Part shown: in pieces, positions 1 through 64,000 of the stretch
How the letters are laid out: each line of letters opens with the position of its first letter
Position numbering within the stretch: position 1 is the stretch's first letter
Assembly: GCA_003140935.1 (NCBI GenBank)
Contig: PLLJ01000021.1
Coordinates: forward strand, 4,555 to 68,554
Direction: 5' to 3'
Source: Candidatus Omnitrophota bacterium
GTDB taxonomy: Bacteria > Omnitrophota > Omnitrophia > Omnitrophales > Aquincolibacteriaceae
Length of the DNA stretch: 64,000 nucleotides
The notes under the pieces: model-generated
Seen by the model: only the letters and a program-made list of their open reading frames with translations
The model's database searches: none
Told to the model about the DNA's origin: nothing
Position numbers and translations under genes: made by a program

Positions 1-1
1 T

Positions 2-220
2 TCGGGGAATGCGAGGTTCAATAAAGCAATCGAAGTGTCCGCGCCAGGCTCGGGCGTTTCGGATCTCGAAAAAATCGGGGCGGCCGTGAATGCGATGATC
101 AGAAAAACGGAAGCAACGAAGAGCCTTCTTGTCGGCAGAGCGCTCATTTCCAATTTCTCCAACGAGGTTGCAGCAGATGTGTGCTTAGTATATAGCCCAG
201 AACCTGTTTTAGAACAATAA
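2..220 (+). CDS. 3' end of an upstream gene that starts before the window (frame open from position 2 to a stop at 218-220); product unknown
   Basis: Frame 2 has no stop codon from the window edge to 220. The track's 35..220 ORF is the same frame starting from an internal GTG. No recognisable motif. Confidence 0.3.
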   Translation, partial: SGNARFNKAIEVSAPGSGVSDLEKIGAAVNAMIRKTEATKSLLVGRALISNFSNEVAADVCLVYSPEPVLEQ

Positions 221-459
221 TTTCTCAAAAAAGTTGCCCTTGATTGTTGATTGAGCATTAAACTGTCGAAATCTTAAAACATTCAGGCGATAGCAATTTA
301 TAGCAAAAAATCACTAAAAATGGATTTTTATGCTAACAGAAAAAAATATGTTAAACAGACTATGATAAATCCTTTTCCAACAGGTTGAAATTTAAAGAAT
401 ATGTGCTAATCTTCCATTAAGCAGCCGTCAGAAAATTCTGAAAGGAAAATGTCCATTTC

Positions 460-3400
460 ATGAATTGTCTCAAGCAGTTACAAAGATTTTTTTCTGGAAT
501 AATCGCCATCATTTTCTTTGTGACCAACACGCTCGTTCCGGTTTCCATCGCCCACGCTGCGAACGTAGAATCTCCGGCATTTATTTCTTCATTCACGATC
601 CCCGCGGAATTCGGCAAGGTTACGGACAGGATCAAAGGCTCTGAAGCAGGTCCCCTTCTTATCCACATCCAGGAAGCCCACGCCAATTACGATGCGCAAA
701 AGAACATCAAAAATATTCTGGAGTATCTTTCTAAGAATTACGGTATCCGGTTGGTGCTTCTGGAAGGCGCGGGAAACAAGCTTGACGCTACATTGTTCAA
801 ATTTTTCCCCCGGGAACCCGAACTCCAGCAAACAGTGAACGAGAAGCTCATGCAAGCGGGTGAGCTTACGGGTGCCGAGCTCTTCCTGATATCCTCTCCG
901 CAAGGTGCGGCAGAGGGATGGGGCGTTGAGAAAGCGGAAGCGTACGCTCAGGACCGGGAGGCTTTCAAACGGGTTTTTGAAGGACGCGAGCTTGCGCAGG
1001 ACTTTTCAGAAACCTTTTACCGCCAATGGCAGAAATGCGCCTCGCTCCTACTGAGCAAGCCTCTCAAAGAATTCTTGACCCGCGAAACAGCTTTCGAAGA
1101 GGGGCGCTTGCCGCTTGCGGATTGGATGGTTTCCCTGAAAATGGCGGCAGCCCGCGATCTCAGGCTCGATCTGGACAATGTCTTGGAACAAAAGGATTGG
1201 CCGGTGCTTGTCCGTTATTTCCGGTTAAAGACGATCGACCCCAGGATCGACACCGCTCAAGTGGAAAAAGAGAAAACGGTATTTCTCAAGGATCTTACGC
1301 AACGCGCAACAGGTGACGTACAACAAAATACAAAAGATAAGGACGTTGAACGCCGCGCGTTGAACGTCGTGCGCGAAGTGGAGCAGGTTTTTGAGCAAGC
1401 AAAAAAGAATGATCGCCCCTCTTACAAAACCCGTTTTGTTTTTGAAAAATTACTCGATCAGCTCCCCAAAGACTTTTCGTTCGACGCCTATCCCAACCTC
1501 AGGCTCTACCTTCAGCAGATCATTCTCTTAAGCGAGATACAGGGCGACACCTTGCAGAATGAGATTAAAAATCTAACCGAAAAACTGACCGCTCGCCTTA
1601 TCAAGACTAAGCAAGACCGGCGGTTTGCCGGGATCCTGCATGACTTCCGCCTTGTCAAAAAACTTTTTGAACTCGAACTGAGCCGCAGCGAATACCAAAC
1701 CATTCTTTCCGACAAGATCACGCTCGAGAAACTTCTCCAGGAACTTCAGGCGCTAGACCCGGAAGCGAAGGTCCTCAACAAGAGTCCTTCGCCCAAGCTT
1801 TTGCGCCTCAAGTCTCTCTACGGGACGGCAATCCGTTTTTACGAAGGAGCGATCGAACGCGAAAATTGGATGATGAAGCAAGCGCTTGCGCGCATGCAGG
1901 AGCGTAAGCAGACGAAGGCTGTGCTAATCACCGGCGGTTTTCACACGGAAGGTCTCAAAGAAAAAGTCCTCAGCGCCGGCAGTTCCTACGTCGAGATCAC
2001 GCCGCGCATTGGCGAGGTCACCGCAGATTCCAGGAAGAACTACCTGACAGCCCTCTTAGGCAAAAAGACCGTTGAGACCTCTCAGATCGCAGCGCTGGTG
2101 CGAAGCGATATGTATTTTTTGAAAGAGGTTTTTCCGAAAGATTGGCGCAGAAAATTAGCAGAGCTCGTAACAAACCTTCGCGGCAAATTGCGACAAGTCG
2201 TCAGTCCTGAGAGAGCTCAGGAGGCGGTTAGCGATTTTCTTGCAGCGGCTAGAGGTGTTCCGGCTTTGCAGCCGGCCGGTGCCCGTTCAGAAATGCGGGA
2301 ACCCGGGCAAGACGTTGTCAGCCCAAAGCCGGACCTCCCGGGGCTGACGCTGGGGATCCCGTTGGATATCGGGTCCGAAAGACGGGGGACAGGGATCGTC
2401 GAATTCGGCGCACTCAAAAAAGCGGCAAGGTTGCTTGAGCCTCTTAAGGAGAGTTTCGGGATGGGCCGTGTCTATCCGTATAACAGTCTTTTTGCCACGG
2501 GCGACATCTCGTCGGGCGTTCATCAGGTTCCGAACAAAGGAGAGCATTTTTTAATTTCCAAGAACAGAAAGACAACCGTGATGGTCCGGGGTTATGAGAC
2601 CAAAGGCCACGAACTGGGCGGGTTGACGCTTCGGGACGGGGCGAACAATTTTTCCATTCTTAGCATGCTGAAGCTCAACCCCCGGTTGTCCGACTCCAAC
2701 GCGGCCGAAGGAACCGCCGAGAAAACGGAAAGGGACGTTCGCGCTTTCAATAAAAAAGCCCACGGTCTCGGGATCAAAACCATGGCCAATTTTATTCCCT
2801 GGCTTGCACCCGACGCCATCGATGAAACGAATCTCGATTGGACGTTTTACGAAAAGCGGACCGCCGAGGAGAATGAGTATTTCCGCAGCCTTTCCGAGAA
2901 CGCGAAACAAAATTACATCAATAATCTTTTAAGGGAAAAAAACGGAGCCTTTTTCGCCCGGAGAATGGGGCAGGGGGACAAGGAAGAGGTCGTGCTGATC
3001 CGGCATTTTCCGGGAATGGGCGAAAATAACTATAACACCGATCAAGTCCTGCTCAATATTTTTTCTCCGGGAGTCCAGAACTACTATAAACGGTCGTTGC
3101 GCTACCTCAAGAAGCTCGGATTCGATGCGATCCGGGGCGATATGGGAAGCTATTTGCTTAAGAAGAATTTGTCTGGATTTCTTGCCGCAGCCGGTTTAGA
3201 TCCAGCAGCTTTTAAAGACAAAGATCCCCTTCGGGAGATCCTGAAAGACGCTTCGATGGAAATGGTTTTTGAAGCCTACGATCCGGGTGACCAGGAAGCC
3301 CTGATCGAAGCCGGGGAACCTTCTCCAGTCGCGGTCTACAATGACAGTTTCTTCAGGGCCCTGGCCGAATTTTCAGCGAATCCTTTTATGGTTGCCGACA

Positions 3401-6400
3401 GGATCGGAGCAATCATCGAAGAAGTGCTCCTTTACAAGATCCGGCACCCCGGGACCAAGAAACGGTTTCTTTTATATCCCACCAATTTTGACCAAAATTC
3501 TCTTAATGCCATGGCGCATTACCCCGAAGACCTCGGAAAAGGGTTCTCCGTCGCCGGTGTGCTCGCCCTTTCGTTTGTCACGGCTTATTTGGCGAAAGAG
3601 GACCTGGGTGTTATGTTAATACTTCGGGACGCGTTAGGCCAACGAGGTGATATTCGCCCGATCGTGGGCGGAGACATTTCGGGTCACCGCGCCGCTTTAC
3701 ACGGGGAGCATGCGAAACCTTTCGTGAATACTGCTGAGGAGCTTGCCGCGAGGACCGATATTGACAAATTGGAGCAGGCGATCCGCGAGGCCCCGGCTGC
3801 GAAGTTCAAGCGGGAGTTCATGACGGCCGTGAAGGGGTCAAAACAGAATTTTATCCGGCTTCTCGATAATGCGGACCTGAGTCGCATCGTCACCCTGGGA
3901 TGGCGGACTGAAAAAGGGGAATGGGTGGTTTTTGCGGTGAATCTCCGGCCGCGGCAAGGGCCGATCGATCTTAGCTTTATTGAGTTCCCCGTCCCATCGG
4001 AAGAAAAGCCCCGAGTGGGATCATGGGAAGCAAAAGACGCCGTGACGGGGGAACCCTTAGCACTCGTTACGGAACTTGCCGACGGAAGAGGATTCCCGAG
4101 GATTCAGGACGTTTCCTTTACGGACACGGACTACCGCTTGATCGTCCTTACCCCTAAAGCAGAGACGCAGCGCTCTGAAGCGAGGGAACAGAAAAAAAGG
4201 AATTTTCCGGTCAAAGGGCTCAAGGCGATCGCCAACGGCGAGGCAAAAGGATTCGAATATTTTGGGGCCCGTGAAGCCCGGGACTATATGAACGCCGCGG
4301 CGCTTCATCTGAGCGGGCTCGAATTACCCAACAGGATCGAGCTCGCCGAAGATTTTATGACGGGATTCCAGGCTCGTACAACTCAATTAAAAAGAATGGT
4401 GGATGCAAGAAGAGAAAGAGCGGTCTTTTATTATGGTAGGGCCGATTTCAAAGGCTTTGAAGGAATGAAGCCCGCGGAGTTTCTTGAGGCAAAAGGGATC
4501 TCTTTAGAGCAAGTGAGAGGGAAAAATATCCATGTTGTCGACAAGTATTCCGGAATGTCCCATCACGTAACGATTTCTATCAACGCCACGAACCTTGAGA
4601 GAGAGTTAAAACCGACCAAAAGATTAAATGTTACGGCCGTTTCGGACCTTGATCTCATTTGGATGGAAAAGACCAGCGACGATTCCGAAGAACAGGATGA
4701 GGCACTCGATACGACGAATCGTTCCGAAATGCGGCAAGCGGAGGGTTTACAAGGTTTTGCTGAAAGCACAAACGAACCGAACTGGACTAAAACACATACG
4801 CCGCGCACTGCGAAACAACATATTTATAGCCGTCAGTGGGAGTGCGGGCTGCCGATGGATCTTCTCGAAAAGATCGAAAAATTATACGGTGCTTATGTGG
4901 CCGGTGAAATTTCCCAGGTCACGCTGACCGGAGGATTGGGGGCTTTGATGCCGGACCTTTTCGAGGCGTGGACCGCGATCGGGCTGAATGTGACCGGGAT
5001 CCACCCGCTTTGGAATTTTATCAAGAACACGCCCCTTAAAGGGGCTGATGCCGCAGGATTAAGGAAATTTCTTGGCGAGATCGCAAAGCAACAAATGGAG
5101 GACACCGGTATCAACTTTGACGTTTCCCTGAATGTCCCCGGCTCAACCAAGCCCCGCGTGGTCTCTTTCCGTGTCTACAAAACCCAGTCCATGGTCCACA
5201 AGGCGCCTCAATACTATCTGGATGCTTACACAACGACGGCGGACGGCAAGGAAGAGCCGGCCTTTTTGGAAGTTTATGATGACACCGGTAAACGCGAGAT
5301 CGACATGGCGTTTTTTGCGGCGGCGAGTGAACGGCTCATTCAGATCCTTGAGAAGGACCCCAACCCGGGCAATGTGGTTCTCATCGACCATGAAGTATTT
5401 GTCAGTTTGCCTACACGCTATCTCAAGAAAGCCAAACGGGTGACCCTTAACCATACTGTATTCCGGCCGGGTCTTTTTGAGGCCTGGGAAGGGTATTACG
5501 AAATGTTGAATTTCCCGGAACGGCTACGTTCGACGATCACTCACGACGGAAAAATCAGCATCGCCGATTTCACAGCGGAGGTCTTCCATTTGATCACCGG
5601 CGTGAACCTGGTGGAACATCTTCCTGCGCTTCTGAAGAACATTTTTCGGACTGCTTGGCACCGCGTCATCGGTTTTTATGATCAGGCAAAACAGATCCGT
5701 AGCACGAATGGGATCTTTTTGCCGCGTTGGCAATCTCGGGAGGAAAGGACCTTGATCGAACGGGCCAAGGAGAAGCTCTCGATCCAAAAACCGGAACACG
5801 GTCTTCCGGCGGAAGCCAATGACCGACAATTCTTTGAGGAATTGGACAAAAACCCGGATCTTCAGGAACAGTTCAAGATCCAGCAGGAGTGGGTTGGGGC
5901 GTCGGACGGCGCCAAACTTCTGATCTGGCTTCGCGAAAGACGGGGATTCAAGGGCGCTTCGGATTGGCTGGGGAACACCTTTAAGGAATACCAGAAACAG
6001 CACCAGATGAGCGACGCAGAGCTCGTGCGGCATTTGGAAGAAATGGAAGCACTCATTTCGAAAACCGTTTTAAATGATGCCCCCGAAAACTGGCTGAAAC
6101 TTGAAGAGAAGTTCGCTCAGGCCCGCGATCTCATTCTCGGAGACCCGATCGTTTGTAATGTCCGGCGGCAAGTCCCTTACAAAGGACCGGACAAATATGA
6201 AGAAATACTTGCCGGCGTAATCCAACAGGCGGCAAAAGAGGCCGGCCTCTCCAATGAAATAGAAGGAGTGAGACCTTTTAACGGACGTTTCAAGGCCTGG
6301 AAAGACGGCAAGCTCGACCGGGAAGCCTTTAAAGTGCTGAAAGAGAAGCTGAAAGGGCAGCCGGCAGTCGAGGAATTGCGGAAAGAACTTTGCCGCGTGC

Positions 6401-9400
6401 TCATCGGCGGCCGGACCTTTGATTTGGACGAGTCCCATGACCGTTTCCTGTATATCCGGTTCCTGACGGAAGTACTGGGAGTCGAAGACCGTGTCGCGAC
6501 CCTCGAAGATTACACTTATTACGAAGCGCAGATCATTGCTCGAGGAGTTCAAGGTGCGGTGATGTTGTCGGACGAAGATCTGGAAGCTTCATCCACATTT
6601 ATGATGAAGGTCAAAGCGAATCGCGGAGAGGTGGTCGGGCCTTATGCCGGCAGTAATCCCGAAGTCTGGGACATTCGCGTCGTTAAAACGATCGGTGACG
6701 TTAAAACGATCGGTGAGAAGATCGAGGTTTTGAATGAAAAAGGCGAACCCAATACCAAGGTCATTACTCAAGACATTCTGCGTGAAAAGAATCGCACCGG
6801 GGAATGGGAAATCCGGGACGGCATTTTTGTCGCCTATGCGGACGAGGAACTGAGCCGGCAAGAAGGCGGGAAGAGACGTCCGTCCGCCCGAAGCCTGTTA
6901 GAGGCTTTGAAAAAGATGAAAAAACTTCGTTCGGATCCCGCAACACGGCGCGAGCGCATGTATGCCGCGATCTCGAACTCCTGGAAAGTGGACATGGTGA
7001 CCGGGCAGGCAATGGCTCACGCCTATTTGATCGAGAACATGCTTCGGGAAGAAGAAGAAAAAGAAGCGATGTTCGATTCTCTGCGATTCGAGTCTTCCGA
7101 TTATGCCGTTCCGATGAACGCTCACGATTTCGGGTGGAAGACCCGCCATCCGTTCGAAAGATATTCGGCCAAGGATTTTGGACTCTTCGGATTGTTCCGG
7201 TCTTTTCGCGACATGAAAACTTGGCAGGACAAGGGACCGTCGACCCGTGGGATCCAGGCCCTGGAAAGTCTAAGGCATCATGCTCAGTTCGGAGATATTT
7301 TCAAATACCTGCGAGAAGGGGTCCTGGTTCATCTTTCGCCGGGGCTGCAGCCTTTCAAGGACAAGATCGAAAGCCTGGCGGCAAAGGCTGAAACGGCAAG
7401 CGATAAAGAAGTCATCGCCCTCAATCTTGAGGCCATGGACCTGACGGAAATGCTTTTGGTCCGCATGGCCGGAGATTGGTTTGAGCGATACATGCGGGCC
7501 GATTCGTTTGATGAAGCGGAACCTTTAAGAAAAGAATTGGTCCAAGGCGTGGGGGCGGACTCCCAACCCTGGGCCGATTATATTGTACGTTATCTTGAAG
7601 GGCATCCGGATGCCCGCGCCTTAAGAACCCGCGAGAATAAGATCCGGTCTTTTGTCTTTGCCCCCGCAGGCCAACGGCCGGTCATGGTCAGTCTTAACAT
7701 GGGAGCTATCGCGCACCGTGAAAAAGACGCTTCTTTCGAAGGTCTAAAAGCGCGCACCCAAGTGATCATTGACAAGCAAGCCTTTCTCACGTTGACCGAA
7801 AATGCGACCGATGTAAAGTTCGTTCATCTTCGGGAACCGAAAAGGAAAAATGATTACGCGGTGCTGGAAAAAAAAGATTCGGTCGCAGAAGCCGAAATGG
7901 AAATCGGGGTTGGCATTCCGATGCCTCTGGGTATCGAAGTGATCGAATGGCGTCCAATGAAATTATCGGAACTTACCTCGATCCTGGCGGCAGTGGCGGC
8001 TGGTGAACGGGAACCTTTGGCGATTGATTCTCTGACGCAATTGATCCGCGAAACAGGAGCGGACAATGAATTGCCGTTGACAGCGATATTGATCGCGGTC
8101 GGGAAACAGGAGTCTTCCGCGATGGCTTCTTTCCGTCAATTGATCCGCGAGGCGAGAACGGATTATGAACCGCCGGAAGGGAGAACTCCTGCCGATCATC
8201 TTACAGAGCAGTTGGCGGTCCTTGCGGGTTTGGACCGGAAGAATGCCGCCACTCTTTTCGGGGAGAACTTAAAACCCTTGATGATGCTGATCGGTCTGCT
8301 CCGGCCGGACCTTTTAAAAACATCGCAAATTGCTTCATGGGACCGGGAATTTTTCAAAAAAGTCGAACGTGCCGTGGCCGATATCCAGACAACTTTCGGA
8401 GAAAGCCACGCGGCTGCCAAACAACATAACTATTATGTGATTGACTCTTCTCATCACGGAGCACTTGTCCTTGCCCGAAAAGACGCCAAGGGTGATTCTT
8501 TTTTTGTGACATTGCAATTCGCCGCTAATGATCGTGATGCCGCAAGTGATGGAAAGATCACTACCCAAGTTTCTTCAGAAGGCCTTGCACGAATGATCGA
8601 TCAAGGTGCTTTTTATCGGGTTATTGATATGCTGACGGGGGAAGACTACGGAATTCGCGGGGATCTTCTGCATGGATGGATCATTCGCACGCCTTTTGTC
8701 GGTGGTGCTGACCGCGTTCAAATGCTTCATCTTGAGAAAATAACGCCCGCGTCACGTTCCGAAATGCGCCTGGCGCCGCTTGCACATTCTCTGGAACAGG
8801 GGATCACCGCGATCACCGCACTGCAAGCGAGGATCGCTTCAAAGGCCGTTCTCAAGGAATCCGGAAAAAGGAATCTGAATCACCAGCCGAATTACTTCGC
8901 AGGGGTTTATTCTTACGGGGACATTTTCTGGGGCGGCCTTTTCGCGTGGGGGAGCGTTGCCGCTTTTTCAAACAACGGATCGAAGGCAAACCTGATGTCA
9001 GAGACGCCGGCCGTTTCTTTACCTTCCGAGAACATCATGATCTCTCGCGCACTGAACATTCCAAGAAATAGGGGAGCGAGTCTGGGCAGTCCGAAAACGG
9101 CCTTTTCGGTCGTCCGCTCGGAAACAAGGGATCATCCCGAGCTGAAGCCGACCCTGACGGCGCTGATGGAACGGTCCGCCGAGTTTCGTGCTGCGACCCA
9201 GGCGTTCAAGGACGCGTCCCCTGTAGGGATCTCGAACGACGTCTATTGGAAAGAACCGAAATTCGCGGTCGGATTCGAACGTATGAAGGCCCGGGACTGG
9301 AATGCAACACCTCACAGGGAAGTGATCCAAAAGTTCCTCTCGCTTGTGGGACGGAAAGACAAGCCGGTGCTGGACGTCGGGATGGGCAGCGGGAGAGCCC

Positions 9401-11694
9401 TTAAACAATTTAAAGAGAATGGCTTCACGAACCTTTGGGGAATTGACATTTCGCCGGAACTGGTCCGGCTTGCCGTCCAAGGCACGGCGTTCGGGGAATC
9501 GTTTGCGGGACGTTTCCGGGTCGCGGACCTCCGGACAATTCCTTTTCCCGGAAAGATATTCGGCGGCATCTTTATCAGCGATGTGCTACTTTACCTTTCG
9601 CCGGAAGACCAAGTGGACGCTTTGCTCAAGCTTCGCGATATGCTCGAAGACGGCTCGCCGATTTTTGTGCGTTGGGCGCCAGGGGAGAATCGGTTCACCG
9701 TTAAAGAACAGAATTTCTCCAGGGATCGGAAAAATCAAGGGTGGGTATTCACCGTCACCCCGTCTTACCTAACGGCGTTGCTTGAAGCGACGGGATTTCG
9801 TCTCGTCGAACCAGTCCGTCGGATCGAAGGCCCCATTTATGTCGGGACCGAATACGAAAAACAGCAGCCGTTCCTGACCGTATTTGCCCGGAAGGCCGTT
9901 CCCTCGAATCTCGTAGTCGCGCGTTCTGAAACGCGGGAAAGCCTCAAAGAAGTATTAACGCGAAAAGGAGTTCCTGGAAAGACACTCAAAGTAACACAGG
10001 GAAATTTGTCTTTTGAAGTCGCGCCGGATTACGGGGCGCATCTCCTTTCTTTTAATGTGGGCGGCGAAGAACAGCTTCACCAAAGTTACAAAAACGGCGC
10101 AGGGATCCTTAATATTGACCGTACCGGAAGCTGGTTGATGGCGCCTTGGGTCCAGGGCGCTTTTTTCCCTGAGGATAGGACAACCGTTGTGGGAGGCCGC
10201 GTGATCGACTGGAACGAAGCGCCCGTGAAATGGAAACAGGTTCCGGGCGGTTGGATCGCCAACCACGGCATTGCCCGGCAGCCGGTAAAATGGAGTGTGA
10301 GCGAAACGGATTCCGGGCTCCGGTTTGGACTGCGCTTTGAACATGTCCGGGGGATGGATCCCTATTATCACGGACTGCATCTTGCACGGACGCTGGAAAT
10401 ACAATCTTTTCAGGAGTTCGATAGCCTTACCATCGGTTTCGAGGCCGAAAATACGAGTGATCATGACATTTTGTTCGCTGCGGGCGAGCACTTGATCCTA
10501 GATGCGCCAAACAGAGGATCGACTTTTGCGATCATTCCGGCAAGTCGTTATCTTGAAAAAGACACATTAGGAATGCCTCTTCCGCAAGGACTCTCCGTCA
10601 CGACGCCGGCCTTGAATTTTTTAAACGGGAAATTTTTAGAAAGCGGATTAGATATCGCTTTGACGGGTTTGATGCCTTACCTCCAAGAGATCGTTTCCGC
10701 CCTGGTCACGATTCCTGGAGAAAGAATGGTTGCGGTGAGGCAAAGCGCGATGTACCAGCACTTCGGGCTCTGGACCCCCGCGGATATGCCGCGGGCTATC
10801 GGCTTCGAGCCGCTTAGCTCCGGCCTTGATATTTACCGCCGATCCCTGACCCAAGGTTGGGAGCCTCTTCTTATTGAACGTCACGGCGGAACAAGGTCCG
10901 GGCTGATCACCGTAGGCGTTTACAAGGGCTCGCCCGCGTCATTGGCTGCACGGCAAGTGAACAAGCGTTCGGAAATACGAGCCACTGCTGAGACGGTCAT
11001 GCCGGCAACGATGAACGAATTTATCAAGGGGAACGAATCGCTCGGCGGTGGGAAATTGCAAGGGTTCCGGGGAGTCATTGAAAAGATCATGGACGGCATC
11101 TTGTCGCTTACGGTGTATACGAAACACGCTGTAAATATTGTCACAACATTCTTTTCCCCAACAGCACAATCGCAAGAGACATTTGATATCGCCTCGGTTC
11201 CCGCGACCCCCAATGAACAGAAGCGTTTTGCGGATGCCCGGAAGGTGCTTCTGGGCAGCAAGGTCCTTGGGGCTTCCGATGCCCTGATCCTTGCGCCGGA
11301 ATTCGGCGTCGATCTTGGCGCGGCGCTTTTGATGCGTAAAATTGCCGGTGACGCACCGGTCGCCGTTCTCATCCGGAATGAGGCGGATCGGGGATTTCTC
11401 GATAAGATCAATGTCCAGCTTCATGCGGCCAACCGGCCGCTTATTTTCGCGACTACCGATCTTCATGAAGCCACGCGATTCCTTGGGAGAGCGGTCCGCG
11501 GCACGATGAACATTAAGCCGATGGTCTATTCCGATGAGAAGAACGCGCAAGCCGACCTCTTGTTGCAACAGTACGGGAATGCCGTGATCACGGTCACGCC
11601 CAGAATGTACAAGAACTTCCTAAGCCTTACCGGTGTCAGCGAGATCATCACGAGATTGCGCGACGAATATCTCGCGACCGCACGGTCCGCGTAA
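460..11694 (+). CDS. Giant (3744 aa) secreted multidomain protein of unknown function; N-terminal signal peptide; embedded class I SAM-dependent methyltransferase-like segment near aa ~2960; possible aldose-1-epimerase-like segment near the C-terminus
   Basis: Single uninterrupted 11,235-nt ORF. N-terminus MNCLKQLQRFFSGIIAIIFFVTNTLVPVSIAHAAN is a hydrophobic signal peptide with an AHA cleavage-type site. The methyltransferase glycine-rich motif VLDVGMGSGRALKQF...WGIDISPELVRLA...FGGIFISDVLLYL lies at ~nt 9330-9680. The antisense strand contains only short shadow ORFs. Confidence 0.8.
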   Translation: MNCLKQLQRFFSGIIAIIFFVTNTLVPVSIAHAANVESPAFISSFTIPAEFGKVTDRIKGSEAGPLLIHIQEAHANYDAQKNIKNILEYLSKNYGIRLVLLEGAGNKLDATLFKFFPREPELQQTVNEKLMQAGELTGAELFLISSPQGAAEGWGVEKAEAYAQDREAFKRVFEGRELAQDFSETFYRQWQKCASLLLSKPLKEFLTRETAFEEGRLPLADWMVSLKMAAARDLRLDLDNVLEQKDWPVLVRYFRLKTIDPRIDTAQVEKEKTVFLKDLTQRATGDVQQNTKDKDVERRALNVVREVEQVFEQAKKNDRPSYKTRFVFEKLLDQLPKDFSFDAYPNLRLYLQQIILLSEIQGDTLQNEIKNLTEKLTARLIKTKQDRRFAGILHDFRLVKKLFELELSRSEYQTILSDKITLEKLLQELQALDPEAKVLNKSPSPKLLRLKSLYGTAIRFYEGAIERENWMMKQALARMQERKQTKAVLITGGFHTEGLKEKVLSAGSSYVEITPRIGEVTADSRKNYLTALLGKKTVETSQIAALVRSDMYFLKEVFPKDWRRKLAELVTNLRGKLRQVVSPERAQEAVSDFLAAARGVPALQPAGARSEMREPGQDVVSPKPDLPGLTLGIPLDIGSERRGTGIVEFGALKKAARLLEPLKESFGMGRVYPYNSLFATGDISSGVHQVPNKGEHFLISKNRKTTVMVRGYETKGHELGGLTLRDGANNFSILSMLKLNPRLSDSNAAEGTAEKTERDVRAFNKKAHGLGIKTMANFIPWLAPDAIDETNLDWTFYEKRTAEENEYFRSLSENAKQNYINNLLREKNGAFFARRMGQGDKEEVVLIRHFPGMGENNYNTDQVLLNIFSPGVQNYYKRSLRYLKKLGFDAIRGDMGSYLLKKNLSGFLAAAGLDPAAFKDKDPLREILKDASMEMVFEAYDPGDQEALIEAGEPSPVAVYNDSFFRALAEFSANPFMVADRIGAIIEEVLLYKIRHPGTKKRFLLYPTNFDQNSLNAMAHYPEDLGKGFSVAGVLALSFVTAYLAKEDLGVMLILRDALGQRGDIRPIVGGDISGHRAALHGEHAKPFVNTAEELAARTDIDKLEQAIREAPAAKFKREFMTAVKGSKQNFIRLLDNADLSRIVTLGWRTEKGEWVVFAVNLRPRQGPIDLSFIEFPVPSEEKPRVGSWEAKDAVTGEPLALVTELADGRGFPRIQDVSFTDTDYRLIVLTPKAETQRSEAREQKKRNFPVKGLKAIANGEAKGFEYFGAREARDYMNAAALHLSGLELPNRIELAEDFMTGFQARTTQLKRMVDARRERAVFYYGRADFKGFEGMKPAEFLEAKGISLEQVRGKNIHVVDKYSGMSHHVTISINATNLERELKPTKRLNVTAVSDLDLIWMEKTSDDSEEQDEALDTTNRSEMRQAEGLQGFAESTNEPNWTKTHTPRTAKQHIYSRQWECGLPMDLLEKIEKLYGAYVAGEISQVTLTGGLGALMPDLFEAWTAIGLNVTGIHPLWNFIKNTPLKGADAAGLRKFLGEIAKQQMEDTGINFDVSLNVPGSTKPRVVSFRVYKTQSMVHKAPQYYLDAYTTTADGKEEPAFLEVYDDTGKREIDMAFFAAASERLIQILEKDPNPGNVVLIDHEVFVSLPTRYLKKAKRVTLNHTVFRPGLFEAWEGYYEMLNFPERLRSTITHDGKISIADFTAEVFHLITGVNLVEHLPALLKNIFRTAWHRVIGFYDQAKQIRSTNGIFLPRWQSREERTLIERAKEKLSIQKPEHGLPAEANDRQFFEELDKNPDLQEQFKIQQEWVGASDGAKLLIWLRERRGFKGASDWLGNTFKEYQKQHQMSDAELVRHLEEMEALISKTVLNDAPENWLKLEEKFAQARDLILGDPIVCNVRRQVPYKGPDKYEEILAGVIQQAAKEAGLSNEIEGVRPFNGRFKAWKDGKLDREAFKVLKEKLKGQPAVEELRKELCRVLIGGRTFDLDESHDRFLYIRFLTEVLGVEDRVATLEDYTYYEAQIIARGVQGAVMLSDEDLEASSTFMMKVKANRGEVVGPYAGSNPEVWDIRVVKTIGDVKTIGEKIEVLNEKGEPNTKVITQDILREKNRTGEWEIRDGIFVAYADEELSRQEGGKRRPSARSLLEALKKMKKLRSDPATRRERMYAAISNSWKVDMVTGQAMAHAYLIENMLREEEEKEAMFDSLRFESSDYAVPMNAHDFGWKTRHPFERYSAKDFGLFGLFRSFRDMKTWQDKGPSTRGIQALESLRHHAQFGDIFKYLREGVLVHLSPGLQPFKDKIESLAAKAETASDKEVIALNLEAMDLTEMLLVRMAGDWFERYMRADSFDEAEPLRKELVQGVGADSQPWADYIVRYLEGHPDARALRTRENKIRSFVFAPAGQRPVMVSLNMGAIAHREKDASFEGLKARTQVIIDKQAFLTLTENATDVKFVHLREPKRKNDYAVLEKKDSVAEAEMEIGVGIPMPLGIEVIEWRPMKLSELTSILAAVAAGEREPLAIDSLTQLIRETGADNELPLTAILIAVGKQESSAMASFRQLIREARTDYEPPEGRTPADHLTEQLAVLAGLDRKNAATLFGENLKPLMMLIGLLRPDLLKTSQIASWDREFFKKVERAVADIQTTFGESHAAAKQHNYYVIDSSHHGALVLARKDAKGDSFFVTLQFAANDRDAASDGKITTQVSSEGLARMIDQGAFYRVIDMLTGEDYGIRGDLLHGWIIRTPFVGGADRVQMLHLEKITPASRSEMRLAPLAHSLEQGITAITALQARIASKAVLKESGKRNLNHQPNYFAGVYSYGDIFWGGLFAWGSVAAFSNNGSKANLMSETPAVSLPSENIMISRALNIPRNRGASLGSPKTAFSVVRSETRDHPELKPTLTALMERSAEFRAATQAFKDASPVGISNDVYWKEPKFAVGFERMKARDWNATPHREVIQKFLSLVGRKDKPVLDVGMGSGRALKQFKENGFTNLWGIDISPELVRLAVQGTAFGESFAGRFRVADLRTIPFPGKIFGGIFISDVLLYLSPEDQVDALLKLRDMLEDGSPIFVRWAPGENRFTVKEQNFSRDRKNQGWVFTVTPSYLTALLEATGFRLVEPVRRIEGPIYVGTEYEKQQPFLTVFARKAVPSNLVVARSETRESLKEVLTRKGVPGKTLKVTQGNLSFEVAPDYGAHLLSFNVGGEEQLHQSYKNGAGILNIDRTGSWLMAPWVQGAFFPEDRTTVVGGRVIDWNEAPVKWKQVPGGWIANHGIARQPVKWSVSETDSGLRFGLRFEHVRGMDPYYHGLHLARTLEIQSFQEFDSLTIGFEAENTSDHDILFAAGEHLILDAPNRGSTFAIIPASRYLEKDTLGMPLPQGLSVTTPALNFLNGKFLESGLDIALTGLMPYLQEIVSALVTIPGERMVAVRQSAMYQHFGLWTPADMPRAIGFEPLSSGLDIYRRSLTQGWEPLLIERHGGTRSGLITVGVYKGSPASLAARQVNKRSEIRATAETVMPATMNEFIKGNESLGGGKLQGFRGVIEKIMDGILSLTVYTKHAVNIVTTFFSPTAQSQETFDIASVPATPNEQKRFADARKVLLGSKVLGASDALILAPEFGVDLGAALLMRKIAGDAPVAVLIRNEADRGFLDKINVQLHAANRPLIFATTDLHEATRFLGRAVRGTMNIKPMVYSDEKNAQADLLLQQYGNAVITVTPRMYKNFLSLTGVSEIITRLRDEYLATARSA
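6682..6717 (+). repeat. Near-perfect 18-bp tandem duplication inside the giant gene (in frame: VKTIGD-VKTIGE)
   Basis: gttaaaacgatcggtgac / gttaaaacgatcggtgag at 6682-6699 and 6700-6717. Confidence 0.8.
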
Positions 11695-11738
11695 ACCAAT
11701 TTATTGACCGCTTTCTTAAGTTTCCGTATAGTCTCCTT

Positions 11739-12626
11739 ATGACGAAGACATCCACAAAATTAATCCGGGTCGGCCACAGTCCCGATGCTGACGATGCCTT
11801 CATGTTCTACGCGCTCGCCAAGAAGAAGATCCCGATGCGCGGGTTTGAGGTCGAGCATGTCATCGAAGACATCGAAAGCCTGAATCAGCGGGCACTTCGC
11901 GGGGAACTTGAGGTGACGGCAGTTTCCTGTCACGCGTACGCCTATTTGATGGACCGTTACGCCGTGATGCGTTCCGGTGCGAGTGTTGGTGACCAGTATG
12001 GGCCGATACTGGTTCGTAGGGCACTAGGGACTAGCCCCTCAAGACTCGTTTTAAAGAACAAACGGATTGCCATCCCTGGTGAATTAACGACTGCTTATTT
12101 AGCATTACGACTTTATTCAAAAGCCACAACAAGTCCCGAGTCCCAAGTCCCGAGTTCCGATTTCCAACCGGTCTTTGTGCCTTTCGACCGGGTGTTCAAT
12201 GCGGTCAAAAGCGGTGAAACTGATTACGGACTCGTGATCCATGAAGGCCAGATCACATTTGCGGAGCACAGTCTTGAAAAAGTTCTGGACCTTGGTGCCT
12301 GGTGGCATGAGAAAACGAAGCAGCCGCTTCCACTCGGGGTCGATATTATCCGGCGCGATCTCGGCCAGGACGTCATGAGGTCCTTCTCGGGACTTTTCAA
12401 GGAAAGCATCGAATATGCCTTGTCTCACCGGCAGGAAGCTTTAGAATACGCGCTCCAGTTCGGCCGCGGGATCTCGGGAGCCTTGAATGATCGTTTCGTT
12501 GCGATGTATGTGAACGATCGCACGGTGGATATCGGCAAAGACGGAGAAGCGGGGTTTCGCAGGTTGCTGGATGAAGCTTATCAAGCCGGAATCATACCGA
12601 AAAAAGTGAATTTGGAATTCATATAA
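11739..12626 (+). CDS. MqnA/MqnD-family menaquinone biosynthesis protein (futalosine pathway; most like 1,4-dihydroxy-6-naphthoate synthase MqnD)
   Basis: 295 aa. N-terminal GHSPDADDAFMFYAL motif and overall periplasmic-binding-protein-like layout are typical of the VitK2_biosynth (MqnA/MqnD) family. Confidence 0.6.
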   Translation: MTKTSTKLIRVGHSPDADDAFMFYALAKKKIPMRGFEVEHVIEDIESLNQRALRGELEVTAVSCHAYAYLMDRYAVMRSGASVGDQYGPILVRRALGTSPSRLVLKNKRIAIPGELTTAYLALRLYSKATTSPESQVPSSDFQPVFVPFDRVFNAVKSGETDYGLVIHEGQITFAEHSLEKVLDLGAWWHEKTKQPLPLGVDIIRRDLGQDVMRSFSGLFKESIEYALSHRQEALEYALQFGRGISGALNDRFVAMYVNDRTVDIGKDGEAGFRRLLDEAYQAGIIPKKVNLEFI

Positions 12627-12694
12627 ATAAAATCGGACCACACAACCACGAGCCACACGCTACGTGGCGTGGCCCCTGGTCCGTGGAGCGGATA

Positions 12695-13294
12695 ATGGCT
12701 AACGACGAATTACGCATCAAAACAGTGGAGATCGCAAAACAGCACAAGGCGAGCTGGATCCAGCTTGGCCAGCATCTGTTCTCCATTTACAAAAATAAAC
12801 TTTATAAGGAATGGGGTTTTCAGGCGTTCGAGACCTATTGCAAAAAAGAACTGAGCATCAGGGAAACGACGGCTTCCAAGCTCATCAAGTCCTACGCCTT
12901 TCTTGAAAAAGAAGAGCCTCGCATCGTGAAGCCGGATTTTACAGAAGAAGAGGTCCCCCGGAAGATCCCCGATTATGAGTCCGTCAATCTCCTGAGGCTC
13001 GCGAAGAACAACAAGAATATCCCGACCCATGAGTTCGCGGAACTCCGGAACGACGTTCTCAATGAGGGCAAGGAGTGCAAAGAGGTCCGGGCGGCCGTGA
13101 AAAAGATCCTCGAGACGCACGCCCCGAAAGATACGCCGGAAATGAAAGATCAGAAAAGAAGTTCAGTCCTCAGACGACTGATCGGTTTTCTGAATTCCGC
13201 GAAGACCCAGCTTGAGGAAGAGGACCTTGTTCCGGATTATCTTTTAAAACAGATCGACGCCCTGACGCAGAAACTCGAAGATCAGTTGGATTAA
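12695..13294 (+). CDS. Hypothetical protein (approx. 200 aa, charged/helical C-terminus)
   Basis: ORF 12683..13294. The ATG at 12695 has a better-spaced GGAG upstream. No recognisable family motif. Confidence 0.45.
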   Translation: MANDELRIKTVEIAKQHKASWIQLGQHLFSIYKNKLYKEWGFQAFETYCKKELSIRETTASKLIKSYAFLEKEEPRIVKPDFTEEEVPRKIPDYESVNLLRLAKNNKNIPTHEFAELRNDVLNEGKECKEVRAAVKKILETHAPKDTPEMKDQKRSSVLRRLIGFLNSAKTQLEEEDLVPDYLLKQIDALTQKLEDQLD

Positions 13295-13373
13295 AAAACA
13301 AGCAGTGTTCATCGGAGAACGCCGGATGTTCAGGCTTTTTCGTTATCCGTTCCATGCTTCCCATTTCTAACCG

Positions 13374-13730
13374 CTATAGACGCTTCTTCCTCTTTTTCCT
13401 CGGGGCTTGTTCTTCGCCCCGGACGAGCGCTTCTTTTTTCTTTTTAGGCCATTCCTTTACTTCACATTCGCGTATCAGAGCGCTGGAGCGATCGCCGCAT
13501 GTTTCAGAATAGAGCATCTCCACGGGTCTGCGAGTCCGGGTGTAACGGGAGGCCTTGCCGTCTTGATGCATTTGGAGACGCCGCTCGAGATGGTTGGTGA
13601 TGCCGGTATAAAACGATCCGTCGCGGCATTGCAGAATATAGAGCGACCAGTCATTTCCGGCCTTCTTTCCGCGCGCGGAGGCTTTTTCTTTTTTCAAACC
13701 CACGAGCATTCTTTTATAGGTCGGATGCAT
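13374..13730 (-). CDS. GIY-YIG nuclease family protein (UPF0213-like)
   Basis: WSLYILQCRDGSFYTGITNHLERRLQMHQDG...YTRTRRPVEMLY matches the GIY-YIG catalytic module. Lys/Arg-rich C-terminal tail. Confidence 0.75.
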   Translation of the reverse strand: MHPTYKRMLVGLKKEKASARGKKAGNDWSLYILQCRDGSFYTGITNHLERRLQMHQDGKASRYTRTRRPVEMLYSETCGDRSSALIRECEVKEWPKKKKEALVRGEEQAPRKKRKKRL

Positions 13731-13770
13731 TTTTAAAAACAGGGAAGGATGAACGGGAAAAGGAAGAGCT

Positions 13771-14073
13771 TTACGTTCCCCGGGGACCGTTCCCCTTTCC
13801 TCCCATTTTATGATGATACTTTACGGTCACGAGCACCACCGCGGTGAAGAACACGACGTTTGTCCAGCCAAAAGCGCGGAAGGCCATGTTCTGTGAAGCC
13901 AGGACCGCGGGAGTCATGAGGAGGATACAGATCCAAACTCCAAAAAGCCAGACCAGGCTGATATCGTCGGCAGACTTCCGTTTGATGATCCTTATGATGA
14001 GCGGGATATTAAAAAGGGGAAGGACTGCCCCCGCCCACGCGCTAATCTTATAAAGAATATCCATAAGGTTCAA
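13771..14073 (-). CDS. SemiSWEET / PQ-loop family small membrane protein
   Basis: 100 aa with 3 predicted TM helices. LPLFNIPLIIRIIKRKSADDISL resembles the PQ-loop helix-1 region (A-PQ-xIKxxKTRSAxDISL) of bacterial SemiSWEETs. Confidence 0.55.
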   Translation of the reverse strand: MNLMDILYKISAWAGAVLPLFNIPLIIRIIKRKSADDISLVWLFGVWICILLMTPAVLASQNMAFRAFGWTNVVFFTAVVLVTVKYHHKMGGKGNGPRGT

Positions 14074-15491
14074 TGCTCCGGCGCGAGATTTTTTAAAAAC
14101 ATTTCCCGGAGAGCCGAGGCCTTCTCCATGGGCGCCACAAAGAAAAGCTCATCCATCCGTAACCATCTTCGCATGGTTAGGACCCCTTTCCAGTGAAGGT
14201 AAAGGGCTTGTAGGAGGGAGGGAAAAGCTTCGGTGGCTTGCTGCATATTGAGGTAATAGACAGGCCGGATGTCGTGCATATCATCAATAGCAAAATATTT
14301 CCGGATGTAAACAGCTAGAGGTAAATGAAGAGAATAAATCTTCTCAAAAAAAGGAAGCTTGGAAAAGAACGGAGGAAGCGAAACGGCGCTTTTCGCGGTC
14401 CCAAAAGGCCAGCGTGAAGCGTAAGCGCCGTGCACGGTGTAGAAGTATAAATTTCCTTTGACCGTGGGTGTCCGCTCGAGGGCTTCGAGCAGTGCAAGGG
14501 TGGTATATTGATGGTCCGAATGTCCGTCCGTCACAGGGCAGGGAGTCACGATGATCGAGGGGTTGATCTTGGTAAGGAGATGCTCTAGGTCCGCGACCAG
14601 GTTGTTCCAAGTGGGTTCCTGAGCGGGATCTTTTGGAAGCAGATCCGAAACGTTGTATTGACGGAAAGTATTCAAGTCGGCAGTTTTGACAAAAGGAGAA
14701 GATATTTTTCGGGAAGGGTTCTGGAACATCTTGCTTAACGTCTCATCAAAGTAGCCGAGGTTATAACATCTTAGAGGCGAGATGCCGCCCCAGAAGGGGA
14801 TCACAATACTGTCCCAAGCGCGGATCTTGCCCTTGAACAAGGCTTGTCTCGTCGAGTTTCCAAAAAAGCGTTTGTAGTTCGATTTTCCTCCCTCACCGGC
14901 CGTAAGAGTGACGATGTAGGCATCCTGATCGCTATAGAGGCCGAAAGCCGCGATCTCGGCATCGTCCGGATGCGGCGCGAGAATGAGGATCTTTGCTTTT
15001 TTTATCTCGGGATTTTGAAAAAGATAAAATTCGGAAGCGCTTTGATCCCAGGAGAGGTGATGCCCTTTGATGAAAAGTTTTTCTCCTTCGGCTAAAGACG
15101 GGGTTGCATTCAAAAGCGTACTTAGATTCAAATAACGGATCCCGCGGCCTGTCTTTTCGAAATATTGCTTCAAAACGACGTTGTGATAACGGATCTCAAC
15201 ATAGGGAAGAAATAAGAGGCTTGTCCAATCCGTCCGGATTGCTATTTTAAGGAAAGCCGTATCGGTGCCGGTCTTTACCGAGGGCCACTCGAACCCGTTT
15301 TTTCCAAGCATGACAGGGGAAACAGAATCTTTCGGGAAAGCATAGCCGTAGTCGGAATGAAGATTGTAAAAAAAGGTTTCGTAATAACGGTTTTCGGAAT
15401 CGACGTAGAAGAAAGCGGCGATGCATACCGGGATAAGGATCAACACCCAAAATAGAACGAACTTCTTCTTAGGTCTTTGCGGTGTTTCCAT
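14070..15491 (-). CDS. PIG-L/LmbE family deacetylase with N-terminal transmembrane anchor
   Basis: ILILAPHPDDAEIAAFG is the LmbE/PIG-L zinc-deacetylase signature. N-terminal hydrophobic helix FVLFWVLILIPVCIAAFFYV. Confidence 0.7.
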   Translation of the reverse strand: METPQRPKKKFVLFWVLILIPVCIAAFFYVDSENRYYETFFYNLHSDYGYAFPKDSVSPVMLGKNGFEWPSVKTGTDTAFLKIAIRTDWTSLLFLPYVEIRYHNVVLKQYFEKTGRGIRYLNLSTLLNATPSLAEGEKLFIKGHHLSWDQSASEFYLFQNPEIKKAKILILAPHPDDAEIAAFGLYSDQDAYIVTLTAGEGGKSNYKRFFGNSTRQALFKGKIRAWDSIVIPFWGGISPLRCYNLGYFDETLSKMFQNPSRKISSPFVKTADLNTFRQYNVSDLLPKDPAQEPTWNNLVADLEHLLTKINPSIIVTPCPVTDGHSDHQYTTLALLEALERTPTVKGNLYFYTVHGAYASRWPFGTAKSAVSLPPFFSKLPFFEKIYSLHLPLAVYIRKYFAIDDMHDIRPVYYLNMQQATEAFPSLLQALYLHWKGVLTMRRWLRMDELFFVAPMEKASALREMFLKNLAPEH

Positions 15492-15592
15492 AGGACTGTT
15501 TTTTGTCCGAGCGATGCGATGCGTTAGAATGTTGCGCTATTTTATGGAGCCTGCTGATTTTGTAAAGCTTATTAAGAGAATACAAGCGGCGG

Positions 15593-16717
15593 TTAGATCT
15601 CTAACGATCTCGGGAATTTCGTAAGGTTCTTGCAGCCTTTTTTTGTCACGACGACCACGTCCTCCAGGCGCACACCGCCCGCGCCTTTGTAATAAAGACC
15701 CGGTTCCACGGTTACGGTCTGACCTGCCTTCAGGACGTCCTGGCCCATGCTGATGCGCGGCGGCTCGTGCAGTTCCAGGCCAAGACCGTGGCCGGTGCTA
15801 TGGAAAAATCCCTGCATACGACCGTCTTTAAGGCCGGTCTTAAATCCGAGCCGTGTGAATCTGTCCTGAATAGCTTCGTGGATCTTTTTGACGGCAATTC
15901 CATGCCGGATCATCTTGAAAGCAATATCCTGGCCTTCTTTGACTGCCGCGTACATTTCCTTAAGCCTTGGCGACGCCTTGCCGCGCACCACGGTGCGCGT
16001 GAAATCCGCGTAATAAAGCGTTTTTTCACTGCGGGGGAAAATATCCATAATGACCGGCTGATAAGCGTAAATGGGACCGGATCCTTGATCATGCGGGTCG
16101 ATCGAATGATGGCCGCAGGAAACGATCGTGTGTTCGGCGGAGCAGCCTTCCGTCAGAAGCGTTTGGTGGATGGCCGTCCGGAGCATTTCGCTCGTGAGGA
16201 CCTTTCCCGAGAAATAAAGTTTGTTCTTCCGGATCACGGATCTCTTCAGGATCTGGACGGCCTTTCCGGCGGCCTTTTCTGTAGCGCGTAACGCCTGGGT
16301 GATCGCCGTGATCTCGGTCCGGTCCTTTATCAGGCGCTCTCCAAAGAAGACTCCGCTTCGATATCGAATACGGAGGCCGGCGTGCTTCAAAGGCTCGTAA
16401 TGGTGGACTGGAAAATTTCCGGGGACAAGGACGCTTTTAACTTTTTTCTTCCTCAGGAAATAAAGAACAAGCTCCGTGAAGGAACATATCTTTTTGTGCT
16501 TCTGTTTATATTCCGAGACGAGACGGGAAATCGAAAGGACTTCGTGGACACGGGCCTGTTTTTTGGCCCTGTCGAGCTCAAGATCGCTTACTAGGATATA
16601 TTTTTTCCCCCGGATCTGGGCGAAAATGAACGGATCCGGTGCAATGAACCGGGTCGCATAATAAAGATCCGCATTTTTTTCACTCGAAGCGATGATCAAT
16701 AAAGCTTGGTTCGACAT
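15593..16717 (-). CDS. M24 family metallopeptidase (Xaa-Pro aminopeptidase/dipeptidase type)
   Basis: HSTGHGLGLELHEPP (M24 metal-binding signature), GGVRLEDVVVVT, and a creatinase-like N-terminal domain. Confidence 0.8.
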   Translation of the reverse strand: MSNQALLIIASSEKNADLYYATRFIAPDPFIFAQIRGKKYILVSDLELDRAKKQARVHEVLSISRLVSEYKQKHKKICSFTELVLYFLRKKKVKSVLVPGNFPVHHYEPLKHAGLRIRYRSGVFFGERLIKDRTEITAITQALRATEKAAGKAVQILKRSVIRKNKLYFSGKVLTSEMLRTAIHQTLLTEGCSAEHTIVSCGHHSIDPHDQGSGPIYAYQPVIMDIFPRSEKTLYYADFTRTVVRGKASPRLKEMYAAVKEGQDIAFKMIRHGIAVKKIHEAIQDRFTRLGFKTGLKDGRMQGFFHSTGHGLGLELHEPPRISMGQDVLKAGQTVTVEPGLYYKGAGGVRLEDVVVVTKKGCKNLTKFPRSLEI

Positions 16718-16767
16718 GCGGTAAGAATATCATGAGTGTTGGGAGGGTGCAATGGACACAAAAAGTA

Positions 16768-16848
16768 GGAAGAAGGAGGGTGGATGGCCGATGGCGAAAA
16801 ATCTGTCTAATCCCAGCATCCATCCGCCCTCCTTCTTCCTATTTTTTT
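16768..16848. promoter_or_regulatory. Long imperfect inverted repeat (20-nt arms, ~32-nt spacer) followed by a T-run, in the divergent region upstream of the transketolase genes
   Basis: ggaagaaggagggtggatgg (16768-16787) and ccatccgccctccttcttcc (16820-16839) are reverse complements with one mismatch. tattttttt follows at 16840-16848. Confidence 0.4.
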
Positions 16849-16941
16849 AAGTTTTATTCATTGACGGCATTCGGGAAAGCCGCTAGACTTCGCTGTCTTT
16901 TTCCTCTATACAAATGACAAAATACAGGCATTCATCATTTA

Positions 16942-17760
16942 ATGGAAAAGCTTTCCGTAGAACAACTTAAGGCGAGAGCAAAATTAGTTCGCCGCCACAT
17001 CATTGAGATGACAGGGGCCGCAGCTTCGGGGCATCCTGGCGGCTCTCTCTCCGTCACCGAAATACTGGTGGCTCTCTATTCCAACCTCATGGAGCACAAT
17101 CCCCAAGACCCGCAATGGCCGGACCGTGACCGGTTGATCCTCAGCAAAGGGCACGCTTCGCCCGCTCTTTATGCTGCCCTTGCTGAAACCGGGTATTTTA
17201 GTCCCAAAACCCTTAAGGATTTTCGTAAGCTCGGCAGCCCGCTCCAAGGGCATCCGGACCGGCGAAAACTTCCCGGAGTAGAAGCTTCCACGGGATCGCT
17301 CGGACAAGGTCTTTCGATGGGGATCGGCATGGCGCTTGCGCGGCGTCTGGATAAAAAAAGCTATTACACCTATGTGATCACAAGTGACGGAGAAATGAAC
17401 GAAGGCCAGACCTGGGAAGCGGCCGCGATGGCTGCGCATCATAAGGTCGATCATTTGATTGCATTTTTGGATTACAACAAATTCCAGCTCGACGATTCCA
17501 CAAAAAATATCTGCGACATGGAACCTGTCGTTGAGAAGTGGAAGGCTTTCCGCTGGCATACGTTTGAGATCGACGGACACGATGTGAAACAGATCCTTAA
17601 CGCTGTAAAAAAGGCCAAAAAAGTCCAGGGCCAGCCGGTCATGATCATCGCGCACACGATCAAGGGGAAGGGCGTTTCCTTTATGGAAGGGAACAATGCT
17701 TTTCACGGGGTTGCACCGAAGCCCGAAGAAGTCGCAAAAGCCCTTAAGGAATTATCCTAA
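16942..17760 (+). CDS. Transketolase, N-terminal (TPP-binding) subunit of a split transketolase
   Basis: GHPGGSLSVTEILVALY, ILSKGHASPALYA and GSLGQGLSMGIGMA are transketolase N-terminal motifs. 272 aa. Confidence 0.85.
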   Translation: MEKLSVEQLKARAKLVRRHIIEMTGAAASGHPGGSLSVTEILVALYSNLMEHNPQDPQWPDRDRLILSKGHASPALYAALAETGYFSPKTLKDFRKLGSPLQGHPDRRKLPGVEASTGSLGQGLSMGIGMALARRLDKKSYYTYVITSDGEMNEGQTWEAAAMAAHHKVDHLIAFLDYNKFQLDDSTKNICDMEPVVEKWKAFRWHTFEIDGHDVKQILNAVKKAKKVQGQPVMIIAHTIKGKGVSFMEGNNAFHGVAPKPEEVAKALKELS

Positions 17761-18701
17761 TGCAAAAAATCTTAGGCAAAGCCACGCGGGATGCTTACGG
17801 GGAGACGCTTGTCGAGATCGGCAAAATGAATCCGGAGGTGGTGGTGTTGGATGCGGATCTTTCCAAATCCACGAAGTCCGCGCTCTTTTCCGAAAAATTC
17901 CCGGAGCGATTCTTCAACGTCGGGATCCAGGAAGCGAATTTAGTGGGAGTGGCCGCAGGGCTTGCCTCCTGCGGGAAGATCCCTTTTATCTCAAGTTTTG
18001 CGTCCTTTTTGGTCAGCAAGGGGTTTGATCAGTTCCGCATGGGTGTCGCGTTCTCCGAGCTCAATGTGAAAGTCGTCGGTTCCCACGGCGGTATTACGGT
18101 CGGGGAAGATGGTGCTTCGCAGATGGCGATCGAGGATGTCGCTCTGATGACGAGCCTTCCGGGTTTTGTGGTGATGGTTCCCAGCGATGAGATCTCCACG
18201 AGGGCATTGGTTTTTGAGATCGCGAAGTACCCCGGTCCTGTCTATATGCGTACCGGAAGGCCCAAAGCGCCAGTCGTTCATAAAGCGGGTACGGATTTCA
18301 AGATCGGGAAAGGGGTCCGGTTGCGTGAAGGTAAAGATCTGACGATCCTCGCCAACGGTTTGGAAGTTTTTGAAGCGCTTGAAGCGGCGGAACATCTCGC
18401 CGAGGACGGTATCAGCGCAAGTGTCATTGATATGCACACCGTGAAGCCGCTGGATACGGAGCTCCTCCTGGAAGAGGCCAAGCGGACCGGACACGTTCTC
18501 GTCGCCGAAGAACATCAGATCTGGGGCGGCCTCGGAAGCGCGGTCGCGACTTTCCTCGCAAAGCAACATCCTTGCAAGATGGGTTTTGTGGCCATTCAAG
18601 ACACCTTTGCGGAGTCCGGCAAGGCGGAGGAACTTTTGGAAAAGTACGGCCTCACTTATCCTCATATCATCAAAGCCGCGAAAAAAATCCTGGGCCGATA
18701 G
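17760..18701 (+). CDS. Transketolase, C-terminal (pyrimidine-binding/C-terminal domain) subunit
   Basis: Start overlaps the upstream stop (TAATG). FNVGIQEANLVGVAAGLA and later segments match transketolase central/C-terminal domains. 313 aa. Confidence 0.85.
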   Translation: MQKILGKATRDAYGETLVEIGKMNPEVVVLDADLSKSTKSALFSEKFPERFFNVGIQEANLVGVAAGLASCGKIPFISSFASFLVSKGFDQFRMGVAFSELNVKVVGSHGGITVGEDGASQMAIEDVALMTSLPGFVVMVPSDEISTRALVFEIAKYPGPVYMRTGRPKAPVVHKAGTDFKIGKGVRLREGKDLTILANGLEVFEALEAAEHLAEDGISASVIDMHTVKPLDTELLLEEAKRTGHVLVAEEHQIWGGLGSAVATFLAKQHPCKMGFVAIQDTFAESGKAEELLEKYGLTYPHIIKAAKKILGR

Positions 18702-18763
18702 TTACTCACTTTCTTTTACGTTCGGGTGACAGGCATTCCTCCTCATCGGAGAATACTTTCGAA

Positions 18764-20506
18764 ATGAAAATCCTCTTGTACACGGCGTTTTTAAAGGACT
18801 TTTTTTTAAGGATTTTCTCCGTACTACGTTCTTCTTGCGCCGCATTTACGTTTCTTCTCATCATCCTTTTTTCTCCGGGACTGCAGGCTGCCACAGCTGA
18901 AAAAGCCATGGTCGTCAGTCCGGACCCCCGTGCAACACAAGCCGCTTTGGAAGTATTGAAGCAGGGTGGGAACGCGGTGGACGCGGCCATCGCTGCGCAA
19001 TGGGTGATGGGCGTGGTCGAGCCGCAAGCTTCCGGGATCGGGGGCGGCGGCCTTCTTATTTTTTATGATATTGGTACGAGGCGCATTCTTTTTTTTGATG
19101 GAAGCGTCAAGGCCCCGGCAAAAGCTTCCCCCGGGATGTTCCTTGATAAAAATAAGATCCCCCTTCCTTATCAGCCCGAACGAAACACGGGCGGACTTCC
19201 GGTCGGCGTTCCGGGACTGTTGAAGCTCATGGAAGAGATTCACGCCAAATACGGGACTCATAAATTTCCGTTTGAGAAACTGATGGAGCCGGCGATCCAG
19301 CAGGCGGAAAAAGGGACGGAAGTATCCGCGGCCCTCGCTCGGACGCTTCGAGAGAACGCCGAAAGATTAGAGCTTTTGGATCCCAAAAAGGAAGTTTTTT
19401 TCGAGAATGGCGTTCTCCTTGAAGGAGGGCAAGAATTCTCCCAACCCGAACTTGCCAAGGCCCTGCGTCTGATCCAGGCCAAAGGGGCGAAGGTTTTTTA
19501 TAAAGGCGCGATCGCAGACGCGATAGCGCGCGCCGTTCGCAAAAATGTTTACCGAGCGGGCCTGTTGAGCGAGAGGGATCTCAAAGATTATGCGATTGCG
19601 ACGCGCGATCCTGTTCATGCGACTTACCAAGGATACGACCTTTTTAGCGCAGGACCTCCGGCAGACGGGGGCGTGATGTTGTTCCGCGGGCTCAATCTCC
19701 TTTCCCATTTTGGTCTTCCAGGCTTCGGGCAGGTTCCCGAGACCTACCATCTTCTCGGAGAAGCGCAAAAGATCGCTTTTTCGAACCGTTCAGGAGTGGC
19801 GGACCCGGATCTTTTTGATATCCCGCTCGAAAAGCTTCTTTCGGAAGCGTGGGCGCAAGACCGGATGAACGCCATCCAATTTGACCAGATCTTGAAGTCG
19901 GATGAGATGACGGTGGAAGTACCGGAGAGAGGAAAGAAGCGCATCGGTTCTTCGATTATCGTTGTAGATCCGAAAGGAAATATCGTGATTCTCACGGCGA
20001 CCCTCGGGGACGCGTTCGGTTCGGCGTTGAGAGTGCCGGGCTACGGTTTTTTTCTAAACGACCTGATTACCGATTTCGCCGCAGATCCATCCACTGTTAA
20101 AGATCCGAACTCGGCGGCGATCATCTCCGGCGGACAAAGACCACGCGGACCGGAAGCACCCCTATTTATTTTCAAAGAGGGGAGTCCTTCTATTTTGTTG
20201 GATGCTTATGGGTGGGACGACCCGGCCGCCGTGCTTTTAAATGTGATGGTCCAGAAGATCGATCTTGGAGCGTCCTGTTTGGGGGCCGTAGAATCCCCGA
20301 GGCTTTTAGTCCGTGGCAGGGCCCTTCACATGGAGTCCGGACTTTATGACCAGGAGACGATTCGATTGAAGCTGGCTCTTTTAGGACATGATATCGAGAA
20401 AGAAGATCCGATCGGATTTGCGCAAATAGTTTGTTTTGACAAGGGTTCTGGTAGAATAGAAGGCGAAAGCGATCCTCGAGCGAGCGGCGAGGCCGCCGGT
20501 TTCTAA
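18764..20506 (+). CDS. ggt: Gamma-glutamyltransferase (secreted)
   Basis: Chosen start MKILLYTAFL... gives a signal peptide and ~580 aa. AVDAAIAAQWVMGVVEPQASGIGGGGLLIFYD and TATLGDAFGS (Thr autoprocessing region) are GGT hallmarks. The longer ORF from 18572 overlaps the transketolase gene. Confidence 0.8.
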   Translation: MKILLYTAFLKDFFLRIFSVLRSSCAAFTFLLIILFSPGLQAATAEKAMVVSPDPRATQAALEVLKQGGNAVDAAIAAQWVMGVVEPQASGIGGGGLLIFYDIGTRRILFFDGSVKAPAKASPGMFLDKNKIPLPYQPERNTGGLPVGVPGLLKLMEEIHAKYGTHKFPFEKLMEPAIQQAEKGTEVSAALARTLRENAERLELLDPKKEVFFENGVLLEGGQEFSQPELAKALRLIQAKGAKVFYKGAIADAIARAVRKNVYRAGLLSERDLKDYAIATRDPVHATYQGYDLFSAGPPADGGVMLFRGLNLLSHFGLPGFGQVPETYHLLGEAQKIAFSNRSGVADPDLFDIPLEKLLSEAWAQDRMNAIQFDQILKSDEMTVEVPERGKKRIGSSIIVVDPKGNIVILTATLGDAFGSALRVPGYGFFLNDLITDFAADPSTVKDPNSAAIISGGQRPRGPEAPLFIFKEGSPSILLDAYGWDDPAAVLLNVMVQKIDLGASCLGAVESPRLLVRGRALHMESGLYDQETIRLKLALLGHDIEKEDPIGFAQIVCFDKGSGRIEGESDPRASGEAAGF

Positions 20507-20534
20507 TCACGTATCGAGGGGATACACAGGACTT

Positions 20535-21056
20535 ATGGAAGGGGGAGGTATGATCCTGCATAAAGGTAAATATCTTGAGCTGATCTCTGAAGATAGCTGG
20601 GAATACGTCAAACGGACCAACTGCAACGGCATCGTGGTCATTGTACCGATGACCAAGGACGGAAAGGTCATTTTGGTCGAACAGTTCAGGAGGCCCGTGG
20701 AGGCCCAGGTGATCGAATGGCCCGCGGGTCTTGTGGACGACAAGGCGTCGCACCCTTCCGAGACGCTGGAGGCGGCCGCCCGCCGCGAACTTTTGGAGGA
20801 GACGGGCTATCAGGCGGAGCATCTGTCGCTTTTGGTGGGGGGACCCGTCTCTAGCGGTTTGAGTTCCGAGATCATCACCTTCTTCCAGGCTTTAGACGTG
20901 GTCAAAAAAGGTTCGGGTGGCGGAGACGCTACGGAATCTATCAAGGTCCACGCAGTGCCGCTTAAAGAAGCGGACCTTTGGCTTTATGAGATGGAACAAA
21001 AAGGGTTTCTTGTGGACCCGAAGGTCTACGTGGGGTTGTATTTCTTAAAAACATAA
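20535..21056 (+). CDS. NUDIX hydrolase (ADP-ribose pyrophosphatase-like)
   Basis: NUDIX box GLVDDKASHPSETLEAAARRELLEETGY. Confidence 0.75.
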   Translation: MEGGGMILHKGKYLELISEDSWEYVKRTNCNGIVVIVPMTKDGKVILVEQFRRPVEAQVIEWPAGLVDDKASHPSETLEAAARRELLEETGYQAEHLSLLVGGPVSSGLSSEIITFFQALDVVKKGSGGGDATESIKVHAVPLKEADLWLYEMEQKGFLVDPKVYVGLYFLKT

Positions 21057-21114
21057 TTACAGGAAGGCGGATGGCGATCGGGCTCCATCCCCCATCCAGT
21101 TTTAGGAGTTTGTC

Positions 21115-21549
21115 ATGGCTGACATTACGATCTATCAAAAACCGTCTTGTACGACCTGCAAAGAAGTCTTTCAGATCCTAAAAGAAACGAATACGGATTT
21201 TGACGCGGTAGATTATTTCACTGATCCGATCCCCAAAGCGAAACTCAGGGAGCTCATTCAAAAATTAGGGCTTCCGGTCGAGGCATTGATCCGCAAAAAA
21301 GACCAGCTTTATTCGGACCTCCGGCTTGGTGAAAAACAACTTACCGAGGGCCAATGGCTGGACCTTTTGGCGATCTATCCCGATCTTCTCCAGCGCCCCA
21401 TTGTGGAAAGGGGCGACAAAGCGATCCTTGCTCGCCCCGCCAGGAAGATCCGTGAATTTTTGGCGCCCTCTGTTCCTGCGGATTCGCTTGCGTCCGGAGC
21501 AGTGCAAGACGTGCAAAGCGTAACGGAAAAACCGAACGTCGCGCACTGA
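21115..21549 (+). CDS. ArsC/Spx family protein (arsenate reductase-like thioredoxin fold)
   Basis: N-terminal ITIYQKPSCTTCKEV CxxC-type motif and size (144 aa) fit the ArsC/Spx/YffB family. Confidence 0.7.
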   Translation: MADITIYQKPSCTTCKEVFQILKETNTDFDAVDYFTDPIPKAKLRELIQKLGLPVEALIRKKDQLYSDLRLGEKQLTEGQWLDLLAIYPDLLQRPIVERGDKAILARPARKIREFLAPSVPADSLASGAVQDVQSVTEKPNVAH

Positions 21550-21614
21550 GCGTTGCCTGGCGCACATTTTTCAGATAAAATGCTCTCGATTTTTTAACAA
21601 ACTAGGAGGTCCCT

Positions 21615-22301
21615 ATGGACGATCCAAAGCATCAGCCTTTCTCATATCCCCAGGAAGCGGTTTTCTCGAATTTCATGCAACGAGTGTATCAATGGATGGC
21701 CATGGGGCTCGCGCTCACGGGCCTTGCGGCTTTTATCACGATCGGCAACGCCTCGCTCCTGCGTTTTCTCTTGCAGGGCGGCATGTGGCTTCTCTTCATT
21801 GCGGAGTTGGTTTTGGTCATCTGGCTTTCCGCAAGCATCCAGAAGATCTCGGCCCAGGCAGCGACGATCGGATTTCTGGCTTATTCAGTCCTGAACGGCA
21901 TCACGCTGTCGAGCATCTTTCTCGTCTATACGGCCGCCTCGATCTCCTCAACTTTTTTTATCACGGCCATGACGTTCGCGGGCGTGAGTCTGTACGGCTG
22001 GGCGACCAAACAGGATCTGACCTCAGTCGGAAGTTTTTGCGGGATGGCCCTTTGGGGTGTGATTATTGCCAGCATTGTGAATATATTCTTTCATGCGCCG
22101 GCCTTTAACTGGATCGTTTCCTATTGCGGCGTCGCGGTCTTTATCGGTCTGACAGCTTACGATACGCAGAGGCTCAAAGCGATCCACCAAAACATGGGGG
22201 GAGCGTCGGAACAACTGGCGATCTTCGGGGCGCTGATGCTTTATCTGGACTTCATCAATATGTTTCTGTTCCTTCTGCGTATTTTCGGTCGCAGGCGGTA
22301 A
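21615..22301 (+). CDS. Bax inhibitor-1/YccA family membrane protein
   Basis: 7-TM profile. FMQRVYQWMAMGLALTG start and YDTQRLK motif are typical of BI-1/YccA. Confidence 0.8.
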   Translation: MDDPKHQPFSYPQEAVFSNFMQRVYQWMAMGLALTGLAAFITIGNASLLRFLLQGGMWLLFIAELVLVIWLSASIQKISAQAATIGFLAYSVLNGITLSSIFLVYTAASISSTFFITAMTFAGVSLYGWATKQDLTSVGSFCGMALWGVIIASIVNIFFHAPAFNWIVSYCGVAVFIGLTAYDTQRLKAIHQNMGGASEQLAIFGALMLYLDFINMFLFLLRIFGRRR

Positions 22302-22382
22302 TTTGAAAAAATTCTGACCGGATCCTATGCTTTTTCAATTGTCACGCGGTACTCCGTACAGCGTACGGCGTACGGAGAAAAA

Positions 22383-23135
22383 ATGATCGACGTTCAATCT
22401 CTCACGATGCGTTATGGCCCGGCGATCGCGCTGGAAGATGTTTCCTTCCAGGCGAACCCGGGCGAGGTCCTGGGGCTTCTTGGGCCCAACGGGGCGGGAA
22501 AGACGACCGCCATGAGGATCCTCACGACCTACCTTTATCCTTCCTCCGGCACCGCGAAAGTAAACGGGTTCGATATTCTTGAAGATCCCATGGAAGTTCG
22601 CAAGCACATCGGCTACTTGCCCGAAACCATTCCGCTTTATGGCGATATGCGGGTCGATGAATATTTGATGTTTGTGGGTAAGGCGCGCGAGCTCGAAGGA
22701 TCCCAACTCACGGAAAGGCTCACATGGGTTCAAAATACCTGCCAGCTCAAGCCTGTGTGGAAGCATCTTTTATGTGAACTTTCCAAGGGGTACGGCCAGA
22801 GGGTGGGGCTTGCGCAGGCTCTGATCCATGATCCCAAAGTCCTGATCCTGGATGAACCCACTTCGGGGTTGGACCCGATCCAGATCATCGCGATCCGTTC
22901 ACTCGTGAAAAGCCTCGCCAAGGAAAAAACCATCGTTTTTTCCACACATATCCTGCAGGAAGTCGAAGCCCTTGCCGATCGCATCGTGATCATCAATGAA
23001 GGAAAGCTTGTGGCGCAGGGCACGAAACAAGAATTGGCGGAGAAAGTCCAAGTTCCAGGGAAAACGGCGCGGGATCTGAGCCTGGAAGAAATCTTTATCC
23101 AGTTGCTTGCGCCTTCGCAGGGAGCGAGTGTATGA
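22383..23135 (+). CDS. ABC transporter ATP-binding protein (GldA-like)
   Basis: Walker A LGPNGAGKTT, signature LSKGYGQRVGLAQAL, Walker B LILDEPTSGLD. Confidence 0.85.
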   Translation: MIDVQSLTMRYGPAIALEDVSFQANPGEVLGLLGPNGAGKTTAMRILTTYLYPSSGTAKVNGFDILEDPMEVRKHIGYLPETIPLYGDMRVDEYLMFVGKARELEGSQLTERLTWVQNTCQLKPVWKHLLCELSKGYGQRVGLAQALIHDPKVLILDEPTSGLDPIQIIAIRSLVKSLAKEKTIVFSTHILQEVEALADRIVIINEGKLVAQGTKQELAEKVQVPGKTARDLSLEEIFIQLLAPSQGASV

Positions 23136-25636
23136 GAAAACGCTCCAAACTTCTCGTGATCTTAAACAGGGAACTCGCGGCCTATTTTAATTCTCCCATC
23201 GCTTATATCTTCATGATCATCTTCACGCTCCTGAACGGCGGGCTTTTCATGACGCAATTTTTTCTCGTCGGGCGTGCGGATATGCGGGCCTTCTTCTACG
23301 CGCTCCCGTTCCTCCTCTCGGTCTTTTTGCCGGCGGTTTCCATGCGTCTTTGGGCCGAAGAAAAACGCGGGAACACGCAGGAATTGCTTTTGACCTTTCC
23401 CATCCAATCTCATGAGCTCGTACTAGGGAAATTCTTTGCAAGTTTCCTTTTCTACCTTATTGCGCTTGCCTGCACATTTCCGATCCCGGTGATGCTGGCT
23501 GTGCTCGGCCGGCCGGATATCGGCGTGATCCTGAGCGGTTATATCGGCGCGGCATTCTTGGGCGGCTTTTTTCTCGCGATCGGAACGCTTGTGTCGGGTT
23601 TTTACCGGGACCAGATCGTCGCGTTCATCCTTTCCATGATGATCTGCTTCGGGCTTTATCTTATAGGCACGGAATTCGTGGCCTCTTCCATCGACGGGTG
23701 GGTCGGGGGACTCGGGACCTTCCTCCGGCATTTTCTCGGCGCCGTGGACCATTACATTACGTTCGCAAAAGGAGTGATCGACAACCGAGACGTGCTTTAT
23801 TTCGTGCTCGGCAGTGCGGTGGCGCTTGTGCTGAACGGGTTTTGGATCGAAGGACGGATGCGGCCCAAGGCAGTCTCGATCTTCACGACAGTGGCGCTGA
23901 TCTCAGCCGGGATCTTCCTTCTGAGCAATTGGCTTGTCGCGGGGGTCCCCCTCGGTCGCTTCGATATGAGCGAAGGCCAAACCTATACGATCTCTCCGGC
24001 GACCCGGAAGATCCTGAGAAGCCTCCCATCGCCTGTCACCGTCAAATTCTACATTTCTAGTCAGGACAAAATGCCGACCGCCATGAAAACGCTTGAGCAG
24101 GATGCGCGTGACAAGTTGGAAGAATTGCGCGCCGTGTCCGAAGGTCATTTTCAGTATCAGGTCTTTCACATGGACGCTGCGACCGCGGTCGAGGGAGCGA
24201 AAAAAGAGGATACATTGGAGGAGCGGCTTTCCAAAAAGGGCATCCAACCTTTCCGCGTCGAGTCCATCCAATCCGATGAAGTCGGGGTCCGTCTTGTTTA
24301 TTCCGGAGTGGTGATCTCCTACAAGGAAAAACCCGAGGAAGTCCTGCCGCAGATCCATCCCGGAAATCTCGACGACCTGGAGTACGCCATTATTTCCAAG
24401 CTTTACCGCATGACCCTCCCCGAAATCCCGAAGATCGCGCTCATGGCGCCTTATAAAGAGCGCACGGTCGATCCCAACCTTATGATGTTGCTCCAGCAGC
24501 TCGGGGGACAGGTTCCGTCGAGCTACCGGGACGATCCTTACGAATATCTTCAGTTCGGTCTTGAATCCGAAGGTTATCCGGTCAAACGCATTTCATTGAA
24601 TGAAAAATTCAAAATTCCGGAAGGAACAAAAATGCTCGCGGTGGTCCAGCCGGACCAATTGAGCGAATGGCAGAAATATGAGATCAATCGCTTCCTTTGC
24701 CAAGGGGGTTCCGTTTTTATGGCGGTGCAGAATTACGAGTACAATTATAAACCCCAGGAATTGGGTTCCGTCGAGCTCGTTCCGAGCGAGAAAAACCCGG
24801 CCGTGAACGATCTGCTCTCGGCCTGGGGGTTCCAGGTCGACACCCGTATCCTGGCGGACGAACAAAACGAGGCCATCACTGTTTCGGGGGGCGGGCGCGC
24901 CGGACTTATGGGAGTCGCCTTTCCGGTCAAATTGCCGGTCCAGGTCCTTTTGACGGATTCCGAGATGAACACGCAGACTTCGATCACGGCGCGTCTCTCG
25001 GCTTTCTTTTATCTCTGGGGCAGCGCGATCACGATCGATGAGAAAAAAATCCAAGCCCAAGGGCTCAAGGTGCAGACTTTGCTTCACTCCAGCAAACATT
25101 CCTGGACTGTGCCGTTCAAACCGGGGACACTGATGCTCCAGGCGCTGGAGCGCAGCGCACAGAGCATTTCGGGGCCGTTCCCGTTGGCAGTATTGGCCGA
25201 AGGGCAATTTGCGGACGCATTTAAAAATAAGAAAGTTCCGGAATGGACCCCGACAACTGTCGGCGCGGAAGCCCCCAAGCCACCGGAAGAAGTAAAAAAA
25301 GAAAACGCCCCTCAAATTTTCCAGCCGAAACCGGGGAAGCTCTTGCTGATCGGAGCGGCGATTCCTTTCCAAAAGCAACTCATGCAAAACAGCGGGCATC
25401 TGAACTTCTTTCTGAACGCCACGGATGTCTTAACGCTGGGAGATGCCTTGATCGGTATCCGCTCGAAAGGTCAGGTCGATCGCGCGCTTCCCAAGGTTAC
25501 GGCCTCGGCAAAAATGGTATGGCGGCTCTTTGTTATGTTCCTGGTGCCGGCCCTTATCGCCTTTGCGGGTTTTGGACGGGCGTACATGCGCCGCCGGACC
25601 AAACAACTCTATCTGAAAAACCTGACCGTTTCTTAA
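23132..25636 (+). CDS. ABC-2 type permease fused to GldG-like domain (gliding-motility-type ABC transporter auxiliary component)
   Basis: Overlaps the ATPase gene stop (ATGA). The N-terminal ~250 aa are six-TM ABC-2 permease-like. The remainder resembles GldG/DUF4350 with a C-terminal TM helix. 834 aa. Confidence 0.6.
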   Translation: MRKRSKLLVILNRELAAYFNSPIAYIFMIIFTLLNGGLFMTQFFLVGRADMRAFFYALPFLLSVFLPAVSMRLWAEEKRGNTQELLLTFPIQSHELVLGKFFASFLFYLIALACTFPIPVMLAVLGRPDIGVILSGYIGAAFLGGFFLAIGTLVSGFYRDQIVAFILSMMICFGLYLIGTEFVASSIDGWVGGLGTFLRHFLGAVDHYITFAKGVIDNRDVLYFVLGSAVALVLNGFWIEGRMRPKAVSIFTTVALISAGIFLLSNWLVAGVPLGRFDMSEGQTYTISPATRKILRSLPSPVTVKFYISSQDKMPTAMKTLEQDARDKLEELRAVSEGHFQYQVFHMDAATAVEGAKKEDTLEERLSKKGIQPFRVESIQSDEVGVRLVYSGVVISYKEKPEEVLPQIHPGNLDDLEYAIISKLYRMTLPEIPKIALMAPYKERTVDPNLMMLLQQLGGQVPSSYRDDPYEYLQFGLESEGYPVKRISLNEKFKIPEGTKMLAVVQPDQLSEWQKYEINRFLCQGGSVFMAVQNYEYNYKPQELGSVELVPSEKNPAVNDLLSAWGFQVDTRILADEQNEAITVSGGGRAGLMGVAFPVKLPVQVLLTDSEMNTQTSITARLSAFFYLWGSAITIDEKKIQAQGLKVQTLLHSSKHSWTVPFKPGTLMLQALERSAQSISGPFPLAVLAEGQFADAFKNKKVPEWTPTTVGAEAPKPPEEVKKENAPQIFQPKPGKLLLIGAAIPFQKQLMQNSGHLNFFLNATDVLTLGDALIGIRSKGQVDRALPKVTASAKMVWRLFVMFLVPALIAFAGFGRAYMRRRTKQLYLKNLTVS

Positions 25637-25666
25637 GATCATTTAGCAAAGCCCGGTTTCAATCCT

Positions 25667-26461
25667 ATGAAACAATATCTGGATCTCTTAAAACATATTC
25701 TCGATCATGGCGCCGAGAAGAAGGATCGCACCGGCACCGGGACGATCAGCGCGTTCGGCTATCAAATGCGTTTTGATCTGGCCCGGGGGTTCCCGCTCCT
25801 CACCACCAAAAAGATCTATACCAAGGCCGTGATCTACGAGCTCCTTTGGCTGCTCCGTGGCGATACGAATATCAAATTTCTAAAAGACAACGGTGTGACG
25901 ATCTGGGATGAGTGGGCGGACGCCCATGGGGAACTCGGGCCTGTCTATGGCGCTCAATGGCGCGCGTGGAAGCGCCCGGACGGCACCACAGTGGATCAGA
26001 TCACGCAAGCGGTGGAGATGATCAAAAAAACCCCGGATAGCCGGCGGATTATCGTGAGCGCCTGGAATGCCGGAGAGATCGAAAAGATGCGGTTGCCGCC
26101 CTGCCACGCTTTTTTCCAGTTCTATGTATTGAACGGGAAGCTTTCCTGCCAGCTTTATCAGCGCAGTGCCGACGTTTTCCTTGGCGTGCCGTTCAATATC
26201 GCCTCGTATGCGCTTTTGACCCTGATGGTGGCACAGGTCACGGGCCTTCAGCCCGGCGAGTTCGTCCACACCTTCGGAGACGTCCATATTTATTCGAATC
26301 ACATGGAACAGGTGAAACTTCAGCTTTCACGCGAACCGCGTCCTTTGCCGGACATGGTCCTGAACCCTGACATTCAAAGTATTTTTGATTTTAATTACAA
26401 AGATTTTTCGCTCCAACATTACGACCCGCATCCGGCGATCAAAGCGCCGGTTGCCGTTTAA
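25667..26461 (+). CDS. thyA: Thymidylate synthase
   Basis: [12 protein letters not shown]...[11 protein letters not shown]..., [11 protein letters not shown] (catalytic Cys), 264 aa. Confidence 0.9.
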
Positions 26462-26520
26462 ATCAGACCCTAGCCTATAGCCGATGGCTCTAGGTTTCAG
26501 TCCAAAGTCGGAGGTTTAAA

Positions 26521-27015
26521 GTGCTCTATCACATTGTGGCCGTAGCCAATCATCGCGTCATCGGAAGGGGGAATCAGCTTCCCTGGCATTTTTCAAAAGA
26601 TCTACAGCATTTCAAGGCGACGACCCTCAGCCAAACCGTGATCATGGGCCTGAAGACGTTTGAAAGTCTGGGCTGCAAGGCCTTACCCGGCCGCACGAAT
26701 CTGATCCTGGACCGGAGCGGCCAAAAACCGTATCCGGGGCAGACATTTTTTGCTTCTCTGGATGAGGCCCTGAAGAACGTTAAGACCGAACATGCTTTTA
26801 TCATCGGAGGAGCGGAGCTTTACCGGACCACGATCGACCGCGTCGACGCGATCTATCTAACCCGCATTCACGCCGATTACGAGGGAGACGTTCTTTACCC
26901 GGAGATCCCGCCTTCTTTCACGGAAATAAAACGGCTTAAAATCCAAGAGAACCCAACGCTTGAAGTGATCTATTACGAGAAAACAAAGCACAAGGGCTGC
27001 ACCTGCTGTGGATAA
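26521..27015 (+). CDS. folA: Dihydrofolate reductase (GTG start)
   Basis: IVAVANHRVIGRGNQLPWHFSKDLQHFK, IMGLKTFESLG, 164 aa. Classic thyA-folA adjacency. Confidence 0.85.
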   Translation: MLYHIVAVANHRVIGRGNQLPWHFSKDLQHFKATTLSQTVIMGLKTFESLGCKALPGRTNLILDRSGQKPYPGQTFFASLDEALKNVKTEHAFIIGGAELYRTTIDRVDAIYLTRIHADYEGDVLYPEIPPSFTEIKRLKIQENPTLEVIYYEKTKHKGCTCCG

Positions 27016-27616
27016 CAAGGACGTTTATTTTAAACAGATCCCCGTGGGTTATATGGGAAATTTCATCTATCTCATCGGCGACAAAAAGAAAAAAGAATGC
27101 GCGATGGTGGATCCGGCCTGGGATGTTGACGCGGTGCTCAGGGAGGCCGAGAAAGACGGCATGAAGGTCGTGGCGGGGATCCTCACGCACACGCATTTTG
27201 ACCATTCAAACGGAGTTGAGGCGTTGATCCAAAAGACCGGGGCGAAGGTCTATGTGCATGAGAACGAGACGAAATATCTAAAAGAGATCAAAGGGCATCT
27301 TGTGGAGACAAAGGAAGGTTCCAAACTCCGGATCGGGGATCTGGAAATGACCTTTCTCCACACGCCGGGCCATACCGAAGGCGCGCAGTGCATTCTGTTT
27401 GGAGACAAGATCGTGACCGGCGACACGCTTTTCGTGGGGGCTTGCGGCCGATGCGACCTTCCGGGAGGCGATGAAAAAAAGATCACCCAGAGCCTGAAAC
27501 GTCTCGCCTCGCTGGACGGAACGCTCGAGGTTTTCCCGGGCCATGCCTACGGAGAAACAGATTCTTCCACGATCGAGCATGAGCGGAAGACGAACCCTTT
27601 CATGAAATTCAACTGA
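27008..27616 (+). CDS. MBL-fold metallo-hydrolase (glyoxalase II-like)
   Basis: THTHFDHSNG metal-binding motif, HTPGHTEG, FPGHAY. The GTG start overlaps the folA stop. Confidence 0.75.
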   Translation: MDNKDVYFKQIPVGYMGNFIYLIGDKKKKECAMVDPAWDVDAVLREAEKDGMKVVAGILTHTHFDHSNGVEALIQKTGAKVYVHENETKYLKEIKGHLVETKEGSKLRIGDLEMTFLHTPGHTEGAQCILFGDKIVTGDTLFVGACGRCDLPGGDEKKITQSLKRLASLDGTLEVFPGHAYGETDSSTIEHERKTNPFMKFN

Positions 27617-27646
27617 CAATACGGCTTAAGAACCCTCGAGTCAAAA

Positions 27647-28138
27647 ATGGATCCATTCCAAAACAATAAAGACGAAGATGCCGCGAAGTTTTTGCGGGAA
27701 GCTTACGAGATGCAAATGTCCGGGAAGGTGGATCTGGCCATCGATCTTTATCTCAAATCCCTTGCCGCTCAGCCTACGGCCGAGGCGCACACCTGTCTGG
27801 GATGGGCGTATAGCGTCAAGGGACGGTACGGGGACGCGATCCGGGAATGCGAAAAGGCTGTCCGTTTGGATCCGGGATATGGAAATCCCTACAATGATAT
27901 CGGGGCGTACATGATCGAGACAGGACGATTGGAAGAAGCGATCCCATGGCTTGAAAAGGCGACCACAGCCGAACGTTATGACGGAAGATTTTATGCTTGG
28001 TATAACCTAGGACGCGTCTGGGAACGCCAGGGCGATTGGGCCAGGGCGCTTGAGGCCTACCGTCACGCTCTCGAGCAAAACCCCGAGTACTCTCTGGCGG
28101 CAAAAGCCATTTCAAGAATGCAAGCGATGCTCAATTGA
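27647..28138 (+). CDS. Tetratricopeptide repeat protein
   Basis: Repeated A/Y/W-x-x-G TPR-like helical pairs (AHTCLGWAYSVKGRYGDAIRECEKAVRLDP, ARALEAYRHALEQNP). Confidence 0.7.
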   Translation: MDPFQNNKDEDAAKFLREAYEMQMSGKVDLAIDLYLKSLAAQPTAEAHTCLGWAYSVKGRYGDAIRECEKAVRLDPGYGNPYNDIGAYMIETGRLEEAIPWLEKATTAERYDGRFYAWYNLGRVWERQGDWARALEAYRHALEQNPEYSLAAKAISRMQAMLN

Positions 28139-28220
28139 GCGCGCGGGACTCGTAGCTCGGGACTAGGGACTCGTAAAAACAAGCAACCTGCCCGAGTCCC
28201 TAGGAACGAGTCCCGCAAAA
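28139..28220. repeat. Palindromic intergenic repeat element, copy A (GGGACTCG / CGAGTCCC arms)
   Basis: cgcgggactcgtagctcgggactagggactcg...cccgagtccctaggaacgagtcccgc lies between convergent genes. It is clearly homologous to the 40551-40640 element. Confidence 0.6.
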
Positions 28221-28223
28221 AAT

Positions 28224-28805
28224 TTACCCCTGTAAATTTTTTGAAACAAACTCCCAATTCACCAGATTCCAGAACGCCTCCACGTATTTCGCGCGGGCGT
28301 TCCGGTAATCGATGTAGTAGGCATGTTCCCATACATCGCAAGTTAGAAGGGGCGTTTGACCGTTCACGAGGGGATTGCCGGCATTCGACATGGATTCGAT
28401 CCCGATCGTGCCGTCCTCATCTTTGACCAGCCATGCCCAACCGGATCCGAAGAGGCCGACCGCCATGTTCGTAAAAAGCGTTTTAAACTCCTCAAAACTT
28501 CCGAAGGAGGCATTGATCGCTTCGAGTAAAGTGCCGGTGGGAAGTCCGCCGCCTTGGGGTTTCAGGCAGTGCCAGTAAAACGTGTGGTTCCAGACCTGTG
28601 CGGCGTTATTGAAGACGGGTCCCTTGGCGGTTTTGATGATCTCTTCAAGGGATTTACCACCTTCGGGTTTTCCTTCCGTCAGCTTATTGAGATTCGTGAC
28701 ATAAGCCTGGTGATGTTTGCCGTAATGATATTCGAGCGTTTCTTTACTGATATGCGGGGCGAGGGCGTCCCAGGCATAGGGAAGTTCTGGAAGTGTGAAT
28801 GGCAT
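28224..28805 (-). CDS. Fe/Mn superoxide dismutase
   Basis: MPFTLPELPYAWDALAPHISKETLEYHYGKHH..., DVWEHAYY. Start chosen at MPFT (ATG at 28805) because it has a perfect AGGAGG Shine-Dalgarno upstream (28808-28817 on the + strand as cctcct). Confidence 0.9.
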   Translation of the reverse strand: MPFTLPELPYAWDALAPHISKETLEYHYGKHHQAYVTNLNKLTEGKPEGGKSLEEIIKTAKGPVFNNAAQVWNHTFYWHCLKPQGGGLPTGTLLEAINASFGSFEEFKTLFTNMAVGLFGSGWAWLVKDEDGTIGIESMSNAGNPLVNGQTPLLTCDVWEHAYYIDYRNARAKYVEAFWNLVNWEFVSKNLQG

Positions 28806-28936
28806 GATATTTCCTCCTATTTGTTTATGATTCTCATTTAAGGTCTTCATTATATCACGAGATATTCACCTGCCAAGCAAGGACGATTTTTCTCAAGTCT
28901 CTGGCCTGGGGTCTGCAGAGAGGCTATAATCCTGTC

Positions 28937-30685
28937 ATGTTGCAAACAGACCGGAAAAAATTTCTTCCTATATCCAAACAAGATCTTGCGGAACGAGGCT
29001 GGGATGCGTGCGACATCGTCCTGGTGACGGGGGACGCGTACGTGGATCATCCTTCCTATGGCGCGGCGATCATCGGACGGGTCCTCGAAGACGCAGGGTA
29101 CAAGGTCGGGATCATTGCGCAGCCCGATTGGAAGACCGCCGAAGACTTTCTCGCGCTTGGGCGTCCCAGGCTTTTTTTCGGGATCACGGCCGGCAATCTC
29201 GATTCCATGGTGAGCCATTACACCGCAAGCAAAAAACCGCGCCGTACGGATGATTATTCGCCGGGGGGCCGCCCGGGTCTCAGGCCCAATCGCGCGACGA
29301 TCGTTTATGCCAATAAAATAAAAGAACTTTTTCCCGGCGTGCCGGTGGTGATTGGCGGTGTCGAGGCGAGCCTCCGGCGCCTCTCGCATTTTGATTATTG
29401 GACGGAGGACGTGCGCCGCTCGATCCTTCTGGACGCAAAAGCGGACATCCTGGTTTACGGCATGGGCGAAAGCCAGGTCCGGGAGATCGCAAGGCGCCTT
29501 TATGACGGAGAGGACGTTAAAAAACTGAAAGATATCCGGGGTACGGCGATCCTCCGAAGTCACAGCGAAGGCTTTGAGGGCGCGGTCCCGTTGCCTTCTT
29601 TTGAAGAAACGAGCACTGATAAGGATAAGTTCAATGAGGCATTCAAGCTCGCGTACCTGGAAGGGGACCCGGTGCGAGGGAAGCCCGTGATCCAGAAACA
29701 CGGTACCCGTTTCGTGATCCAAGAGCCGCCCGCGTTGCCGCTTACGACGGCTGAGATCGATCATTTTTACGGCCTGCCCTTCACTCGCGAATGGCATCCG
29801 GTTTATGAAAAGGCGGGGGGTGTCCCGGGATTCGAAACGGTACGTTTTTCCATCACGGGGCATCGAGGCTGCGCCGGAGAATGCAATTTTTGTTCCCTTT
29901 TTGCGCATCAGGGGCGGATGATCCAAAGCCGTAGCAAAGAATCGATCTTAGAAGAGGTTCGGACCTTGGCTCGCAAGCCAAGGTTCAAAGGCACGATCAC
30001 TGACATCGGGGGTCCGACCGCCAATCTCTACGGAGCTACATGCGAGCAATGGGAACATTCGGGCGCCTGTAGGACGAAGCAATGCATGATGCCCGTGAAA
30101 TGCAAAAGCCTGAAGTTCGGGTACGAAAAGTCCATCGAACTCTGGAAAGAAGTTCTGGCCGTTCCGAAGGTAAAGCATCTTTTTATTCAAAGCGGCCTCC
30201 GGTATGACCTGCTTGTGGAAAAGGAATCCGACGCATACCTCGAAGCGCTTTGTAAGAGCCACGTGAGCGGACAATTGAAGGTTGCCCCCGAACATGCTTC
30301 GGATGCCGCGCTCAGAATGATGAATAAACCACCGCTCGAGGTCTATGAGCGGTTTGCCGGGCGATTTAAGGCCATGAACCGGAAAGCCGGCAAAGAACAG
30401 TATCTTGTGAATTATTTCATCAGTGCGCATCCGGGGTGCGCGGACGGGGATGCCAGGAAGCTTGCCGCGTATTTATCGGCGAAACACATGCACCCGGAGC
30501 AGGTGCAGGATTTTATGCCGCTTCCCATGACTCTTTCGACCTGCATGTATTACACGGGCAAGCATCCAATGACCGGTGAAAGGGTCGTGACCGCCAAAAC
30601 TTACAAAGAACGGCAAGCTCAACGAGAATGGATCCAACCGAAACAAAAGATAACTTTTGCGCAACGCATAACAAAAAGACGTTGA
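28937..30685 (+). CDS. YgiQ family radical SAM protein (UPF0313)
   Basis: N-terminal DIVLVTGDAYVDHPSYG, radical SAM cluster motif GCAGECNFCS, 582 aa. Architecture typical of YgiQ. Confidence 0.8.
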   Translation: MLQTDRKKFLPISKQDLAERGWDACDIVLVTGDAYVDHPSYGAAIIGRVLEDAGYKVGIIAQPDWKTAEDFLALGRPRLFFGITAGNLDSMVSHYTASKKPRRTDDYSPGGRPGLRPNRATIVYANKIKELFPGVPVVIGGVEASLRRLSHFDYWTEDVRRSILLDAKADILVYGMGESQVREIARRLYDGEDVKKLKDIRGTAILRSHSEGFEGAVPLPSFEETSTDKDKFNEAFKLAYLEGDPVRGKPVIQKHGTRFVIQEPPALPLTTAEIDHFYGLPFTREWHPVYEKAGGVPGFETVRFSITGHRGCAGECNFCSLFAHQGRMIQSRSKESILEEVRTLARKPRFKGTITDIGGPTANLYGATCEQWEHSGACRTKQCMMPVKCKSLKFGYEKSIELWKEVLAVPKVKHLFIQSGLRYDLLVEKESDAYLEALCKSHVSGQLKVAPEHASDAALRMMNKPPLEVYERFAGRFKAMNRKAGKEQYLVNYFISAHPGCADGDARKLAAYLSAKHMHPEQVQDFMPLPMTLSTCMYYTGKHPMTGERVVTAKTYKERQAQREWIQPKQKITFAQRITKRR

Positions 30686-30714
30686 CCTTAGGCTGTTGCA
30701 CGCGAGGAGAGATT

Positions 30715-31905
30715 ATGGCTCAGCATGATGTGATCATCATTGGAGGCGGCGCAGCGGGAATGATGGCGGCGATCACCGCCAAGCGGCGCGGCGCGTCGGT
30801 CCTTATGTGCGAAAAAATGCCGAAACTCGGGAAAAAACTGCTCATCACGGGCGCGGGCCGATGCAACCTCTCGAACGATGTCCTCGATGCTTCTTTTTAT
30901 AATCCGGGAAGCCAAGCGCTTGTTCGTTCGGTGCTGGGCCAGTTTGGGAAAGAGGCCGTATTCAGATTTTTCAAAGAACTGGGCCTCGCGACTTATGCGG
31001 ACGAGGCGGGCCGGATCTTTCCGGTGACGAATCAGGCGGCCTCGGTGCTTAAAGTGCTTGAGATGGAGCTTGAGAGGCTCAAGGTGACGATCGATCTTGG
31101 CTGCGAGATAAAAAATATCCGTGTCGTAAAAAATGGATTTGAGATCTCGGCGGGGAGCGGAGAACGGGAAACCGGCCTCAAAATCATCTTGTGCGCCGGA
31201 GGGAAATCTTATCCGGCGCTGGGGGCGGACGGGAACGGCTACGCGCTTGCCGCGATGTTCGGACACAAGATCATTGAGCCGGTACCGAGCACCGTGCCTT
31301 TGCTCGTGAAAGATCCGTGGTGCCACGCGCTTCAGGGACAGAAGCTCCGGGTTTCCGTGACAAGCCGCATTCGCGGGAAAGAGGTTCGCACGGCTTCCGG
31401 CGAGCTTTTATTCACCCAATACGGACTTTCCGGCACGGCGGTTCTGGATGTAAGCGATGAGATCTCGATCGCTTTGAATCGCGATCATGAGGCGAGTGTT
31501 TCTGTGATCGTGGACCTCCTTCCTTTCATGGATGAAAAAGAACTGACCGCGGAATTGTCCGGAAAATTGGCGAAAGGCATCGCCTGCGAAAACCTTGTGG
31601 AAGGGCTGTTGCCTCATAAACTATCCGGCCTGCTTCGCGAAACGTTGCACGGTTCCGACGTTGCCGCGATCACGAGACTCCTCAAGCGTAAAGAATTCAA
31701 GGTGATCGGCACACGCGGCTGGAACGAGGCGGAATTCACGGCGGGCGGGATCCCGGTGGAGGAAGCGGATCCTTTGACACTGGAGTCCAAGCTCCAAAAA
31801 GGTCTTTATTTTGCCGGAGAAGTGCTCGACGTGCAAGGACGGCGGGGCGGTTATAATCTCGCTTGGGCCTGGGCCAGCGGCGCGGTGGCCGGGAAAACGG
31901 CCTAG
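30715..31905 (+). CDS. NAD(P)/FAD-binding flavoprotein, HI0933/BaiN (aminoacetone oxidase) family
   Basis: Start at MAQHDVIIIGGGAAGMMAAI (Rossmann GxGxxG) with GAGGAG upstream. C-terminal GRRGGYNLAWAWASG is typical of the HI0933 family. Confidence 0.75.
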   Translation: MAQHDVIIIGGGAAGMMAAITAKRRGASVLMCEKMPKLGKKLLITGAGRCNLSNDVLDASFYNPGSQALVRSVLGQFGKEAVFRFFKELGLATYADEAGRIFPVTNQAASVLKVLEMELERLKVTIDLGCEIKNIRVVKNGFEISAGSGERETGLKIILCAGGKSYPALGADGNGYALAAMFGHKIIEPVPSTVPLLVKDPWCHALQGQKLRVSVTSRIRGKEVRTASGELLFTQYGLSGTAVLDVSDEISIALNRDHEASVSVIVDLLPFMDEKELTAELSGKLAKGIACENLVEGLLPHKLSGLLRETLHGSDVAAITRLLKRKEFKVIGTRGWNEAEFTAGGIPVEEADPLTLESKLQKGLYFAGEVLDVQGRRGGYNLAWAWASGAVAGKTA

Positions 31906-33071
31906 ATTTTAGTCAGCCAGGCAAGCACTTCAATGTGCTTGGTGCGTGGGAACATGTCGAAGGGAACGACTTCCCGGATCTTGTAGCGGCCCGCGGCGAG
32001 GATCTGTTTCAGATCCCTCAAAAGGATCTGAAGATCGCAGGCAAGATAAAGGATGTTCTCCCCGACGTCTTCCTTGGCCAAAAAATCAGCAAGGGACGAC
32101 GCGATCCCTTGCCGCGGCGGATCCATGAATACCAATGTTCCGGGCCTGGGATTGCGAACGATAAAGCGCGGAAAGGTTTTTTCGACCTTTCCCGAGAAAA
32201 TACCCGCCAGAGGCAATTCCAATTCCCTGACATTCCTCCTGAGGCAACCCGTGCTATAAGGGCTGTCTTCAAAACAGTGGACTTCGGGCACGCCGCGGGC
32301 TACGAGAAGCGGGAAAGTCCCGACGCCGGCGTAAAGATCCAGGAACCGGGAGGGTTTTAAGACCGCGAGATACTCAGCCAATTTTTTCGCGATAAGTTCC
32401 GTCACTTCGATATTATTCTGGAAAAATCCCATGGAGCTCGTCCAGAGTGACAGGCCGCCGATACGGACGCGATAAAGTTTTTCCTCGTCACTCGTGAAGA
32501 TCCGTCCCTTTTCGTCCAGCTTGAAACCTCTTTTTTCCTCACGACGGTTAAGTTTATGCTCGGTGGTAAAGATCTCCTTAAGCCAATCATCCGCGAGCAT
32601 GCAATAATCGATCAAGACCTTGGAATAATTGTCATGGCCGATGAAACCGAGACGTTGGGGCTTATGGTTCTTTTCCGTGGTGCGGTGGATCGTGATGCTC
32701 GTCCGGTAGCCGTATTCCCTGGAGCCCTGCTGGATCGGAAGAATGGGGATATCCTCGGCCTTGAACGCTTGCGCGAAACTTTCACGCACCTGGCGTTCTT
32801 TCCATTTTAATTCCTCGGAGTAGGGAAGATCCTGATACTGGCAGCCGCCGCAGCGTTCGATATAAGGACATGGCGCAGGGATGCGGTTGGGAGAAGCCTC
32901 CAGAACGCGGATGAGCTTTGCTTTCATGAAGTTAGGCTTGTCGCTTAAGATCCGCGCGAGGACCTTTTCGCCCGGGAGGGCCCGCTCGACGAAGCAGGCT
33001 TTTCCGTCGACGAATCCCAGGCCGTCGCCTCCGAACACCAGTTTTTCGATCTTGAGTTCAATGTCCATCAA
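31902..33071 (-). CDS. 23S rRNA (uracil-C5)-methyltransferase RlmD/RumA family (TRAM + Fe-S + class I MTase)
   Basis: N-terminal TRAM-like GGDGLGFVDGKACFVERALPGE, Cys cluster CPYIERCGGCQYQ, MTase motifs DLYAGVGTF and later MDPPR. Confidence 0.75.
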   Translation of the reverse strand: MMDIELKIEKLVFGGDGLGFVDGKACFVERALPGEKVLARILSDKPNFMKAKLIRVLEASPNRIPAPCPYIERCGGCQYQDLPYSEELKWKERQVRESFAQAFKAEDIPILPIQQGSREYGYRTSITIHRTTEKNHKPQRLGFIGHDNYSKVLIDYCMLADDWLKEIFTTEHKLNRREEKRGFKLDEKGRIFTSDEEKLYRVRIGGLSLWTSSMGFFQNNIEVTELIAKKLAEYLAVLKPSRFLDLYAGVGTFPLLVARGVPEVHCFEDSPYSTGCLRRNVRELELPLAGIFSGKVEKTFPRFIVRNPRPGTLVFMDPPRQGIASSLADFLAKEDVGENILYLACDLQILLRDLKQILAAGRYKIREVVPFDMFPRTKHIEVLAWLTKI

Positions 33072-33985
33072 GCCGTCCGGAGATTGTCGGGTTTATTTTT
33101 CCACCGGCGATGACCCCAAAGCCATTGCTCGGGATGCGCCAGTATCTGGCGCTCAAGGACCTGGTTGAGGTCTTTCGTGACCGTATTTTCCCATCCTGGT
33201 TGTTCCATATCATGAGGAATGGGTTTTTCGATATAGATCTCATAATGTCCCGGGGCTTTTCGGAGACAATATGCAGAAACGAGCGAGCAACCGGTCTTCT
33301 CGGAGAGCCGGGCGGGGATCGAAGTAGTCGAAGTCTTGGTGTCAAAGAAATCGACCCAAAGACCTTCATTGCCGGCCCACTGGTCGACCAAGATGGCGAC
33401 TCCGTGGCCGGCTTTAAGTTCCTGAAAAATGGTCCTGACCGAGCTGTCTTTTGAGATCGGATTAACGGTCATAACGCGGCGCATCGCGTCGATCGCCTTA
33501 TTCAGATAGGGGTTTTTGATGTTTTTGACCACGACCGACCACGGCCGTTTTGTAAAGTAGGGGAGGAATGAAAGATATTCCCAGGAACCCAGATGGGAAA
33601 TGACCAGCACAACGCCGTGCTCTTTCGAAAAAGCTTCTTCCAGGAATTCGTTCCCGAAGAGCTTGAAGCGCGTGGCCGCCTCTTTTTTGATCTTTTCAAC
33701 CGTGAAAAGTTCCATCATGGAAAGCGCGGCGCTTTGAAATGCGGAGCGCGCGATTTCTTTTTTTCTTCGCTCCGGGAGGGAAGCTCCGAGGGCAGTCGCG
33801 ATATTTTCAAGCGCGATCTTGCGGCGCTTTCCCAAGATCCAGTAGGATAAAGTCCCGAATCCGCAGGCGATCCTGTGTGAAACCTCCACCGGAAGCGCTG
33901 TTGCAAGCAGGGCTAAAAAACGGACGATGAGATACTGAAGCCAATAGCTTAAAGAAGGTTTTTTGTGCATGGGGCATCCTAGCAT
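33068..33985 (-). CDS. Lysophospholipid/lipid A acyltransferase (LpxL/HtrB-like)
   Basis: N-terminal membrane helix, HLGSWE (HX4D/E-type acyltransferase motif variant), ~305 aa. Overlaps the upstream gene by 4 nt. Confidence 0.65.
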   Translation of the reverse strand: MLGCPMHKKPSLSYWLQYLIVRFLALLATALPVEVSHRIACGFGTLSYWILGKRRKIALENIATALGASLPERRKKEIARSAFQSAALSMMELFTVEKIKKEAATRFKLFGNEFLEEAFSKEHGVVLVISHLGSWEYLSFLPYFTKRPWSVVVKNIKNPYLNKAIDAMRRVMTVNPISKDSSVRTIFQELKAGHGVAILVDQWAGNEGLWVDFFDTKTSTTSIPARLSEKTGCSLVSAYCLRKAPGHYEIYIEKPIPHDMEQPGWENTVTKDLNQVLERQILAHPEQWLWGHRRWKNKPDNLRTA

Positions 33986-34084
33986 AAAATTTTAAAAAAG
34001 AAACGGCGTCCTTTTTTAAAACAAAATAACGAAGAGTAAATAGCGGAAAACCAAAAACCCCATAGGTCATCCGTCATTCGATTT

Positions 34085-35200
34085 TTAGAAAATCTCTCGC
34101 AGGAGATATTCGACGTCGTCCCGGGTGACGGGCTTGGGGTTCGCGGCGGTGGAACCGGAATGGAGCGTCTCGGAAATGATTTTTTCTTTGTCGAGCAGAG
34201 GCTTCCCTTTAAAAGGGGAAACGATCTTGAGCGTTTTTTGGAGTTCATGGATTTTTTGGAGAAGGTCCATACCGACGGCTTGGCTCATAATAGAATATTT
34301 CTGATTCCCCATAGCCTCAAGATTGAGTTTGATGGAAGGCGCAAAACAGACCGAACAGATCAGCCCGTGCGGGACATTGTAGAGCACGCCCAAGGGATGC
34401 GCGAGACCGTGGATCACGCCGAGCCGTGAATGAGAAAAGGCGACTCCGGAGAAAAAACTTCCAAGCATGAGCCCGCTGAGATCTTCGTCGCGGCCTGCGT
34501 TAAGCGCCGGCACCAAGTGACGGCTGATCAGCTGAATTGCTTTGAGCGCGAAGTTTTCGCTGAACCAAGTTGCGTTCTTTGAGATGAACGATTCATATGC
34601 CTGGACCCAGGCATCCATCCCCGAATGGCACATGACGGCGAACGGCAGGCCCCTGAGAAGGTCCGGGTCGAGAAGGACCTTGCGCGCAAGAAAATCTTTG
34701 TGGCGGATGGAGAGCTTCACTTTTTTTTCCGGATTGATGATCACAGAATTAAGAGATGCTTCCGAGCCGCTGCCCGCGGTCGTTGGAACCGCGACGAACG
34801 GGATCCCCGGCCTCTCAAGCGCCCCCCCTTCCTGATAATAGACCGGTTTTTCTTTGGCGTGGAAAAGTCCGGCTGCGGCCTTGGCAAGGTCGAGGACGCT
34901 GCCGCCGCCGATCCCGACAATCCATTCGATTTTCAAACCCTGTCCTTTTGCGATCACCGAGCTGATCTCATCTAAGGTCGGTTCGCCTTGCGGGCGGCAG
35001 AAGAACTCGATGGAAAGTCCTGCTTTTTTAAAATCGTCCGCGATCTTTTCCTTAAGGTTGTCTTTTTCAAGGGATGTTCCGTGGACGATCATGCCGCGAG
35101 TTCCCAATTCCACGGTTTCCTTGGCGAGGTCTGAAAGTCCACCTTTTTTAAAGAGGACTTTGGCCGGAAGAAAAGTTTCCTGCGGGAAGATGGGATGCAT
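34085..35200 (-). CDS. Iron-containing alcohol dehydrogenase family protein
   Basis: GIGGGSVLDLAKAAA (NAD-binding GGGSxxD), His-rich metal site HGLAHPLG, 371 aa. Confidence 0.8.
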   Translation of the reverse strand: MHPIFPQETFLPAKVLFKKGGLSDLAKETVELGTRGMIVHGTSLEKDNLKEKIADDFKKAGLSIEFFCRPQGEPTLDEISSVIAKGQGLKIEWIVGIGGGSVLDLAKAAAGLFHAKEKPVYYQEGGALERPGIPFVAVPTTAGSGSEASLNSVIINPEKKVKLSIRHKDFLARKVLLDPDLLRGLPFAVMCHSGMDAWVQAYESFISKNATWFSENFALKAIQLISRHLVPALNAGRDEDLSGLMLGSFFSGVAFSHSRLGVIHGLAHPLGVLYNVPHGLICSVCFAPSIKLNLEAMGNQKYSIMSQAVGMDLLQKIHELQKTLKIVSPFKGKPLLDKEKIISETLHSGSTAANPKPVTRDDVEYLLREIF

Positions 35201-35547
35201 CAGTATTTGATGATCACGGCGGTGACGACAAGGTCCTCAGCGCCGGTGTTCTTAATCGAATGAGAAGCGCCTTGGCCCGTGAGAATGGCGTCGCCGGTTG
35301 TGACGGGAAATTCCATGCCCCCGTCGGTCATAAGCCCCTGACCTTTTTGGATGAGATAGATCTCGTCTTCACCCACATGGTCGTGAAGACCGATGCTTGC
35401 GCCCGGGGGAAGGATAAGTTCCGCGCAAAGCCGCGTGCGAGCCTTGATCTCTTCGGACTTTAAATAATGACGGACCGTGACCGTGCCCGTGCCACCGCGC
35501 ATATTTTCACGTTTTTCGATCGTTTGAGCACTCTTTTTTTTGATCAT
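35200..35547 (-). CDS. Cupin domain protein
   Basis: Start at MIKKKS. GASIGLHDHVGEDEIYLIQKGQGL is a two-His cupin motif 1; GASHSIKN is motif 2. Confidence 0.65.
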   Translation of the reverse strand: MIKKKSAQTIEKRENMRGGTGTVTVRHYLKSEEIKARTRLCAELILPPGASIGLHDHVGEDEIYLIQKGQGLMTDGGMEFPVTTGDAILTGQGASHSIKNTGAEDLVVTAVIIKY

Positions 35548-35632
35548 TTTAAAATCGCGTTCCTCGGGGAATAAACAACGGGAAACAGAAACAAGCTCAC
35601 ATTCACCGTTAGCAACGGAATGCTTTCCGCGG

Positions 35633-37084
35633 TTATTCTTTAAATAAGAAATTCTTAAAGCACCAGAGATTTTTCTTGTCCAAGTGTGAACTTTGGTTTT
35701 CCTGGAAGAAAACCTGATAATTCTTGAAGGGGGTCCAATCATAAGGCTCTGAGATCACTGTGCCGAGATAAGGTTTCGCGATGGCGAGGATCTCTTTGTG
35801 CGGAAGATCGTCCGGGACCGAGACGCCTTTACTGGGATGTTCGATCATCCACATGGCCGCAGCGACCACGCCGATCGCCACCTGGATCGTGGTGGCGTTC
35901 TGATGCGGGACGAGCTTGCGCGCTTCGTCGATCGTGAGAACGCTTCCGCTCCACCAGGAATTGTATTTATGTCCCATAATCAGGGATCCCAGGATGTCCG
36001 CACCCTTGATGATCTCGTCCGACATGATACGGCATTTAGGTTGAAGCTCGTAATTGCGGCAGCGGAGCTCGTGGATCGAAGACATGGTTTCATTGCACGG
36101 CATATAAACGTAATGAACCGTGGGACGATAGATGGGTTTTCCGTTCTTCCAGACCGTGAGTTTTTCGGAAATGCTGAACGCCTCCCCGTGACGGATCACC
36201 ATGCCGACGATCTCAGAGTTCGGGACCCAGGAGCGCACCCACGTGTTCATACCCATCTGGGAAAGGAAGATCTGGTTCTGGGGGCCATAGTCCGGCACTG
36301 TGGTCAAGGGAGGCAATTCTTTTTCATGCGTGCCCCATCCTATCTCCGAGGGAGAAATCGCTTCTTCCCGGAGACCTTCGATCGACCAAGTCCCGACGAA
36401 TTCATCGACTTCTTTCGGCTGGTCCGTGATCTGGGTGTCGCGTTCGCTCACATGGATCGTTTTCACGCCAAGCTTCATGGCCAGACGGTGGAACTTTTCC
36501 TCGCGGATCAAATGTTCCAGGGATTTCCGGTCTTTTTTGGAAGTGGTCTTATCGCGGGTCACTTTCTCGGCGATGTCGAGAAGCCCCTGCTTTGTGAAAT
36601 GGCTGATGAGCCCGGGGTTGGCGCCGTGGTCCAGCACCGCTGTCGTGGAATCATGCGCCCACTTGGCCGTCATCTTGCGGAGTCCCATCTGCTTGAAATA
36701 AAGCGATTTTTCAAGCGGGGTCTTTTTTTCGATATTGGCGTACGGGTCCCATTCCTCGACGGAGGTGTTCACATAAAGCACCTTGTTATCATGGCACCAG
36801 GAAAGCATGTCGAGCGAGTCGACGTTCCAGGAAAGGTCGATGATCATGCCGCCGGAGGAGACGTATTTGGAAAGCGTCCGTGCGATATTAACGGGATTGA
36901 GTTTTTCCTGGGAGTAACGGACGCCTTTTTTGATCCAAGGCGCGAGTTCCTTACGCTTGTCCGCGAAGTCGAGCACCGTGATGTTCCTGTAAGGGATACG
37001 GATGTGTTCGAGGAGGATCGGCAGGGCGCACTTGCCTACGGAACCAAAACCGATGCAAAGGACTTTTCGTTTGAATTCCAGCAT
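35633..37084 (-). CDS. Saccharopine dehydrogenase-family enzyme, homospermidine synthase-like
   Basis: N-terminal Rossmann VLCIGFGSVGKCALPIL. Its ~480-aa length and layout are typical of bacterial homospermidine synthases rather than ~400-aa carboxynorspermidine dehydrogenases. Confidence 0.5.
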   Translation of the reverse strand: MLEFKRKVLCIGFGSVGKCALPILLEHIRIPYRNITVLDFADKRKELAPWIKKGVRYSQEKLNPVNIARTLSKYVSSGGMIIDLSWNVDSLDMLSWCHDNKVLYVNTSVEEWDPYANIEKKTPLEKSLYFKQMGLRKMTAKWAHDSTTAVLDHGANPGLISHFTKQGLLDIAEKVTRDKTTSKKDRKSLEHLIREEKFHRLAMKLGVKTIHVSERDTQITDQPKEVDEFVGTWSIEGLREEAISPSEIGWGTHEKELPPLTTVPDYGPQNQIFLSQMGMNTWVRSWVPNSEIVGMVIRHGEAFSISEKLTVWKNGKPIYRPTVHYVYMPCNETMSSIHELRCRNYELQPKCRIMSDEIIKGADILGSLIMGHKYNSWWSGSVLTIDEARKLVPHQNATTIQVAIGVVAAAMWMIEHPSKGVSVPDDLPHKEILAIAKPYLGTVISEPYDWTPFKNYQVFFQENQSSHLDKKNLWCFKNFLFKE

Positions 37085-37270
37085 AATCGTTGCCCCTCGT
37101 GAGGAAATTTTCTAATACTCAAAGAACTTTCTGAGATTATAGGGACTCAGGCTTGCCTGGGTCAACTTTTTCTTGCGCCTGATTTTCCATTAAGAAAAAA
37201 ATCGGAAAATCAGTGCAGCCCAAGTCAACATTGATGAAAAGAATAGCAAAGATTTGGGCGGAAAGAGTGC

Positions 37271-37975
37271 TTACGATTCCTTTTTCGGAGCGTCTTTTTC
37301 GCGCAGGCGCTCGAAGAATGTGATGTGGAGGCGGCTGACAAAGATACGCTCGATCACCAGCGCGATCACCAGGATCGCGGTAGCGATGATCAGAGGGATT
37401 TCTTCGGCCGGCGGTACTTTAGCGAGGAAAAGTTTGTCATAAAGCTGGATCATCATGAGCATAAGGAGGATGCCGGCGACCGTGATGTACTCGTGATGCT
37501 TGATGATGCGGCTCCAAAGGAAAGATCCCTTTTCAGGCGCTGCGTAAGGCGTCAGCCGCGGAAGGAATGAAGGGACGTTCTTGCAATAATCCCCGTAAGG
37601 TTTGCCGAACATCTCCCGCAGGTGTTTTTCTTCGCCGCGAATGGTTCCGGTATAGATCCCCAAGAACCCGACAAGAAAAAGGACCAGAATGATCCAGTTC
37701 CAGACGATCACGACCACGCCCAGCCCCAAGAAGAAATTACCGACATAGAGAGGATTGCGTACGAAAGCATAAGGACCGCTTGTGGCCAGTTTCTGTCCCT
37801 TTTTTTCCACGAATCCGAGCGCCCAAAAACGGATCAATTCCCCGGTGAGGACAAGGACCGTGCCCCATTGGAAACTCCGGTCGTTCATGTGAGAGCAAAG
37901 GAGCAAGATAGGGATCGAACCCCAGGCCAACAACAGCCTCATTTTTTTGAACTTGAACCACCCGCGTATGGACAT
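37271..37975 (-). CDS. Isoprenylcysteine carboxyl methyltransferase / phospholipid methyltransferase family membrane protein
   Basis: Multi-TM. GPYAFVRNPLYVGNFFLGLG and the EE..L...FG..Y..Y motif are typical of the ICMT/PEMT family. Confidence 0.65.
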   Translation of the reverse strand: MSIRGWFKFKKMRLLLAWGSIPILLLCSHMNDRSFQWGTVLVLTGELIRFWALGFVEKKGQKLATSGPYAFVRNPLYVGNFFLGLGVVVIVWNWIILVLFLVGFLGIYTGTIRGEEKHLREMFGKPYGDYCKNVPSFLPRLTPYAAPEKGSFLWSRIIKHHEYITVAGILLMLMMIQLYDKLFLAKVPPAEEIPLIIATAILVIALVIERIFVSRLHITFFERLREKDAPKKES

Positions 37976-38127
37976 AATTCCTCCCGTTGAATAATGGGGG
38001 ATTATACTTGAGCTTGCTCCAAGATGCAGGGATTTCTTTTTTAAAAATCCCGGGAAAGCGCTTCAACGGATTGTCTGCATTACCGCAGGCGTGCGATCCA
38101 GCCCCTGAGAGATAGCAGATTTTTTCC

Positions 38128-39225
38128 TCAATCCCGCGGCAGATGACACTGCGGTCTCATCCCGCGCTTTTCGAAATATCGCTGATGATAGTCCTCGGCT
38201 TTGTAGAATTCCTCCGCGGGCGTGATCCCGGTGACGATCGGGCGCTTGAACTTCCCGGATTTCTCCAGTTTTTCTTTTAAAGCGCGAGCCTCTTTTTCCT
38301 GTTCCGGAGAGTTATAAAAAATCGCGGAGCGGTACTGATCGCCGATATCCGGACCCTGACGGTTGACCGTCGTCGGGTCGTGGATCAACCAGAAAGTTTC
38401 CAGAAGTTTTTTGTAAGAAACTTTTGCCGGGTCGAATTCGATCTGCACCGCTTCCGCGTGTCCGGTCGTGTGCGAACAAACCTGGTCATAGGTCGGATCC
38501 TTCGTGTGGCCCCCCGTATAACCCACCGTAGTTTTGAGCACTCCCGGGACTGTTCTGAAGGCTGATTCCACGCCCCAGAAACATCCGGCCGCAAAAGTCG
38601 CGACCTGTGTCTTTTCTTTAGGAACCGTCGCGGCCTTTTTTGTTTCCTGACCAAATAATGTTAAATACCGGCCGTAACCCTCCTTCTCCATATCTTCGAG
38701 AGGGATGAACCGGAGCGAAGCGGAGTTGATGCAATAGCGAAGCCCCGTGGGCGCAGGTCCGTCCGGAAAAACATGACCGAGATGCGAGTCGCCTTTCGAA
38801 GAACGGACCTCGGTGCGTTCCATACCGAGGGCGGCATCCGATTTTTCGACGACCGCGCCTTTCTCGATCGGCTTAATGAAGCTCGGCCAACCGGTCTTGG
38901 AGTCGAATTTATCGGTCGAACTGAAGAGAGGTTCGCCCGTGACCCTGTCCACGTAGATCCCGGGTTTTTTATTGTTCCAGTATTCGTTTAGAAAAGGCGC
39001 CTCCGTGCCGTTCTCACGGATCACTTTATACTGTTCCGGCGTGAGGAGTTTTTTGAGTTCGGCATCGCTAGTGGGAAGGGCACATTGCATACCCTTTGAA
39101 ACGTCTTGCTTCTTGGATTTTTCCGTCATGGGGAAACCCTCCTGTGGGGCTTGGAACCCAAGCCCGAATGTGACGAGGCCAATGAACATTCCTATCATTA
39201 ACTTTCTCATGACGAATTGTACCAT
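38128..39225 (-). CDS. msrAB: Bifunctional peptide-methionine sulfoxide reductase MsrB-MsrA with signal peptide
   Basis: MsrB: GWPSF..., [17 protein letters not shown]. MsrA: [16 protein letters not shown]-terminal hydrophobic leader ([19 protein letters not shown]). Confidence 0.85.
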
Positions 39226-39286
39226 TCAAGCGGTGCCCCTGAAATAGGGGCTAAGCTGTAAGCGCTGTAAGAAAAAAGAGGGGAAG

Positions 39287-40504
39287 CTAAATGCTGATTT
39301 TGGAGACTTCGCGTTTCATGGCAAAGAAGAAGGGCAATGAGGCGAGTTCTAAAACCGCGACGCCGATCATGAGCGTGGGGAGCGAGCGATCGTAGAGAAA
39401 ACCCATCACGACACCACCCGCAAGCATCGCAAGGCCGTAGGCCACATTCAGAATGCCGTAACCCGTGCCGCGCTTCTTGAGCGGCGTGATGTCCGCGATC
39501 GCAGACTTCATGATGGTTTCATGCCCTGCCATGACAATGCCCCAGAGAATGATGCTTACAATGACGACCCAGGGTATGACAGTGAAACAAAGGAACGGGA
39601 TCACAGCCGAGAGGACCGGGATCATGAGAAGCGTTCCGATACCGGCCCATTCGTGTTTTTGTTTTTCTTTCATCCGATCATAAATTTTCCCGATCACGAG
39701 CGCGGCGGCGCCGTCGACGCCCATGGCGATCGCGTAGAAAAAAGGGATCTGGGCGTCAGAAAGCACATGCTGGGATTTAAAATGATAAGCCATCAGGACA
39801 AAGCTTACGAAGCCCGCAGTGGCGAAGAAACTGAATGCGGTATAGAGCCAAAAGATCTTCGGGAGTTTTTCAGATTCGTTTTTCATGACCGAGGTTTCGA
39901 GTATTTCCGGGTTCGGGGTTTTCCAATAAGCGAAAAGGACGCAGGCCATGCAAAAGAAAAAAGGAAGCCAAAGCAGATGATAACCCGCCTGATAATCCCG
40001 GAGGCCTTTTTCGGCCTGGGCGGTTCCCATGAACGCGACCGTGAAAAGAAGAGGCCCGATGATCGCCCCGATCTGGTCCATGGCCTCATTGAGGCCGAAA
40101 CCGAATCCCGTGCCAACCTGTTTGGTGGCTTGAGAAAGGAGGGTGTCTTTAGCGGGGCTTCGGATGGCTTTTCCGATGCGTTCCATTACGATCAGGAGCG
40201 CCGCGATCTTCCAGAAGCCGGTGAGTGCCAGAAGAGGGACACTGATGAGCAGGGCATAACCCAGGATCGTGAAGAACCAATAGGATTTCGTTTTGTCCGA
40301 AAAATACCCGGACAAAAGGCGTACGCCGTAGCCCATGAATTCTCCCAGTCCCGAGATGAATCCGACGACAAGGGCATTGGCCCCGAGGACTTTGAGATAC
40401 GGACCATTGACGCTTCGCGCCCCTTCGTAAATGATATCTCCAAAGAGACTTATGAGGCCGAAGAGGACGATGAGCTGAAGGGCTTTTCTTTTATTTTGAT
40501 CCAT
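39287..40504 (-). CDS. MFS transporter
   Basis: 12-TM profile with an MFS-type loop; 405 aa. Confidence 0.75.
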   Translation of the reverse strand: MDQNKRKALQLIVLFGLISLFGDIIYEGARSVNGPYLKVLGANALVVGFISGLGEFMGYGVRLLSGYFSDKTKSYWFFTILGYALLISVPLLALTGFWKIAALLIVMERIGKAIRSPAKDTLLSQATKQVGTGFGFGLNEAMDQIGAIIGPLLFTVAFMGTAQAEKGLRDYQAGYHLLWLPFFFCMACVLFAYWKTPNPEILETSVMKNESEKLPKIFWLYTAFSFFATAGFVSFVLMAYHFKSQHVLSDAQIPFFYAIAMGVDGAAALVIGKIYDRMKEKQKHEWAGIGTLLMIPVLSAVIPFLCFTVIPWVVIVSIILWGIVMAGHETIMKSAIADITPLKKRGTGYGILNVAYGLAMLAGGVVMGFLYDRSLPTLMIGVAVLELASLPFFFAMKREVSKISI

Positions 40505-40550
40505 AAATGAAGCTTACTGATTTTAGGCGGGAAATCAAATAGAATGTGAG

Positions 40551-40640
40551 GCGTGAAGCACCGCGGGACTCGCATCTCGGGACTCGGGAACCGTAAAGAC
40601 GAGAAACCCATTACGAGTCCCAAGGAACAAGTCCCGGTTT
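40551..40640. repeat. Palindromic intergenic repeat element, copy B
   Basis: cgcgggactcgcatctcgggactcgggaaccgtaaagacgag...cgagtcccaaggaacaagtcccgg is alignable over ~75 nt with copy A at 28139-28220. Confidence 0.6.
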
Positions 40641-40675
40641 TTTAAGAAACCCAAAGTTTGGGGATGTTCTAAGTT

Positions 40676-41938
40676 ATGAAAAACAATTTTTGGAAGCATT
40701 ACTCCTTTTCCATTCTTTTGCTTTGCTCGATCGCTTTTGGGGCCGGATTGGGGATCCTCTTCAAGGAAAAGATCGCGTTCGTAAAACCACTCGGTGATAT
40801 TTTTCTGAACCTGCTTTTCACGGCCGTGGTGCCGCTCGTCTTTTTTTCGATCTCCTCGTCGATCGCGGAAATGTCCGATCTCCACCGCCTCGGGAAGATC
40901 ATGACGTGGATGATGGTTCTATTCGTGGCGACGGGCTTGATCTCGGCGTCACTTATGATCCTGGGGGTGAAGATCTATCCGCCGGTACTAACAGGCCCTC
41001 CGATCCTTCAAATGAGCGCAGGCATCACACAGGTGAAGACCGTCGAGCAATTGGTGGGAGCCTTTACGGTGTCTGATTTCGTGCGGTTGCTTTCCAAGCA
41101 GAACATGCTGGCCTTGATCGTGTTCTCGATCCTGATCGGACTTTCGGCATCTTTGGCACGAGAGGACGGTAAAGCCTTCGTCAACTTCCTGGTCTCCGGC
41201 AATAAGGTGATGATGAAAGCGATCCACCTGATCATGTTCTACGCGCCTGTCGGCCTCGGCGCCTATTTTGCGTATTTGACCGGCGTGTTCGGTCCCCGTC
41301 TTTTGGGTTCCTATGCCAGGGTTGTCGTGCTTTATTATCCGTTCTCGATCCTCTATTTTTTTCTTGGATTTTCTTTCTATGCGTTCCTTGCAAGCGGAAT
41401 GAACGGCGTAAGAACGTTTTGGGTGAATATCATCCCCGCATCCCTGACCGCGCTGGGTACCGGAAGCAGCCTTGCGACCATCCCTTCCAATATCGAGGCG
41501 GCGGACAGGATCGGTGTGCCACGCGACATCTCAAAGATCGTCATCCCGATCGGTGCGACGGTTCACATGGATGGCACTTGCATTTCAGCGGTCGTGAAGA
41601 TAGCACTTCTTTTCGGATTTTTTGGCATGAAATTCTCCGGGATCGGTACGATCGCGACGGCACTCGGCATCGCGCTTCTGAGCGGGATCGTCATGACCGG
41701 TATTCCCGGGGGCGGATTTTTAGGTGAACTCCTGATCGTGACGCTTTATGGGTTTCCGCCCGAAGCGCTCCCGATTATTTCCATGGTCGGGACCTTGGTG
41801 GATCCGCCCGCAACCATGGTCAACGCGATCGGCAGCAATTCGGTCAGTATGCTGATTGCCCGGATCCTCGGCGGCCCCAATTTTTTAATAAAAGAGAATC
41901 GTGGCAGGGAAAAACGTCTTAATGAAAGCCCGGATTAA
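40676..41938 (+). CDS. Dicarboxylate/amino acid:cation symporter (DAACS, GltP/SstT-like)
   Basis: Multi-TM. PIGATVHMDGT and SMVGTLVDPPATMVNAIGS re-entrant loop motifs are typical of DAACS. Confidence 0.8.
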   Translation: MKNNFWKHYSFSILLLCSIAFGAGLGILFKEKIAFVKPLGDIFLNLLFTAVVPLVFFSISSSIAEMSDLHRLGKIMTWMMVLFVATGLISASLMILGVKIYPPVLTGPPILQMSAGITQVKTVEQLVGAFTVSDFVRLLSKQNMLALIVFSILIGLSASLAREDGKAFVNFLVSGNKVMMKAIHLIMFYAPVGLGAYFAYLTGVFGPRLLGSYARVVVLYYPFSILYFFLGFSFYAFLASGMNGVRTFWVNIIPASLTALGTGSSLATIPSNIEAADRIGVPRDISKIVIPIGATVHMDGTCISAVVKIALLFGFFGMKFSGIGTIATALGIALLSGIVMTGIPGGGFLGELLIVTLYGFPPEALPIISMVGTLVDPPATMVNAIGSNSVSMLIARILGGPNFLIKENRGREKRLNESPD

Positions 41939-42057
41939 GCCGAAAAGAAAGTAGCGTTGCGGGAGTTTTTTTCTTAGAATAATGTCAACCTTTTGGCCCG
42001 ATGTCCCTATTTGAAAAATAAGCCGAGTTGGCAGGAGTGGTCGGCAAAGGAGACGGT

Positions 42058-42435
42058 ATGGCGGTGAAAAAGATACTGGTCATTGATGATGATGGGGACT
42101 ACACAAAAATGCTCGAGTTACAATTGGAGGCAAAGGGTTATGAGATCTTGATCTCCAAAGATGGGGAAGAAGGGTTCGAAAAGGCTTTGGCCGAAAAGCC
42201 GCACCTGATCCTGCTGGATATCAAAATGCCGGAAATGGACGGGTTCACTTTTGTGCGGCGGCTGAGAGCCAACGAAGCGATCAAGAAAATACCCGTTGTG
42301 ATCCTGACCGGCTATGAGGCGATGAGAGATCTGTTCCGGTTCGAGGGGATCGCGGGTTACTTTGTGAAAGGGGGCGATAGGGCCGTCCTCTTCAAGAGCA
42401 TCGAAGACATACTCCTGTCCGCAGAATCCGCCTGA
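42058..42435 (+). CDS. Single-domain response regulator (CheY-like receiver)
   Basis: ILVIDDDGDYTKMLELQLEAKGYEI...LILLDIKMPEMDGF (phospho-acceptor Asp) ...PVVILTG. AAGGAG Shine-Dalgarno before the ATG at 42058. No output domain. Confidence 0.75.
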   Translation: MAVKKILVIDDDGDYTKMLELQLEAKGYEILISKDGEEGFEKALAEKPHLILLDIKMPEMDGFTFVRRLRANEAIKKIPVVILTGYEAMRDLFRFEGIAGYFVKGGDRAVLFKSIEDILLSAESA

Positions 42436-42613
42436 TTATCATTAATTTTTTCAACAGAAAATCAGCCCTGGTTCCCATAATTGAAAATTGACAGGTAACC
42501 AGGACAGTCCTGATCGCCCTTGAGGAAAAGAAAAACAAGACTTGGGCGCCTGATCCTCTCCAATTTTTTATTTCTCCCCCCAACATTCTTTGTAATGAAA
42601 AATGTTATGGGTC

Positions 42614-42643
42614 TTGGGAAAAGTGTTCTATCGGTGGTATAAT
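42614..42643 (+). promoter_or_regulatory. Candidate sigma70-type promoter with extended -10 upstream of the hyf-like operon
   Basis: TTGGGA (42614-42619), 18-nt spacer, TGgTATAAT (42635-42643). It lies ~90 nt upstream of the ATG at 42734, which is preceded by AAAGGTGG. Confidence 0.4.
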
Positions 42644-42733
42644 ACAAAAGTCTGCCCCAGGTTGGGTCCATAAAACAGATCCTTCTACCCTAAAAACATT
42701 CGCAGGCATCATTCCAAAGGTGGTTTTAAAAAA

Positions 42734-44761
42734 ATGGCGTTATTCTTTTATGCTCAAATTCTGCTCCATATTTTAGGAGGGATCGCGGGTTTTCTTTTTG
42801 AACAGCACGGAGAAAAGGCGAACCGCCTGACGCATGGTTTGGCTGTTCTGGCGAGCGCAGCGGGCATTCTTTTTTCACTCGGGATACTTCTGATCGGGAA
42901 ACCCTGGGCCTTAGAATGGCAGGGAAGTTTCCCTGTGGGCGCTCTGCGGTTTGTGGCGAATCCATTTTCGGCTTTTTTTCTCCTGATCATTTCTTTCCTC
43001 TCCTTGGCCGCTTCCATTTTTGCCATCGGTTATACACGGGAATTTCAAGGGAAAAAAAATATCGCTCTTTTAGGTTTTTTCTACAATTTTTTCATACTGG
43101 CCATGCTGTTCGTGGTTACGGTGCAAAATGCCTTTTATTTTCTCTTTTTTTGGGAACTGATGTCCCTCACCTCCTACTTTCTCGTGATCTTCGAACATGA
43201 AAGACCCGAAACCCGGTCTGCCGGGACGCTTTACCTGATCATGACGCATGTGGGGACCGCCTTTATTACCGCCGCATTTTTGCTCCTTTTTATCCATGCC
43301 GGGTCTTTTTCATTCGACGCATTCCGGGAAGCTGCCAGCACGCTGTCTCCGGTTCTTAAAAACGTTATTTTTCTCGCGGCGCTCATCGGATTCGGGACCA
43401 AGGCCGGCGTGATCCCGCTCCACATCTGGTTGCCCCGGGCCCACCCGCAGGCACCCAGCCATGTTTCGGCGCTCATGTCAGGCGTTATGATTAAAACGGC
43501 TGTTTATGGGCTGCTTGTGTTTCTTTTTAATTTTTTGGGGGAAACGCCCGGCTGGTGGGGACATGTGATGCTTGCAGTCGCCATTCTTTCCACACTCCTC
43601 GGCATTCTTTATGCGCTCATGGAAAACGATCTGAAAAGATTGCTCGCTTTTTCCAGTATCGAAAACATGGGAATCATCCTTCTGGGTGTCGGGATGGCAC
43701 TCGTCTTCAGAACACTTCACCAGCCTCTTTACGCAGGCTTCGCCCTTATTGCGGCCCTTTATCATGTGATCAACCACGCAATATTCAAAGGGCTTCTGTT
43801 TCTTGGCGCGGGTTCGGTCCTTTCCGGAACGCACACGCGGAACATAGAGGGCCTCGGGGGATTGATCCGGAGAATGCCCTGGACCGCCTCTTTTTTCCTG
43901 GTGGGAGCCATGGCCATTGCCGCGCTTCCGCCGCTGAATGGTTTTATAAGCGAATGGCTGACCTTTATCGCACTTCTTTTGGGATGCGAAAGCGTGAGTC
44001 CGGCCATGCGTTTTTTTTCACCGCTTTTAGCCGCGCTTCTTGGGCTTGCGGGCGCTTTGGCAGCGACTTGTTTTGTGAAGGCTTTTGGCATCAGCTTTTT
44101 AGGGAAGCCCCGCTCTGAACGCGCCGCTCACGCGCATGAAGCGGGCGGATTCATGAAAGTCGGAATGGGGATCCTGGCCGCGAGTTGTTTTGGGTTAGCG
44201 TTGACTGCGCCGTGGATTCTGCCCATGCTTGGGGAAGCGGCAAAAACTTTATCAGCCACGGATATTTCTATGACAGGGCTAACGCAAAAAGTGTTTTTAA
44301 TGTCACCCTCAGGGTCGAGCCAATTTTCTCCGCTTCTTATCGCTATGATCCTTTCAGTATTTCTGCTCGGGACCGTGATCCTTCTCCGGTTGACCTTTGG
44401 AAAGCAACATGTCCGGATCGGTCCCAGTTGGGATTGCGGTATGCCGGGACTTGAGCCCCGGATGCAATATACCGCAACGGGTTATTCCAAACCTTTGCGG
44501 CGGATTTTTTCTTTTCTCTATCAGCCGACCCGGCGCGTGGAATTGGAGGATGAAGGTCATGCCATGCTCAGGACTGCGCAGCGTTTTGAGTCAAAGATCA
44601 CCCATCACGTGGATGAATGGGTCTATCAACCTTTGTCTGAGCTTGTGGTCGATCTTTCCCGGAAGGCCAAGCAGATCCAGACAGGGCACATCCAGCTTTA
44701 TTTAAGTTATATTTTTATCACGCTGATCCTCCTGCTTCTTTTCTTCGGAGGGCGCTCCTGA
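42734..44761 (+). CDS. HyfB/HycC/NuoL-like proton-pumping antiporter-type membrane subunit
   Basis: 675 aa, ~16 TM. GTKAGVIPLHIWLPRAHPQAPSHVSALMSG is the conserved NuoL/HyfB motif. Confidence 0.8.
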   Translation: MALFFYAQILLHILGGIAGFLFEQHGEKANRLTHGLAVLASAAGILFSLGILLIGKPWALEWQGSFPVGALRFVANPFSAFFLLIISFLSLAASIFAIGYTREFQGKKNIALLGFFYNFFILAMLFVVTVQNAFYFLFFWELMSLTSYFLVIFEHERPETRSAGTLYLIMTHVGTAFITAAFLLLFIHAGSFSFDAFREAASTLSPVLKNVIFLAALIGFGTKAGVIPLHIWLPRAHPQAPSHVSALMSGVMIKTAVYGLLVFLFNFLGETPGWWGHVMLAVAILSTLLGILYALMENDLKRLLAFSSIENMGIILLGVGMALVFRTLHQPLYAGFALIAALYHVINHAIFKGLLFLGAGSVLSGTHTRNIEGLGGLIRRMPWTASFFLVGAMAIAALPPLNGFISEWLTFIALLLGCESVSPAMRFFSPLLAALLGLAGALAATCFVKAFGISFLGKPRSERAAHAHEAGGFMKVGMGILAASCFGLALTAPWILPMLGEAAKTLSATDISMTGLTQKVFLMSPSGSSQFSPLLIAMILSVFLLGTVILLRLTFGKQHVRIGPSWDCGMPGLEPRMQYTATGYSKPLRRIFSFLYQPTRRVELEDEGHAMLRTAQRFESKITHHVDEWVYQPLSELVVDLSRKAKQIQTGHIQLYLSYIFITLILLLLFFGGRS

Positions 44762-45711
44762 TGCCGGCGATCCTTTTATCCGTTTTTCAACTCTTGTTCT
44801 TGTCGATCCTGGCTCCTGCCCTTAGCTGGTTCATCAAAAAAATGAAGGCGGCCTCACAGAACCGCGTGGGACCAAGCTTGGTCCAGGTCTATTCGGATCT
44901 GCTGAAATTGTTCCGGAAGAACATGGTCATCTCGGAAACGGCATCCTGGATCTTTCATGCCATGCCTTTCGTCCTTTTTATGTCAACCTTTGTGGCGGCT
45001 TCCATGCTGCCAATCTTAGGCATCCGTTCTCTTTTTGGTTTTACGGGGGACGTGATCCTCTTTGTTTATCTCCTGGCTTTGGGGCGTTTCTTTTTAACAC
45101 TTGCGGCATTGGATACCGGTACCACGTTCGGTGGGATGGGTTCAAGCCGGGAAATGACGCTCTCTTCGCTCGCGGAACCGGCGCTTCTTCTCGCTTTTTT
45201 TTCCTTGGGTTTTCGTGCCCATACCCTATCCTTGGAAGGGATTGTTTCCTATTTTGCTTCCGGATCTCCTACTCAGATGCTGTTTTTCACAAGCCTTACT
45301 TTCGGCGCGCTGCTGATCGTAACGATTGCGGAAAGCGGAAGGATCCCTGTGGATAATCCGGCAACACACCTGGAGCTGACCATGGTCCACGAGGCCATGA
45401 TCCTCGAATACTCCGGACAGTATCTGGCTCTGATCGAATGGAGCCATCAGATCAAACAGCTGGTGTTCTTGACGCTCTTGTCGGATCTTTTCTTCCCCTG
45501 GGGGATTTCGAGTTCATGGGGCTTTCTGGCTTTTGGATTGTCGCTGGTACTTTACCTCGCGAAGGTTTTTTTTCTGGCATTTGTGATCGGATGGATTGAG
45601 ATCCATTCCGCAAAATTGCGCCTTTTCAGGGTTCCGGACCTGCTCGCGGTGGCTTTTGTTCTGGCCATCCTTTCTCTCCTGGGACAACTGATCATCGGGA
45701 GGGGAGCATGA
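44761..45711 (+). CDS. HyfC/HycD/NuoH-like membrane subunit
   Basis: 316 aa. Overlaps the upstream stop. 8-TM NuoH-like profile (..EAMILEYSGQYLALIE..). Confidence 0.75.
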   Translation: MPAILLSVFQLLFLSILAPALSWFIKKMKAASQNRVGPSLVQVYSDLLKLFRKNMVISETASWIFHAMPFVLFMSTFVAASMLPILGIRSLFGFTGDVILFVYLLALGRFFLTLAALDTGTTFGGMGSSREMTLSSLAEPALLLAFFSLGFRAHTLSLEGIVSYFASGSPTQMLFFTSLTFGALLIVTIAESGRIPVDNPATHLELTMVHEAMILEYSGQYLALIEWSHQIKQLVFLTLLSDLFFPWGISSSWGFLAFGLSLVLYLAKVFFLAFVIGWIEIHSAKLRLFRVPDLLAVAFVLAILSLLGQLIIGRGA

Positions 45712-46367
45712 GTCCGGAACTCGCGGCTTCGGCGATCCATTTTTTGGGGATGATGCTTTTGATCGCTTCTTTCTGGATCCTCACGTCTTCCCAGATCGGC
45801 ATGAGCATCCGCGCCTACGCCGCGCACTCTTTTCTGCTCGCGCTTATTACCGCGGTGATCGCGGTCACGAACCATGTGGAGCATCTGTTGGTCCCCGCGC
45901 TCTTGACGCTCGTTCTCAAGACGATCGTGATTCCGAACGTTTTTTTCAGGATCATCCGGCGGCTCGGGATCCGCAAAGAGGTCGAAAGTTATATCAACAT
46001 TCCCTTTTCGCTTCTTTTGGCCGTATTGCTCGTGTTTGTTTCGTTCTATGTCACGGGGGACGACAAGATCCTGAAGCCGGTCGCATTCAGCGAGTTCATT
46101 CCGCTCGCCATTTCGACCGTTTTTTTCGGCATGTTGATGATGACGACCCGGAAAAAGGCGATCAATCAGGTCCTCGGCCTGCTTCTGATCGAGAACGGCC
46201 TTTTTTTGATGGCCATCACCATGACCTTCGGCATGCCGCTTTTGGTCGAGATGGGGATCTTTTTCGACGTGCTGGTCGCCGTGATGATCATGGGAATTTT
46301 TGTTTTCAAGATCCGCGACGCTTTTGAAAGCATCGATGCGGATGATATGACCGTTTTGAAAGGATAA
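45708..46367 (+). CDS. HyfE-like small membrane subunit
   Basis: 219 aa and 6-7 TM. Overlaps the upstream stop (ATGA). Size and position match HyfE of hyf-type operons. Confidence 0.65.
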   Translation: MSPELAASAIHFLGMMLLIASFWILTSSQIGMSIRAYAAHSFLLALITAVIAVTNHVEHLLVPALLTLVLKTIVIPNVFFRIIRRLGIRKEVESYINIPFSLLLAVLLVFVSFYVTGDDKILKPVAFSEFIPLAISTVFFGMLMMTTRKKAINQVLGLLLIENGLFLMAITMTFGMPLLVEMGIFFDVLVAVMIMGIFVFKIRDAFESIDADDMTVLKG

Positions 46368-46371
46368 TGCC

Positions 46372-47847
46372 ATGACGATCGACAGGGTGCTTTGGATGCC
46401 CCTTATTTTTGCGTTTCTTTGTTTGATCCCTTGTCCCAAGAGGATGACGCGCCTGACGTTTATGACCGGCGCCGTTCTTTCCGCGATCGGAGCATGGCTC
46501 TTTGTTTTTGGGACATCCTGGTCGCCCCGCGTGTTTGCTTTTAACGGAAATCTTATGATGGATTCGCTGTCCGCGGTCTTTGTGCTTCTGATCACGAGCG
46601 TCGGAGTGCTTTCCGCCGTCTATGCGGGGGGATATCTCTTCAAGGAAGGGGATTCGAGCATTTCTCCTTTAAGGCTTCGCCGGTATGCTTTCTTTTTCCA
46701 TCTTTTCCTTTTTACCATGCTTTTGACCGTTTTTTCCAATAATCTTGGCATCATGTGGATCGCGATCGAGGGGACGACGCTAGCGTCGGCCTTCTTGGTC
46801 AACGTGGATGATAAAAAAAGTTCGATCGAAGCCGCATGGAAATATCTGATCCTTTGCAGCGTTGGGATCGCGCTTGCGCTTTTCGGGATCATCCTGGTCT
46901 ATTATTCGGCGATCGCTCAAGCGGTGGTAGGAGAAAGCGGTTTTTTACTGAATTGGACCTTCCTTTTGAGCAAGGCCAAACAGTTGGATCCGCAAGTTCT
47001 CCGGCTTGCCTTTATCTTCATTCTTGTGGGCTATGGCACGAAGGCAGGCCTCGCGCCGTTCCATTCCTGGCTTCCGGACGCGCACAGCCAGGCTCCGGCC
47101 CCCGTGAGCGCGCTTCTTTCCGGCGTACTTTTAAGCTGTGCGACTTTGGGGATCCTGAGGTTCCACATCCTGACCACGGCCGCGACCGGCTCCGCATTCT
47201 CAGGCACACTTCTCATTTTATTTGGGGTGCTTTCTGTAGCCGTTGCGACGCCCTTTATCCTGGAGCAAAAAGATTATAAACGTCTTCTAGCCTATTCCAG
47301 TGTCGAGCATATGGGGCTTGCGGCTGTGGGACTGGGTTTTGGCGGCGTACTCGGGATCTACGCAGCGATTCTTCATATCGTGAACCATGCATTCACCAAA
47401 TCCCTGCTTTTTTTCAGTTCAGGGCATCTGCTCCATCTTTTTCAGACCAAGGAGATCGGTAAAGTCAAAGGGATCTTCCGGAGGAATCCGTTTTTAGGCG
47501 TCGTTTTCTTTTTAGGCGCTCTGGCTATTGCCGGAATGCCGCCATTCAGCATTTTTGTCAGCGAATTTCTTATTTTGACCGCAGGATTCCTGGCCGGAAA
47601 ATTCCTTCCGTGCGTCATTTTGCTTGTTTTACTAACACTTATCTTTGTCGGTTTTCTGAGGCATGCAAACCGGATGACTTTTGGCGTTCCGGAAGGGCCG
47701 CCCCCGATCGAGGAAAAAAGTTTCTTGATGGACGGCGTTCTTGGCGTCGGCTTGATCGTGATCTTCGCGATGGGTTTTTATATCCCAGGCCCGTTCCAGC
47801 GACTGCTTTTGGAAGCAGGCCGCGTCGCTGGAGGAGTCATCGTATGA
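46372..47847 (+). CDS. HyfF/HyfD/NuoN-like antiporter-type membrane subunit
   Basis: 491 aa. GTKAGLAPFHSWLPDAHSQAPAPVSALLSG is the conserved NuoM/NuoN motif. Confidence 0.75.
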   Translation: MTIDRVLWMPLIFAFLCLIPCPKRMTRLTFMTGAVLSAIGAWLFVFGTSWSPRVFAFNGNLMMDSLSAVFVLLITSVGVLSAVYAGGYLFKEGDSSISPLRLRRYAFFFHLFLFTMLLTVFSNNLGIMWIAIEGTTLASAFLVNVDDKKSSIEAAWKYLILCSVGIALALFGIILVYYSAIAQAVVGESGFLLNWTFLLSKAKQLDPQVLRLAFIFILVGYGTKAGLAPFHSWLPDAHSQAPAPVSALLSGVLLSCATLGILRFHILTTAATGSAFSGTLLILFGVLSVAVATPFILEQKDYKRLLAYSSVEHMGLAAVGLGFGGVLGIYAAILHIVNHAFTKSLLFFSSGHLLHLFQTKEIGKVKGIFRRNPFLGVVFFLGALAIAGMPPFSIFVSEFLILTAGFLAGKFLPCVILLVLLTLIFVGFLRHANRMTFGVPEGPPPIEEKSFLMDGVLGVGLIVIFAMGFYIPGPFQRLLLEAGRVAGGVIV

Positions 47848-49421
47848 AGACGGTTTTTCAAGAGCTGAAAAAGAGACTCGGTGATGCGATCTTGGAGGTT
47901 TCTGAGGGGCCGGCGAAAGAATGGCATGTTCTTGCGCTAAAAGATTCGATTCTAAAGATCGCGGAATGCCTCATGGAAGTTTTCGGGATGCGGTTCCTTT
48001 TTCTTTCCGGTTCCGATACAAGAAAAGAAAACGGATCTTTTACTCTCCACTACATTTTTTCCTATGCTCAACAGGACCAGTTTTTAACCGTTCAAACGAA
48101 GGTTGAGGAAAAAGACCCTCGTTTCCCGTCTTTAGCCCATTTCTTGCCGAAGGCTAATTGGCATGAGAGGGAAGTCCAGGACCTTTTGGGACTGATTGCG
48201 GTGGGGCATCCGGACCCCAGGCGTCTTGTCCTTCACGAAGACTGGCCTCAGGGGCTTTTCCCGTTGAGAAAAGATTTTGGATCTCCCAAGAAGATCCCCA
48301 GGGCCGCGGGGGATTATGTTTTTGAGCGCGTCGAAGGAGAGGGGATTTTTGAGATCCCCGTGGGTCCCGTTCATGCGGGGATCATTGAGCCCGGGCATTT
48401 TCGTTTTTCATCGGCTGGGGAAAGCATCCTCAAACTCGAAATCCGTCATTTCTACACGCACAAAGGGACCGAAAAATCAGGCGAGGGGAAATCCCCCGAA
48501 CATCTTCTTTGTCTCGCCGAAAGGATCTCGGGAGATAACTCTTTAGCTCATGCGGTGGCTTGCGCTCAGGCGCTTGAGAACCTGGGACGGATAGAGGTTT
48601 CGCCTCGCGCTCAATTTCTCCGGGTTGTTTTTCTTGAAATGGAACGTCTTCATAATCACATGAGCGACATCGCGGGGATCGCTCTGGATATCGCGTTCAG
48701 TTTTGGCGCGAGCCAGCTGATGCGGATCAAGGAAACTCTTTTAAGGCTCAATGAGCGATTGGCCGGGACGCGTCTCTTGCGGGGTGTGGTCACTTTGGGG
48801 GGTGTCCGTCAAGACATCTCCGAGACTCAAAAGGAGTGGCTTATCCAAGAGATCAAAAAGATCAAAAATGATTTTGACCAGACGATCCAACTCCTTTGGC
48901 AGGTCGATTCCCTGATGGATCGGGTCGAAACAACCGGCACGATCAAGAAAGAAGTGGCGGAGGTTCTGGGCGGTGTCGGACCGGTAGCGAGGGCCTCCGG
49001 CATTGACCGCGATCTCCGGCGGGACCATCCTTACGCGGCGTATAAGGATCTCTTTTTCAGGGTTCCTGTTTTTATGGAGGGCGACGTCGAAAGCCGCATG
49101 AAAGTAAAGGCCCAGGAGGTCTATGAATCCTTCAAGCTGATCTACGACGCCCTTTATGCGATGCCGGCGGGCCCCTTGTGCGGCGCAGTCAAGCCGCTCA
49201 TGCCGTCTCAAAGCGCATTGGGCTATACGGAGTCCCCGCGAGGAGAATGCTTTCATTGGATCTCCACGGACGGTCAGGGAAAGATCTCCCGCTGGAAGAT
49301 CCAATCACCGTCGTTCAGCAATTGGCCGTTGATCGAATATGCCGTCCTGGAGAACATAGTTCCCGATTTCCCACTTATTAACAAAAGTATGAATTTATCT
49401 TATTCCGGGAACGATCGGTAA
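47844..49421 (+). CDS. Fused NuoC-NuoD-like (HycE/HyfG-type) large subunit LACKING the four [NiFe]-ligand cysteines
   Basis: Start MKTVFQ overlaps the upstream stop (ATGA), with GGAGGAG upstream. Where HycE has RxCGxCxxxH, this protein has ERISGDNSLAH. Where HycE has DPCxxCxxR, the C-terminus reads NLSYSGNDR. Overall NuoC (N-terminal) plus NuoD fold motifs (GPVHAGIIEPGHFRF, TESPRGE) are retained. Confidence 0.8.
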   Translation: MKTVFQELKKRLGDAILEVSEGPAKEWHVLALKDSILKIAECLMEVFGMRFLFLSGSDTRKENGSFTLHYIFSYAQQDQFLTVQTKVEEKDPRFPSLAHFLPKANWHEREVQDLLGLIAVGHPDPRRLVLHEDWPQGLFPLRKDFGSPKKIPRAAGDYVFERVEGEGIFEIPVGPVHAGIIEPGHFRFSSAGESILKLEIRHFYTHKGTEKSGEGKSPEHLLCLAERISGDNSLAHAVACAQALENLGRIEVSPRAQFLRVVFLEMERLHNHMSDIAGIALDIAFSFGASQLMRIKETLLRLNERLAGTRLLRGVVTLGGVRQDISETQKEWLIQEIKKIKNDFDQTIQLLWQVDSLMDRVETTGTIKKEVAEVLGGVGPVARASGIDRDLRRDHPYAAYKDLFFRVPVFMEGDVESRMKVKAQEVYESFKLIYDALYAMPAGPLCGAVKPLMPSQSALGYTESPRGECFHWISTDGQGKISRWKIQSPSFSNWPLIEYAVLENIVPDFPLINKSMNLSYSGNDR

Positions 49422-49441
49422 AAAACAAAAAGGGGTTTTGG

Positions 49442-50350
49442 ATGTTTCGAATTCTTAAAAAAAACATAGAAACGGGAAAAGTCACCCTTCCTTACGCGTC
49501 GCTTACGGCGAAAGCCACGGAAGGTTTTCTCGGCGCACCTGAGGTCGATCCCGCAAAATGCACGGGATGCGGAAAATGCGTCATGGCCTGTCCGACCAAG
49601 GCATTGACGATAGCGGATCCTTCGTCCGAGGACAAGCGCTTTTTTCATCTTTCTTATGGAGACTGCATCTTTTGCGGTCTTTGCGGGCCTGTTTGCCCCC
49701 ATCAGGCGATCTCTTTTAAAGGAAAATTCGATCTTGCTGCGCGAACAAAAAAAGAATTATGCCGGGAATTATCTTTTTCTTTATCCGACTGCCGGAAGGA
49801 TGCCGCCTTTATGGCTCAAGGGGCTTTACCGGTAAAGGAGAAGGTGAGGGAAGTCCCCGGGTTTGAGCAAGGTGATTTTGCCGGCCGGATCTCGACGGAA
49901 GAAATAGGTTTGAGATTAAAAGACAAGATCAAACGCCTTTTCGGCCGGTCGCTTCATATCCGCGAGGTTGACGCGGGTTCCTGTAATGCTTGTGAAGTGG
50001 AGATCGTGAATCTTTCGAACCCGGTTTATGATGCGGAGCGGTTCGGCGTTCATTTCGTTGCTTCGCCAAGGCACGCGGATATGCTTCTTGTGACAGGTCC
50101 GGTGACGCGGCAGATGGAGCTGGCACTCGTGAAGACCTACGAAGCAGTCCCTTCTCCCAAGCTCGTTGTGGTTTGTGGAAGTTGTGCGGTCAGTGGCGGG
50201 ATCTTCGAAGGAAATTATGCGGTGGTGGGGGGAGTGGACCGTTCCATCCCCGTGGATGTTTATATCCCCGGATGCCCTCCGCGGCCGGAAGCCATTCTCC
50301 ACGGAATTTTTCTCGCTTTAGATAAGATACCCGCAGTTAAAGAAGATTAG
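49442..50350 (+). CDS. Fusion of HycF/NuoI-like 2x[4Fe-4S] ferredoxin (N-terminal) with HycG/NuoB-like small subunit (C-terminal)
   Basis: Ferredoxin cluster motifs CTGCGKCVMACP and CIFCGLCGPVCP, then GSCNACEVE ... CGSCAVSGG ... GCPPRPE (the four ligands of the proximal [4Fe-4S]). Confidence 0.8.
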   Translation: MFRILKKNIETGKVTLPYASLTAKATEGFLGAPEVDPAKCTGCGKCVMACPTKALTIADPSSEDKRFFHLSYGDCIFCGLCGPVCPHQAISFKGKFDLAARTKKELCRELSFSLSDCRKDAAFMAQGALPVKEKVREVPGFEQGDFAGRISTEEIGLRLKDKIKRLFGRSLHIREVDAGSCNACEVEIVNLSNPVYDAERFGVHFVASPRHADMLLVTGPVTRQMELALVKTYEAVPSPKLVVVCGSCAVSGGIFEGNYAVVGGVDRSIPVDVYIPGCPPRPEAILHGIFLALDKIPAVKED

Positions 50351-50817
50351 CCGGTCTCCTGCCAGATGCTGCCTTTGCGGTCAATCTTGACAACGTTTGC
50401 GATCTTGATCTTAAGAACTATGAACTTCTTGCCCATTTCCAGTTCGTAATGATCGTGAGTTTTCCCGCTCTGGACACCTTCAATGACCCGGGTCGTGGCC
50501 ATCTTGACAAGTTTTTTATCCCATTCTTTGAAGACGTTTTTAAAGACCTTTCCTTTTTCGATCAGTTTCGCCGTGCCATTCAGGCGGTAAGCCTCGAGAC
50601 TGTCCATGTCCATGAAAGAGACCGAGACCCTCGGATTTTCCTTGAGGTTCGTTACCGTTTTTCCGAAAACATAATCAATGAGATAAATGAAATCCCCTTT
50701 GGCGCGGAAGAAGAACTTTGGGGCAGTATTCGGCCCTCCGTCCGGGGTCACTGTGGCGACCGAGACGAATTCCCGTTTTCCAAGAAGCTCGATGATCTTA
50801 TCTGTGATCGCGGCCAT
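50347..50817 (-). CDS. Pyridoxamine 5'-phosphate oxidase-like FMN-binding split-barrel protein
   Basis: 156 aa. REFVSVATVTPDGGPNTAPKFF and overall pattern match the PNPOx-like/general stress protein 26 family. Confidence 0.65.
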   Translation of the reverse strand: MAAITDKIIELLGKREFVSVATVTPDGGPNTAPKFFFRAKGDFIYLIDYVFGKTVTNLKENPRVSVSFMDMDSLEAYRLNGTAKLIEKGKVFKNVFKEWDKKLVKMATTRVIEGVQSGKTHDHYELEMGKKFIVLKIKIANVVKIDRKGSIWQETG

Positions 50818-50974
50818 AAAAGTCCTTTGAGGCTTTTATTATACCTCAATTCAGCTTAAAGGATGCAAGACTCGTGCCAACTGAGAACTCGTCACCCGGG
50901 AAACGCAGAACGGGGAACGTTTTCGTGCGACGTTTCCCATTCCACGGAGAGGCTGTCTTCTCTATAATGCTGTC

Positions 50975-52123
50975 ATGCGCGGCCTCTATGTCCACATCCC
51001 CTTTTGTCAAACACGGTGTCATTATTGCAATTTTGTAACCACGGCGGACCATTCTCCCGGTCTGCGTGAGCGATTTTTGGCAGCGGTTTCAACGGAAACA
51101 AAGCATGTGCGTGACCGTTACGGACGACTTTCATTTGACACGCTTTATCTCGGCGGCGGAACACCTTCGAGTTTGAACATTCCGGAACTGAGGCGGCTGG
51201 TCGAAGGCGTTCGTTCAGTGTTCGAGTTCAAGAACGGATATGAATTCACTCTCGAACTCAATCCGGGCGACGGCGATGAGACGAAGCTGAAAGCGTTTCG
51301 CGAGATCGGCGTGAATCGTATCAGTCTCGGCTGCCAGTCGTTCCGGGACGCGATCCTCAAAAAACTCGGCCGGAGGCATACGGTCCGGGATATCGCAGAA
51401 ACAGCTTCAAAAATACGACAAGCCGGGATCCTCAACGTCAGCTTCGATCTTATGTTGCGTTTGCCGGGCCAAACCGTCGAGGATTTTCGCGGTTCCGTGC
51501 GCCGATGCATCGAACTTAGGGCCTCACAAGTTTCACTTTACGATCTGGAGGTCCATGAGGGAACTCCGTTCGGGCAATCTCTCAAAGAGGGGGAGTTGGA
51601 TCTTCCGGGGGAAGAAGATCATGCCCGGATGTACGAAAGCGCGATCGAGATGCTCACAAGCGCCGGCTATGAACATTACGAGATCTCTAATTTTGCAAAG
51701 CCGGAGTTGGCATCCCGGCATAATCTCATCTATTGGCACAATCAGGAATATCTGGGTCTGGGTCCCGGGGCTTTTACTTATCTGAGCGGGATCCGCTCGC
51801 AGTTCGCATGGGATCTTGCGCGGTATTTTGAAAAATGTGAGGCCACAGATTGGAAAAACGACGTCGAAGACCGGCTTTCGGAAGAGGAGAAAGAGACCGA
51901 ATCTTTGGTCACGGGACTCCGGCTCTGCGAAGGTATCGCGCCCGCTTCATTTCCGAAGATCTATCCGGCGTTAAAAGACCGCCTTCAAACCCTTTATGAC
52001 GAAGGTCTCATAGAGATTTTTGGAGGAAAGAGCCGGCTCACCACTCGCGGAAAATTCCTTTCCGAGGATGTTTTCGCTTTTTTGCTCCTCAAGGGCGCCT
52101 CTTCAACAGCGACTCCCTTGTGA
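50975..52123 (+). CDS. hemW: Radical SAM heme chaperone HemW (coproporphyrinogen III oxidase-like)
   Basis: LYVHIPFCQTRCHYCNF (CxxxCxxC with the HemN/HemW-specific context), GGGTPS, 382 aa. Confidence 0.8.
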   Translation: MRGLYVHIPFCQTRCHYCNFVTTADHSPGLRERFLAAVSTETKHVRDRYGRLSFDTLYLGGGTPSSLNIPELRRLVEGVRSVFEFKNGYEFTLELNPGDGDETKLKAFREIGVNRISLGCQSFRDAILKKLGRRHTVRDIAETASKIRQAGILNVSFDLMLRLPGQTVEDFRGSVRRCIELRASQVSLYDLEVHEGTPFGQSLKEGELDLPGEEDHARMYESAIEMLTSAGYEHYEISNFAKPELASRHNLIYWHNQEYLGLGPGAFTYLSGIRSQFAWDLARYFEKCEATDWKNDVEDRLSEEEKETESLVTGLRLCEGIAPASFPKIYPALKDRLQTLYDEGLIEIFGGKSRLTTRGKFLSEDVFAFLLLKGASSTATPL

Positions 52124-52144
52124 TCCCTGCGGCCCGCGACGCGT

Positions 52145-52894
52145 CTATTTTTTGGCTTTTCCCTGATTTGCCACCGCATCCATGGCGGCTTTGATCTTTT
52201 CGGGGTCGCCCAGATAATAATGCTTTATGGGCTTGAGGTTCTCATCGAGCTCGTAAACAAGCGGGATGCCGGTCGGGATGTTCATGCCGAGGATCTCCTG
52301 CTCTGAGATATTGTCCAAATATTTCACAAGCGCGCGGAGGCTGTTGCCATGCGCCGCAATGAGCACCCTTTTCCCGGCCCGGATCATTGGGGAGACGACA
52401 TCATGCCAGAAGGGAAGGACGCGGGCGACCGTGTCTTTGAGGCATTCCGTGAGCGGAAGATCACTTTTCCTGAAACTCTGGTAACGCGGGTCCTTGGCCG
52501 GATTCCGGGGATCTGTTTTCTCAAGCGCCGGCGGCGGGACGTCATAACTCCGGCGCCAGATCTTGACCTGTTCTTCGCCGTACTTGGCCGCGGTCTCGGA
52601 TTTATTCAGCCCTTGCAGGGAACCATAATGGCGTTCGTTCAACCGCCAGTCCCGGATGACTGGGATCCACATAAGATCCATCTGATCGAGGACGATCCAG
52701 AGCGTCCGGATGGCGCGTTTCAGGACCGAAGTGAACGCGATATCGAAAACGTAGCCTTCTTTTTTAAGGAGCTGACCGCCGTCTTTGGCTTCCGCGAGGC
52801 CTTTTTCCGATAGATCCACGTCATACCAGCCGGTGAACCGGTTCTCTTTATTCCAGATGCTTTCTCCATGACGGATCAAAACGAGTTTATGCAT
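52145..52894 (-). CDS. gpmA: 2,3-bisphosphoglycerate-dependent phosphoglycerate mutase
   Basis: Start at [23 protein letters not shown] (catalytic His in RHGES), 249 aa. Confidence 0.9.
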
Positions 52895-53149
52895 AATAGC
52901 TATCTCCGGGTAACAGGGTTGATAAAGATTGAACAACAGGGGGGGAATATATCAGCTAGAAGGCCGAAAGCAAAGGTCAAAAACACCCATTGACCCTAAG
53001 ACGGTAATCTCTATAATTGGGGCTTCCAGAAGTGGTTTTTTTACTCTTTAACAGGTTATTCCCCTATCCTAAAGGACTGCGGGCAATGGCTTGTTCATGA
53101 ATCATGGAAAGTGACCGGCATATCGGTCACATGTTTTTTAAAAGATCAT

Positions 53150-53225
53150 TCCCCTGTAGCTCAGCTGGTAGAGCATGCGGCTGTTAACCGCAGTGTCCCT
53201 GGTTCGATCCCAGGCGGGGGAGCCA
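53150..53225 (+). tRNA. tRNA-Asn (anticodon GTT)
   Basis: Cloverleaf readable by eye: acceptor TCCCCTG/CGGGGGA, D-arm GCTC-AGCTGGTA-GAGC, anticodon arm TGCGG-CTGTTAA-CCGCA (GTT), T-arm CCTGG-TTCGATC-CCAGG, discriminator G plus CCA. Confidence 0.85.
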
Positions 53226-54803
53226 TTCCTTAACTTCCGGCGCACCAGCGCCGGAAGGGTTAGTCGTAGGTGGAAATTGCCCTTTTTGAGCTTCGTGCTC
53301 GAAGAGGGCAATTTCTATTTCTGAAGGTGTCCACGTTACCCGTTCCACAAACAAAGGCAGCAATTCCTTCATCTCCGCAGGATCAGCCGCTTCGTAGATC
53401 TGGCTGAATTTTGTCAGGGATTCATACATGATCCGGGCATTCATGGTCTGTTGCTGGATCTGCCCGATCTCAAAGTCAATATTCTGGATATCTTTCCCGA
53501 TCTGGTCTTTCTGGTCCTCAAGCTCACGAAGCTCTTCCGTGATCGATCTATTGATCTTGAGATCCGAATGGGAGGAGATGTTGTGCAGGATGTTCTTGAT
53601 CTTGCCTTTGATCCCGGTGAGCTTGATCTCCTGATGTTTCCTGTCTTTCTTTAATCCGACAAGACTGGATCCGGTATCCTTATTAGCTTCGTCTACTATC
53701 TTCTGAACCCTCTGTTTGTCGGTGCTCATCTTTTTGATCTCGCTTAATACAGCATTTTCCAGTTGGATCGCAGGCGCATACTTCATCTTGCAGGCAGATT
53801 TCCCGCTATTGGCATTGCGCGTACACTGATAGTAGTAGCAAAGTCCGTTTCTTCCGGTGCAGTACTTGGTAGACATGTAGTTTCCGCACCAGCCGCACTT
53901 AAGAAGCCCCTGGAGGAGGAACACATGCTTGACCTTCCGCTTGGGGTTGGTCCTTTTGGGAGCCTGTAGCTGGATCTTCCGGTTCACGTCGTGCCACAGC
54001 TCTTGGGTGACGATCGGAGGGTGCTGGCCGTTGTAAACTTTTTCGAGTTGCTTGATCTCCCCTAGATAAAGAGGATTGCTCAGGATATGCAGGACATTCT
54101 GGTTATAAAATGAGGAACCGCCTTTTTTAGAGTTCTTCCTTTTGGAGACGTATTCTTTTGTGCGATAACCATGCTCGTTGAGGAACTCCACGACCTTAAG
54201 GACGGAGCCCTTCTCCAGATATTTGTTAAAGATCAGGTTGACGAACTTCGCTTCCTGTTTATTTACGACAAGTTTTTTGTCGACAAGGTCATAGCCCAGC
54301 ACGTGTCCGCCATTCCAGAGCCCCTGCTGAGCCCGCCAAAGAAGCTTGTCCTTCGTTCGCTTGGAGGTCTGCTCTCGCTCCAGCTCAGCCCAGACAAGTG
54401 TCATCTTAAGCATTGCCTGCCCCATGGGAGTGGAGGTGTCGAAACCTTCCTCAAGCGAGATGAAATCGGCGTTGTGCCTTTTGAAGGTATCGCTCAGCTT
54501 GTAGAAATCAATGAGAGAGCGGGTGATGCGATCGATCTTGGTGCAGAGGACCGTGTTGATCCTGCCGTCTTTCACATCAGAGAGAAGTTCTTGCAGAGCG
54601 GGTCTGTCAGTATTCTTCCCGGACTTGCCTTCTTCACGGTAGACGCGGACCAGCTTCCATTTTGCGGAATCGTCGCTTCCCGGAACTTCACGGAATTTGA
54701 CGTACTGCTTGAGCCTGTCCGTTTGTGTATCAAGGGATCCGTCGCGTAATTCCGCCTGGCGCTCCGTAGAGACTCTGACATATAAACCGCACAGCTTGGC
54801 CAT
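53184..54803 (-). CDS. Large serine recombinase (resolvase/invertase N-terminal domain plus recombinase and Zn-ribbon/coiled-coil C-terminal regions); probable island integrase
   Basis: N-terminal LCGLYVRVSTERQ (catalytic Ser in the resolvase motif), 539 aa. The 3' end of the gene overlaps the last ~40 nt of tRNA-Asn. Confidence 0.85.
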   Translation of the reverse strand: MAKLCGLYVRVSTERQAELRDGSLDTQTDRLKQYVKFREVPGSDDSAKWKLVRVYREEGKSGKNTDRPALQELLSDVKDGRINTVLCTKIDRITRSLIDFYKLSDTFKRHNADFISLEEGFDTSTPMGQAMLKMTLVWAELEREQTSKRTKDKLLWRAQQGLWNGGHVLGYDLVDKKLVVNKQEAKFVNLIFNKYLEKGSVLKVVEFLNEHGYRTKEYVSKRKNSKKGGSSFYNQNVLHILSNPLYLGEIKQLEKVYNGQHPPIVTQELWHDVNRKIQLQAPKRTNPKRKVKHVFLLQGLLKCGWCGNYMSTKYCTGRNGLCYYYQCTRNANSGKSACKMKYAPAIQLENAVLSEIKKMSTDKQRVQKIVDEANKDTGSSLVGLKKDRKHQEIKLTGIKGKIKNILHNISSHSDLKINRSITEELRELEDQKDQIGKDIQNIDFEIGQIQQQTMNARIMYESLTKFSQIYEAADPAEMKELLPLFVERVTWTPSEIEIALFEHEAQKGQFPPTTNPSGAGAPEVKEWLPRLGSNQGHCG

Positions 54804-55036
54804 TTTTCCTCCGGGGTTGAATAATGGATCTCGATGCGCTATACTTAGCTAAGCAACAGTTATTATAAAGCATCGATAAGGAGAAATCAATCAAATGAGG
54901 AAGTTCACGTTTTGCCCCGCAATCTGCTACACTACAGCTATGATTTTATTCATGTTTGACTATCCTGTATGGACATGTTAGATTATATTTAAACCAAACA
55001 TCGAATTAAGCATATTAAAAACGTAGGATGACAACT

Positions 55037-55813
55037 ATGGATAGTCAAAAAGCAAGTAAGATAAACCAACTCATGAAAGCATGGCCGAAAGGGACTGTAG
55101 CCGTTTATAGCTGGCTGGCCTCCCAGGGGGTTTACCGCCAATTGGCCGGCAGTTATATCAAGGGATCCTGGATCGACCGGATCGGGCGCGGAGCTTTCAA
55201 GCGGGCGGGTGAAAAAGCGGACTGGACCGGCGCGCTCTATGCCATGCAGACACAACTGAAACTCTCGGTGCACGCGGCCGGAAAAACGGCGCTTGGGTTA
55301 CAAGGGTATGCGCACTATGTGCCCATGGGCGCCGGTCAGACGGTCGTTCTTTTCGGGAGTCCCACTGAGAAACTTCCGGAGTGGTTCCGGCGTTATGACT
55401 GGAAAATGAAACCGAGATACACCGCGACAGGATTCCTGGACGTCAAAAAGAGCACGGGCCTTGCCGATCACGCGCTGGGTGATTATTCGATAAAGATCTC
55501 TTCACCCGAGCGGGCGCTACTCGAGGTCTGCTACGATGTGCCTGACGAAGAATCCTATGAGGAAGCCGGTCTCTTGATGGAAGGCCTGACGACATTGCGT
55601 TCCGAGCTGGTCCGGGAGCTTCTAAAAGAGTGCCGCTCCGTCAAGGCAAAGCGCCTTTTCATGCATCTGGCTGAAAAACAGGGTCATGCCTGGGTGAAGA
55701 AGCTCGATCTCAAGAGGGTCGACTTCGGCAGTGGTAAGCGCATGATCGGCAAGCACGGAACCTATGACGCGAAATACAAGATCGTGGTGCCTGTGGCAAA
55801 AGAGGGAACATGA
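55037..55813 (+). CDS. AbiEi family antitoxin-like protein (type IV TA / abortive infection)
   Basis: The N-terminal region resembles the AbiEi_4 winged-helix domain. Immediately upstream of, and overlapping (ATGA), an AbiEii-type nucleotidyltransferase. The ATG at 55028 is an alternative start. Confidence 0.65.
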   Translation: MDSQKASKINQLMKAWPKGTVAVYSWLASQGVYRQLAGSYIKGSWIDRIGRGAFKRAGEKADWTGALYAMQTQLKLSVHAAGKTALGLQGYAHYVPMGAGQTVVLFGSPTEKLPEWFRRYDWKMKPRYTATGFLDVKKSTGLADHALGDYSIKISSPERALLEVCYDVPDEESYEEAGLLMEGLTTLRSELVRELLKECRSVKAKRLFMHLAEKQGHAWVKKLDLKRVDFGSGKRMIGKHGTYDAKYKIVVPVAKEGT

Positions 55814-56730
55814 AGAACAGCCTCTATTACAAACAAGCCGATCTTCTGATCCGCATCCTTCCGCATGTCGCGGAAGAACCCGATTTTGCCCTGCACGGCG
55901 GCACAGCCATTAATTTTTTCGTTCGCGGTCTCCCAAGACTGTCCGTGGATATCGATCTTACCTACCTTCCCGTGGAATCCCGGGAGGATACACTCCGTCA
56001 TATCGGGGAGAAACTCCGGATCATCGCGCAAAAGATCAGAAAGACCATCTCCGGAGTCAGGGTCGAAGAGAAGATCGACAAAACAAGCGGTGCCGTTACC
56101 AAGCTTTTTGCGAACCAGCAGGGAGCCCTTGTGAAGATCGAACCCAATCTGATCATCCGGGGAGCCGTTTCTGCCTGCGAGGAAAGGGAACTTTCAAAAG
56201 AAGCGAGAGACTTCTTCGAGAAATCCGTGAGCGTAAAGATGCTTTCTTTCCAGGACCTTTACGGCAGCAAGATATGCGCGGCATTGGACCGGCAGCATTC
56301 CCGGGATTTTTTCGATGTGAAGATACTCCTGGAGAACGAGGGGATCACCGACGCGGTCCGGAAGTCTTTTCTGGTCTATCTGATCAGCCATAACCGGCCC
56401 ATGTATGAAGTCCTGGCGCCTCGTCTGAAAGACCTCCGGCCTGTTTTTGAGAAAGAATTCTTGGGGATGACCCGGATCGCCGTGACCTGCGAAGAGCTCG
56501 AACGCGTCCGGAAAGAACTGATCGCGAAGGTCCGGAGCATGCTCACCCCGGATGAACGCGAATTTTTAATGTCCTTCAAGGAAAGAACCCCGAAATGGCA
56601 GCTTCTTGGGGTGGAGGGCGCCGAGCGGTTGCCCGCCGTACGCTGGAAGCTGGCCAATCTCGAAAAAATCGAGCGCGGAAAACATAAGGTCACCGTGGCG
56701 CGGCTAAAAAAAGCTTTAGAACTTTCCTGA
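55810..56730 (+). CDS. AbiEii/AbiGii family nucleotidyltransferase toxin (DUF1814)
   Basis: ALHGGTAINFF...RLSVDIDLTY is the nucleotidyltransferase GS...DxD-type motif of AbiEii. 306 aa. Confidence 0.75.
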   Translation: MKNSLYYKQADLLIRILPHVAEEPDFALHGGTAINFFVRGLPRLSVDIDLTYLPVESREDTLRHIGEKLRIIAQKIRKTISGVRVEEKIDKTSGAVTKLFANQQGALVKIEPNLIIRGAVSACEERELSKEARDFFEKSVSVKMLSFQDLYGSKICAALDRQHSRDFFDVKILLENEGITDAVRKSFLVYLISHNRPMYEVLAPRLKDLRPVFEKEFLGMTRIAVTCEELERVRKELIAKVRSMLTPDEREFLMSFKERTPKWQLLGVEGAERLPAVRWKLANLEKIERGKHKVTVARLKKALELS

Positions 56731-56900
56731 AATATCAACGGCGCAATCGGCGATCTTCCCTTCAAAAGTGGTCCTTTTTTCTATCCGTTCGCGATTAGAG
56801 AAATTTCTTAAAACTCTCCTCAAAGGGGTTAGAATACGCGCGTAGCGGCAGTGTGATAAGTAGCGGCCAACATGGAGACAATTAAAATAGGGAAGAGTGT

Positions 56901-57887
56901 ATGCAAGAACTAAAAAATAAACTAAATGAGATAGCTCAGCAGCTTAAAAAAGGAGTTTCACCTGCAAGAATGAGTGCGCGTGACATCCTGAAATTGCTTA
57001 ATTCTTCTCGACGGGGGAGCAATGTCAATTCTTTGGTAAGAAGCGCTTTGGAAAAAGCCGGTCTTCAAACTCAGCCTGATTTTGAATGGGCATATATTGA
57101 TGGTGCCATTAAATTCGTTGCAATTGGATCTGACGAGGATCGACAGGCTATAGCTACAACTTACCGAATTGACGGGCTGGGGTCGGCGCATCGCAAACCA
57201 GTTTCGATTAAGCCAGATAGTTCGCTTAATGAGGCGACCACTATAATGATGGCTAATAATTTTTCCCAATTACCTGTCATGACTACTGAACGCGAAGTAA
57301 AGGGTGCTATCAGTTGGAAATCAATTGGGTGTCGGTTGTCATTAGGTAAAAAGTGTACGGTAGTGCGAGAATGCATGGATTCCGCTAAAATAATAGGAAT
57401 GGAATCCTCCCTTTTCGAGGCAATAAAAATAATAGCAGAACATGATTATGTGTTAGTTCAATCGCAAGAGAAAATTATATGTGGCATAGTTACGGCAAGT
57501 GATCTAAGCCAACAATTTAGTGATTTGGCCGAACCTTTCGTGTTGATAGGCGAATGCGAGAATTTCATACGCCGTCTTATTCATGGAAAGTTCTGCGTGG
57601 AGGAGCTAGATGGAGCAAAGAATCCCAATGAGCTGAGTCGCGTAGTGGAGGGGGTAGCGGATTTGACATTTGGAGAATATGTGCGATTGCTTGAAGATGA
57701 AAAACGTTGGGACAAATTGAAGCTCTCTGTAGATCGGTGCGAATTTATCAAATGGCTGAACAGGGTTCGAAACATTAGGAATGATGTAATGCATTTCGAT
57801 CCGCAGGGCGCCGACCCTGTAGCTATGCAAGCATTAAGAGAGTTCGTGCATTTCTTACAGGAGTTACGTCGTCTTGTTGTGCTGTAA
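56901..57887 (+). CDS. CBS-pair domain protein with C-terminal HEPN-like (Rx4-6H) region
   Basis: Two CBS motifs (KPDSSLNEATTIMMANNFSQLPVM..., ...IIGMESSLFEAIKIIAEHDYVLVQSQEKIICGIVTASDL). C-terminal NRVRNIRNDVMHFDP contains an R-x4-H HEPN-type motif. Confidence 0.5.
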   Translation: MQELKNKLNEIAQQLKKGVSPARMSARDILKLLNSSRRGSNVNSLVRSALEKAGLQTQPDFEWAYIDGAIKFVAIGSDEDRQAIATTYRIDGLGSAHRKPVSIKPDSSLNEATTIMMANNFSQLPVMTTEREVKGAISWKSIGCRLSLGKKCTVVRECMDSAKIIGMESSLFEAIKIIAEHDYVLVQSQEKIICGIVTASDLSQQFSDLAEPFVLIGECENFIRRLIHGKFCVEELDGAKNPNELSRVVEGVADLTFGEYVRLLEDEKRWDKLKLSVDRCEFIKWLNRVRNIRNDVMHFDPQGADPVAMQALREFVHFLQELRRLVVL

Positions 57888-57980
57888 ATAAGGGGATGCT
57901 AAGTGCTTGCCCGCCGCCGATTTTTGGCAGGGGGGGGCACCGTCCGGGTTACGTGAAATTAAAATAAAGGCAAATATGTT

Positions 57981-59417
57981 ATGAAAAAATATGAGAAGCT
58001 CGATCAGTTTTTCGAACGGGTAAAAAATTTAGGTTTTTGGCAAAGAATCTTCAGTTGGCGGCTCGTGCAAAGTTTGAGCTACGAGGCTTTTGAGGAGTAC
58101 AAAAATCTAATCCATTTGGTAGTGAGTAGTGAGGAACAGCTAGCTACTTCTTCCAATAAGATCGACTTGCTAAATAACGACAATTCCCATATCAAATCCG
58201 AGTCCGTGAAACTGCAAAGCTCACTGGATATTTCGAATACAAAACTTACTTCTGTAGAGACAGCACTTTCCGCCCATAAAGCCGCTTTAGCTTCCAGAGA
58301 AGAGACTATAAAACAGTCAGATAAAAAAATAATCGAACAGCAAGCAGAATTAAAATCATTGAAGGAAAAACACACATCCGTAGAAACCATGCTTTCCAGC
58401 GCTGAGGCTACTTTGGCCTCAAGAGAGGAAAATATAAAACAGTCCGAGAAAAAAGCAGCCGAGCAACAAGCCGAATTAAAATCCTCAAAAGAAAATGCGA
58501 GATCTCTACAAGAAGAGCTCGCTGTTCTCAAGGAAGAAAACGCAATTTTTAAAAGTACAGAAAATGATAGAAATCAAAGTTACGAAACCAAGATCGCAAC
58601 GCTTGGCGCAATCACATCGCAAGTTCAAAAAGAGCGCGAAGTGGAGAAACAGAAAAATCTGGAAAAAGAAATTCAGCGCCTTACTGCAATGAAAGAAACA
58701 TGGGCAAGACATCAGGCGAGTGTTCAAGAAGCCATTAAAATGATATGTCAGAAGCATACAATCGAGTACATAGACCAAGTTCCTTTTAAAGGGAAGCCCG
58801 ATAATACCATTCAAATAAGTGACGAATACATTATTTTTGATGCGAAAAGCCCTTCCTCCGACGATCTAAAAAATTTTCCAATCTATATTAAAACTCAAAC
58901 AGAATCAGTAAAAAAATACATTAAAGAAGCGAATGTGCGTAAAGATATATTTCTTGTGATCCCTTCTAATGCAGTTGACGTCATTGATAACTTTAGCTTC
59001 AACATGGCTGACTATAATGTGTACGTTGTAACGATAGATGTACTAGAGCCCTTAATCCTTGCTCTTAGAAAAATCGAAGACTATGAATTTGTTGAACAAT
59101 TAACCCCGGAAGATCGAGAAAATATTTGCAGAATAATCGGAAAATTCGCACATATTACTAAACGAAAAATACAAGTTGATTTTTTCTTCACAAAAGAATT
59201 GATGGGTGTTCTTAAGAAATGTGAAGCAAATTTGCCTTCAGACATTATGGGAAAAGTGGTGGAGTATGAAAAATCTGAAAAAATAAATCCTCCTCGCGAA
59301 GCACGGTCAAAGCAAATTCTAACAAAAGAGTTGGAAGTAGAAAGCGAAACCATTCAATCTAGTTTTAAAGGTCTTCCACTCAACGAGAACGATGAGACTG
59401 TCCCAAGCCACCCTTAA
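57981..59417 (+). CDS. RmuC-like coiled-coil protein (DNA recombination protein RmuC family)
   Basis: A long N-terminal coiled coil with a ~42-aa tandem repeat. The C-terminal region has the RmuC-like motif KPDNTIQISDEYIIFDAKS. Confidence 0.55.
   Translation: MKKYEKLDQFFERVKNLGFWQRIFSWRLVQSLSYEAFEEYKNLIHLVVSSEEQLATSSNKIDLLNNDNSHIKSESVKLQSSLDISNTKLTSVETALSAHKAALASREETIKQSDKKIIEQQAELKSLKEKHTSVETMLSSAEATLASREENIKQSEKKAAEQQAELKSSKENARSLQEELAVLKEENAIFKSTENDRNQSYETKIATLGAITSQVQKEREVEKQKNLEKEIQRLTAMKETWARHQASVQEAIKMICQKHTIEYIDQVPFKGKPDNTIQISDEYIIFDAKSPSSDDLKNFPIYIKTQTESVKKYIKEANVRKDIFLVIPSNAVDVIDNFSFNMADYNVYVVTIDVLEPLILALRKIEDYEFVEQLTPEDRENICRIIGKFAHITKRKIQVDFFFTKELMGVLKKCEANLPSDIMGKVVEYEKSEKINPPREARSKQILTKELEVESETIQSSFKGLPLNENDETVPSHP
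58245..58500 (+). repeat. Two tandem ~126-bp imperfect direct repeats inside the RmuC-like gene (coding 42-aa coiled-coil units)
   Basis: ...TSVETALSAHKAALASREETIKQSDKKIIEQQAELKSLKEK / ...TSVETMLSSAEATLASREENIKQSEKKAAEQQAELKSSKEN, with a matching DNA-level repeat. Confidence 0.7.
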
Positions 59418-59597
59418 ACCACACACAGATGACAGAAACGGTTCTGGCGGGGACAGTTTGGTCGTGGATATGTCCCGCTGAGAACCGATCCAATTTGCAG
59501 GCATGTGCGGAGATTTGGAAGGATTGGCTGGTATGGCTTTTACCGCAAATAAAAATATTAAAATTACCAAATTCTAATCAGGCTTCAAAGGAATAAA

Positions 59598-59813
59598 ATG
59601 CGCCGTGATCCCGTTAGTTCGTCCGACATTGAATCAATCGGTTACGATGAAGGGACTCAAACTCTAGAAATTGAATTTAAAAGAGGGAGTGCTTATCAAT
59701 ATTTTGCTGTTCCGCGAGAGGTGTATGAAGCAATGATGGCTAGTTCATCATGCGGAAAATTTTTTTATTCAAACATCAAAGACAATTATTCAAGTTCAAA
59801 GGTTTCTAGATGA
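59598..59813 (+). CDS. KTSC domain protein
   Basis: IESIGYDEGTQTLEIEFKRGSAYQYFAVPREVYEAMMASSSCGKFFYSNIKDNY matches the KTSC domain consensus. The stop overlaps the start of the OLD-family gene (ATGA). Confidence 0.7.
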   Translation: MRRDPVSSSDIESIGYDEGTQTLEIEFKRGSAYQYFAVPREVYEAMMASSSCGKFFYSNIKDNYSSSKVSR

Positions 59814-61561
59814 AAATAATATCTTTTGCCGTCGATAATTTCCGCGGAATATCCGGGGGGTTAGAACGAAATATCATTTACTTTGATAATTCCAACACAT
59901 TATTAATCTTTGGCCAAAACAATACCGGCAAGTCAGCATTCCTGCATGCCTACGAGTATTTCTTCTATAATACCCATCCCTCGTTAGAAGATTTTTATCT
60001 GCAAGATCCCAATAATAAGATAAGTTTTGAATTGGAAGTCGAATTATCTGATGCAGACAAGGGCATACTTGAGCAAAAGAGTAAGAAAGCAAGCTACATG
60101 TTTCAAAATTATTTATCGAAAGATGGAAGATTAAAGATGCAGAAAATATGGGGTTCGGAAGACGTCAAAACGAAATCTAAAACTTATAAGGAAACCAATA
60201 GAACTTTTAGCCCCAAAACCTCTGATTGGGATGACAAATATTATGGTGGGATAGGGCTACATGAGGTTTTTCAAGAAAGCTTGCCCAAACCAATTCATAT
60301 AAAGGCTATGCCCACCGAGGAAGAGACTGAAAAAATCGTGAATCAAATTTTAGCGATTAGGGCCGAAGAGTTTTTAAAAGATGCCGCGAATCAGAAATAC
60401 AAGGATGCGATAGAGGCCATTAAAGAATTGAAAGAAAAGATGTATGACCCAGAAAGAATTCAACAATACAAGACTCACGTTAACGAGCAATTTCAAAAGC
60501 TATTTTCGGATACACAAATTGAATTAGATCCAAAAGAGAAAAAAAATAATTTGACCATGAGTATTGTAGGCAGAGACTATGGAGTCAAATTTTATAGACT
60601 TAACAGCGACAAAGGTATTAACGAAGCCATTCCAAGTTCATATCATAAAATAGGACATGGAGCAATTCGAACGGCAATATTTACTTTATTTCTCATGAGG
60701 GATATTGCTGAAGGATATGAGCGCAAAATGGGGCGGAAGAATTATTTAGTTCTTTTTGAGGAGCCGGAGCTTTTTTTACACCCAAAACTAATAAAAATAC
60801 TTCGAAGTTTAATCTATCAAATAAGTCAAGATGACCTGCCTTTTCAGATTCTATGCGCTTCTCACTCTCCACAGATGATAGATATTACCAAGTCAAAGTC
60901 ATCGCTGATTCGTATGACCAAGACAGACGGGAAGACCAGATTGTTTCAAATTGACGAAACGATATTAATGGATAAGGCTAAGATGGAAGTGAAGCACGAG
61001 CTTTATGAAGCTTTGCGGTTTAATCCGTACATTTGCGAATCATTTTATGCTGACGAAATAATATTAGTTGAAGGAGATTCCGAAGCGGTAATTTTGCGTG
61101 CATTTTTGCAAACAGCTAAAACTAGCAAGGATATTTTTGTACTGAACTGCGGCACTGTAAATAATATTCCATTTTTTCAGAAAATCTTTTCAAAATTTAA
61201 TATAAAATATCATGTGTTTTGCGATACAGATGGTCGTTTTAATGGAAAATTCGACCAGAATAAACAACCAATTTTTGAAAAATTTATACAGGGAAAAATA
61301 TATGAACAAATTAATGAAGATGTCAAAAAGACTGGCTACCGAGTAGGAATTTTAAGAGTGCATGATAAAAATTTTGAAGAAGCTCATCGGTTAATTGGCT
61401 CGAATTTGAAATATCCTTTTTCTGATGATGAGATTAAACAAGATGGTAAGCCATTTTGTGCCAATAGATATTGGGATGATGTATTGAAACCTAATCTGGG
61501 GCGTTCTGAGATTGATAATGTCCCGATAATTAAGTATTTAAAAGAAATGTTGGCTCATTGA
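59810..61561 (+). CDS. OLD family ATP-dependent endonuclease (ABC-type ATPase + TOPRIM)
   Basis: N-terminal FAVDNFRGISG...LLIFGQNNTGKS (Walker A), ...LFEEPELFLHP (Walker B/D-loop region). C-terminal TOPRIM IILVEGDSEAVILRAF with a downstream VFCDTDG (DxD). 583 aa. Confidence 0.8.
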   Translation: MKIISFAVDNFRGISGGLERNIIYFDNSNTLLIFGQNNTGKSAFLHAYEYFFYNTHPSLEDFYLQDPNNKISFELEVELSDADKGILEQKSKKASYMFQNYLSKDGRLKMQKIWGSEDVKTKSKTYKETNRTFSPKTSDWDDKYYGGIGLHEVFQESLPKPIHIKAMPTEEETEKIVNQILAIRAEEFLKDAANQKYKDAIEAIKELKEKMYDPERIQQYKTHVNEQFQKLFSDTQIELDPKEKKNNLTMSIVGRDYGVKFYRLNSDKGINEAIPSSYHKIGHGAIRTAIFTLFLMRDIAEGYERKMGRKNYLVLFEEPELFLHPKLIKILRSLIYQISQDDLPFQILCASHSPQMIDITKSKSSLIRMTKTDGKTRLFQIDETILMDKAKMEVKHELYEALRFNPYICESFYADEIILVEGDSEAVILRAFLQTAKTSKDIFVLNCGTVNNIPFFQKIFSKFNIKYHVFCDTDGRFNGKFDQNKQPIFEKFIQGKIYEQINEDVKKTGYRVGILRVHDKNFEEAHRLIGSNLKYPFSDDEIKQDGKPFCANRYWDDVLKPNLGRSEIDNVPIIKYLKEMLAH

Positions 61562-61579
61562 TCGCGCCTGTTTCATTGT

Positions 61580-62326
61580 TTGGTCAACTATTGTATGGGC
61601 ATTCTTAGTTATAAGATTGAACGATTAGAAAAAGTAATAGCGTGGGGTCGCTATCTTCATTGGTGTGATCTTCATCGTAAACGGTTTCAAAAATGGATAG
61701 AGATCCCTCATGATGTTTCGGATGCCATAGATGGTTGGCATTTTGTCGCTCTTGCCTCGCAGTGGTATGCGAGTCTTTGGGTGGTGATAGAAGGCTGGGC
61801 TGAGGCCAAATTAAAAGATCAAGCAATTGATGAGCTTTTGGAAAAAACAAAGAACAATAATTCTCTCTTAAAAAGGTATCGTAATGGGATTTATCATTTT
61901 CAACCGTCTTTATTAGAACCACGGCTTGTAGATTTTTTAAAAGAATCAGAAAAAAATGTTATGTGGATTCATGCTATGCATTTTGAATTTCTGAGGTTTT
62001 TCTGGAATTATGTGCATAGCATCCCAGGAAATAAAAATAAGCAGGAGTTCCATGAGCAAGTCATTGCAATACTTGGATGGATGCCCACGGATATTCCTGA
62101 TGCTTATCAGTGGGATGTTGAGCAATTATGTAATGAGGCAAACACATTAGTTTACTCTTCAGATGATGCGTCTTCTACGGATTCAAAGGAGCTTCTTTCT
62201 GCCGCATCTGATGCCTGCGTACAAGTCGAGAAAGGAGCTGAGCGATATAGAGAGTGGATTCAAGATTTAATAGACGCAATTAAAACCAATAAGACGGTTA
62301 ATCATATCAGCAACATTAGACCATGA
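61580..62326 (+). CDS. Hypothetical protein (248 aa), candidate partner of the OLD-family nuclease
   Basis: Begins 19 nt after the OLD gene stop on the same strand. No recognisable motif. Trp/His-rich helical protein. Confidence 0.5.
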   Translation: MVNYCMGILSYKIERLEKVIAWGRYLHWCDLHRKRFQKWIEIPHDVSDAIDGWHFVALASQWYASLWVVIEGWAEAKLKDQAIDELLEKTKNNNSLLKRYRNGIYHFQPSLLEPRLVDFLKESEKNVMWIHAMHFEFLRFFWNYVHSIPGNKNKQEFHEQVIAILGWMPTDIPDAYQWDVEQLCNEANTLVYSSDDASSTDSKELLSAASDACVQVEKGAERYREWIQDLIDAIKTNKTVNHISNIRP

Positions 62327-62442
62327 GACTATCAGAAAACGAAAAAAGAGATGCGGTGAAGTTGCTTCAAGAAGGCAAACCCCTGCCTGAGAAGTACCGT
62401 TTTCTTTTGTTTCAGGATGACCGGGAAGGTGAGCTTGGATAA
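62323..62442 (+). CDS. Possible 39-aa small ORF translationally coupled (ATGA) to the preceding gene
   Basis: ATG at 62323 overlaps the TGA of the 248-aa gene. Encodes MRLSENEKRDAVKLLQEGKPLPEKYRFLLFQDDREGELG. Not in the supplied track because it is under 60 aa. Confidence 0.25.
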   Translation: MRLSENEKRDAVKLLQEGKPLPEKYRFLLFQDDREGELG

Positions 62443-62611
62443 CCGGACGGCGTCCAATGAATGGGGAGGGGTAAGTCCGTTGAATGTACCAAACCCCAAT
62501 GGTTTGGTGCGGCTTTGGCGGGAGCCCGATGCTTCTGTTCGATCCGTGTGTCAGAAATAGCCATCACTTTTGCACGCAGTATCTTTGTGATAGTTTAAGA
62601 GCTGGAACGTC

Positions 62612-63295
62612 ATGGATAAAAAAAACCTTAGCGATTTCATCAAACATATTATATTCCTAAGTTCGGAGCTTGGGATAGTTTTAACCAAAACGCCTCTTAT
62701 AAAACTTCTCTATCTAATTGATGTTGAGTACTATCGTGCTACCGGAGAAAAATTAACTAACATCGATTGGATTTTTTATAAATATGGTCCCTATGCTTTT
62801 GAGTTAGAAGGAATTTTAACTGGCATGGGTCTCTCTGAAGAAATAGAAAGCACGACTTTTTCTTCTCCCCAAGGGAAAGGAGTTGCTTTCAGATCATCTC
62901 ATGGCGTTAATTTTCCGCTCAAAGATCCCGTCGCTCGCGGAATTGCTCAAGATATAGTTCGGAATTGGACAGATAAAGAGTTGAATGAATTGCTTAACTA
63001 TGTTTATTTTTACACTGAACCCATGAAATATGCAAAGTGTCGAGGAGAGAAGTTGGATTTTTCAAAAATTAATAGGGAACGAGAAAAAATATATGAAATA
63101 AAATTGAATCAAAATAAATTGGATGATTTAAACGCGAAATTGCGTGCTTTAGGTAATGCGCCAAAAATCAAAGAAAAGATGAAGGCGTTCATTAACTATG
63201 GCGTAAGAAACACATACTATTGGCCAGAGGATGATATTAATCTAAGCGGTAACGTTCTCATTGATCCTTCATGCGGTGAGGACAATGATGAGTAA
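62612..63295 (+). CDS. Panacea-domain (DUF4065, SocA-like) putative antitoxin
   Basis: KLLYLIDVEYYRATGEKLTNIDWIFYKYGPY fits the Panacea/DUF4065 pattern (KLxKLLY...G...F..W..GPV). 227 aa. Confidence 0.6.
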   Translation: MDKKNLSDFIKHIIFLSSELGIVLTKTPLIKLLYLIDVEYYRATGEKLTNIDWIFYKYGPYAFELEGILTGMGLSEEIESTTFSSPQGKGVAFRSSHGVNFPLKDPVARGIAQDIVRNWTDKELNELLNYVYFYTEPMKYAKCRGEKLDFSKINREREKIYEIKLNQNKLDDLNAKLRALGNAPKIKEKMKAFINYGVRNTYYWPEDDINLSGNVLIDPSCGEDNDE

Positions 63296-64000
63296 AAAAG
63301 GATTAAAGCAGATATTTCCAGCTAATTTTTATTCCGAAATTGATCATGCGCATGATTTTTACGTTGGGCAGATTTGCTTTGCACACACAGTGCGGCCGAA
63401 CCGAGTTCCTACCTTTCTTTCACCAGTAAAACAGGCGGAAGTAGATGGCGGGGAAGATCTCTTTAAACTGATAAGTAGTCAAGGCGGTGTTCCAAAATCC
63501 CACCTCCCAATACATAAATTTAAACTAGAAAATGACGAATTTTTTTATGTTCAGCGTGGGAAAATACGTCCCGTTGTTATTTTGGCGAGAGCCTCAGAGA
63601 AAAATTGGATTCAAGGCAAAATAAAGGGCGCTGTGTATTTATGCACCCCCATTTATTCGATAAGACCGGATCAGGGCCAAGATTTTGTTGTTCGTGTTCA
63701 AACGTATCAAATGGCGAACCTTTTTTACTTGCCAGAGTCGCCCAAGGGGATCGAAGAAGAAGGAATAGTTCGGTTCGAGATGTTGCAACCCGTCCACGAC
63801 TCTTGCCTGCAAAGGATGAAAAATATTAGTCGCAATTTCGTATGTCTTCACGAGGATGCTTTAAAATTATTTTTGAATCAGTATCATAAATTCACCACTG
63901 GAGTTCCCATCGATCCTTCAATAGATGAAATCGCCACTTTGTATGCACAAGATGTTTTAACCGAATTTGAAGTGATTAAGGCTCAAGAGAAGATGTCGGC
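63285..64000 (+). CDS. Unannotated ORF (at least 238 aa, runs off the window end) overlapping the Panacea gene by 11 nt; candidate cognate toxin
   Basis: From the ATGATG at 63285-63290 the +1 frame has no stop to position 64000. The predicted protein starts MMSKKGLKQIFPANFYSEIDHAHDFYVGQICFAH. It is absent from the track because no stop falls inside the window. Confidence 0.45.
   Translation, partial: MMSKKGLKQIFPANFYSEIDHAHDFYVGQICFAHTVRPNRVPTFLSPVKQAEVDGGEDLFKLISSQGGVPKSHLPIHKFKLENDEFFYVQRGKIRPVVILARASEKNWIQGKIKGAVYLCTPIYSIRPDQGQDFVVRVQTYQMANLFYLPESPKGIEEEGIVRFEMLQPVHDSCLQRMKNISRNFVCLHEDALKLFLNQYHKFTTGVPIDPSIDEIATLYAQDVLTEFEVIKAQEKMS

Follow-up and report, generated by a model that had tools for sequence, protein, structure and literature searches.

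The 64,000-nucleotide window, by which we mean the whole stretch of DNA analysed, carries at positions 460–11694 of the plus strand an open reading frame of 3744 amino acids that starts with ATG, contains no internal stop codons and has a GGA-rich Shine-Dalgarno-like stretch 5' of its start. The start codon agrees with the family, in that the same MNCLK(Q/R)LQRF... N-terminus opens the proteins of relatives. Exactly this 3744-aa product was called on 12 contigs of 10 kb to 1 Mb in independent ENA and Logan assemblies, and the frame is unbroken in about 45 related loci (>3,500 aa, with ~10 kb examined per locus). An earlier note on this DNA had described a single 11.2-kb gene and suggested looking for frameshifts or stops in independent data; none were met, and the recurrence of the identical product bears the description out. 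Long low-complexity tracts are absent, as the note had also claimed (entropy is 3.0 bits or more in every 40-aa stretch), and a single 18-bp duplication is the sole tandem repeat. The gene is chromosomal, with ordinary genomic surroundings, and promoter and terminator scans around it gave nothing informative. Omnitrophota MAGs or SAGs account for nearly all of the first 63 homologs and of the 79 best loci among 350 confirmed relatives, in agreement with the origin proposed earlier, and a few Endomicrobium/Elusimicrobiota records occur among them. Sampled representatives of this leader-bearing family reach 7,823 aa, always with the leader at about residue 1.

The protein consists of eight modules (seg1 to seg8) separated by seven copies of the pentapeptide R-S-E-x-R, all on the plus strand. 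At its N-terminus (460–558, aa 1–33), hydropathy and family conservation predict a Sec-type signal peptide or signal anchor, with K5 and R9 in the n-region, a hydrophobic core at aa 13–31 and an AHA|AN c-region, and the AF2 model has a helix at residues 2–24; the signal peptide-like segment reported earlier is present and conserved across the family. The leader module, seg1 (559–2283, aa 34–608), is TIKI/ChaN/Ere-like and a putative hydrolase. It is followed by delimiter 1 (RSEMR, 2284–2298, aa 609–613), by a divergent seg2 weakly resembling GH13, the alpha-amylase family (2299–4170, aa 614–1237), by delimiter 2 (RSEAR, 4171–4185, aa 1238–1242), and by seg3 (4186–4719, aa 1243–1420), an uncharacterised module common to close relatives and lacking any Pfam or NCBIfam match. 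Delimiter 3 (RSEMR, 4720–4734, aa 1421–1425) and delimiter 4 (RSEMR, 8755–8769, aa 2766–2770) enclose seg4 (4735–8754, aa 1426–2765), which resembles GT35 alpha-glucan/glycogen phosphorylases and has extra domains. Next come the short, uncharacterised seg5 (8770–9114, aa 2771–2885), delimiter 5 (RSETR, 9115–9129, aa 2886–2890), seg6, assigned by Pfam to the class I SAM-dependent methyltransferases (9130–9921, aa 2891–3154), delimiter 6 (RSETR, 9922–9936, aa 3155–3159), and seg7, assigned by Pfam to the aldose 1-epimerases (galactose mutarotase-like; 9937–10965, aa 3160–3502). After delimiter 7 (RSEIR, 10966–10980, aa 3503–3507) the chain closes with the conserved C-terminal module seg8 (10981–11691, aa 3508–3744), whose end (11683–11691) matches, on tail statistics, the family tail ...A-R-S-A-COOH. 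Seg5 also holds GASLG, of the alternative delimiter type, at aa 2872, with delimiter 5 following 14 aa later.

Separately, the earlier note had overlooked the motif-delimited, cassette-like architecture with its conserved leader and C-terminal module, which is the main feature of the gene, and with it the seven R-S-E-x-R delimiters.

The modules between leader and C-terminus vary in how readily they can be named. Pfam places seg6 with Methyltransf_25 (E 8e-13, 49.3 bits against a cut-off of 27) and also with Methyltransf_11 and Methyltransf_23, with motif I reading VLDVGMGSG at aa 2970, and seg7 with Aldose_epim (PF01263; E 1.9e-7, 31.2 bits against a cut-off of 27, profile positions 15–218 of 299). 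Judged by these matches, the SAM methyltransferase and aldose-epimerase-like segments named in the earlier note are real modules. Single-sequence PDB searches with seg1, seg2 and seg4 returned nothing useful, so profiles were needed. With profile A6, seg4 matched plant, muscle and yeast alpha-glucan phosphorylases in the PDB (E 3.6e-7 to 1e-5), and a PLP-lysine-like motif, EASSTFMMK, lies inside the aligned region at aa 2042 (nt 6583–6609). PF00343 is carried by seg4 homologs; the window sequence alone gives only a weak Pfam match to Glyco_transf_5. Seg2 has no Pfam match, and its profile (A4) gave 43 weak PDB matches (E 0.013–1), all to GH13 enzymes and confined to two short stretches, query ~149–190 and ~253–292, which we read from the alignments as likely counterparts of GH13 signature regions I and II.

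Comparison with relatives shows that these modules are shuffled between fixed ends, since the leader and C-terminal module are kept and the identity and order of the cargo differ. An orthologous seg2 module occurs in six relatives (L001, L002, L005, L022, P0078, P0079), and seg4 (1345 aa) is bracketed by delimiters in six (P0066, P0065, P0072, P0071, P0158, P0081), an arrangement kept at only 27–34% identity. Cargo elsewhere in the family includes receiver domains, kinases, dehydrogenases, and DnaJ and SecA-type domains. Whole enzymes can lie inside single segments, as does a complete Glu/Leu dehydrogenase (P0132), and receiver and APH domains likewise fall within single segments (P0002, P0039). 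Two proteins (P0068, P0069) are standalone versions of a cargo module with their own signal peptide. A homolog search with seg5–seg8 gave a single match, indicating that the cargo is too divergent for word-indexed searching.

Seg8 stands at the extreme C-terminus, after the last delimiter, in every one of more than 25 relatives. A Rossmann-like alpha/beta domain of five strands makes up its last ~165 aa, and alignment, AF2 and Foldseek reveal no conserved catalytic residues in it. We also considered whether the C-terminal tail copies the upstream half of a cleavage site. The one testable prediction of this idea failed, since internal ...SLG sites are not used by proteins ending in ...SL, and users of AxSLG end in -AA. 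Divergent to the 3744-aa gene lies a partner gene cut by the window edge, of which 49 codons from MSALPTRR... occupy positions 1–147 of the minus strand. The full partner is 777 aa as called, or ~750 aa from its likely Met, and has a signal peptide, a seg1-like domain, a different C-terminal region and the tail ...KKSV, with no delimiter. The same divergent pair is found in L001–L023, L066, L078 and L080.

Seven copies of R-S-E-x-R (aa 609, 1238, 1421, 2766, 2886, 3155 and 3503) compare with ~0.075 expected by chance; elsewhere in the window the motif matches just twice, both times in non-coding frames broken by stops. Across 134 representative relatives (412,624 aa) there are 650 copies, ~67-fold over expectation and with a median spacing of 233 aa, along with 188 copies of RAE.R, against 8–10 copies each of the scrambled controls RES.R, SRE.R and ESR.R. 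Within the 79 loci, density is 1.28 per kaa in leader-bearing ORFs and 0.077 in other ORFs. Module starts lie within 15 aa of a motif in 32 of 47 cases and module ends in 12 of 15, a coincidence of 68–80% compared with 6–8% for random positions, and Pfam domains never straddle a motif. Every Arg, Ser and Glu codon (six, six and two) occurs among the 286 sites of the loci, and x is encoded by 40 different codons, demonstrating that conservation acts on the peptide and not on the DNA. These data establish the delimiter as a conserved, family-specific peptide signature that marks module borders. It is present in at least several thousand leader-bearing proteins. Structural models suggest that the delimiters sit in flexible linkers, with pLDDT <50 at aa 601–608, just before delimiter 1, and ~35–42 at the seg7/seg8 junction around delimiter 7. 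The motif also differs by lineage, as RSExR, RAExR, RTELR or AxSLG, these dialects being mutually exclusive and consistent within a genome. Such exclusivity fits sites that co-evolve with one recognition factor, as in pairs of viral polyprotein and protease. In some lineages the same module border has no recognisable delimiter.

At least 7,400 protein clusters, virtually all of them from Omnitrophota, begin with the leader, which stands at the N-terminus in all of the best 150 of 7,443 related clusters. The AF2 model of seg1 (pLDDT 88.6) has an alpha/beta core (aa ~50–160 and 485–530) split by a helical insert of ~320 aa. H74, E102, E157, R467 and H495 are invariant in 122–123 of 123 members; the stretch G492-G-F-H495 is also invariant. 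Searched with Foldseek, the alpha/beta core matched only Bcr135 (2rad/3b55) and ChaN (2g5g), making these its best counterparts in a TIKI superfamily that comprises Tiki1/2, RRSP, Bcr135/EreA/B, ChaN and TraB/PrgY/GumN, several of whose members are extracytoplasmic. Both are TIKI reference structures in a study of RRSP, a sequence-specific TIKI endopeptidase whose catalytic set consists of two His and two Glu with a conserved basic residue (PMC6254334). Like RRSP, the leader has two invariant His, at least two invariant Glu and an Arg in the same order and with the same local spacing (H74-28-E102 and R467-28-H495, compared with H3902-28-E3930 and R4001-29-H4030). Unlike TIKI members, it has the helical insertion in its core, position 72, the equivalent of RRSP E3900, is variable, and its matches are sub-threshold: PF04187 ('Tiki superfamily, ChaN') recurs as the top match in 8/19 and 4/10 members (best E 0.0025, 13–17 bits, below the 27.7-bit cut-off), and DUF5694 and DUF5682 likewise fall below threshold. 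A core-only profile found no relevant match among PDB sequences. From these structural and residue-level resemblances, we regard the leader as a putative TIKI-type hydrolase that looks active.

These features make the leader a candidate protease. Pfam detected no peptidase in any segment, and no universal protease module besides the leader was found; seg8 was rejected for this role, having a generic Rossmann-like fold without conserved polar or catalytic residues. The leader was also considered as the determinant of site specificity, and this was not supported: between RSExR and AxSLG lineages only one residue differs, M471 to F, with no change of charge, in a comparison that includes 10 AxSLG sequences and is confounded by phylogeny. 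The lack of co-variation with dialect is unexpected if the leader reads the site.

Cysteine is nearly excluded from the protein, at 0.13% (5 Cys) compared with 1.14% in the window's other 36 genes (p ~8e-13). The exclusion is uniform over all of its modules, and across the family the values are 0.09–0.17% against ~1%. Together with the conserved signal peptide, this composition supports export, which we consider likely. Sitting uneasily with export is the nature of the cargo, which consists of cytoplasm-type enzymes that need cofactors (SAM, NAD(P), phospho-relay).

Taken together, we give about even credence to the reading that the gene encodes an exported modular polyprotein that is cut at its delimiters. 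A Sec-type signal peptide would direct export of a chain that begins with a leader of putative TIKI-superfamily hydrolase fold and His/Glu/Arg signature, continues through six cargo modules (GH13-like, uncharacterised, GT35-like, uncharacterised, SAM methyltransferase and aldose-1-epimerase-like), and would be closed by the Rossmann-like C-terminal module ending in ...RSA. The R-S-E-x-R in the presumed flexible linker at each junction would be both recognition and cleavage site for a sequence-specific endopeptidase, and the chain would be cut after export into separate proteins at a fixed 1:1 ratio. Candidates for the protease are the leader itself, the divergently encoded leader-only partner upstream, and another enzyme acting in trans. 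Proteolysis at the delimiter, the identity of the protease and export are each what we infer.

A minority possibility, rather improbable but deserving of attention, is that the protein stays whole as a 'beads-on-a-string' multi-enzyme and that RSExR serves as a short linear motif for binding and not for cutting. It could then be a periodic dock for a chaperone, a scaffold, the leader or C-terminal module, or the Sec/periplasmic folding machinery, aiding export of a very long chain and separate folding of its modules. Flexible linkers, peptide-level conservation and position at module borders fit a docking motif equally well, no protease was identified, the leader does not co-vary with dialect, and seg8, having no catalytic residues, could be a binding domain. 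In a 2026 preprint, proteins of this kind are regarded as single, membrane-associated chains (bioRxiv 10.64898/2026.06.07.730766). Against this, unrelated complete enzymes that are freely shuffled have no evident reason to be tethered permanently, high-specificity protease sites typically show such discrete, exclusive dialects and four invariant positions, and standalone signal-peptide versions of a cargo module exist.

It is improbable that we are dealing with an ordinary, very large secreted protein for surface adhesion or host attachment in which enzyme-like segments are incidental. The signal peptide and the Cys exclusion would suit such a protein, and Omnitrophota giant ORFs have been proposed to be adhesins or cell-wall degraders (PMC10066038; West-Roberts et al.). 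However, no adhesin, lectin, Ig-like, dockerin or repeat domains, low complexity or tandem repeats beyond the one duplication were found, the recognisable content is metabolic enzymes, and relatives carry the regulatory, dehydrogenase, DnaJ and SecA-type domains listed above. The surface/attachment role suggested in the earlier note is thus not upheld; its companion suggestion, a host-interaction factor, persists as a speculative reading in terms of effector delivery.

Slighter still is the chance that cassette recombination left the delimiter behind as a DNA-level or evolutionary scar, functionless in the protein. The modules are clearly shuffled, and codon usage at the motif is mildly biased (CGY at the first Arg in 77% against a background of 41%, TCN at Ser in 91% against 69%). 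Yet every synonymous codon occurs at each fixed position, leaving no conserved DNA, the motif is kept at orthologous junctions in relatives at ~30% identity, and 15 degenerate nucleotides are too little for homologous recombination; a DNA-level repeat or recombination site is ruled out by this codon diversity. An origin of the long ORF by artefactual fusion of neighbouring genes during assembly or annotation has practically nothing left in its favour beyond L031 and L058, where the leader is on a short ORF and the motifs are on a long one after it in a different frame, showing that frameshifts or splits do occur in some related assemblies, and it is refuted by the identical product on the 12 contigs, with the unbroken related loci, the still longer family representatives and the uniformly low Cys content also against it.

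The polyprotein reading invites comparison with several known systems. Viral polyproteins, such as those processed by picornavirus 3C or potyvirus NIa/TEV, encode in cis a site-specific protease that acts on a short, strict site in flexible linkers; one chain gives equimolar products, and sites and protease co-evolve into lineage dialects. The Omnitrophota family resembles them in having a short conserved sequence at the borders of functional units and in its dialects, and differs in being encoded by a cellular, chromosomal gene with an export signal and a candidate protease of a TIKI-like class. MARTX (multifunctional autoprocessing repeats-in-toxin) toxins of Vibrio and relatives have a C-terminal type-1 secretion signal and are processed after Leu residues in linkers, unlike the protein described here, which has an N-terminal Sec signal and a strict pentapeptide as its putative processing site. 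Resemblance in architecture lies in size (3.5–5 kaa), in conserved ends flanking variable, strain-shuffled effector modules, and in the TIKI family, to which the MARTX effector RRSP belongs as an endopeptidase and which the leader appears to resemble. Further differences are that RTX or glycine-rich repeats, RTX or Hemolysin-type Pfam matches and an inositol-hexakisphosphate-activated cysteine protease domain were not found in the 3744 aa, which contain 5 Cys, and that the cargo consists of metabolic and regulatory enzymes, not known toxins. MARTX modules are released by proteolysis at inter-module linkers (PMC6315884, PMC4453568, PMC2900308).

The nearest relatives in the literature are the long and giant Omnitrophota proteins described as 'multi-enzyme metabolic clusters', catalogued from 10,000 aa upwards (bioRxiv 10.64898/2026.06.07.730766), and the giant genes of West-Roberts et al. 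2023 (bioRxiv 10.1101/2023.11.21.568195). They share with our protein the phylum, the tiling of one polypeptide by many unrelated Pfam families with no dominant repeat, and methyltransferase (PF08241) and starch-synthase/phosphorylase-type sugar-metabolism domains among the commonest; most have a signal peptide or TM helices, and the 3744-aa protein has one N-terminal hydrophobic segment. Unlike the catalogue, it is 3744 aa long, and sampled leader-bearing relatives are at most 7,823 aa. Neither paper describes a junction motif, the word 'motif' occurring 0 times in the 2026 preprint, or a conserved leader, N-terminal regions being said by West-Roberts et al. to 'generally lack identifiable domains'. 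A literature search for the motif itself gave nothing relevant, and neither delimiter nor leader appears in the Omnitrophota giant-gene literature that we searched, which describes such genes only as 'poorly conserved ORFs with few annotated domains'.

Omnitrophota are noted for long and giant genes whose biology is still poorly understood. According to West-Roberts et al., neither the state in which the products function, intact or cleaved, nor the position of any cleavage points is known; missing cleavage points kept them from analysing the proteins domain by domain, and they judged the existing proteomic data for V. archaeovorus too sparse. The delimiter makes the one-chain-or-cleaved question directly testable, as it supplies exact candidate cut sites for proteomes; it also offers a simple rule for splitting these leader-bearing proteins into foldable, annotatable units and points to a candidate processing enzyme in the TIKI-like leader or the partner. 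More broadly, and as a tentative proposal that we think more doubtful than probable, the family could represent a previously undescribed, phylum-wide 'polyprotein platform' of Omnitrophota, comprising Sec export, a TIKI-type endopeptidase leader, R-[S/A/T]-E-x-R or AxSLG processing sites, interchangeable enzyme and regulator cassettes, the C-terminal module and a [K/R]-[S/A]-A tail. Its chains would be cut after export into stoichiometric, Cys-independent, cofactor-dependent enzymes acting outside the producer's cytoplasm, most plausibly in or on prey or host cells, as a metabolic-hijacking analogue of MARTX that would here be glycogen-mobilising, and the same delimiter would provide a cleavage map of the 10–150 kaa giants. 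If processing is true, bacteria would possess a large, cellular, chromosomally encoded polyprotein system, and the combination of export signal, Cys exclusion and cytoplasm-type cargo would raise the question of where the enzymes work. Should the chain prove to stay intact, the motif, leader, C-terminal module and tail still define a coherent protein family.

Seven copies of the pentapeptide R-S-E-x-R (aa 609, 1238, 1421, 2766, 2886, 3155 and 3503) divide the 3744-aa window protein, encoded on the forward strand, into eight segments. The reading best supported by its sequence, which we hold with about even confidence, is an exported polyprotein whose modules would be released by putative cleavage at these delimiters. 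Segment 1 (aa 1-608) comprises a signal peptide and a leader domain that had no sequence match in Pfam, NCBIfam or PDB. Segment 2 (aa 614-1237) is GH13-like, all 43 of its 43 weak PDB profile matches being GH13 enzymes, and segment 4 (1340 aa, aa 1426-2765) is GT35 alpha-glucan phosphorylase-like, with profile matches to phosphorylases down to E 3.6e-7 across the PLP-lysine region and with PF00343 carried by its homologs. Pfam bore out two enzymatic regions proposed in the earlier note, a SAM methyltransferase with motif I intact in segment 6 (aa 2891-3154; Methyltransf_25, E 8e-13) and an aldose 1-epimerase in segment 7 (aa 3160-3502; 31.2 bits, cut-off 27). Segments 3 (aa 1243-1420) and 5 (aa 2771-2885) lie between the delimiters at aa 1238 and 1421 and at aa 2766 and 2886, respectively. 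Segment 8 (aa 3508-3744), the C-terminal module ending in ...ATARSA, has no catalytic-type residue signature, and its confidently modelled part is a generic Rossmann-like domain.

From composition, about 0.075 delimiter matches were expected in the window protein, compared to the seven observed. Elsewhere in the 64-kb window the pentapeptide matches just twice, both times in non-coding frames interrupted by stops. Across 134 representatives (412,624 aa), RSE.R occurred 650 times, or 1.58 per kaa (~67x expectation), and RAE.R 188 times (8-10 in scrambled controls), with a median delimiter spacing of 233 aa. Delimiter density at 79 loci was 1.28 per kaa in leader-bearing ORFs, compared to 0.077 per kaa in other ORFs. 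When the window modules were mapped onto relatives, a delimiter lay within 15 aa of 32 of the 47 module starts and of 12 of the 15 module ends, compared to 6-8% for random positions. The 1345-aa phosphorylase-like module was bracketed by delimiters in relatives of only 27-34% identity, including the proteins P0158 (module 724-2005, delimiters at 715 and 2009) and P0081 (module 2351-3727, delimiters at 2343 and 3731). A delimiter was never straddled by a Pfam domain, and whole enzymes lay within single segments, such as the complete Glu/Leu dehydrogenase of the relative P0132; the same was true of receiver and APH domains in P0002 and P0039. AlphaFold pLDDT fell at both junctions modelled, to <50 at aa 601-608 and to ~35-42 between segments 7 and 8.

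De novo motif discovery revealed lineage-specific variants of the delimiter, including RAExR, with 17-18 copies in P0088 and P0209, and RTELR, with 14 copies in P0121. Proteins without an R-type site contained 31 copies of AxSLG, compared to 1.1 expected, and the users of AxSLG had zero R-type sites. Paralogs within one genome agreed in delimiter type, and in some lineages the same module border carried no recognisable motif. The window protein itself contains a single G-A-S-L-G peptide of the AxSLG type (aa 2872-2876, window 9073-9087), 14 aa upstream of the RSETR at aa 2886.

The leader defines a large family with constant ends and shuffled cassettes. A word-indexed search with segment 1 returned 63 proteins, nearly all from Omnitrophota MAGs, in which the downstream domains differed (receiver, HEAT, PPDK, GHMP kinase, HAD, DnaJ, APH, GGDEF, sigma-70 region 4, aldolase, SecA and alpha-amylase). 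An exhaustive search of 1.84 billion representatives found 7,443 leader-related clusters at E<=1e-3, of which 934 reached E<=1e-30; among the best 150 of the 7,443 clusters the leader occupied residues ~1-600 in every case, in proteins of up to 7,823 aa. Scanning species-representative genomes confirmed 350 relatives, and the 79 loci listed from these are essentially all from Omnitrophota, often several per genome. Close relatives have the window-protein modules in other orders and combinations, for example segments 1-2-...-3-4 at locus L001, 1-2-3-4-8 at L022 and 1-...-8 at L006. Segment 8 was always the extreme C-terminal module, after the last delimiter in >25 relatives. Complete members of the family share the C-terminal tail [K/R]-[S/A]-A-COOH, and Ala was the last residue in 69% of them, compared to 14% of control ORFs. 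Two metagenomic proteins of 1032 aa, P0068 and P0069, consist of a standalone phosphorylase-like module with its own signal peptide and family-type tails (...KSAA and ...QSAA), without leader or delimiter; a module of the cargo type can therefore stand alone as a predicted exported protein. At L031 and L058, the leader is encoded by a short ORF (950 and 1081 aa), and a long delimiter-bearing ORF (2640 and 2473 aa) follows in another frame, reflecting either an assembly frameshift or a natural split of the polyprotein gene.

Among the universal modules, the leader alone carries a signature of catalytic type. Its AlphaFold model is confident (pLDDT 88.6) and shows an alpha/beta core interrupted by a helical insert of ~320 aa. 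Foldseek matches were mostly coiled-coil noise, and the alpha/beta core matched only Bcr135 (2rad/3b55) and ChaN (2g5g), which are TIKI-superfamily reference structures in the study of RRSP, a TIKI-family effector of MARTX toxins (PMC6254334). PF04187 ('Tiki superfamily, ChaN') recurred as top Pfam match in 8 of 19 and 4 of 10 members, always below threshold, and DUF5694 and DUF5682 also recurred. Residues H74, E102, E157, R467 and H495 were invariant in 122-123 of 123 members. RRSP is a sequence-specific endopeptidase with catalytic H3902-28-E3930 and R4001-29-H4030 (PMC6254334); H74-28-E102 and R467-28-H495 of the leader agree with these in order and local spacing, whereas position 72, the equivalent of RRSP E3900, is variable. 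The TIKI assignment combines below-threshold matches with a residue signature. Because of the fold matches, the recurrence of PF04187, the invariant residues and the RRSP-like spacing, the leader is plausibly an active hydrolase of TIKI type. However, the leaders of R-type and AxSLG lineages showed no charge-changing difference, which counts against the leader as the reader of the sites. The main alternative, which we consider unlikely, is a multi-enzyme that stays uncleaved and in which R-S-E-x-R would be bound instead of cut.

Codons vary from site to site among the seven window delimiters. At 286 sites in the 79 loci, the fixed Arg, Ser and Glu positions drew on every synonymous codon and position x on 40 different codons, which places selection at the level of the peptide. 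The flanks are unconserved except for a small residue before the delimiter and acidic residues after it, and the suggestion that the delimiter is a recombination scar is poorly supported.

Returning to the exported polyprotein, the secretion proposed in the earlier note is supported by an N-terminal K/R, hydrophobic and AxA arrangement kept across the leader family and by the exclusion of cysteine from the whole chain, on which we predict that the window protein is secreted. Cysteine made up 5 of 3744 residues (0.13%), compared to 1.14% in 36 other window genes (p ~8e-13), and was absent from six of the eight modules; family-wide, it made up 0.09-0.17%, compared to 0.91%. Some bacteria are known to exclude cysteine from their exported proteins. 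The only strongly hydrophobic segment lies at aa 13-31. Paradoxically, the putatively exported cargo consists of cytoplasm-type, cofactor-dependent enzymes and regulators. The signal-peptide-led P0132, with 2 Cys in 4781 aa, carries an NAD(P)-type Glu/Leu/Phe/Val dehydrogenase, such a cargo in an apparently exported chain, and also a phosphoglucomutase domain.

The single very long gene (460..11694, forward strand) begins with ATG and has 3744 codons and 0 internal stops. Breaks in independent data, which the earlier note had named as evidence against it, did not appear: 12 contigs (10 kb to 1 Mb) from independently made ENA and Logan assemblies each yielded the exact 3744-aa protein, and at ~45 related loci no break interrupted the ORFs within the 10 kb that could be fetched. 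An assembly artefact is poorly supported as the source of the ORF. Low-complexity tracts are absent, as had been noted (no 40-aa window <3.0 bits), and the gene has no tandem repeats except one perfect, in-frame 18-bp duplication in segment 4 (window 6681-6716), encoding VKTIGD-VKTIGE. The view of the protein as an adhesin is likewise poorly supported.

By analogy, the architecture resembles that of MARTX toxins in its constant ends, shuffled cassettes and putative inter-module processing, and that of viral polyproteins in its strict sites and dialects. The window protein is a member of neither group, because it lacks the RTX repeats and cysteine protease domain of MARTX toxins, has a Sec signal in place of a type-1 signal, and is encoded on the chromosome among ordinary housekeeping genes.

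A gene transcribed divergently, upstream of the polyprotein gene in the window's genome and the closest loci, is paired with it in ~20 related loci. It lies at window 1-228 on the minus strand, where the window edge leaves only its first 49 codons (147..1); the full gene (L080:436-2769, minus strand) encodes 777 aa as called. The product has a signal peptide, a leader-like domain retaining ...IQDVHAH..., ...LEGA... and ...VTGGFH..., a different ~250-aa C-terminal region and a ...KKSV tail, with no delimiter, and it is possible that it acts in trans on the polyprotein. On the other side, the stop codon of the giant gene is separated by 44 bp from an MqnA-like (VitK2_biosynth) gene, and this gap contains a sigma-70-like match, TTGACC-17-TATAGT (10/12, window 11704-11732), so the downstream gene may have its own promoter. 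At the right window end, GC falls from ~0.52 to 0.35-0.40 across 53184-63295. This region, probably a mobile or defence island that has integrated here, carries genes for a large serine recombinase (53184-54803, minus strand), an AbiEi/AbiEii toxin-antitoxin pair (55028-56730), a CBS protein, an OLD-family AAA_15 plus TOPRIM nuclease (59810-61561) and a SocA/Panacea-domain antitoxin (62612-63295).

Long multi-enzyme Omnitrophota proteins have already been described, and the window gene is a small example of these. The searched literature contained no mention of the delimiter, the TIKI-like leader, the C-terminal module with its tail, or the cysteine exclusion. West-Roberts et al. (bioRxiv 10.1101/2023.11.21.568195) explicitly named missing cleavage points as an obstacle, and the delimiter makes the question of cleavage in these long Omnitrophota proteins testable.

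Follow-up and report, generated by a model that had tools for sequence, protein, structure and literature searches.

What does a membrane complex do that is laid out like an energy-converting hydrogenase and whose large subunit has lost the ligands of its NiFe center? This question is raised by a six-gene operon at positions 42734-50350 of the window, i.e., the whole stretch of 64,000 nucleotides of Candidatus Omnitrophota DNA analyzed here. The operon very probably represents a typical member of the recognized and very widespread Ehr (energy-converting-hydrogenase-related) family, which has been defined in the literature as NiFe-less and whose function is described there as unknown (PMC6349859, PMC10284858, PMC10432482, PMC7304191, PMC7894505). 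We moderately favor the reading of a functional Ehr complex that derived from tail-less group 4 [NiFe]-hydrogenases, lost its NiFe site and acts as a ferredoxin-driven ion pump, the pumping mechanism taken by itself being put forward more tentatively.

Gene content and operon structure

Six co-directional, tightly packed ORFs make up the operon:

42734-44761, forward strand: HyfB/HycC/NuoL-like antiporter-type subunit, 675 aa (Pfam, NCBIfam, PDB sequence match)
44761-45711, forward strand: HyfC/HycD/NuoH-like membrane subunit, 316 aa (Pfam, PDB sequence match)
45708-46367, forward strand: HyfE-like small membrane subunit, 219 aa (NCBIfam, Pfam)
46372-47847, forward strand: HyfF/NuoN-like antiporter-type subunit, 491 aa (Pfam, NCBIfam, PDB sequence match)
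47844-49421, forward strand: fused NuoC-NuoD/HycE-type large subunit, EhrL-type, without NiFe ligands, 525 aa
49442-50350, forward strand: fused HycF/NuoI-like and HycG/MbhJ/NuoB-like small subunit, 302 aa

A six-gene operon of these subunit types had been described in an initial annotation and is confirmed by the ORF coordinates together with the Pfam and NCBIfam models. From the first to the sixth gene, the junctions are a 1-nt overlap, a 4-nt overlap, a 4-nt gap, a 4-nt overlap and a 20-nt spacer, the last of which, between the large and small subunit genes, contains a GGGG ribosome-binding-like motif. A 603-aa large-subunit ORF starting at GTG 47610 was rejected as an over-extension; since the homologues are 525 aa long at 100% coverage, the start was placed at ATG 47844. 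Neither frameshifts nor internal stops were found in the six genes, and compared with a 79%-identical relative their dN/dS ranged from 0.05 to 0.11, with the large subunit being the most constrained (0.052). The six genes are thus under strong purifying selection, and the complex appears to be functional.

Loss of the NiFe site

The large subunit matched Pfam PF00329 (Complex1_30kDa) and PF00346 (Complex1_49kDa), and its best PDB sequence match was E. coli HycE (7z0s_E, E 3.3e-91). Its AF2 model (pTM 0.86) resembled HycE with a TM of 0.90 and E. coli NuoCD with a TM of 0.84. In the stretches that belonged to the former active site (aa 147-206 and 519-525), the pLDDT fell below 50, so that the pocket geometry is not readable from this model. 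Two remnants of the NiFe motifs were located by alignment with HycE and in the raw codons:

48522-48551, forward strand: L1 motif remnant, R227-I-S229-G-D231-N232-S-L-A-H236
49386-49418, forward strand: L2 motif remnant, S-M-N-L-S519-Y-S-G522-N-D-R525, followed by the stop codon

Where HycE has RVCGICGFAH and DPCYSCTDR, the large subunit has RISGDNSLAH and NLSYSGNDR, so that S229, N232, S519 and G522 stand in place of the four NiFe-ligating cysteines, and the claim that every NiFe ligand had been lost is borne out. The protein ends at R525, which pairs in the alignment with R549, the final HycE residue in the numbering of the tagged chain, and it has no C-terminal maturation tail; according to the literature, the HycE tail that is cleaved by HycI begins at this position. 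Because the NiFe site is lost, the complex cannot make or consume H2.

The JGI annotation "Ni,Fe-hydrogenase III large subunit" would agree with a genuine [NiFe]-hydrogenase whose codons were misread, or with a pseudogene operon in decay, but the evidence refutes this reading and leaves it with virtually no probability. The codons at the former cysteine sites are TCG, AAC, TCT and GGG, so that restoring the four cysteines would take at least 6 base changes, and 13 contigs assembled independently of one another (ENA, JGI, Logan) encode the identical large-subunit protein. Decay is opposed by the intact reading frames and the low dN/dS, and the same replacements recur in hundreds of homologues. 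The replacement motif, R-I/V-S-G-D-x-S…H and S-x-N-L-S-Y-S-G-N-D, spans more than 15 bacterial and archaeal phyla and was present in 120 of the 120 closest homologues, in 69 of 82 large subunits from genome loci and, after clustering at 50% identity, in about 160 representatives. Among 160 cysteine-less homologues, the L1 positions were S in 88%, G in 96%, D in 85% and H in 76%, with the position between this D and the H being variable (S/T/N/E); the L2 positions were S in 96%, Y in 90%, G in 94% and D in 100% of 159 such homologues. Asp at position 231 is enriched in the cysteine-less forms, the hydrogenase sisters having Ala/Val. Besides the cysteine positions, only two columns (282 and 489) distinguished the cysteine-less proteins from their cysteine-bearing sisters at an 80% conservation threshold, and E182 and many Arg, Asp and Glu residues reached a conservation of 95% or more in either group. 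The change relative to the hydrogenase sisters appears to be confined to the metal site.

Membrane subunits and Fe-S clusters

The HyfB-like subunit carries PF00361 (Proton_antipo_M, E 2.8e-56), exceeds the cut-off of the NCBIfam HyfB equivalog (742.7 versus 667 bits), has HycC as its best solved relative (7z0s_C, E 6.8e-72) and retains the channel-type charged residues E141, K223, H230, K254 and K352. The HyfF-like subunit likewise carries PF00361 (E 1.2e-55) and the conserved residues E133, K224, H231 and K343; its top NCBIfam matches were HyfF models and its best solved relatives MbsH (6u8y_H) and MbhH (6cfw_H). The proposed count of three antiporter-like subunits has to be lowered, as only these two have the Proton_antipo_M fold. 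The HyfE-like subunit aligned at residues 9-219 with positions 6-216 of the 216 in NCBIfam NF008556 (E 3.3e-30, under the curated cut-off) and with Pfam Oxidored_q2 (E 1.1e-4), and has a NuoK-like C-terminal part with two membrane glutamates, E162 and E181; a search by sequence for a solved homologue found none. The HyfC-like subunit, which connects the peripheral to the membrane arm, matched PF00146 (NADHdh, NuoH-like, E 4.6e-41).

The small subunit contains two Fer4 domains and PF01058 (Oxidored_q6), arranged as a 2x[4Fe-4S] ferredoxin part (aa 1 to ~120), a linker (~120-160) and a NuoB-like [4Fe-4S] part (~163-297). NCBIfam HycF/HyfH models cover residues 1-119, and the PDB matches were MbhJ (E 2e-44), HycG (E 1.2e-41) and, for residues 1-119, HycF (7z0s_F, E 2.9e-22). 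All 12 Fe-S cysteines are retained, eight in two CxxCxxCxxxCP motifs (C40/43/46/50 and C75/78/81/85) and four in the NuoB domain (C181/184/248/278), in line with the earlier claim that the electron-input module had kept its ligands.

The two Mrp/Nuo antiporter-type subunits with their charged residues intact could also form a redox-silent, Mrp-like cation/proton antiporter, in which the peripheral arm would be structural or regulatory only and would undergo no catalytic electron turnover. Such an antiporter would fit with the lack of an identifiable acceptor site and with the tolerance of some lineages to losing the HycF domain and the ligands of one cluster. The 12 retained cysteines, the large subunit as the most strongly constrained component, the pocket replacements that are conserved rather than drifting and the NuoB-type cluster ligands kept in all ~35 aligned family small subunits make it very improbable.

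Genomic neighborhood

Pfam searches of essentially all ORFs of at least 90 aa in the 64 kb detected no hyp, hycI, fdh, hyfA, hycB or nuoEFG genes, which upholds the reported absence of maturation and formate dehydrogenase/HyfA-type genes from the window. Two features lie directly upstream of the operon:

42028-42435, forward strand: stand-alone response-regulator receiver protein (PF00072)
42614-42643, forward strand: sigma-70-like promoter candidate, TTGGGA-18 nt-TATAAT with TG upstream (consensus match), ~90 nt before the first gene

The promoter candidate is weak, the region having two such sites where chance alone would give 6.2, and no Rfam elements were found in the 299-nt gap upstream of the first gene. 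Whether the receiver protein belongs to the six-gene unit is uncertain; its gene is missing at the locus of the 79%-identical relative, and although some distant loci have a receiver protein no more than a few kb away, its position is not fixed.

In E. coli FHL (7z0s), HycF takes electrons from HycB-FdhF. With this precedent, the complex might serve a dehydrogenase encoded elsewhere as docking site and ion pump, for instance in an FDH-Ehr supercomplex, and would receive its electrons from this partner enzyme instead of free ferredoxin. An FDH-Ehr association has been hypothesized for Riflemargulisbacteria and Saganbacteria (PMC6349859), and formate raises the abundance of all Geobacter Ehr subunits (PMC7894505). 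We consider this quite improbable for the present operon, given that fdh, hycB and nuoEF-like genes are absent from the window and that no conserved partner dehydrogenase recurs beside the operon across 80 loci or at the Methanoperedens locus. Judged by its gene neighborhood, the operon appears to be a stand-alone module.

Electron acceptor and proposed mechanism

Minimal complex-I-like operation has been proposed for Fpo without FpoF and for cyanobacterial NDH-1, and Methanoperedens has been reported as a menaquinone user. The initial annotation had suggested menaquinone as a possible acceptor, and the corresponding reading is a ferredoxin:menaquinone oxidoreductase, i.e., a minimal complex I that pumps ions and reduces menaquinone in a cavity between the large subunit, the small subunit and HyfC. 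The MqnA/MqnD-type gene (11739-12626) is real and indicates menaquinone synthesis by the organism, NuoB, C, D, H, K, L and N all have homologues among the subunits, the large subunit folds like NuoCD, and the closest homologues outside Omnitrophota are those of Methanoperedens. However, the mqn gene is unlinked, 31 kb from the operon, and the quinone His and Tyr of NuoD (7q5y_B alignment) are replaced by Ile181 and Gly230. The beta1-beta2 loop (IIEPGHFRF) is of the hydrogenase type and does not differ from the loop of the cysteine-bearing sisters, the large subunit scored 212.8 bits against the NuoD model (cut-off 360), at E<1e-8 the HyfC-like subunit had HycD (7z0s_D, E 9.6e-37) and MbhM (6cfw_M) as its only matches of solved structure, with no NuoH, and NuoA and NuoJ genes are absent. 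Acetobacterium and the CPR bacteria are known to lack quinones. Cysteine-less Ehr loci were found in Acetobacterium and in several CPR/Patescibacteria genomes (see also PMC7304191), and cysteine-less members are present in Riflemargulisbacteria, in which a quinone pathway was not found (PMC6349859). Because the family also occurs in such lineages, menaquinone as acceptor is unsupported, and the reading is unlikely. Protons are thus not the acceptor of the Ehr complex, and a quinone bound as in complex I is probably not the acceptor either.

For the ferredoxin-driven ion pump, a soluble carrier of low potential, for which ferredoxin is the likeliest candidate by analogy with MBH and Ech, would dock on the fused small subunit at its N-terminal half, which resembles a ferredoxin. 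Electrons would pass through the two [4Fe-4S] clusters of this domain to the NuoB-type [4Fe-4S] cluster, and then reach an acceptor in a remodelled, small, polar pocket (S229, G230, D231, N232, H236, S519, Y520, G522 and D524) where the large subunit, small subunit and HyfC meet. The redox and protonation change could be relayed by the unchanged beta1-beta2 loop (E182-P-G-H-F-R-F) via HyfC and HyfE to HyfF and HyfB, whose modules would transport H+ or Na+ across the membrane; in reverse, an ion gradient might drive ferredoxin reduction. This input route would not be family-wide, because the HycF-like domain is missing from many members and, in the acidobacterial fusions, one ferredoxin cluster no longer has its cysteines.

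Comparison with other Ehr complexes and hydrogenases

The complex had been proposed to be of the Ehr type, related to group 4 hydrogenases and complex I but lacking NiFe, and this assignment stands. The layout, which had been called unusual, is the family norm: the order HyfB-HyfC-HyfE-HyfF-large subunit(-small subunit) was found in nearly all of 80 related loci long enough to display it, from more than 15 phyla, and the named subunits of Geobacter Ehr agree with it. Nor is the HycF-HycG fusion exceptional, as Acidobacteriota, Bacillota, Thaumarchaeota and other lineages have fused small subunits as well; in Methanoperedens, two separate HycF- and HycG-type genes share a 4-nt overlap, which makes fusion an easy, repeated event. 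The C-terminal tail is absent from all cysteine-less homologues and from their cysteine-bearing sister clade. A position between hydrogenase and complex I, as formerly suggested, is not supported, since no complex-I-specific features were found and the nearest relatives, at 49% identity, are large subunits of the group 4 hydrogenase type that have the cysteines but no tail, for which reason the Ehr complex seems to be a derived offshoot of the hydrogenases and not a step towards complex I.

Subunit composition of the operon

The six genes on the forward strand at 42734-50350 encode a membrane complex of the energy-converting-hydrogenase-related (Ehr) type, a NiFe-less relative of the group 4 [NiFe]-hydrogenases. 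All six open reading frames of the initial annotation were found, and the Fe-S ligands that it described as kept are present at all 12 cysteine positions.

Features of the operon and its upstream region, in gene order
42614-42643: sigma-70-like promoter candidate, by consensus match only
42734-50350, forward strand: six-gene operon, comprising
forward strand, 675 aa: HyfB/NuoL-type antiporter-like subunit, passing the curated NCBIfam HyfB equivalog cut-off
forward strand, 316 aa: HyfC, NuoH/HycD-type subunit (Pfam/NCBIfam)
forward strand, 219 aa: HyfE-type subunit, matched full-length by the HyfE model, with a NuoK-like C-terminal half
forward strand, 491 aa: HyfF/NuoN-type antiporter-like subunit (Pfam/NCBIfam)
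47844-49421, forward strand, 525 aa: large subunit, fused NuoC-NuoD (Pfam/NCBIfam)
forward strand, 302 aa: small subunit, two 4Fe-4S ferredoxin motifs followed by a NuoB domain

The junctions are, in gene order, a 1-nt overlap, a 4-nt overlap, a 4-nt gap, a 4-nt overlap and a 20-nt spacer with a GGGG ribosome-binding-like motif before the small-subunit gene, a packing typical of a translationally coupled operon. No known RNA element was detected by an Rfam scan of the 299-nt gap upstream. The large subunit starts at ATG 47844, overlapping the hyfF stop; a longer ORF from GTG 47610 was rejected as an ORF-listing artefact, all close homologues being 525 aa.

The small subunit retains both CxxCxxCxxxCP motifs (C40-C50 and C75-C85) and the NuoB-type ligands C181, C184, C248 and C278, all four in register with the corresponding cysteines of MbhJ and HycG. 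Together with the NuoH-like and antiporter-like membrane subunits, this small subunit with a proximal [4Fe-4S] cluster is the set that a functional group 4 hydrogenase has, and the NuoB-like, NuoH-like, HyfE-like and NuoL/N-like proteins likewise correspond to the Ehr subunits (EhrS, B, C, A, D). The antiporter fold is confined to HyfB and HyfF, giving two modules instead of the three counted initially. Characteristic antiporter residues are kept in both HyfB (E141, K223, H230, K254 and K352) and HyfF (E133, K224, H231 and K343), and HyfE contains two membrane glutamates, E162 and E181. A Pfam search of essentially all ORFs of at least 90 aa in the 64-kb window revealed no hyp, hycI, fdh, hycB/hyfA or nuoEFG gene, in line with the earlier remark that maturation and formate dehydrogenase or HyfA partner genes are missing.

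Loss of the metal site

In the alignment to HycE (7z0s_E), the L1 motif R-V-C-G-I-C-G-F-A-H is represented by R227-I-S-G-D-N-S-L-A-H236 and the L2 motif D-P-C-Y-S-C-T-D-R by N-L-S519-Y-S-G522-N-D-R525, so that all four NiFe-ligand cysteines are replaced (S229, N232, S519 and G522). The Cys pairs of functional group 4 hydrogenases, in RxCGxCxxxH and in the L2 pattern D/L-P/x-C-x-x-C-x-D/E-R, are thus both absent. The codons at the former Cys positions are TCG, AAC, TCT and GGG, and regaining the four cysteines from them would take a minimum of six substitutions; alignment and codons together bear out the initial proposal that every NiFe ligand is lost. The large subunit ends at R525, opposite the last HycE residue in the alignment, which according to the literature is the point at which the HycI-cleaved tail of HycE starts. 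As the protein stops there, it has no maturation tail to cleave.

Thirteen contigs of independent assemblies (ENA, JGI and Logan) encode the identical 525-aa protein, and the L1/L2 cysteines are absent from all of them, so that a sequencing error of the kind considered initially does not account for their loss. All six genes show dN/dS of 0.05-0.11 against a 79%-identical relative, the large subunit being the most constrained (0.052), values that are approximate because dS is near saturation. Sequencing error and pseudogenisation are excluded by the identical protein on these contigs and the low dN/dS. Synteny with the same relative covers an MFS gene, an SDF symporter gene, the operon, a PNPOx gene and a HemN-like gene.

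Distribution and gene order of the family

The best 120 homologues of the large subunit belong to Candidatus Omnitrophota (61-90% identity) and then to ANME-2d/Methanoperedens archaea (about 52%). The four cysteines are missing in 120 of 120, which all have R-[IV]-S-G-D-N-S-x-A-H and S-[LM]-[NS]-L-S-Y-S-G-N-D-[RM] in common. An exhaustive HMMER search of 1.8 billion representatives returned 10,904 relatives at E<=1e-3, the top match in this library, which is clustered at 50%, being a tail-less large subunit with all four Cys at 49% identity; tailed HycE/HyfG-like forms appeared only from about 37% identity.

A genome scan with one genome per GTDB species gave at least 80 loci, with no Omnitrophota genome among the matches listed. 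The listed loci cover more than 15 phyla, including Methanosarcinales, Methanomassiliicoccales, Thaumarchaeota, Acidobacteriota, Nitrospirota, Rokubacteria/Methylomirabilota, Chloroflexota, Bacillota (including Acetobacterium), Patescibacteria, Gammaproteobacteria and others. Where a listed locus is long enough to reveal the gene order, this is nearly always HyfB-HyfC-HyfE-HyfF-large subunit, with the small-subunit gene directly after the large subunit or directly before hyfB. Cysteines are lost with the same kind of replacements in 69 of the 82 large subunits of the listed loci, all four are kept in 11 loci, and a C-terminal tail was found in none of the 82. The hyf-like layout, initially thought unusual, is therefore the norm of the family in the listed loci.

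The fusion of HycF- and HycG-like parts, also taken as unusual at first, recurs in Acidobacteriota, Bacillota, Thaumarchaeota, Chloroflexota and other lineages. The ferredoxin and NuoB genes are separate in Methanoperedens, where they overlap by 4 nt, and in the closest Cys-bearing relative; given this overlap, losing one stop codon is enough to fuse them. Both sets of ferredoxin-cluster ligands are complete in the subtype of the window, acidobacterial fusions are short of one set, and the HycF-like part is absent altogether in many lineages. The locus is thus an ordinary member of a very large and already named family, with no new architecture, and its recognition as Ehr-type in the initial annotation was correct, since the Cys-less large subunit and the subunit set match the definition.

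Phylogenetic placement and structure prediction

In a neighbour-joining (NJ) tree the large subunit falls inside a 154-member Cys-less group, adjoined by a 34-member tail-less group in which almost all members bear the cysteines; the tailed 4a-like proteins lie outside. The union of both tail-less groups against the tailed 4a-like forms received moderate support (73 of 100 NJ bootstraps). The tree contains one large Cys-less group and a smaller separate one, with internal exact-clade nodes at bootstraps of 2-9%, so that the grouping of the window protein with Cys-less sequences, and not with Nuo or canonical hydrogenases, has weak inner nodes, and the cysteines may have been lost either once or several times. 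A position inside canonical NuoD, which had been considered at the outset as evidence against an Ehr identity, is not supported by this placement or by the score against the NuoD model NF004739 (212.8 bits versus a cut-off of 360); the FpoD model likewise gave 169.4 bits versus a cut-off of 600.

The AlphaFold2 (AF2) model of the large subunit (pTM 0.86) has a TM score of 0.90 to HycE and of 0.82-0.86 to E. coli NuoCD, with pLDDT below 50 in the beta1-beta2 loop and the C-terminal motif; no solved structure closer than HycE was found in the PDB to April 2026. The predicted fold agrees with placement as a hydrogenase offshoot. The description that fits the complex best is a derived side branch of the tail-less group 4 hydrogenases, with which it has its gene order in common. 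The earlier view that it sits between hydrogenase and complex I had to be given up, because it has no complex-I-specific character and its nearest relatives are of hydrogenase type.

The closest homologues of the large subunit outside Omnitrophota are archaeal (ANME-2d/Methanoperedens and Methanomassiliicoccales; loci L001-L003 and L088 of the genome scan), at 51-53% identity and with the same S-G-D-N-S motif. This archaeal preference is not mirrored by HyfB, and inter-domain transfer of the whole operon or of a part of it is possible.

The remodelled pocket and the electron acceptor

Between 159 Cys-less and 33 tail-less Cys-bearing large subunits, the columns that differ consistently at a threshold of 80% conservation are 229, 519 and 522 (232 being variable), D282 and P489. 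In addition, an Asp is gained at 231 in 85% of the Cys-less forms, the Cys-bearing ones having Ala or Val. Conservation reaches 95% or more in every group at E182, within the invariant I-I-E-P-G-H-F-R-F loop, and at about 35 further positions occupied by charged residues or glycine. With so few differing columns and the E182 loop conserved, the scaffold coupling the active site to the membrane arm is therefore untouched, and the metal site alone appears to have been turned into a small, polar and itself conserved pocket.

The initial annotation proposed menaquinone as the acceptor on account of an MqnA/MqnD-type gene in the window (11739-12626). The gene is real, and lies 31 kb from the operon; we consider a quinone acceptor, at a non-canonical site in the subclade of the window, to be unlikely. 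The His (GPxHPxxHG) and Tyr (DRxDY) that bind the quinone headgroup in NuoD align to Ile181 and Gly230 when compared with Aquifex NuoCD2 (7q5y_B), and the loop bearing the quinone His is present in its hydrogenase version. The large subunit stays well below the NuoD and FpoD thresholds, HyfC matches only HycD and MbhM among solved chains and is not detectably closer to NuoH, and NuoA and NuoJ are absent. Acetobacterium and CPR bacteria are generally known to be without quinones. Cys-less members were found in the genomes of both (genome scan; PMC7304191), and they are also known from Riflemargulisbacteria, in which no quinone pathway was found (PMC6349859), which also counts against a quinone.

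The most economical reading is that the complex would be an ion-translocating oxidoreductase. Building on the subunit anatomy and conservation recorded in the data, we infer its donor, acceptor, ion and direction. The two ferredoxin-domain clusters would receive electrons from reduced ferredoxin, as in MBH and Ech, the closest characterised relatives of the ferredoxin type, or possibly from a partner enzyme. From these clusters electrons could reach the NuoB-type cluster and leave to an acceptor in the remodelled pocket. The resulting changes would drive H+ or Na+ movement via HyfC, HyfE, HyfF and HyfB, and the process may also run in reverse.

A more far-reaching idea, to which we give only a small chance, is that the polar pocket (Ser-Gly-Asp-x-Ser…His and Ser-Tyr-Ser-Gly-Asn-Asp), one electron-transfer step from the intact [4Fe-4S] cluster, might serve as a catalytic site of a new kind, perhaps for a small soluble substrate or with another metal bound. 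In that case Ehr would form a class of its own among ion-pumping oxidoreductases, with a chemistry unlike H2, quinone or polysulfide reduction, and the fused ferredoxin domain with all its ligands would mark a self-contained, ferredoxin-driven Omnitrophota/Methanoperedens subtype.

Genomic neighbourhood and other features of the window

Clustering of 765 ORFs in the flanks of the at least 80 listed loci revealed no recurring dehydrogenase or hyp gene. The only ORFs that recur there encode an ArsR-type regulator, seen at 13 loci, receiver-domain proteins, seen at 10 loci without a fixed position, and separate HycF-like proteins. An ArsR/SmtB-type helix-turn-helix regulator lies 1-107 nt upstream of the Ehr-type operon in many distant phyla (L025, L033, L040, L041, L050, L054, L058, L076 and other scan loci) and in others at up to about 2 kb upstream, which makes 13 of the listed loci altogether. 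These loci mirror M. tuberculosis, in which the ArsR/SmtB protein Rv0081 is directly upstream of the Ehr genes. A stand-alone receiver-domain protein (42028-42435) takes the place of this regulator in the window. Two Nitrospirota loci, L045 and L068, contain two complete Ehr-type operons in tandem on the same strand, and their pocket signatures differ (R-V-S-G-T-S-S-F-A-H versus R-V-S-G-D-T-T-V-A-H).

A PNPOx-like flavin-binding gene (50347-50817, reverse strand) converges on the operon, overlapping the small-subunit stop by 4 nt, and is followed by a HemN-like radical SAM gene (50975-52123, forward strand). Both neighbours are kept in the 79%-identical relative, with an amino-acid permease gene inserted, and their adjacency probably reflects lineage synteny, not a functional link.

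Elsewhere in the window, an uninterrupted ORF of 3744 aa (460-11694, forward strand) has only a class-I methyltransferase domain at aa 2959-3117 by Pfam, the rest having no family match. A tRNA-Asn(GTT) gene (53150-53225) abuts a large serine recombinase gene (53184-54803, reverse strand), beyond which are an AbiEi/AbiEii toxin-antitoxin pair (55028-56730), a CBS-domain protein, a 478-aa protein of unassigned function, an OLD-family AAA/TOPRIM nuclease (59810-61561) and a SocA/Panacea antitoxin (62612-63295). GC content falls from about 0.51 to 0.35-0.40 past 58 kb, and the region 53150-64000 looks like a tRNA-integrated mobile or defence island.

Significance

Few respiratory-type membrane complexes without an assigned function are as widespread as Ehr, which is present in M. 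tuberculosis, nitrifiers, Geobacter, ANME archaea, CPR and Omnitrophota. The literature up to 2026 gave only genomic and proteomic mentions in a search for functional or structural work on them. The window locus is a clean and complete example, with six genes, all Fe-S ligands, a fused electron-input domain and no partner genes, although a locus in an uncultured Omnitrophota bacterium alone makes Ehr function no more testable. The comparison narrows the problem, as essentially all that separates Ehr from hydrogenase lies at the metal site, the replacements there are conserved and a complex-I-style quinone site is lacking. The large subunit carries the public names "NADH-quinone oxidoreductase subunit C" (NCBI) and "Ni,Fe-hydrogenase III large subunit/component G" (JGI). 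Such names mislead metabolic reconstruction and should not be taken as a sign that Omnitrophota genomes encode H2 metabolism or complex I.

Comparison with known systems

Ehr is defined by a large subunit homologous to those of group 4 hydrogenases and NuoD but without the NiFe-binding Cys (PMC6349859, PMC10284858, PMC7304191), as is the case for the window protein. Subunits of the Geobacter sulfurreducens complex GSU0739-45 have been named EhrA-1, EhrC, EhrL and EhrS (PMC7894505), and Ehr has been reported from the M. tuberculosis "hyc" locus (Rv0081-87/Rv0082-Rv0087), comammox Nitrospira (near group 4f), ammonia-oxidising archaea, CPR bacteria and Margulisbacteria (PMC6728331, PMC10284858, PMC10432482, PMC7304191). 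The window locus shares with these systems the Cys-less large subunit, the NuoB-like small subunit with an intact cluster, the NuoH-, HyfE- and NuoL/N-like proteins in one operon and the lack of an NADH module. It differs in the fusion of ferredoxin and small subunit with both clusters, whereas many loci (Nitrospira, Rokubacteria) have a NuoB-like protein only, often before hyfB. The M. tuberculosis locus presumably also has the NuoB-like protein only. Further differences are Asn at the second Cys position (the S-G-D-N-S subtype, common to Methanoperedens), a terminal Arg instead of the commoner Leu, and the absence of the ArsR-type regulator found directly upstream elsewhere.

The tail-less Cys-bearing loci of Thermincola, Ectobacillus, Desulfotomaculum and Chloroflexota, which probably belong to HydDB group 4f, have the same HyfB-C-E-F-G-(H)-I order, no tail and an identical beta1-beta2 loop, and their large subunits are 43-49% identical to that of the window, but all four Cys are kept (R-x-C-G-x-C…H and L-C-Y-x-C-x-D-R). 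Since Pfam found no hyp genes in the flanks of two such loci (L044 and L056), gene neighbourhood does not discriminate the Cys-bearing from the Cys-less type.

E. coli formate hydrogenlyase (Hyc, 7z0s) provides the best solved relatives for four of the six proteins (HycE, HycC, HycD and HycF). The large subunit matches HycE at E 3.3e-91, compared with 8e-45 for MbhL and 1.9e-25 for MbsL (6u8y_L), NuoD/NuoCD also being far behind; for the NuoB domain of the small subunit, MbhJ is best (E 2e-44) and HycG second (E 1.2e-41). Gene order is that of hydrogenase-4 (Hyf), hyfBC-EFGHI. Unlike Hyc and Hyf, the locus lacks NiFe ligands and a HycI tail, HycF and HycG are fused, and HyfA/HycB, HyfD, HyfJ, HycH, HycI, FdhF and FhlA are absent from the 64-kb window. 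Of the hyfABCDEFGHIJ-hyfR-focB set, the locus has only the equivalents of B, C, E, F, G and H+I; it lacks A, D, J, R and FocB.

The NuoB, C, D, H, K, L and N modules of complex I, NDH-1 and Fpo have homologues in the operon, with NuoC and NuoD fused as in E. coli (TM 0.84), but the window lacks NuoA, J, M, E, F and G and has six genes compared with 11 or more subunits. Pyrococcus MBH (6cfw) and MBS-Mbx (6u8y) contain a full Mrp-type module of many small subunits that has no counterpart in the window, and the combination of MbsA-G with MbsL that characterizes MBS/Mbx is accordingly not found. Both are nevertheless relatives that are driven by ferredoxin, translocate ions and have a wire of three clusters. 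Among solved structures HyfF is matched best by MbsH and MbhH, and MBS sets the precedent of a complex derived from hydrogenases whose substrate is not protons.

Follow-up and report, generated by a model that had tools for sequence, protein, structure and literature searches.

Ehr complexes are related to the group 4 [NiFe]-hydrogenases, without the residues that coordinate Ni and Fe, and consist of NuoL-like, HyfE-like, large and small subunits according to the literature. They have been reported from Nitrospira, ammonia-oxidising archaea, Margulisbacteria/Saganbacteria, Elusimicrobia and CPR bacteria, with GSU0739-45 of Geobacter sulfurreducens as the archetype. The literature that we searched contains no biochemical characterisation of the Ehr family, and it does not mention Omnitrophota, or the nearest relatives found here, Methanoperedens, as carriers of Ehr.

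The window, i.e. the whole 64 kb stretch of DNA that we analysed, contains six contiguous and co-directional genes (42734-50350), which were assigned as EhrA-B-C-D-L-S on the basis of Pfam and NCBIfam. The operon and its candidate promoter comprise the following features.

42614..42643, forward strand: candidate sigma-70-type promoter, TTGGGA-18-TATAAT with TG extension, 10/12 in a consensus scan and a consensus match only
42734..44761, forward strand: EhrA, HyfB-like antiporter-type membrane subunit, 675 aa (Pfam Proton_antipo_M, E=2.8e-56)
44761..45711, forward strand: EhrB, NuoH/HycD-like membrane anchor of the peripheral arm, 316 aa (Pfam NADHdh, E=4.6e-41)
45708..46367, forward strand: EhrC, HyfE-like small membrane subunit, 219 aa (NCBIfam HyfE, weak Pfam Oxidored_q2)
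46372..47847, forward strand: EhrD, HyfF-like antiporter-type membrane subunit, 491 aa (Pfam Proton_antipo_M, E=1.2e-55)
47844..49421, forward strand: EhrL, fusion of NuoC and a [NiFe]-hydrogenase-type large subunit, 525 aa (HycE, Foldseek, Pfam)
49442..49798, forward strand: EhrS, N-terminal HycF/HyfH/NuoI-type 2x[4Fe-4S] ferredoxin domain, aa 1-119, with CTGCGKCVMACP and CIFCGLCGPVCP
49913..50350, forward strand: EhrS, C-terminal NuoB/MbhJ/HycG-type small-subunit domain, aa 158-302 (MbhJ E=2e-44, HycG E=1.2e-41)

Neighbouring genes overlap by 1-4 nt or are separated by gaps of 4-20 nt, which together with the one promoter-like site, some 90 bp ahead of EhrA, indicates a single transcription unit. 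Omnitrophota and Methanoperedens share the complete operon of six genes. EhrA scored 742.7 bits against the NCBIfam model 'hydrogenase 4 subunit B', exceeding the cut-off of 667, while EhrC matched the 'hydrogenase 4 membrane subunit' model (HyfE) at E=3.3e-30, under its cut-off. The best PDB matches of EhrD were MbsH and MbhH. Both antiporter-like subunits retain the charged residues of their transmembrane helices. These are FWELMS (TM5 Glu), GTKAG...HIWLP (TM7 Lys) and HAIFKGLLF (TM12 Lys) in EhrA and, by alignment, IAIEG (TM5 Glu), GTKAGLAPFHSWLPDAH (TM7 Lys) and HAFTKSLLF (TM12 Lys) in EhrD.

This set of genes shares with the Geobacter-type Ehr a group-4-type large subunit without Ni/Fe-coordinating cysteines, the NuoL-like, NuoH-like, HyfE-like and second antiporter-like membrane subunits, and a NuoB-like small subunit. 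It differs in that EhrS of the window carries an N-terminal HycF-like 2x[4Fe-4S] domain. The fusion of NuoC with the large subunit and the gene order HyfB-C-E-F-G-(H)-I are likewise found in Hyf (hydrogenase-4), in FHL with its HycE and in the group 4f-like 'Ehf'-type. In contrast to Hyf and FHL, however, no FdhF/HycB-type partner or hyp gene adjoins the operon of the window.

[quoted passage not shown] Its ATG start codon overlaps the stop codon of the upstream gene (ATGA), and its length of 525 aa agrees with that of full-length homologues, nearly all of which have 520-526 aa. In phmmer searches of the PDB, residues 42-525 matched HycE of E. coli (7z0s_E) at E=3.3e-91, with 32% identity, and the match to MbhL reached E=7.6e-45; HycE 7z0s_E was also the top Foldseek match (TM 0.85). 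Pfam recognised a NuoC-like Complex1_30kDa domain (aa 33-146), followed by a NuoD/large-subunit domain (Complex1_49kDa and NiFeSe_Hases). Hence, the resemblance of this fusion to HycE/HyfG, pointed out in a preliminary description of this DNA, is borne out by domains, alignment and structure alike. Three segments of EhrL are listed below.

48360..48410, forward strand: beta1-beta2 loop VGPVHAGIIEPGHFRFS, aa 173-189, containing Glu182 and His185
48519..48581, forward strand: former L1 motif ERISGDNSLAHAVACAQALEN, aa 226-246, with Cys->Ser229, Cys->Asn232, a new Asp231 and His236 kept
49392..49418, forward strand: former L2 motif NLSYSGNDR, aa 517-525, with Cys->Ser519 and Cys->Gly522

The phmmer alignment places RVCGICGFAH of HycE over RISGDNSLAH and DPCYSCTDR over NLSYSGNDR, and the same register was obtained in a multiple alignment of EhrL with HycE, MbhL, Nqo4 and 138 relatives. 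The agreement between these alignments identifies the changes as C->S229, C->N232, C->S519 and C->G522. EhrL thus has none of the four [NiFe] cysteines, and it retains the histidine of L1 at position 236. The preliminary description had claimed exactly this, i.e., that both segments are homologous to the L1 and L2 motifs and that all four cysteines were replaced with the histidine retained, and the alignments agree with it. It had proposed a read check for L1 at 48.7 kb, while the actual site lies at 48.52 kb. Its list of comparators included 'published Ehr large subunits', without naming the loss of cysteines as the defining property of Ehr. The L2 motif abuts the stop codon, so that EhrL ends at Arg without a C-terminal extension.

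The replacements recur throughout the relatives of EhrL. Its 120 best database homologues had 50-90% identity, and the named members among them belonged to Omnitrophota (61-90% identity) or to Methanoperedens/ANME-2 (~52%). All 120 carry ER[IV]SGD[NH]..H, and LSYSGND is shared as well. The first ligand position is Ser in 120/120 and the second is Asn in 117 and His in three; the third and fourth positions are Ser and Gly in all 119 complete C-termini. Neither chance nor sequencing error comes close to explaining such uniformity. Similar residues were found among 59 more diverse Cys-less relatives, with S229 in 50 (the other nine have Ala), D231 in 56, S519 and G522 in 57 each and D524 in all 59. 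Moreover, the pattern S-G-D-polar ... S-Y-x-G-x-D recurs in most of the distant relatives, including those of Nitrospira, ammonia-oxidising archaea and CPR bacteria; motif-sharing Cys-less relatives from Nitrospira, Nitrososphaeraceae/Nitrosotenuis and CPR had 42-47% identity. The residues Ser229-Gly-Asp231-Asn232 ... Ser519-Tyr-Ser-Gly522-Asn-Asp524 are, judging from these sequence comparisons, a conserved motif themselves, and the loss of the cysteines is by the same comparisons evolved and under purifying selection.

Sequencing or assembly error, or a decaying pseudogene, was therefore rejected as the cause of the missing cysteines, because the same replacements are found in 120/120 independent homologues, drawn from many assemblies; we consider its probability negligible. 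The codons at the former ligand positions (TCG, AAC, TCT and GGG, within 48528-48539 and 49398-49409) are seven base changes away from four Cys codons. Furthermore, the frame stays open for all 525 codons, with translational coupling to the neighbouring genes, and the operon to which it belongs is conserved in both Omnitrophota and Methanoperedens. The preliminary view that the loss is real and evolved, by polar or small substitutions, can hence be upheld, and extended in that the replacements form a conserved motif, in which Asp231 has become fixed between the two former N-terminal ligands (56/59 Ehr).

Loss of these cysteines is the defining property of the Ehr complexes already named in the literature. 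The case presented here is therefore a known kind that we recognise, and not a new phenomenon. Membership of Ehr is further supported by the parts of the operon, which match the definition in the literature exactly, and by the S-G-D / S-Y-x-G replacement motif, which EhrL has in common with Cys-less relatives from lineages reported to contain Ehr (Nitrospira, AOA and CPR). Most of the 150 best representatives of 50%-identity clusters were Cys-less, in what is a very large family spread across many bacterial and archaeal phyla. Neighbour-joining trees, which contained no labelled Ehr references such as Geobacter GSU0739-45, were poorly resolved; 5-13 changes in Cys state were inferred from them, and a few Cys-type sequences interleaved with Cys-less ones.

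Relatives that contain the cysteines, such as P0121, reach up to 49% identity to EhrL. This Cys-containing sister group has the same VGPxHAGxIEPGHFRF beta1-beta2 loop and the same ...DR C-terminus without extension. EhrL differs from it, and from Hyf, in the replacement of all four [NiFe] ligands and in the gain of Asp231. [quoted passage not shown] Glu182 and His185 were both found in all 59 of the diverse Ehr; among the Cys-type relatives, 21/21 have the Glu and 20/21 the His. The AF2 model of EhrL has low confidence precisely in the segments of the pocket (residues 157-197 and 519-525).

Without ligands for a [NiFe] centre, EhrL cannot be a hydrogenase. One might argue that EhrL still converts H2 at a metal centre bound by ligands other than cysteine, because the remaining hydrogenase scaffold is intact, including Glu182, His236 and Asp524, and because, the ligand positions aside, a systematic difference to the Cys-containing sister group exists at position 489 (Pro vs Ala) only. 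However, four cysteines bind the centre in the [NiFe]-hydrogenases of the cited literature, HydDB and others explicitly exclude Ehr from the hydrogenases, and hyp maturation genes were found neither in the 64 kb window nor beside related loci. We therefore regard H2 conversion by EhrL as highly improbable.

The small subunit has kept its Fe-S cysteines. The N-terminal domain of EhrS matched HycF (7z0s_F, residues 1-119) at E=2.9e-22 and was assigned to Fer4/Fer4_7 by Pfam and to the HyfH/HycF type by NCBIfam. All four cysteines of the proximal [4Fe-4S] cluster (GSCNACE, GSCA, GCPP) are present in alignment with MbhJ and HycG. This proximal motif (C-x-x-C ... C ... C) and the proton-relay Glu182 are shared with group 4 [NiFe]-hydrogenases, and the C-x-x-C spacing (C-N-A-C) is MBH-like, unlike the tandem CC of complex I. 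In total, 12/12 Fe-S cysteines are kept, eight of the HycF type and four of the NuoB type, as is also the case in the Methanoperedens orthologue. The cysteine ligands are thus complete for a chain of three clusters.

A three-cluster wire that outlived H2 chemistry is also known from MBS, the sulfane sulfur reductase, which is hydrogenase-derived, ferredoxin-dependent and ion-translocating, as the complex of the window probably is. [quoted passage not shown] MBS has a hydrophobic chamber without an equivalent of E21, where EhrL has Glu182 and polar replacements; its proximal cluster has three Cys ligands instead of the four in EhrS, and its 13 subunits are in a Mrp-type arrangement, whereas the operon of the window has six genes. 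Identity with MBS was rejected on these grounds, i.e., the absence of residual cysteines, the four small-subunit Cys, Glu182 and the six genes.

The Fe-S chain is not found in all Ehr. The four NuoB-type cysteines were all kept in 44 of the 63 Ehr loci, while about a quarter of the sampled Ehr loci had no small-subunit cysteines at all and still kept the S-G-D / S-Y-x-G motif; electron transfer may therefore be altogether dispensable for what the pocket has been conserved to do. Among 69 Cys-less loci that were sampled, the ferredoxin domain was fused in nine and separately encoded in six, a NuoB-like subunit only was present in 23, and by the downstream-gene test 31 had no small subunit. This pattern is relevant to the idea that Ehr is a Mrp-like secondary cation/proton antiporter, with the hydrogenase-derived peripheral arm as a structural cap or redox sensor. 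The Fe-S chain would then only gate or regulate transport, depending on how reduced ferredoxin is, and the former [NiFe] pocket would not reduce any substrate. It fits this idea that a sizeable subclass lacks both the four small-subunit cysteines (GSDNSxE / GDDAC / GNPP) and the ferredoxin domain (e.g., Methanosarcina L070/L073, Dehalogenimonas L078, and CPR L044 and L047), and that such loci have preserved the S-G-D and S-Y-x-G motifs as well as the full membrane arm, which is Mrp-related according to the literature. Furthermore, no conserved partner oxidoreductase, formate dehydrogenase or acceptor-related gene, and no hyp gene, was found beside 84 related loci or in the orthologous loci, although this would equally suit an oxidoreductase complex that works autonomously. 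Conversely, conservation of 12 Fe-S cysteines and a ferredoxin-type entry domain between Omnitrophota and Methanoperedens, at ~52% identity, is much for a sensor, Glu182 is invariant, and the Fe-S-less forms may be a separate, later specialisation. On balance, an antiporter seems unlikely to us, albeit less so than the other alternatives.

The complex could also be a ferredoxin:menaquinone oxidoreductase, i.e., a quinone reductase like complex I/NDH-1 built on a hydrogenase scaffold. Complex I, NDH-1 and Fpo have also lost the four [NiFe] cysteines (NuoD, NdhH, FpoD) and have the large-subunit fold, a NuoB-type cluster and antiporter-like pumps in common with the complex described here. The window contains a MqnA/MqnD-type gene for menaquinone biosynthesis (11739-12626; Pfam VitK2_biosynth, E=1.4e-70). 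Many hosts of Ehr are generally regarded as quinone-respiring organisms. According to the literature, Methanoperedenaceae use menaquinone and have no Rnf, which leaves the route by which they re-oxidise ferredoxin open, and an interaction of Ehr with quinones has been suggested. In EhrL, however, the ligands of the quinone head group are absent, with Ile181 and Gly230 at the positions of H38 and Y87 of Nqo4, and EhrS has C-x-x-C instead of the tandem CC that is typical of cluster N2 and of quinone reducers. EhrB is of the HycD type, because its only PDB sequence matches at E<=1e-8 were HycD (9.6e-37) and MbhM (4.9e-30), with NuoH of complex I absent. In addition, the operon has neither the NuoA/J/K set nor an N-module. 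Ehr also occurs in CPR, in an Acetobacterium MAG and in Riflemargulisbacteria, for which no complete quinone pathway was identified in the literature. A menaquinone reductase therefore appears somewhat less probable still than an antiporter.

We conclude that the ORF probably encodes EhrL of an Ehr-type complex, a ferredoxin-linked, ion-translocating oxidoreductase incapable of H2 production. In this complex, a low-potential donor, most likely ferredoxin, would pass electrons along the three clusters to a remodelled, polar, Asp-containing pocket at the interface of EhrL, EhrS and EhrB. An acceptor other than H+ would be reduced there, with uptake of protons, and the beta1-beta2 loop would relay the resulting change in charge to the membrane arm of HyfB/HyfF/HyfE-like subunits, where H+ or Na+ would be translocated. 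Operation in the reverse direction is also conceivable. A more specific proposal is that the 'SGDNS' subclade of Omnitrophota and Methanoperedens, with its complete wire for ferredoxin entry, is a distinct enzyme: a ferredoxin-oxidising ion pump in which a metal-free, proton-coupled pocket centred on Asp231 and Glu182 reduces menaquinone or another non-proton acceptor. We put this forward as a speculative idea, with a rather small chance of being correct.

The EhrL locus of the window adds no new principle. EhrL-type proteins are labelled 'Ni,Fe-hydrogenase III large subunit' by JGI and 'NADH-quinone oxidoreductase subunit C' by NCBI. Either label can lead to a misreading of Omnitrophota and Methanoperedens genomes with respect to H2 or NADH metabolism, which the label Ehr avoids. 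If the proposal for the 'SGDNS' subclade were true, it would reveal an overlooked route of ferredoxin re-oxidation in the Rnf-less, methane-oxidising Methanoperedenaceae, and a third re-use of the hydrogenase scaffold, besides MBS and complex I. Since the family is large and widespread and the searched literature holds no biochemistry on it, any member in which the module for electron input is clear, such as the fused HycF-NuoB form, is a reasonable target for work on the function of Ehr.

The gene for the hydrogenase-type large subunit, EhrL (47844-49421, forward strand), encodes 525 residues and starts at an ATG overlapping the stop codon of the preceding gene. A longer open reading frame, starting with a GTG at 47610, has no support, as nearly all full-length homologues are 520-526 amino acids long. 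A phmmer search against all PDB chains aligned residues 42-525 with HycE of E. coli (7z0s_E, E=3.3e-91), with RISGDNSLAH of EhrL under RVCGICGFAH of HycE and NLSYSGNDR under DPCYSCTDR. The register was identical in a MAFFT alignment of EhrL with HycE, MbhL, Nqo4 and 138 relatives. Therefore, the four former [NiFe] ligands are now Ser229 (TCG), Asn232 (AAC), Ser519 (TCT) and Gly522 (GGG), with seven base changes between these codons and cysteine codons. They lie in the former N-terminal L1 motif at residues 226-246 (ERISGDNSLAHAVACAQALEN, nt 48519-48581) and the former C-terminal L2 motif at residues 517-525 (NLSYSGNDR, nt 49392-49418), the latter followed directly by TAA. His236, Arg227, Gly230, Glu245, Asp524 and Arg525 are unchanged.

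Pfam assigned a NuoC-like domain (residues 33-146) fused to a NuoD/large-subunit domain. The AlphaFold2 model of EhrL (pLDDT 82.7) had HycE as its closest structural match (TM 0.85); confidence was good overall, except at the pocket (residues 157-197 and 519-525), where pLDDT was below 50. The preliminary description had read the two segments as homologous to the hydrogenase motifs, with all four cysteines replaced and the histidine retained, and had likened the NuoC-like fusion to HycE/HyfG. The cysteine loss is confirmed and this interpretation is supported; the sole slip was the placement of L1 at 48.7 kb, as it actually lies at 48.52 kb.

We searched 5.8 billion clustered proteins for homologues, of which 120 were listed. 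Wherever named, those with 61-90% identity belonged to Candidatus Omnitrophota and those with approximately 50-54% identity to Candidatus Methanoperedens or ANME-2 archaea. All 120 contained ER[IV]SGD[NH]xxxH, and all 119 with a complete C-terminus ended in LSY[SA]G[NS]D plus one residue. Thus, the replaced site is conserved across two domains of life, even as the remainder of the protein diverged to about 50% identity. The conservation of the replacement motifs among the listed homologues all but rules out a sequencing or assembly artefact and bears out the earlier claim of an evolved loss.

The EhrL gene stands fifth in a dense row of six genes on one strand, in which each gene either overlaps the next by 1-4 nt or lies 4-20 nt away from it:

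Genes of the Ehr operon.
42734-44761, forward: HyfB-like antiporter-type subunit (NCBIfam 'hydrogenase 4 subunit B', above cut-off)
44761-45711, forward: NuoH/HycD-like subunit
45708-46367, forward: HyfE-like subunit
46372-47847, forward: HyfF-like antiporter-type subunit
47844-49421, forward: large subunit EhrL
49442-50350, forward: fusion of a HycF/HyfH-type 2x[4Fe-4S] domain and a NuoB/MbhJ/HycG-type small subunit, 302 aa

A single promoter-like site lies about 90 bp upstream of the operon, and the gene downstream is convergent. An Omnitrophota orthologue with 79% identity lies in an operon of the same make-up. So does the Methanoperedens orthologue, except that its HycF-like and NuoB-like proteins are encoded by separate genes, after which comes a Usp gene. 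A response-regulator gene directly upstream (42028-42435) was not assigned to the system, since it is missing at the orthologous locus L003/L004. In an Rfam scan, the operon showed neither a riboswitch nor any other RNA element. Clustering of all open reading frames in 84 related loci and the window recovered the six core genes with sporadic ArsR-type regulators, Usp proteins, ABC ATPases and kinases, and no recurrent oxidoreductase that might serve as partner enzyme.

Several other genes were found in the rest of the window:

Other features of the window.
11739-12626, forward: MqnA/MqnD-type menaquinone gene of the futalosine pathway (Pfam VitK2_biosynth, E=1.4e-70)
53150-53222, forward: tRNA gene, abutting a large serine recombinase
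53184-54803, reverse: large serine recombinase
55028-56730: AbiEi/AbiEii type IV toxin-antitoxin genes
59810-61561: OLD-family AAA_15+TOPRIM ATPase-nuclease
62612-63295: SocA/Panacea antitoxin-like gene
within 53150-63295: CBS-domain protein

With several defence-type genes, the region 53150-63295 resembles a mobile element or defence island that has integrated; at L003, the orthologous locus of Omnitrophota, different genes occupy this place. A giant open reading frame (460-11694, forward strand, 3744 aa) has a methyltransferase domain near residues 2959-3117 as its only Pfam match. Oxidative-stress genes lie around the operon at 28224-28850 and 38128-39225 (both on the reverse strand), namely an Fe/Mn superoxide dismutase and what looks, judged by sequence, to be a methionine sulfoxide reductase of the fused MsrB-MsrA type. 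Locus L003 carries a rubrerythrin (16694-17380).

An exhaustive HMMER search of 1.84 billion cluster representatives (50% identity) yielded 1081 matches at E<=1e-30. In the alignment of the best 138 near-full-length representatives and references, 95 had none of the four cysteines (Cys-less) and 31 had all four (Cys-type). Both groups share the beta1-beta2 loop VGPxHAGxIEPGHFRF. The Cys-type consensus reads ERxCGxCxxSH ... [NE]LCY[SA]CxDR, whereas the Cys-less consensus reads ERxSGD[STEN]xxxH ... NLSY[SA]GND[LR]. We counted the conservation of key positions in 59 diverse Cys-less sequences:

Residues at key positions of EhrL in 59 Cys-less sequences.
Position 182: Glu in 59
Position 185: His in 59
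Position 229: Ser in 50, Ala in 9
Position 231: Asp in 56 (hydrophobic in Cys-type sequences)
Position 519: Ser in 57
Position 522: Gly in 57
Position 524: Asp in 59

The only positions that were conserved yet different between Ehr and Cys-type proteins were the ligand positions and residue 489. Hence, the replacement residues form a conserved motif of their own while the scaffold is otherwise unaltered, and the comparison offers no extra clue to the substrate.

In a scan of GTDB species genomes, neither Omnitrophota nor Methanoperedens was among the matches listed, all of which were relatives at a greater distance; they still served for family-wide statistics. Among these matches, Cys-less relatives with 39-51% identity occurred in many lineages, including archaea (Methanosarcinales, Methanomassiliicoccales, Nitrososphaeraceae/Nitrosotenuis) and bacteria (Nitrospira, Rokubacteria, Acidobacteria, Chloroflexi, Firmicutes, CPR, Methylobacter and an actinomycete isolate). 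Neighbour-joining trees, computed from Kimura distances on alignments that included or excluded the motif columns and bootstrapped 50 times, were poorly resolved and did not separate a single from a repeated loss of the cysteines. Three proteins with 40-49% identity to EhrL, P0121 and P0123 with four cysteines and P0163 with three, interleaved with Cys-less sequences even without the motif columns. This reflects either poor resolution or repeated cysteine loss converging on the same replacement residues.

In the literature, exactly such complexes are named Ehr (Ech- or energy-converting-hydrogenase-related), a term for which other papers cite Marreiros et al. (2013). Ehr complexes lack CxxC motifs or Ni/Fe-coordinating residues. 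They are regarded as incapable of H2 metabolism, and HydDB does not count them among the hydrogenases. The Ehr of Geobacter sulfurreducens consists of EhrA (NuoL-like), B, C (HyfE-like), D, L and S. Ehr has been reported in Nitrospira, ammonia-oxidising archaea, CPR, Elusimicrobia and Margulis-/Saganbacteria, which overlap with the lineages of our Cys-less relatives. The operon shows three of the four listed Ehr-defining features, the fourth being co-clustering with labelled references in a robust tree, for which our neighbour-joining trees are too poorly resolved. It is a further Ehr of the kind already described, in which the small subunit is a HycF-NuoB fusion. We found no mention in the literature of Ehr in Omnitrophota or Methanoperedens, and a full-text literature search from 2021 onwards returned no biochemical characterisation of Ehr.

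The losses of the complex are confined to the metal ligands, and without these it is unable to bind a canonical [NiFe] centre. No cysteine is missing from the small subunit, which has eight in the ferredoxin-type domain (CTGCGKCVMACP, CIFCGLCGPVCP) and four for the proximal cluster (GSCNACE, GSCA, GCPP), the latter aligned with MbhJ and HycG; the three-cluster chain and its ferredoxin-type entry domain thereby keep all their cysteine ligands. The proton-relay glutamate (Glu182, aligned with MbhL Glu21) is retained, as are the TM5 Glu, TM7 Lys and TM12 Lys pump motifs in both antiporter-like subunits. MBS, the other known de-nickelled relative, differs in that two of its four cysteines remain, an equivalent of Glu21 is missing and the proximal cluster has three Cys ligands.

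These features are consistent with a mechanism in which reduced ferredoxin would pass electrons through the three clusters to the remodelled, polar, Asp231-containing pocket of EhrL. A non-proton acceptor would be reduced there, and the beta1-beta2 loop would couple this reduction to the translocation of H+/Na+, perhaps in a reversible manner. We consider this mechanism as a whole moderately probable, with most of the uncertainty in the acceptor. Menaquinone is an attractive acceptor, as the MqnA/MqnD-type gene suggests that the host makes it, and Methanoperedenaceae are described as menaquinone users without Rnf or a settled route of ferredoxin re-oxidation. However, the sequence hallmarks of a quinone site are absent, and Ehr also occurs in lineages for which the literature identifies no quinone pathway. 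The complex I quinone ligands His38 and Tyr87 of Nqo4 correspond to Ile181 and Gly230. Moreover, the cluster cysteines have the C-N-A-C spacing of MBH instead of the tandem Cys-Cys of complex I, and the NuoH-like subunit matched only HycD and MbhM among solved structures (E<=1e-8).

The main rival to redox-driven ion translocation is that the peripheral arm merely gates an Mrp-like antiporter. This rival draws its support from the lack of cluster cysteines in some small-subunit genes. In 15 of the 63 Cys-less loci with a candidate small-subunit gene, that gene had none of the four cluster cysteines. However, five of these (L001, L002, L005-L007) were mispicks, in which the script had taken a separate ferredoxin gene instead, and the NuoB gene of Methanoperedens retains its cluster cysteines. 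In the other cysteine-less cases the small subunit itself has lost them (GSDNSxE / GDDAC / GNPP), in loci that still encode the membrane arm and the S-G-D / S-Y-x-G motif. Proximal-cluster cysteines were lost from the NuoB-like subunit, with GSDNSxE / GDDAC / GNPP or GDPP and no ferredoxin domain, at L044, L047, L050, L053, L058, L060, L066, L070, L073, L078 and L084; hosts of cysteine-less small-subunit loci include Methanosarcina, Dehalogenimonas/Dehalococcoidales, Saccharibacteria and Daviesbacteria. Complexes of this Ehr subclass would be entirely devoid of redox cofactors, but they keep both motifs and the membrane arm.

EhrL has no curated name and matched no NCBIfam model at its cut-off. 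In a survey of annotations (P0002, P0004, P0009, P0064 and their cluster members), homologues were variously called 'Ni,Fe-hydrogenase III large subunit', 'NADH-quinone oxidoreductase subunit C', 'Membrane-bound hydrogenase subunit alpha' or 'hydrogenase large subunit'. The practical value of our results is that annotations of such proteins as 'hydrogenase' or 'NuoC' can be corrected, and the complex described here is a candidate through which the function of Ehr may at last be worked out.
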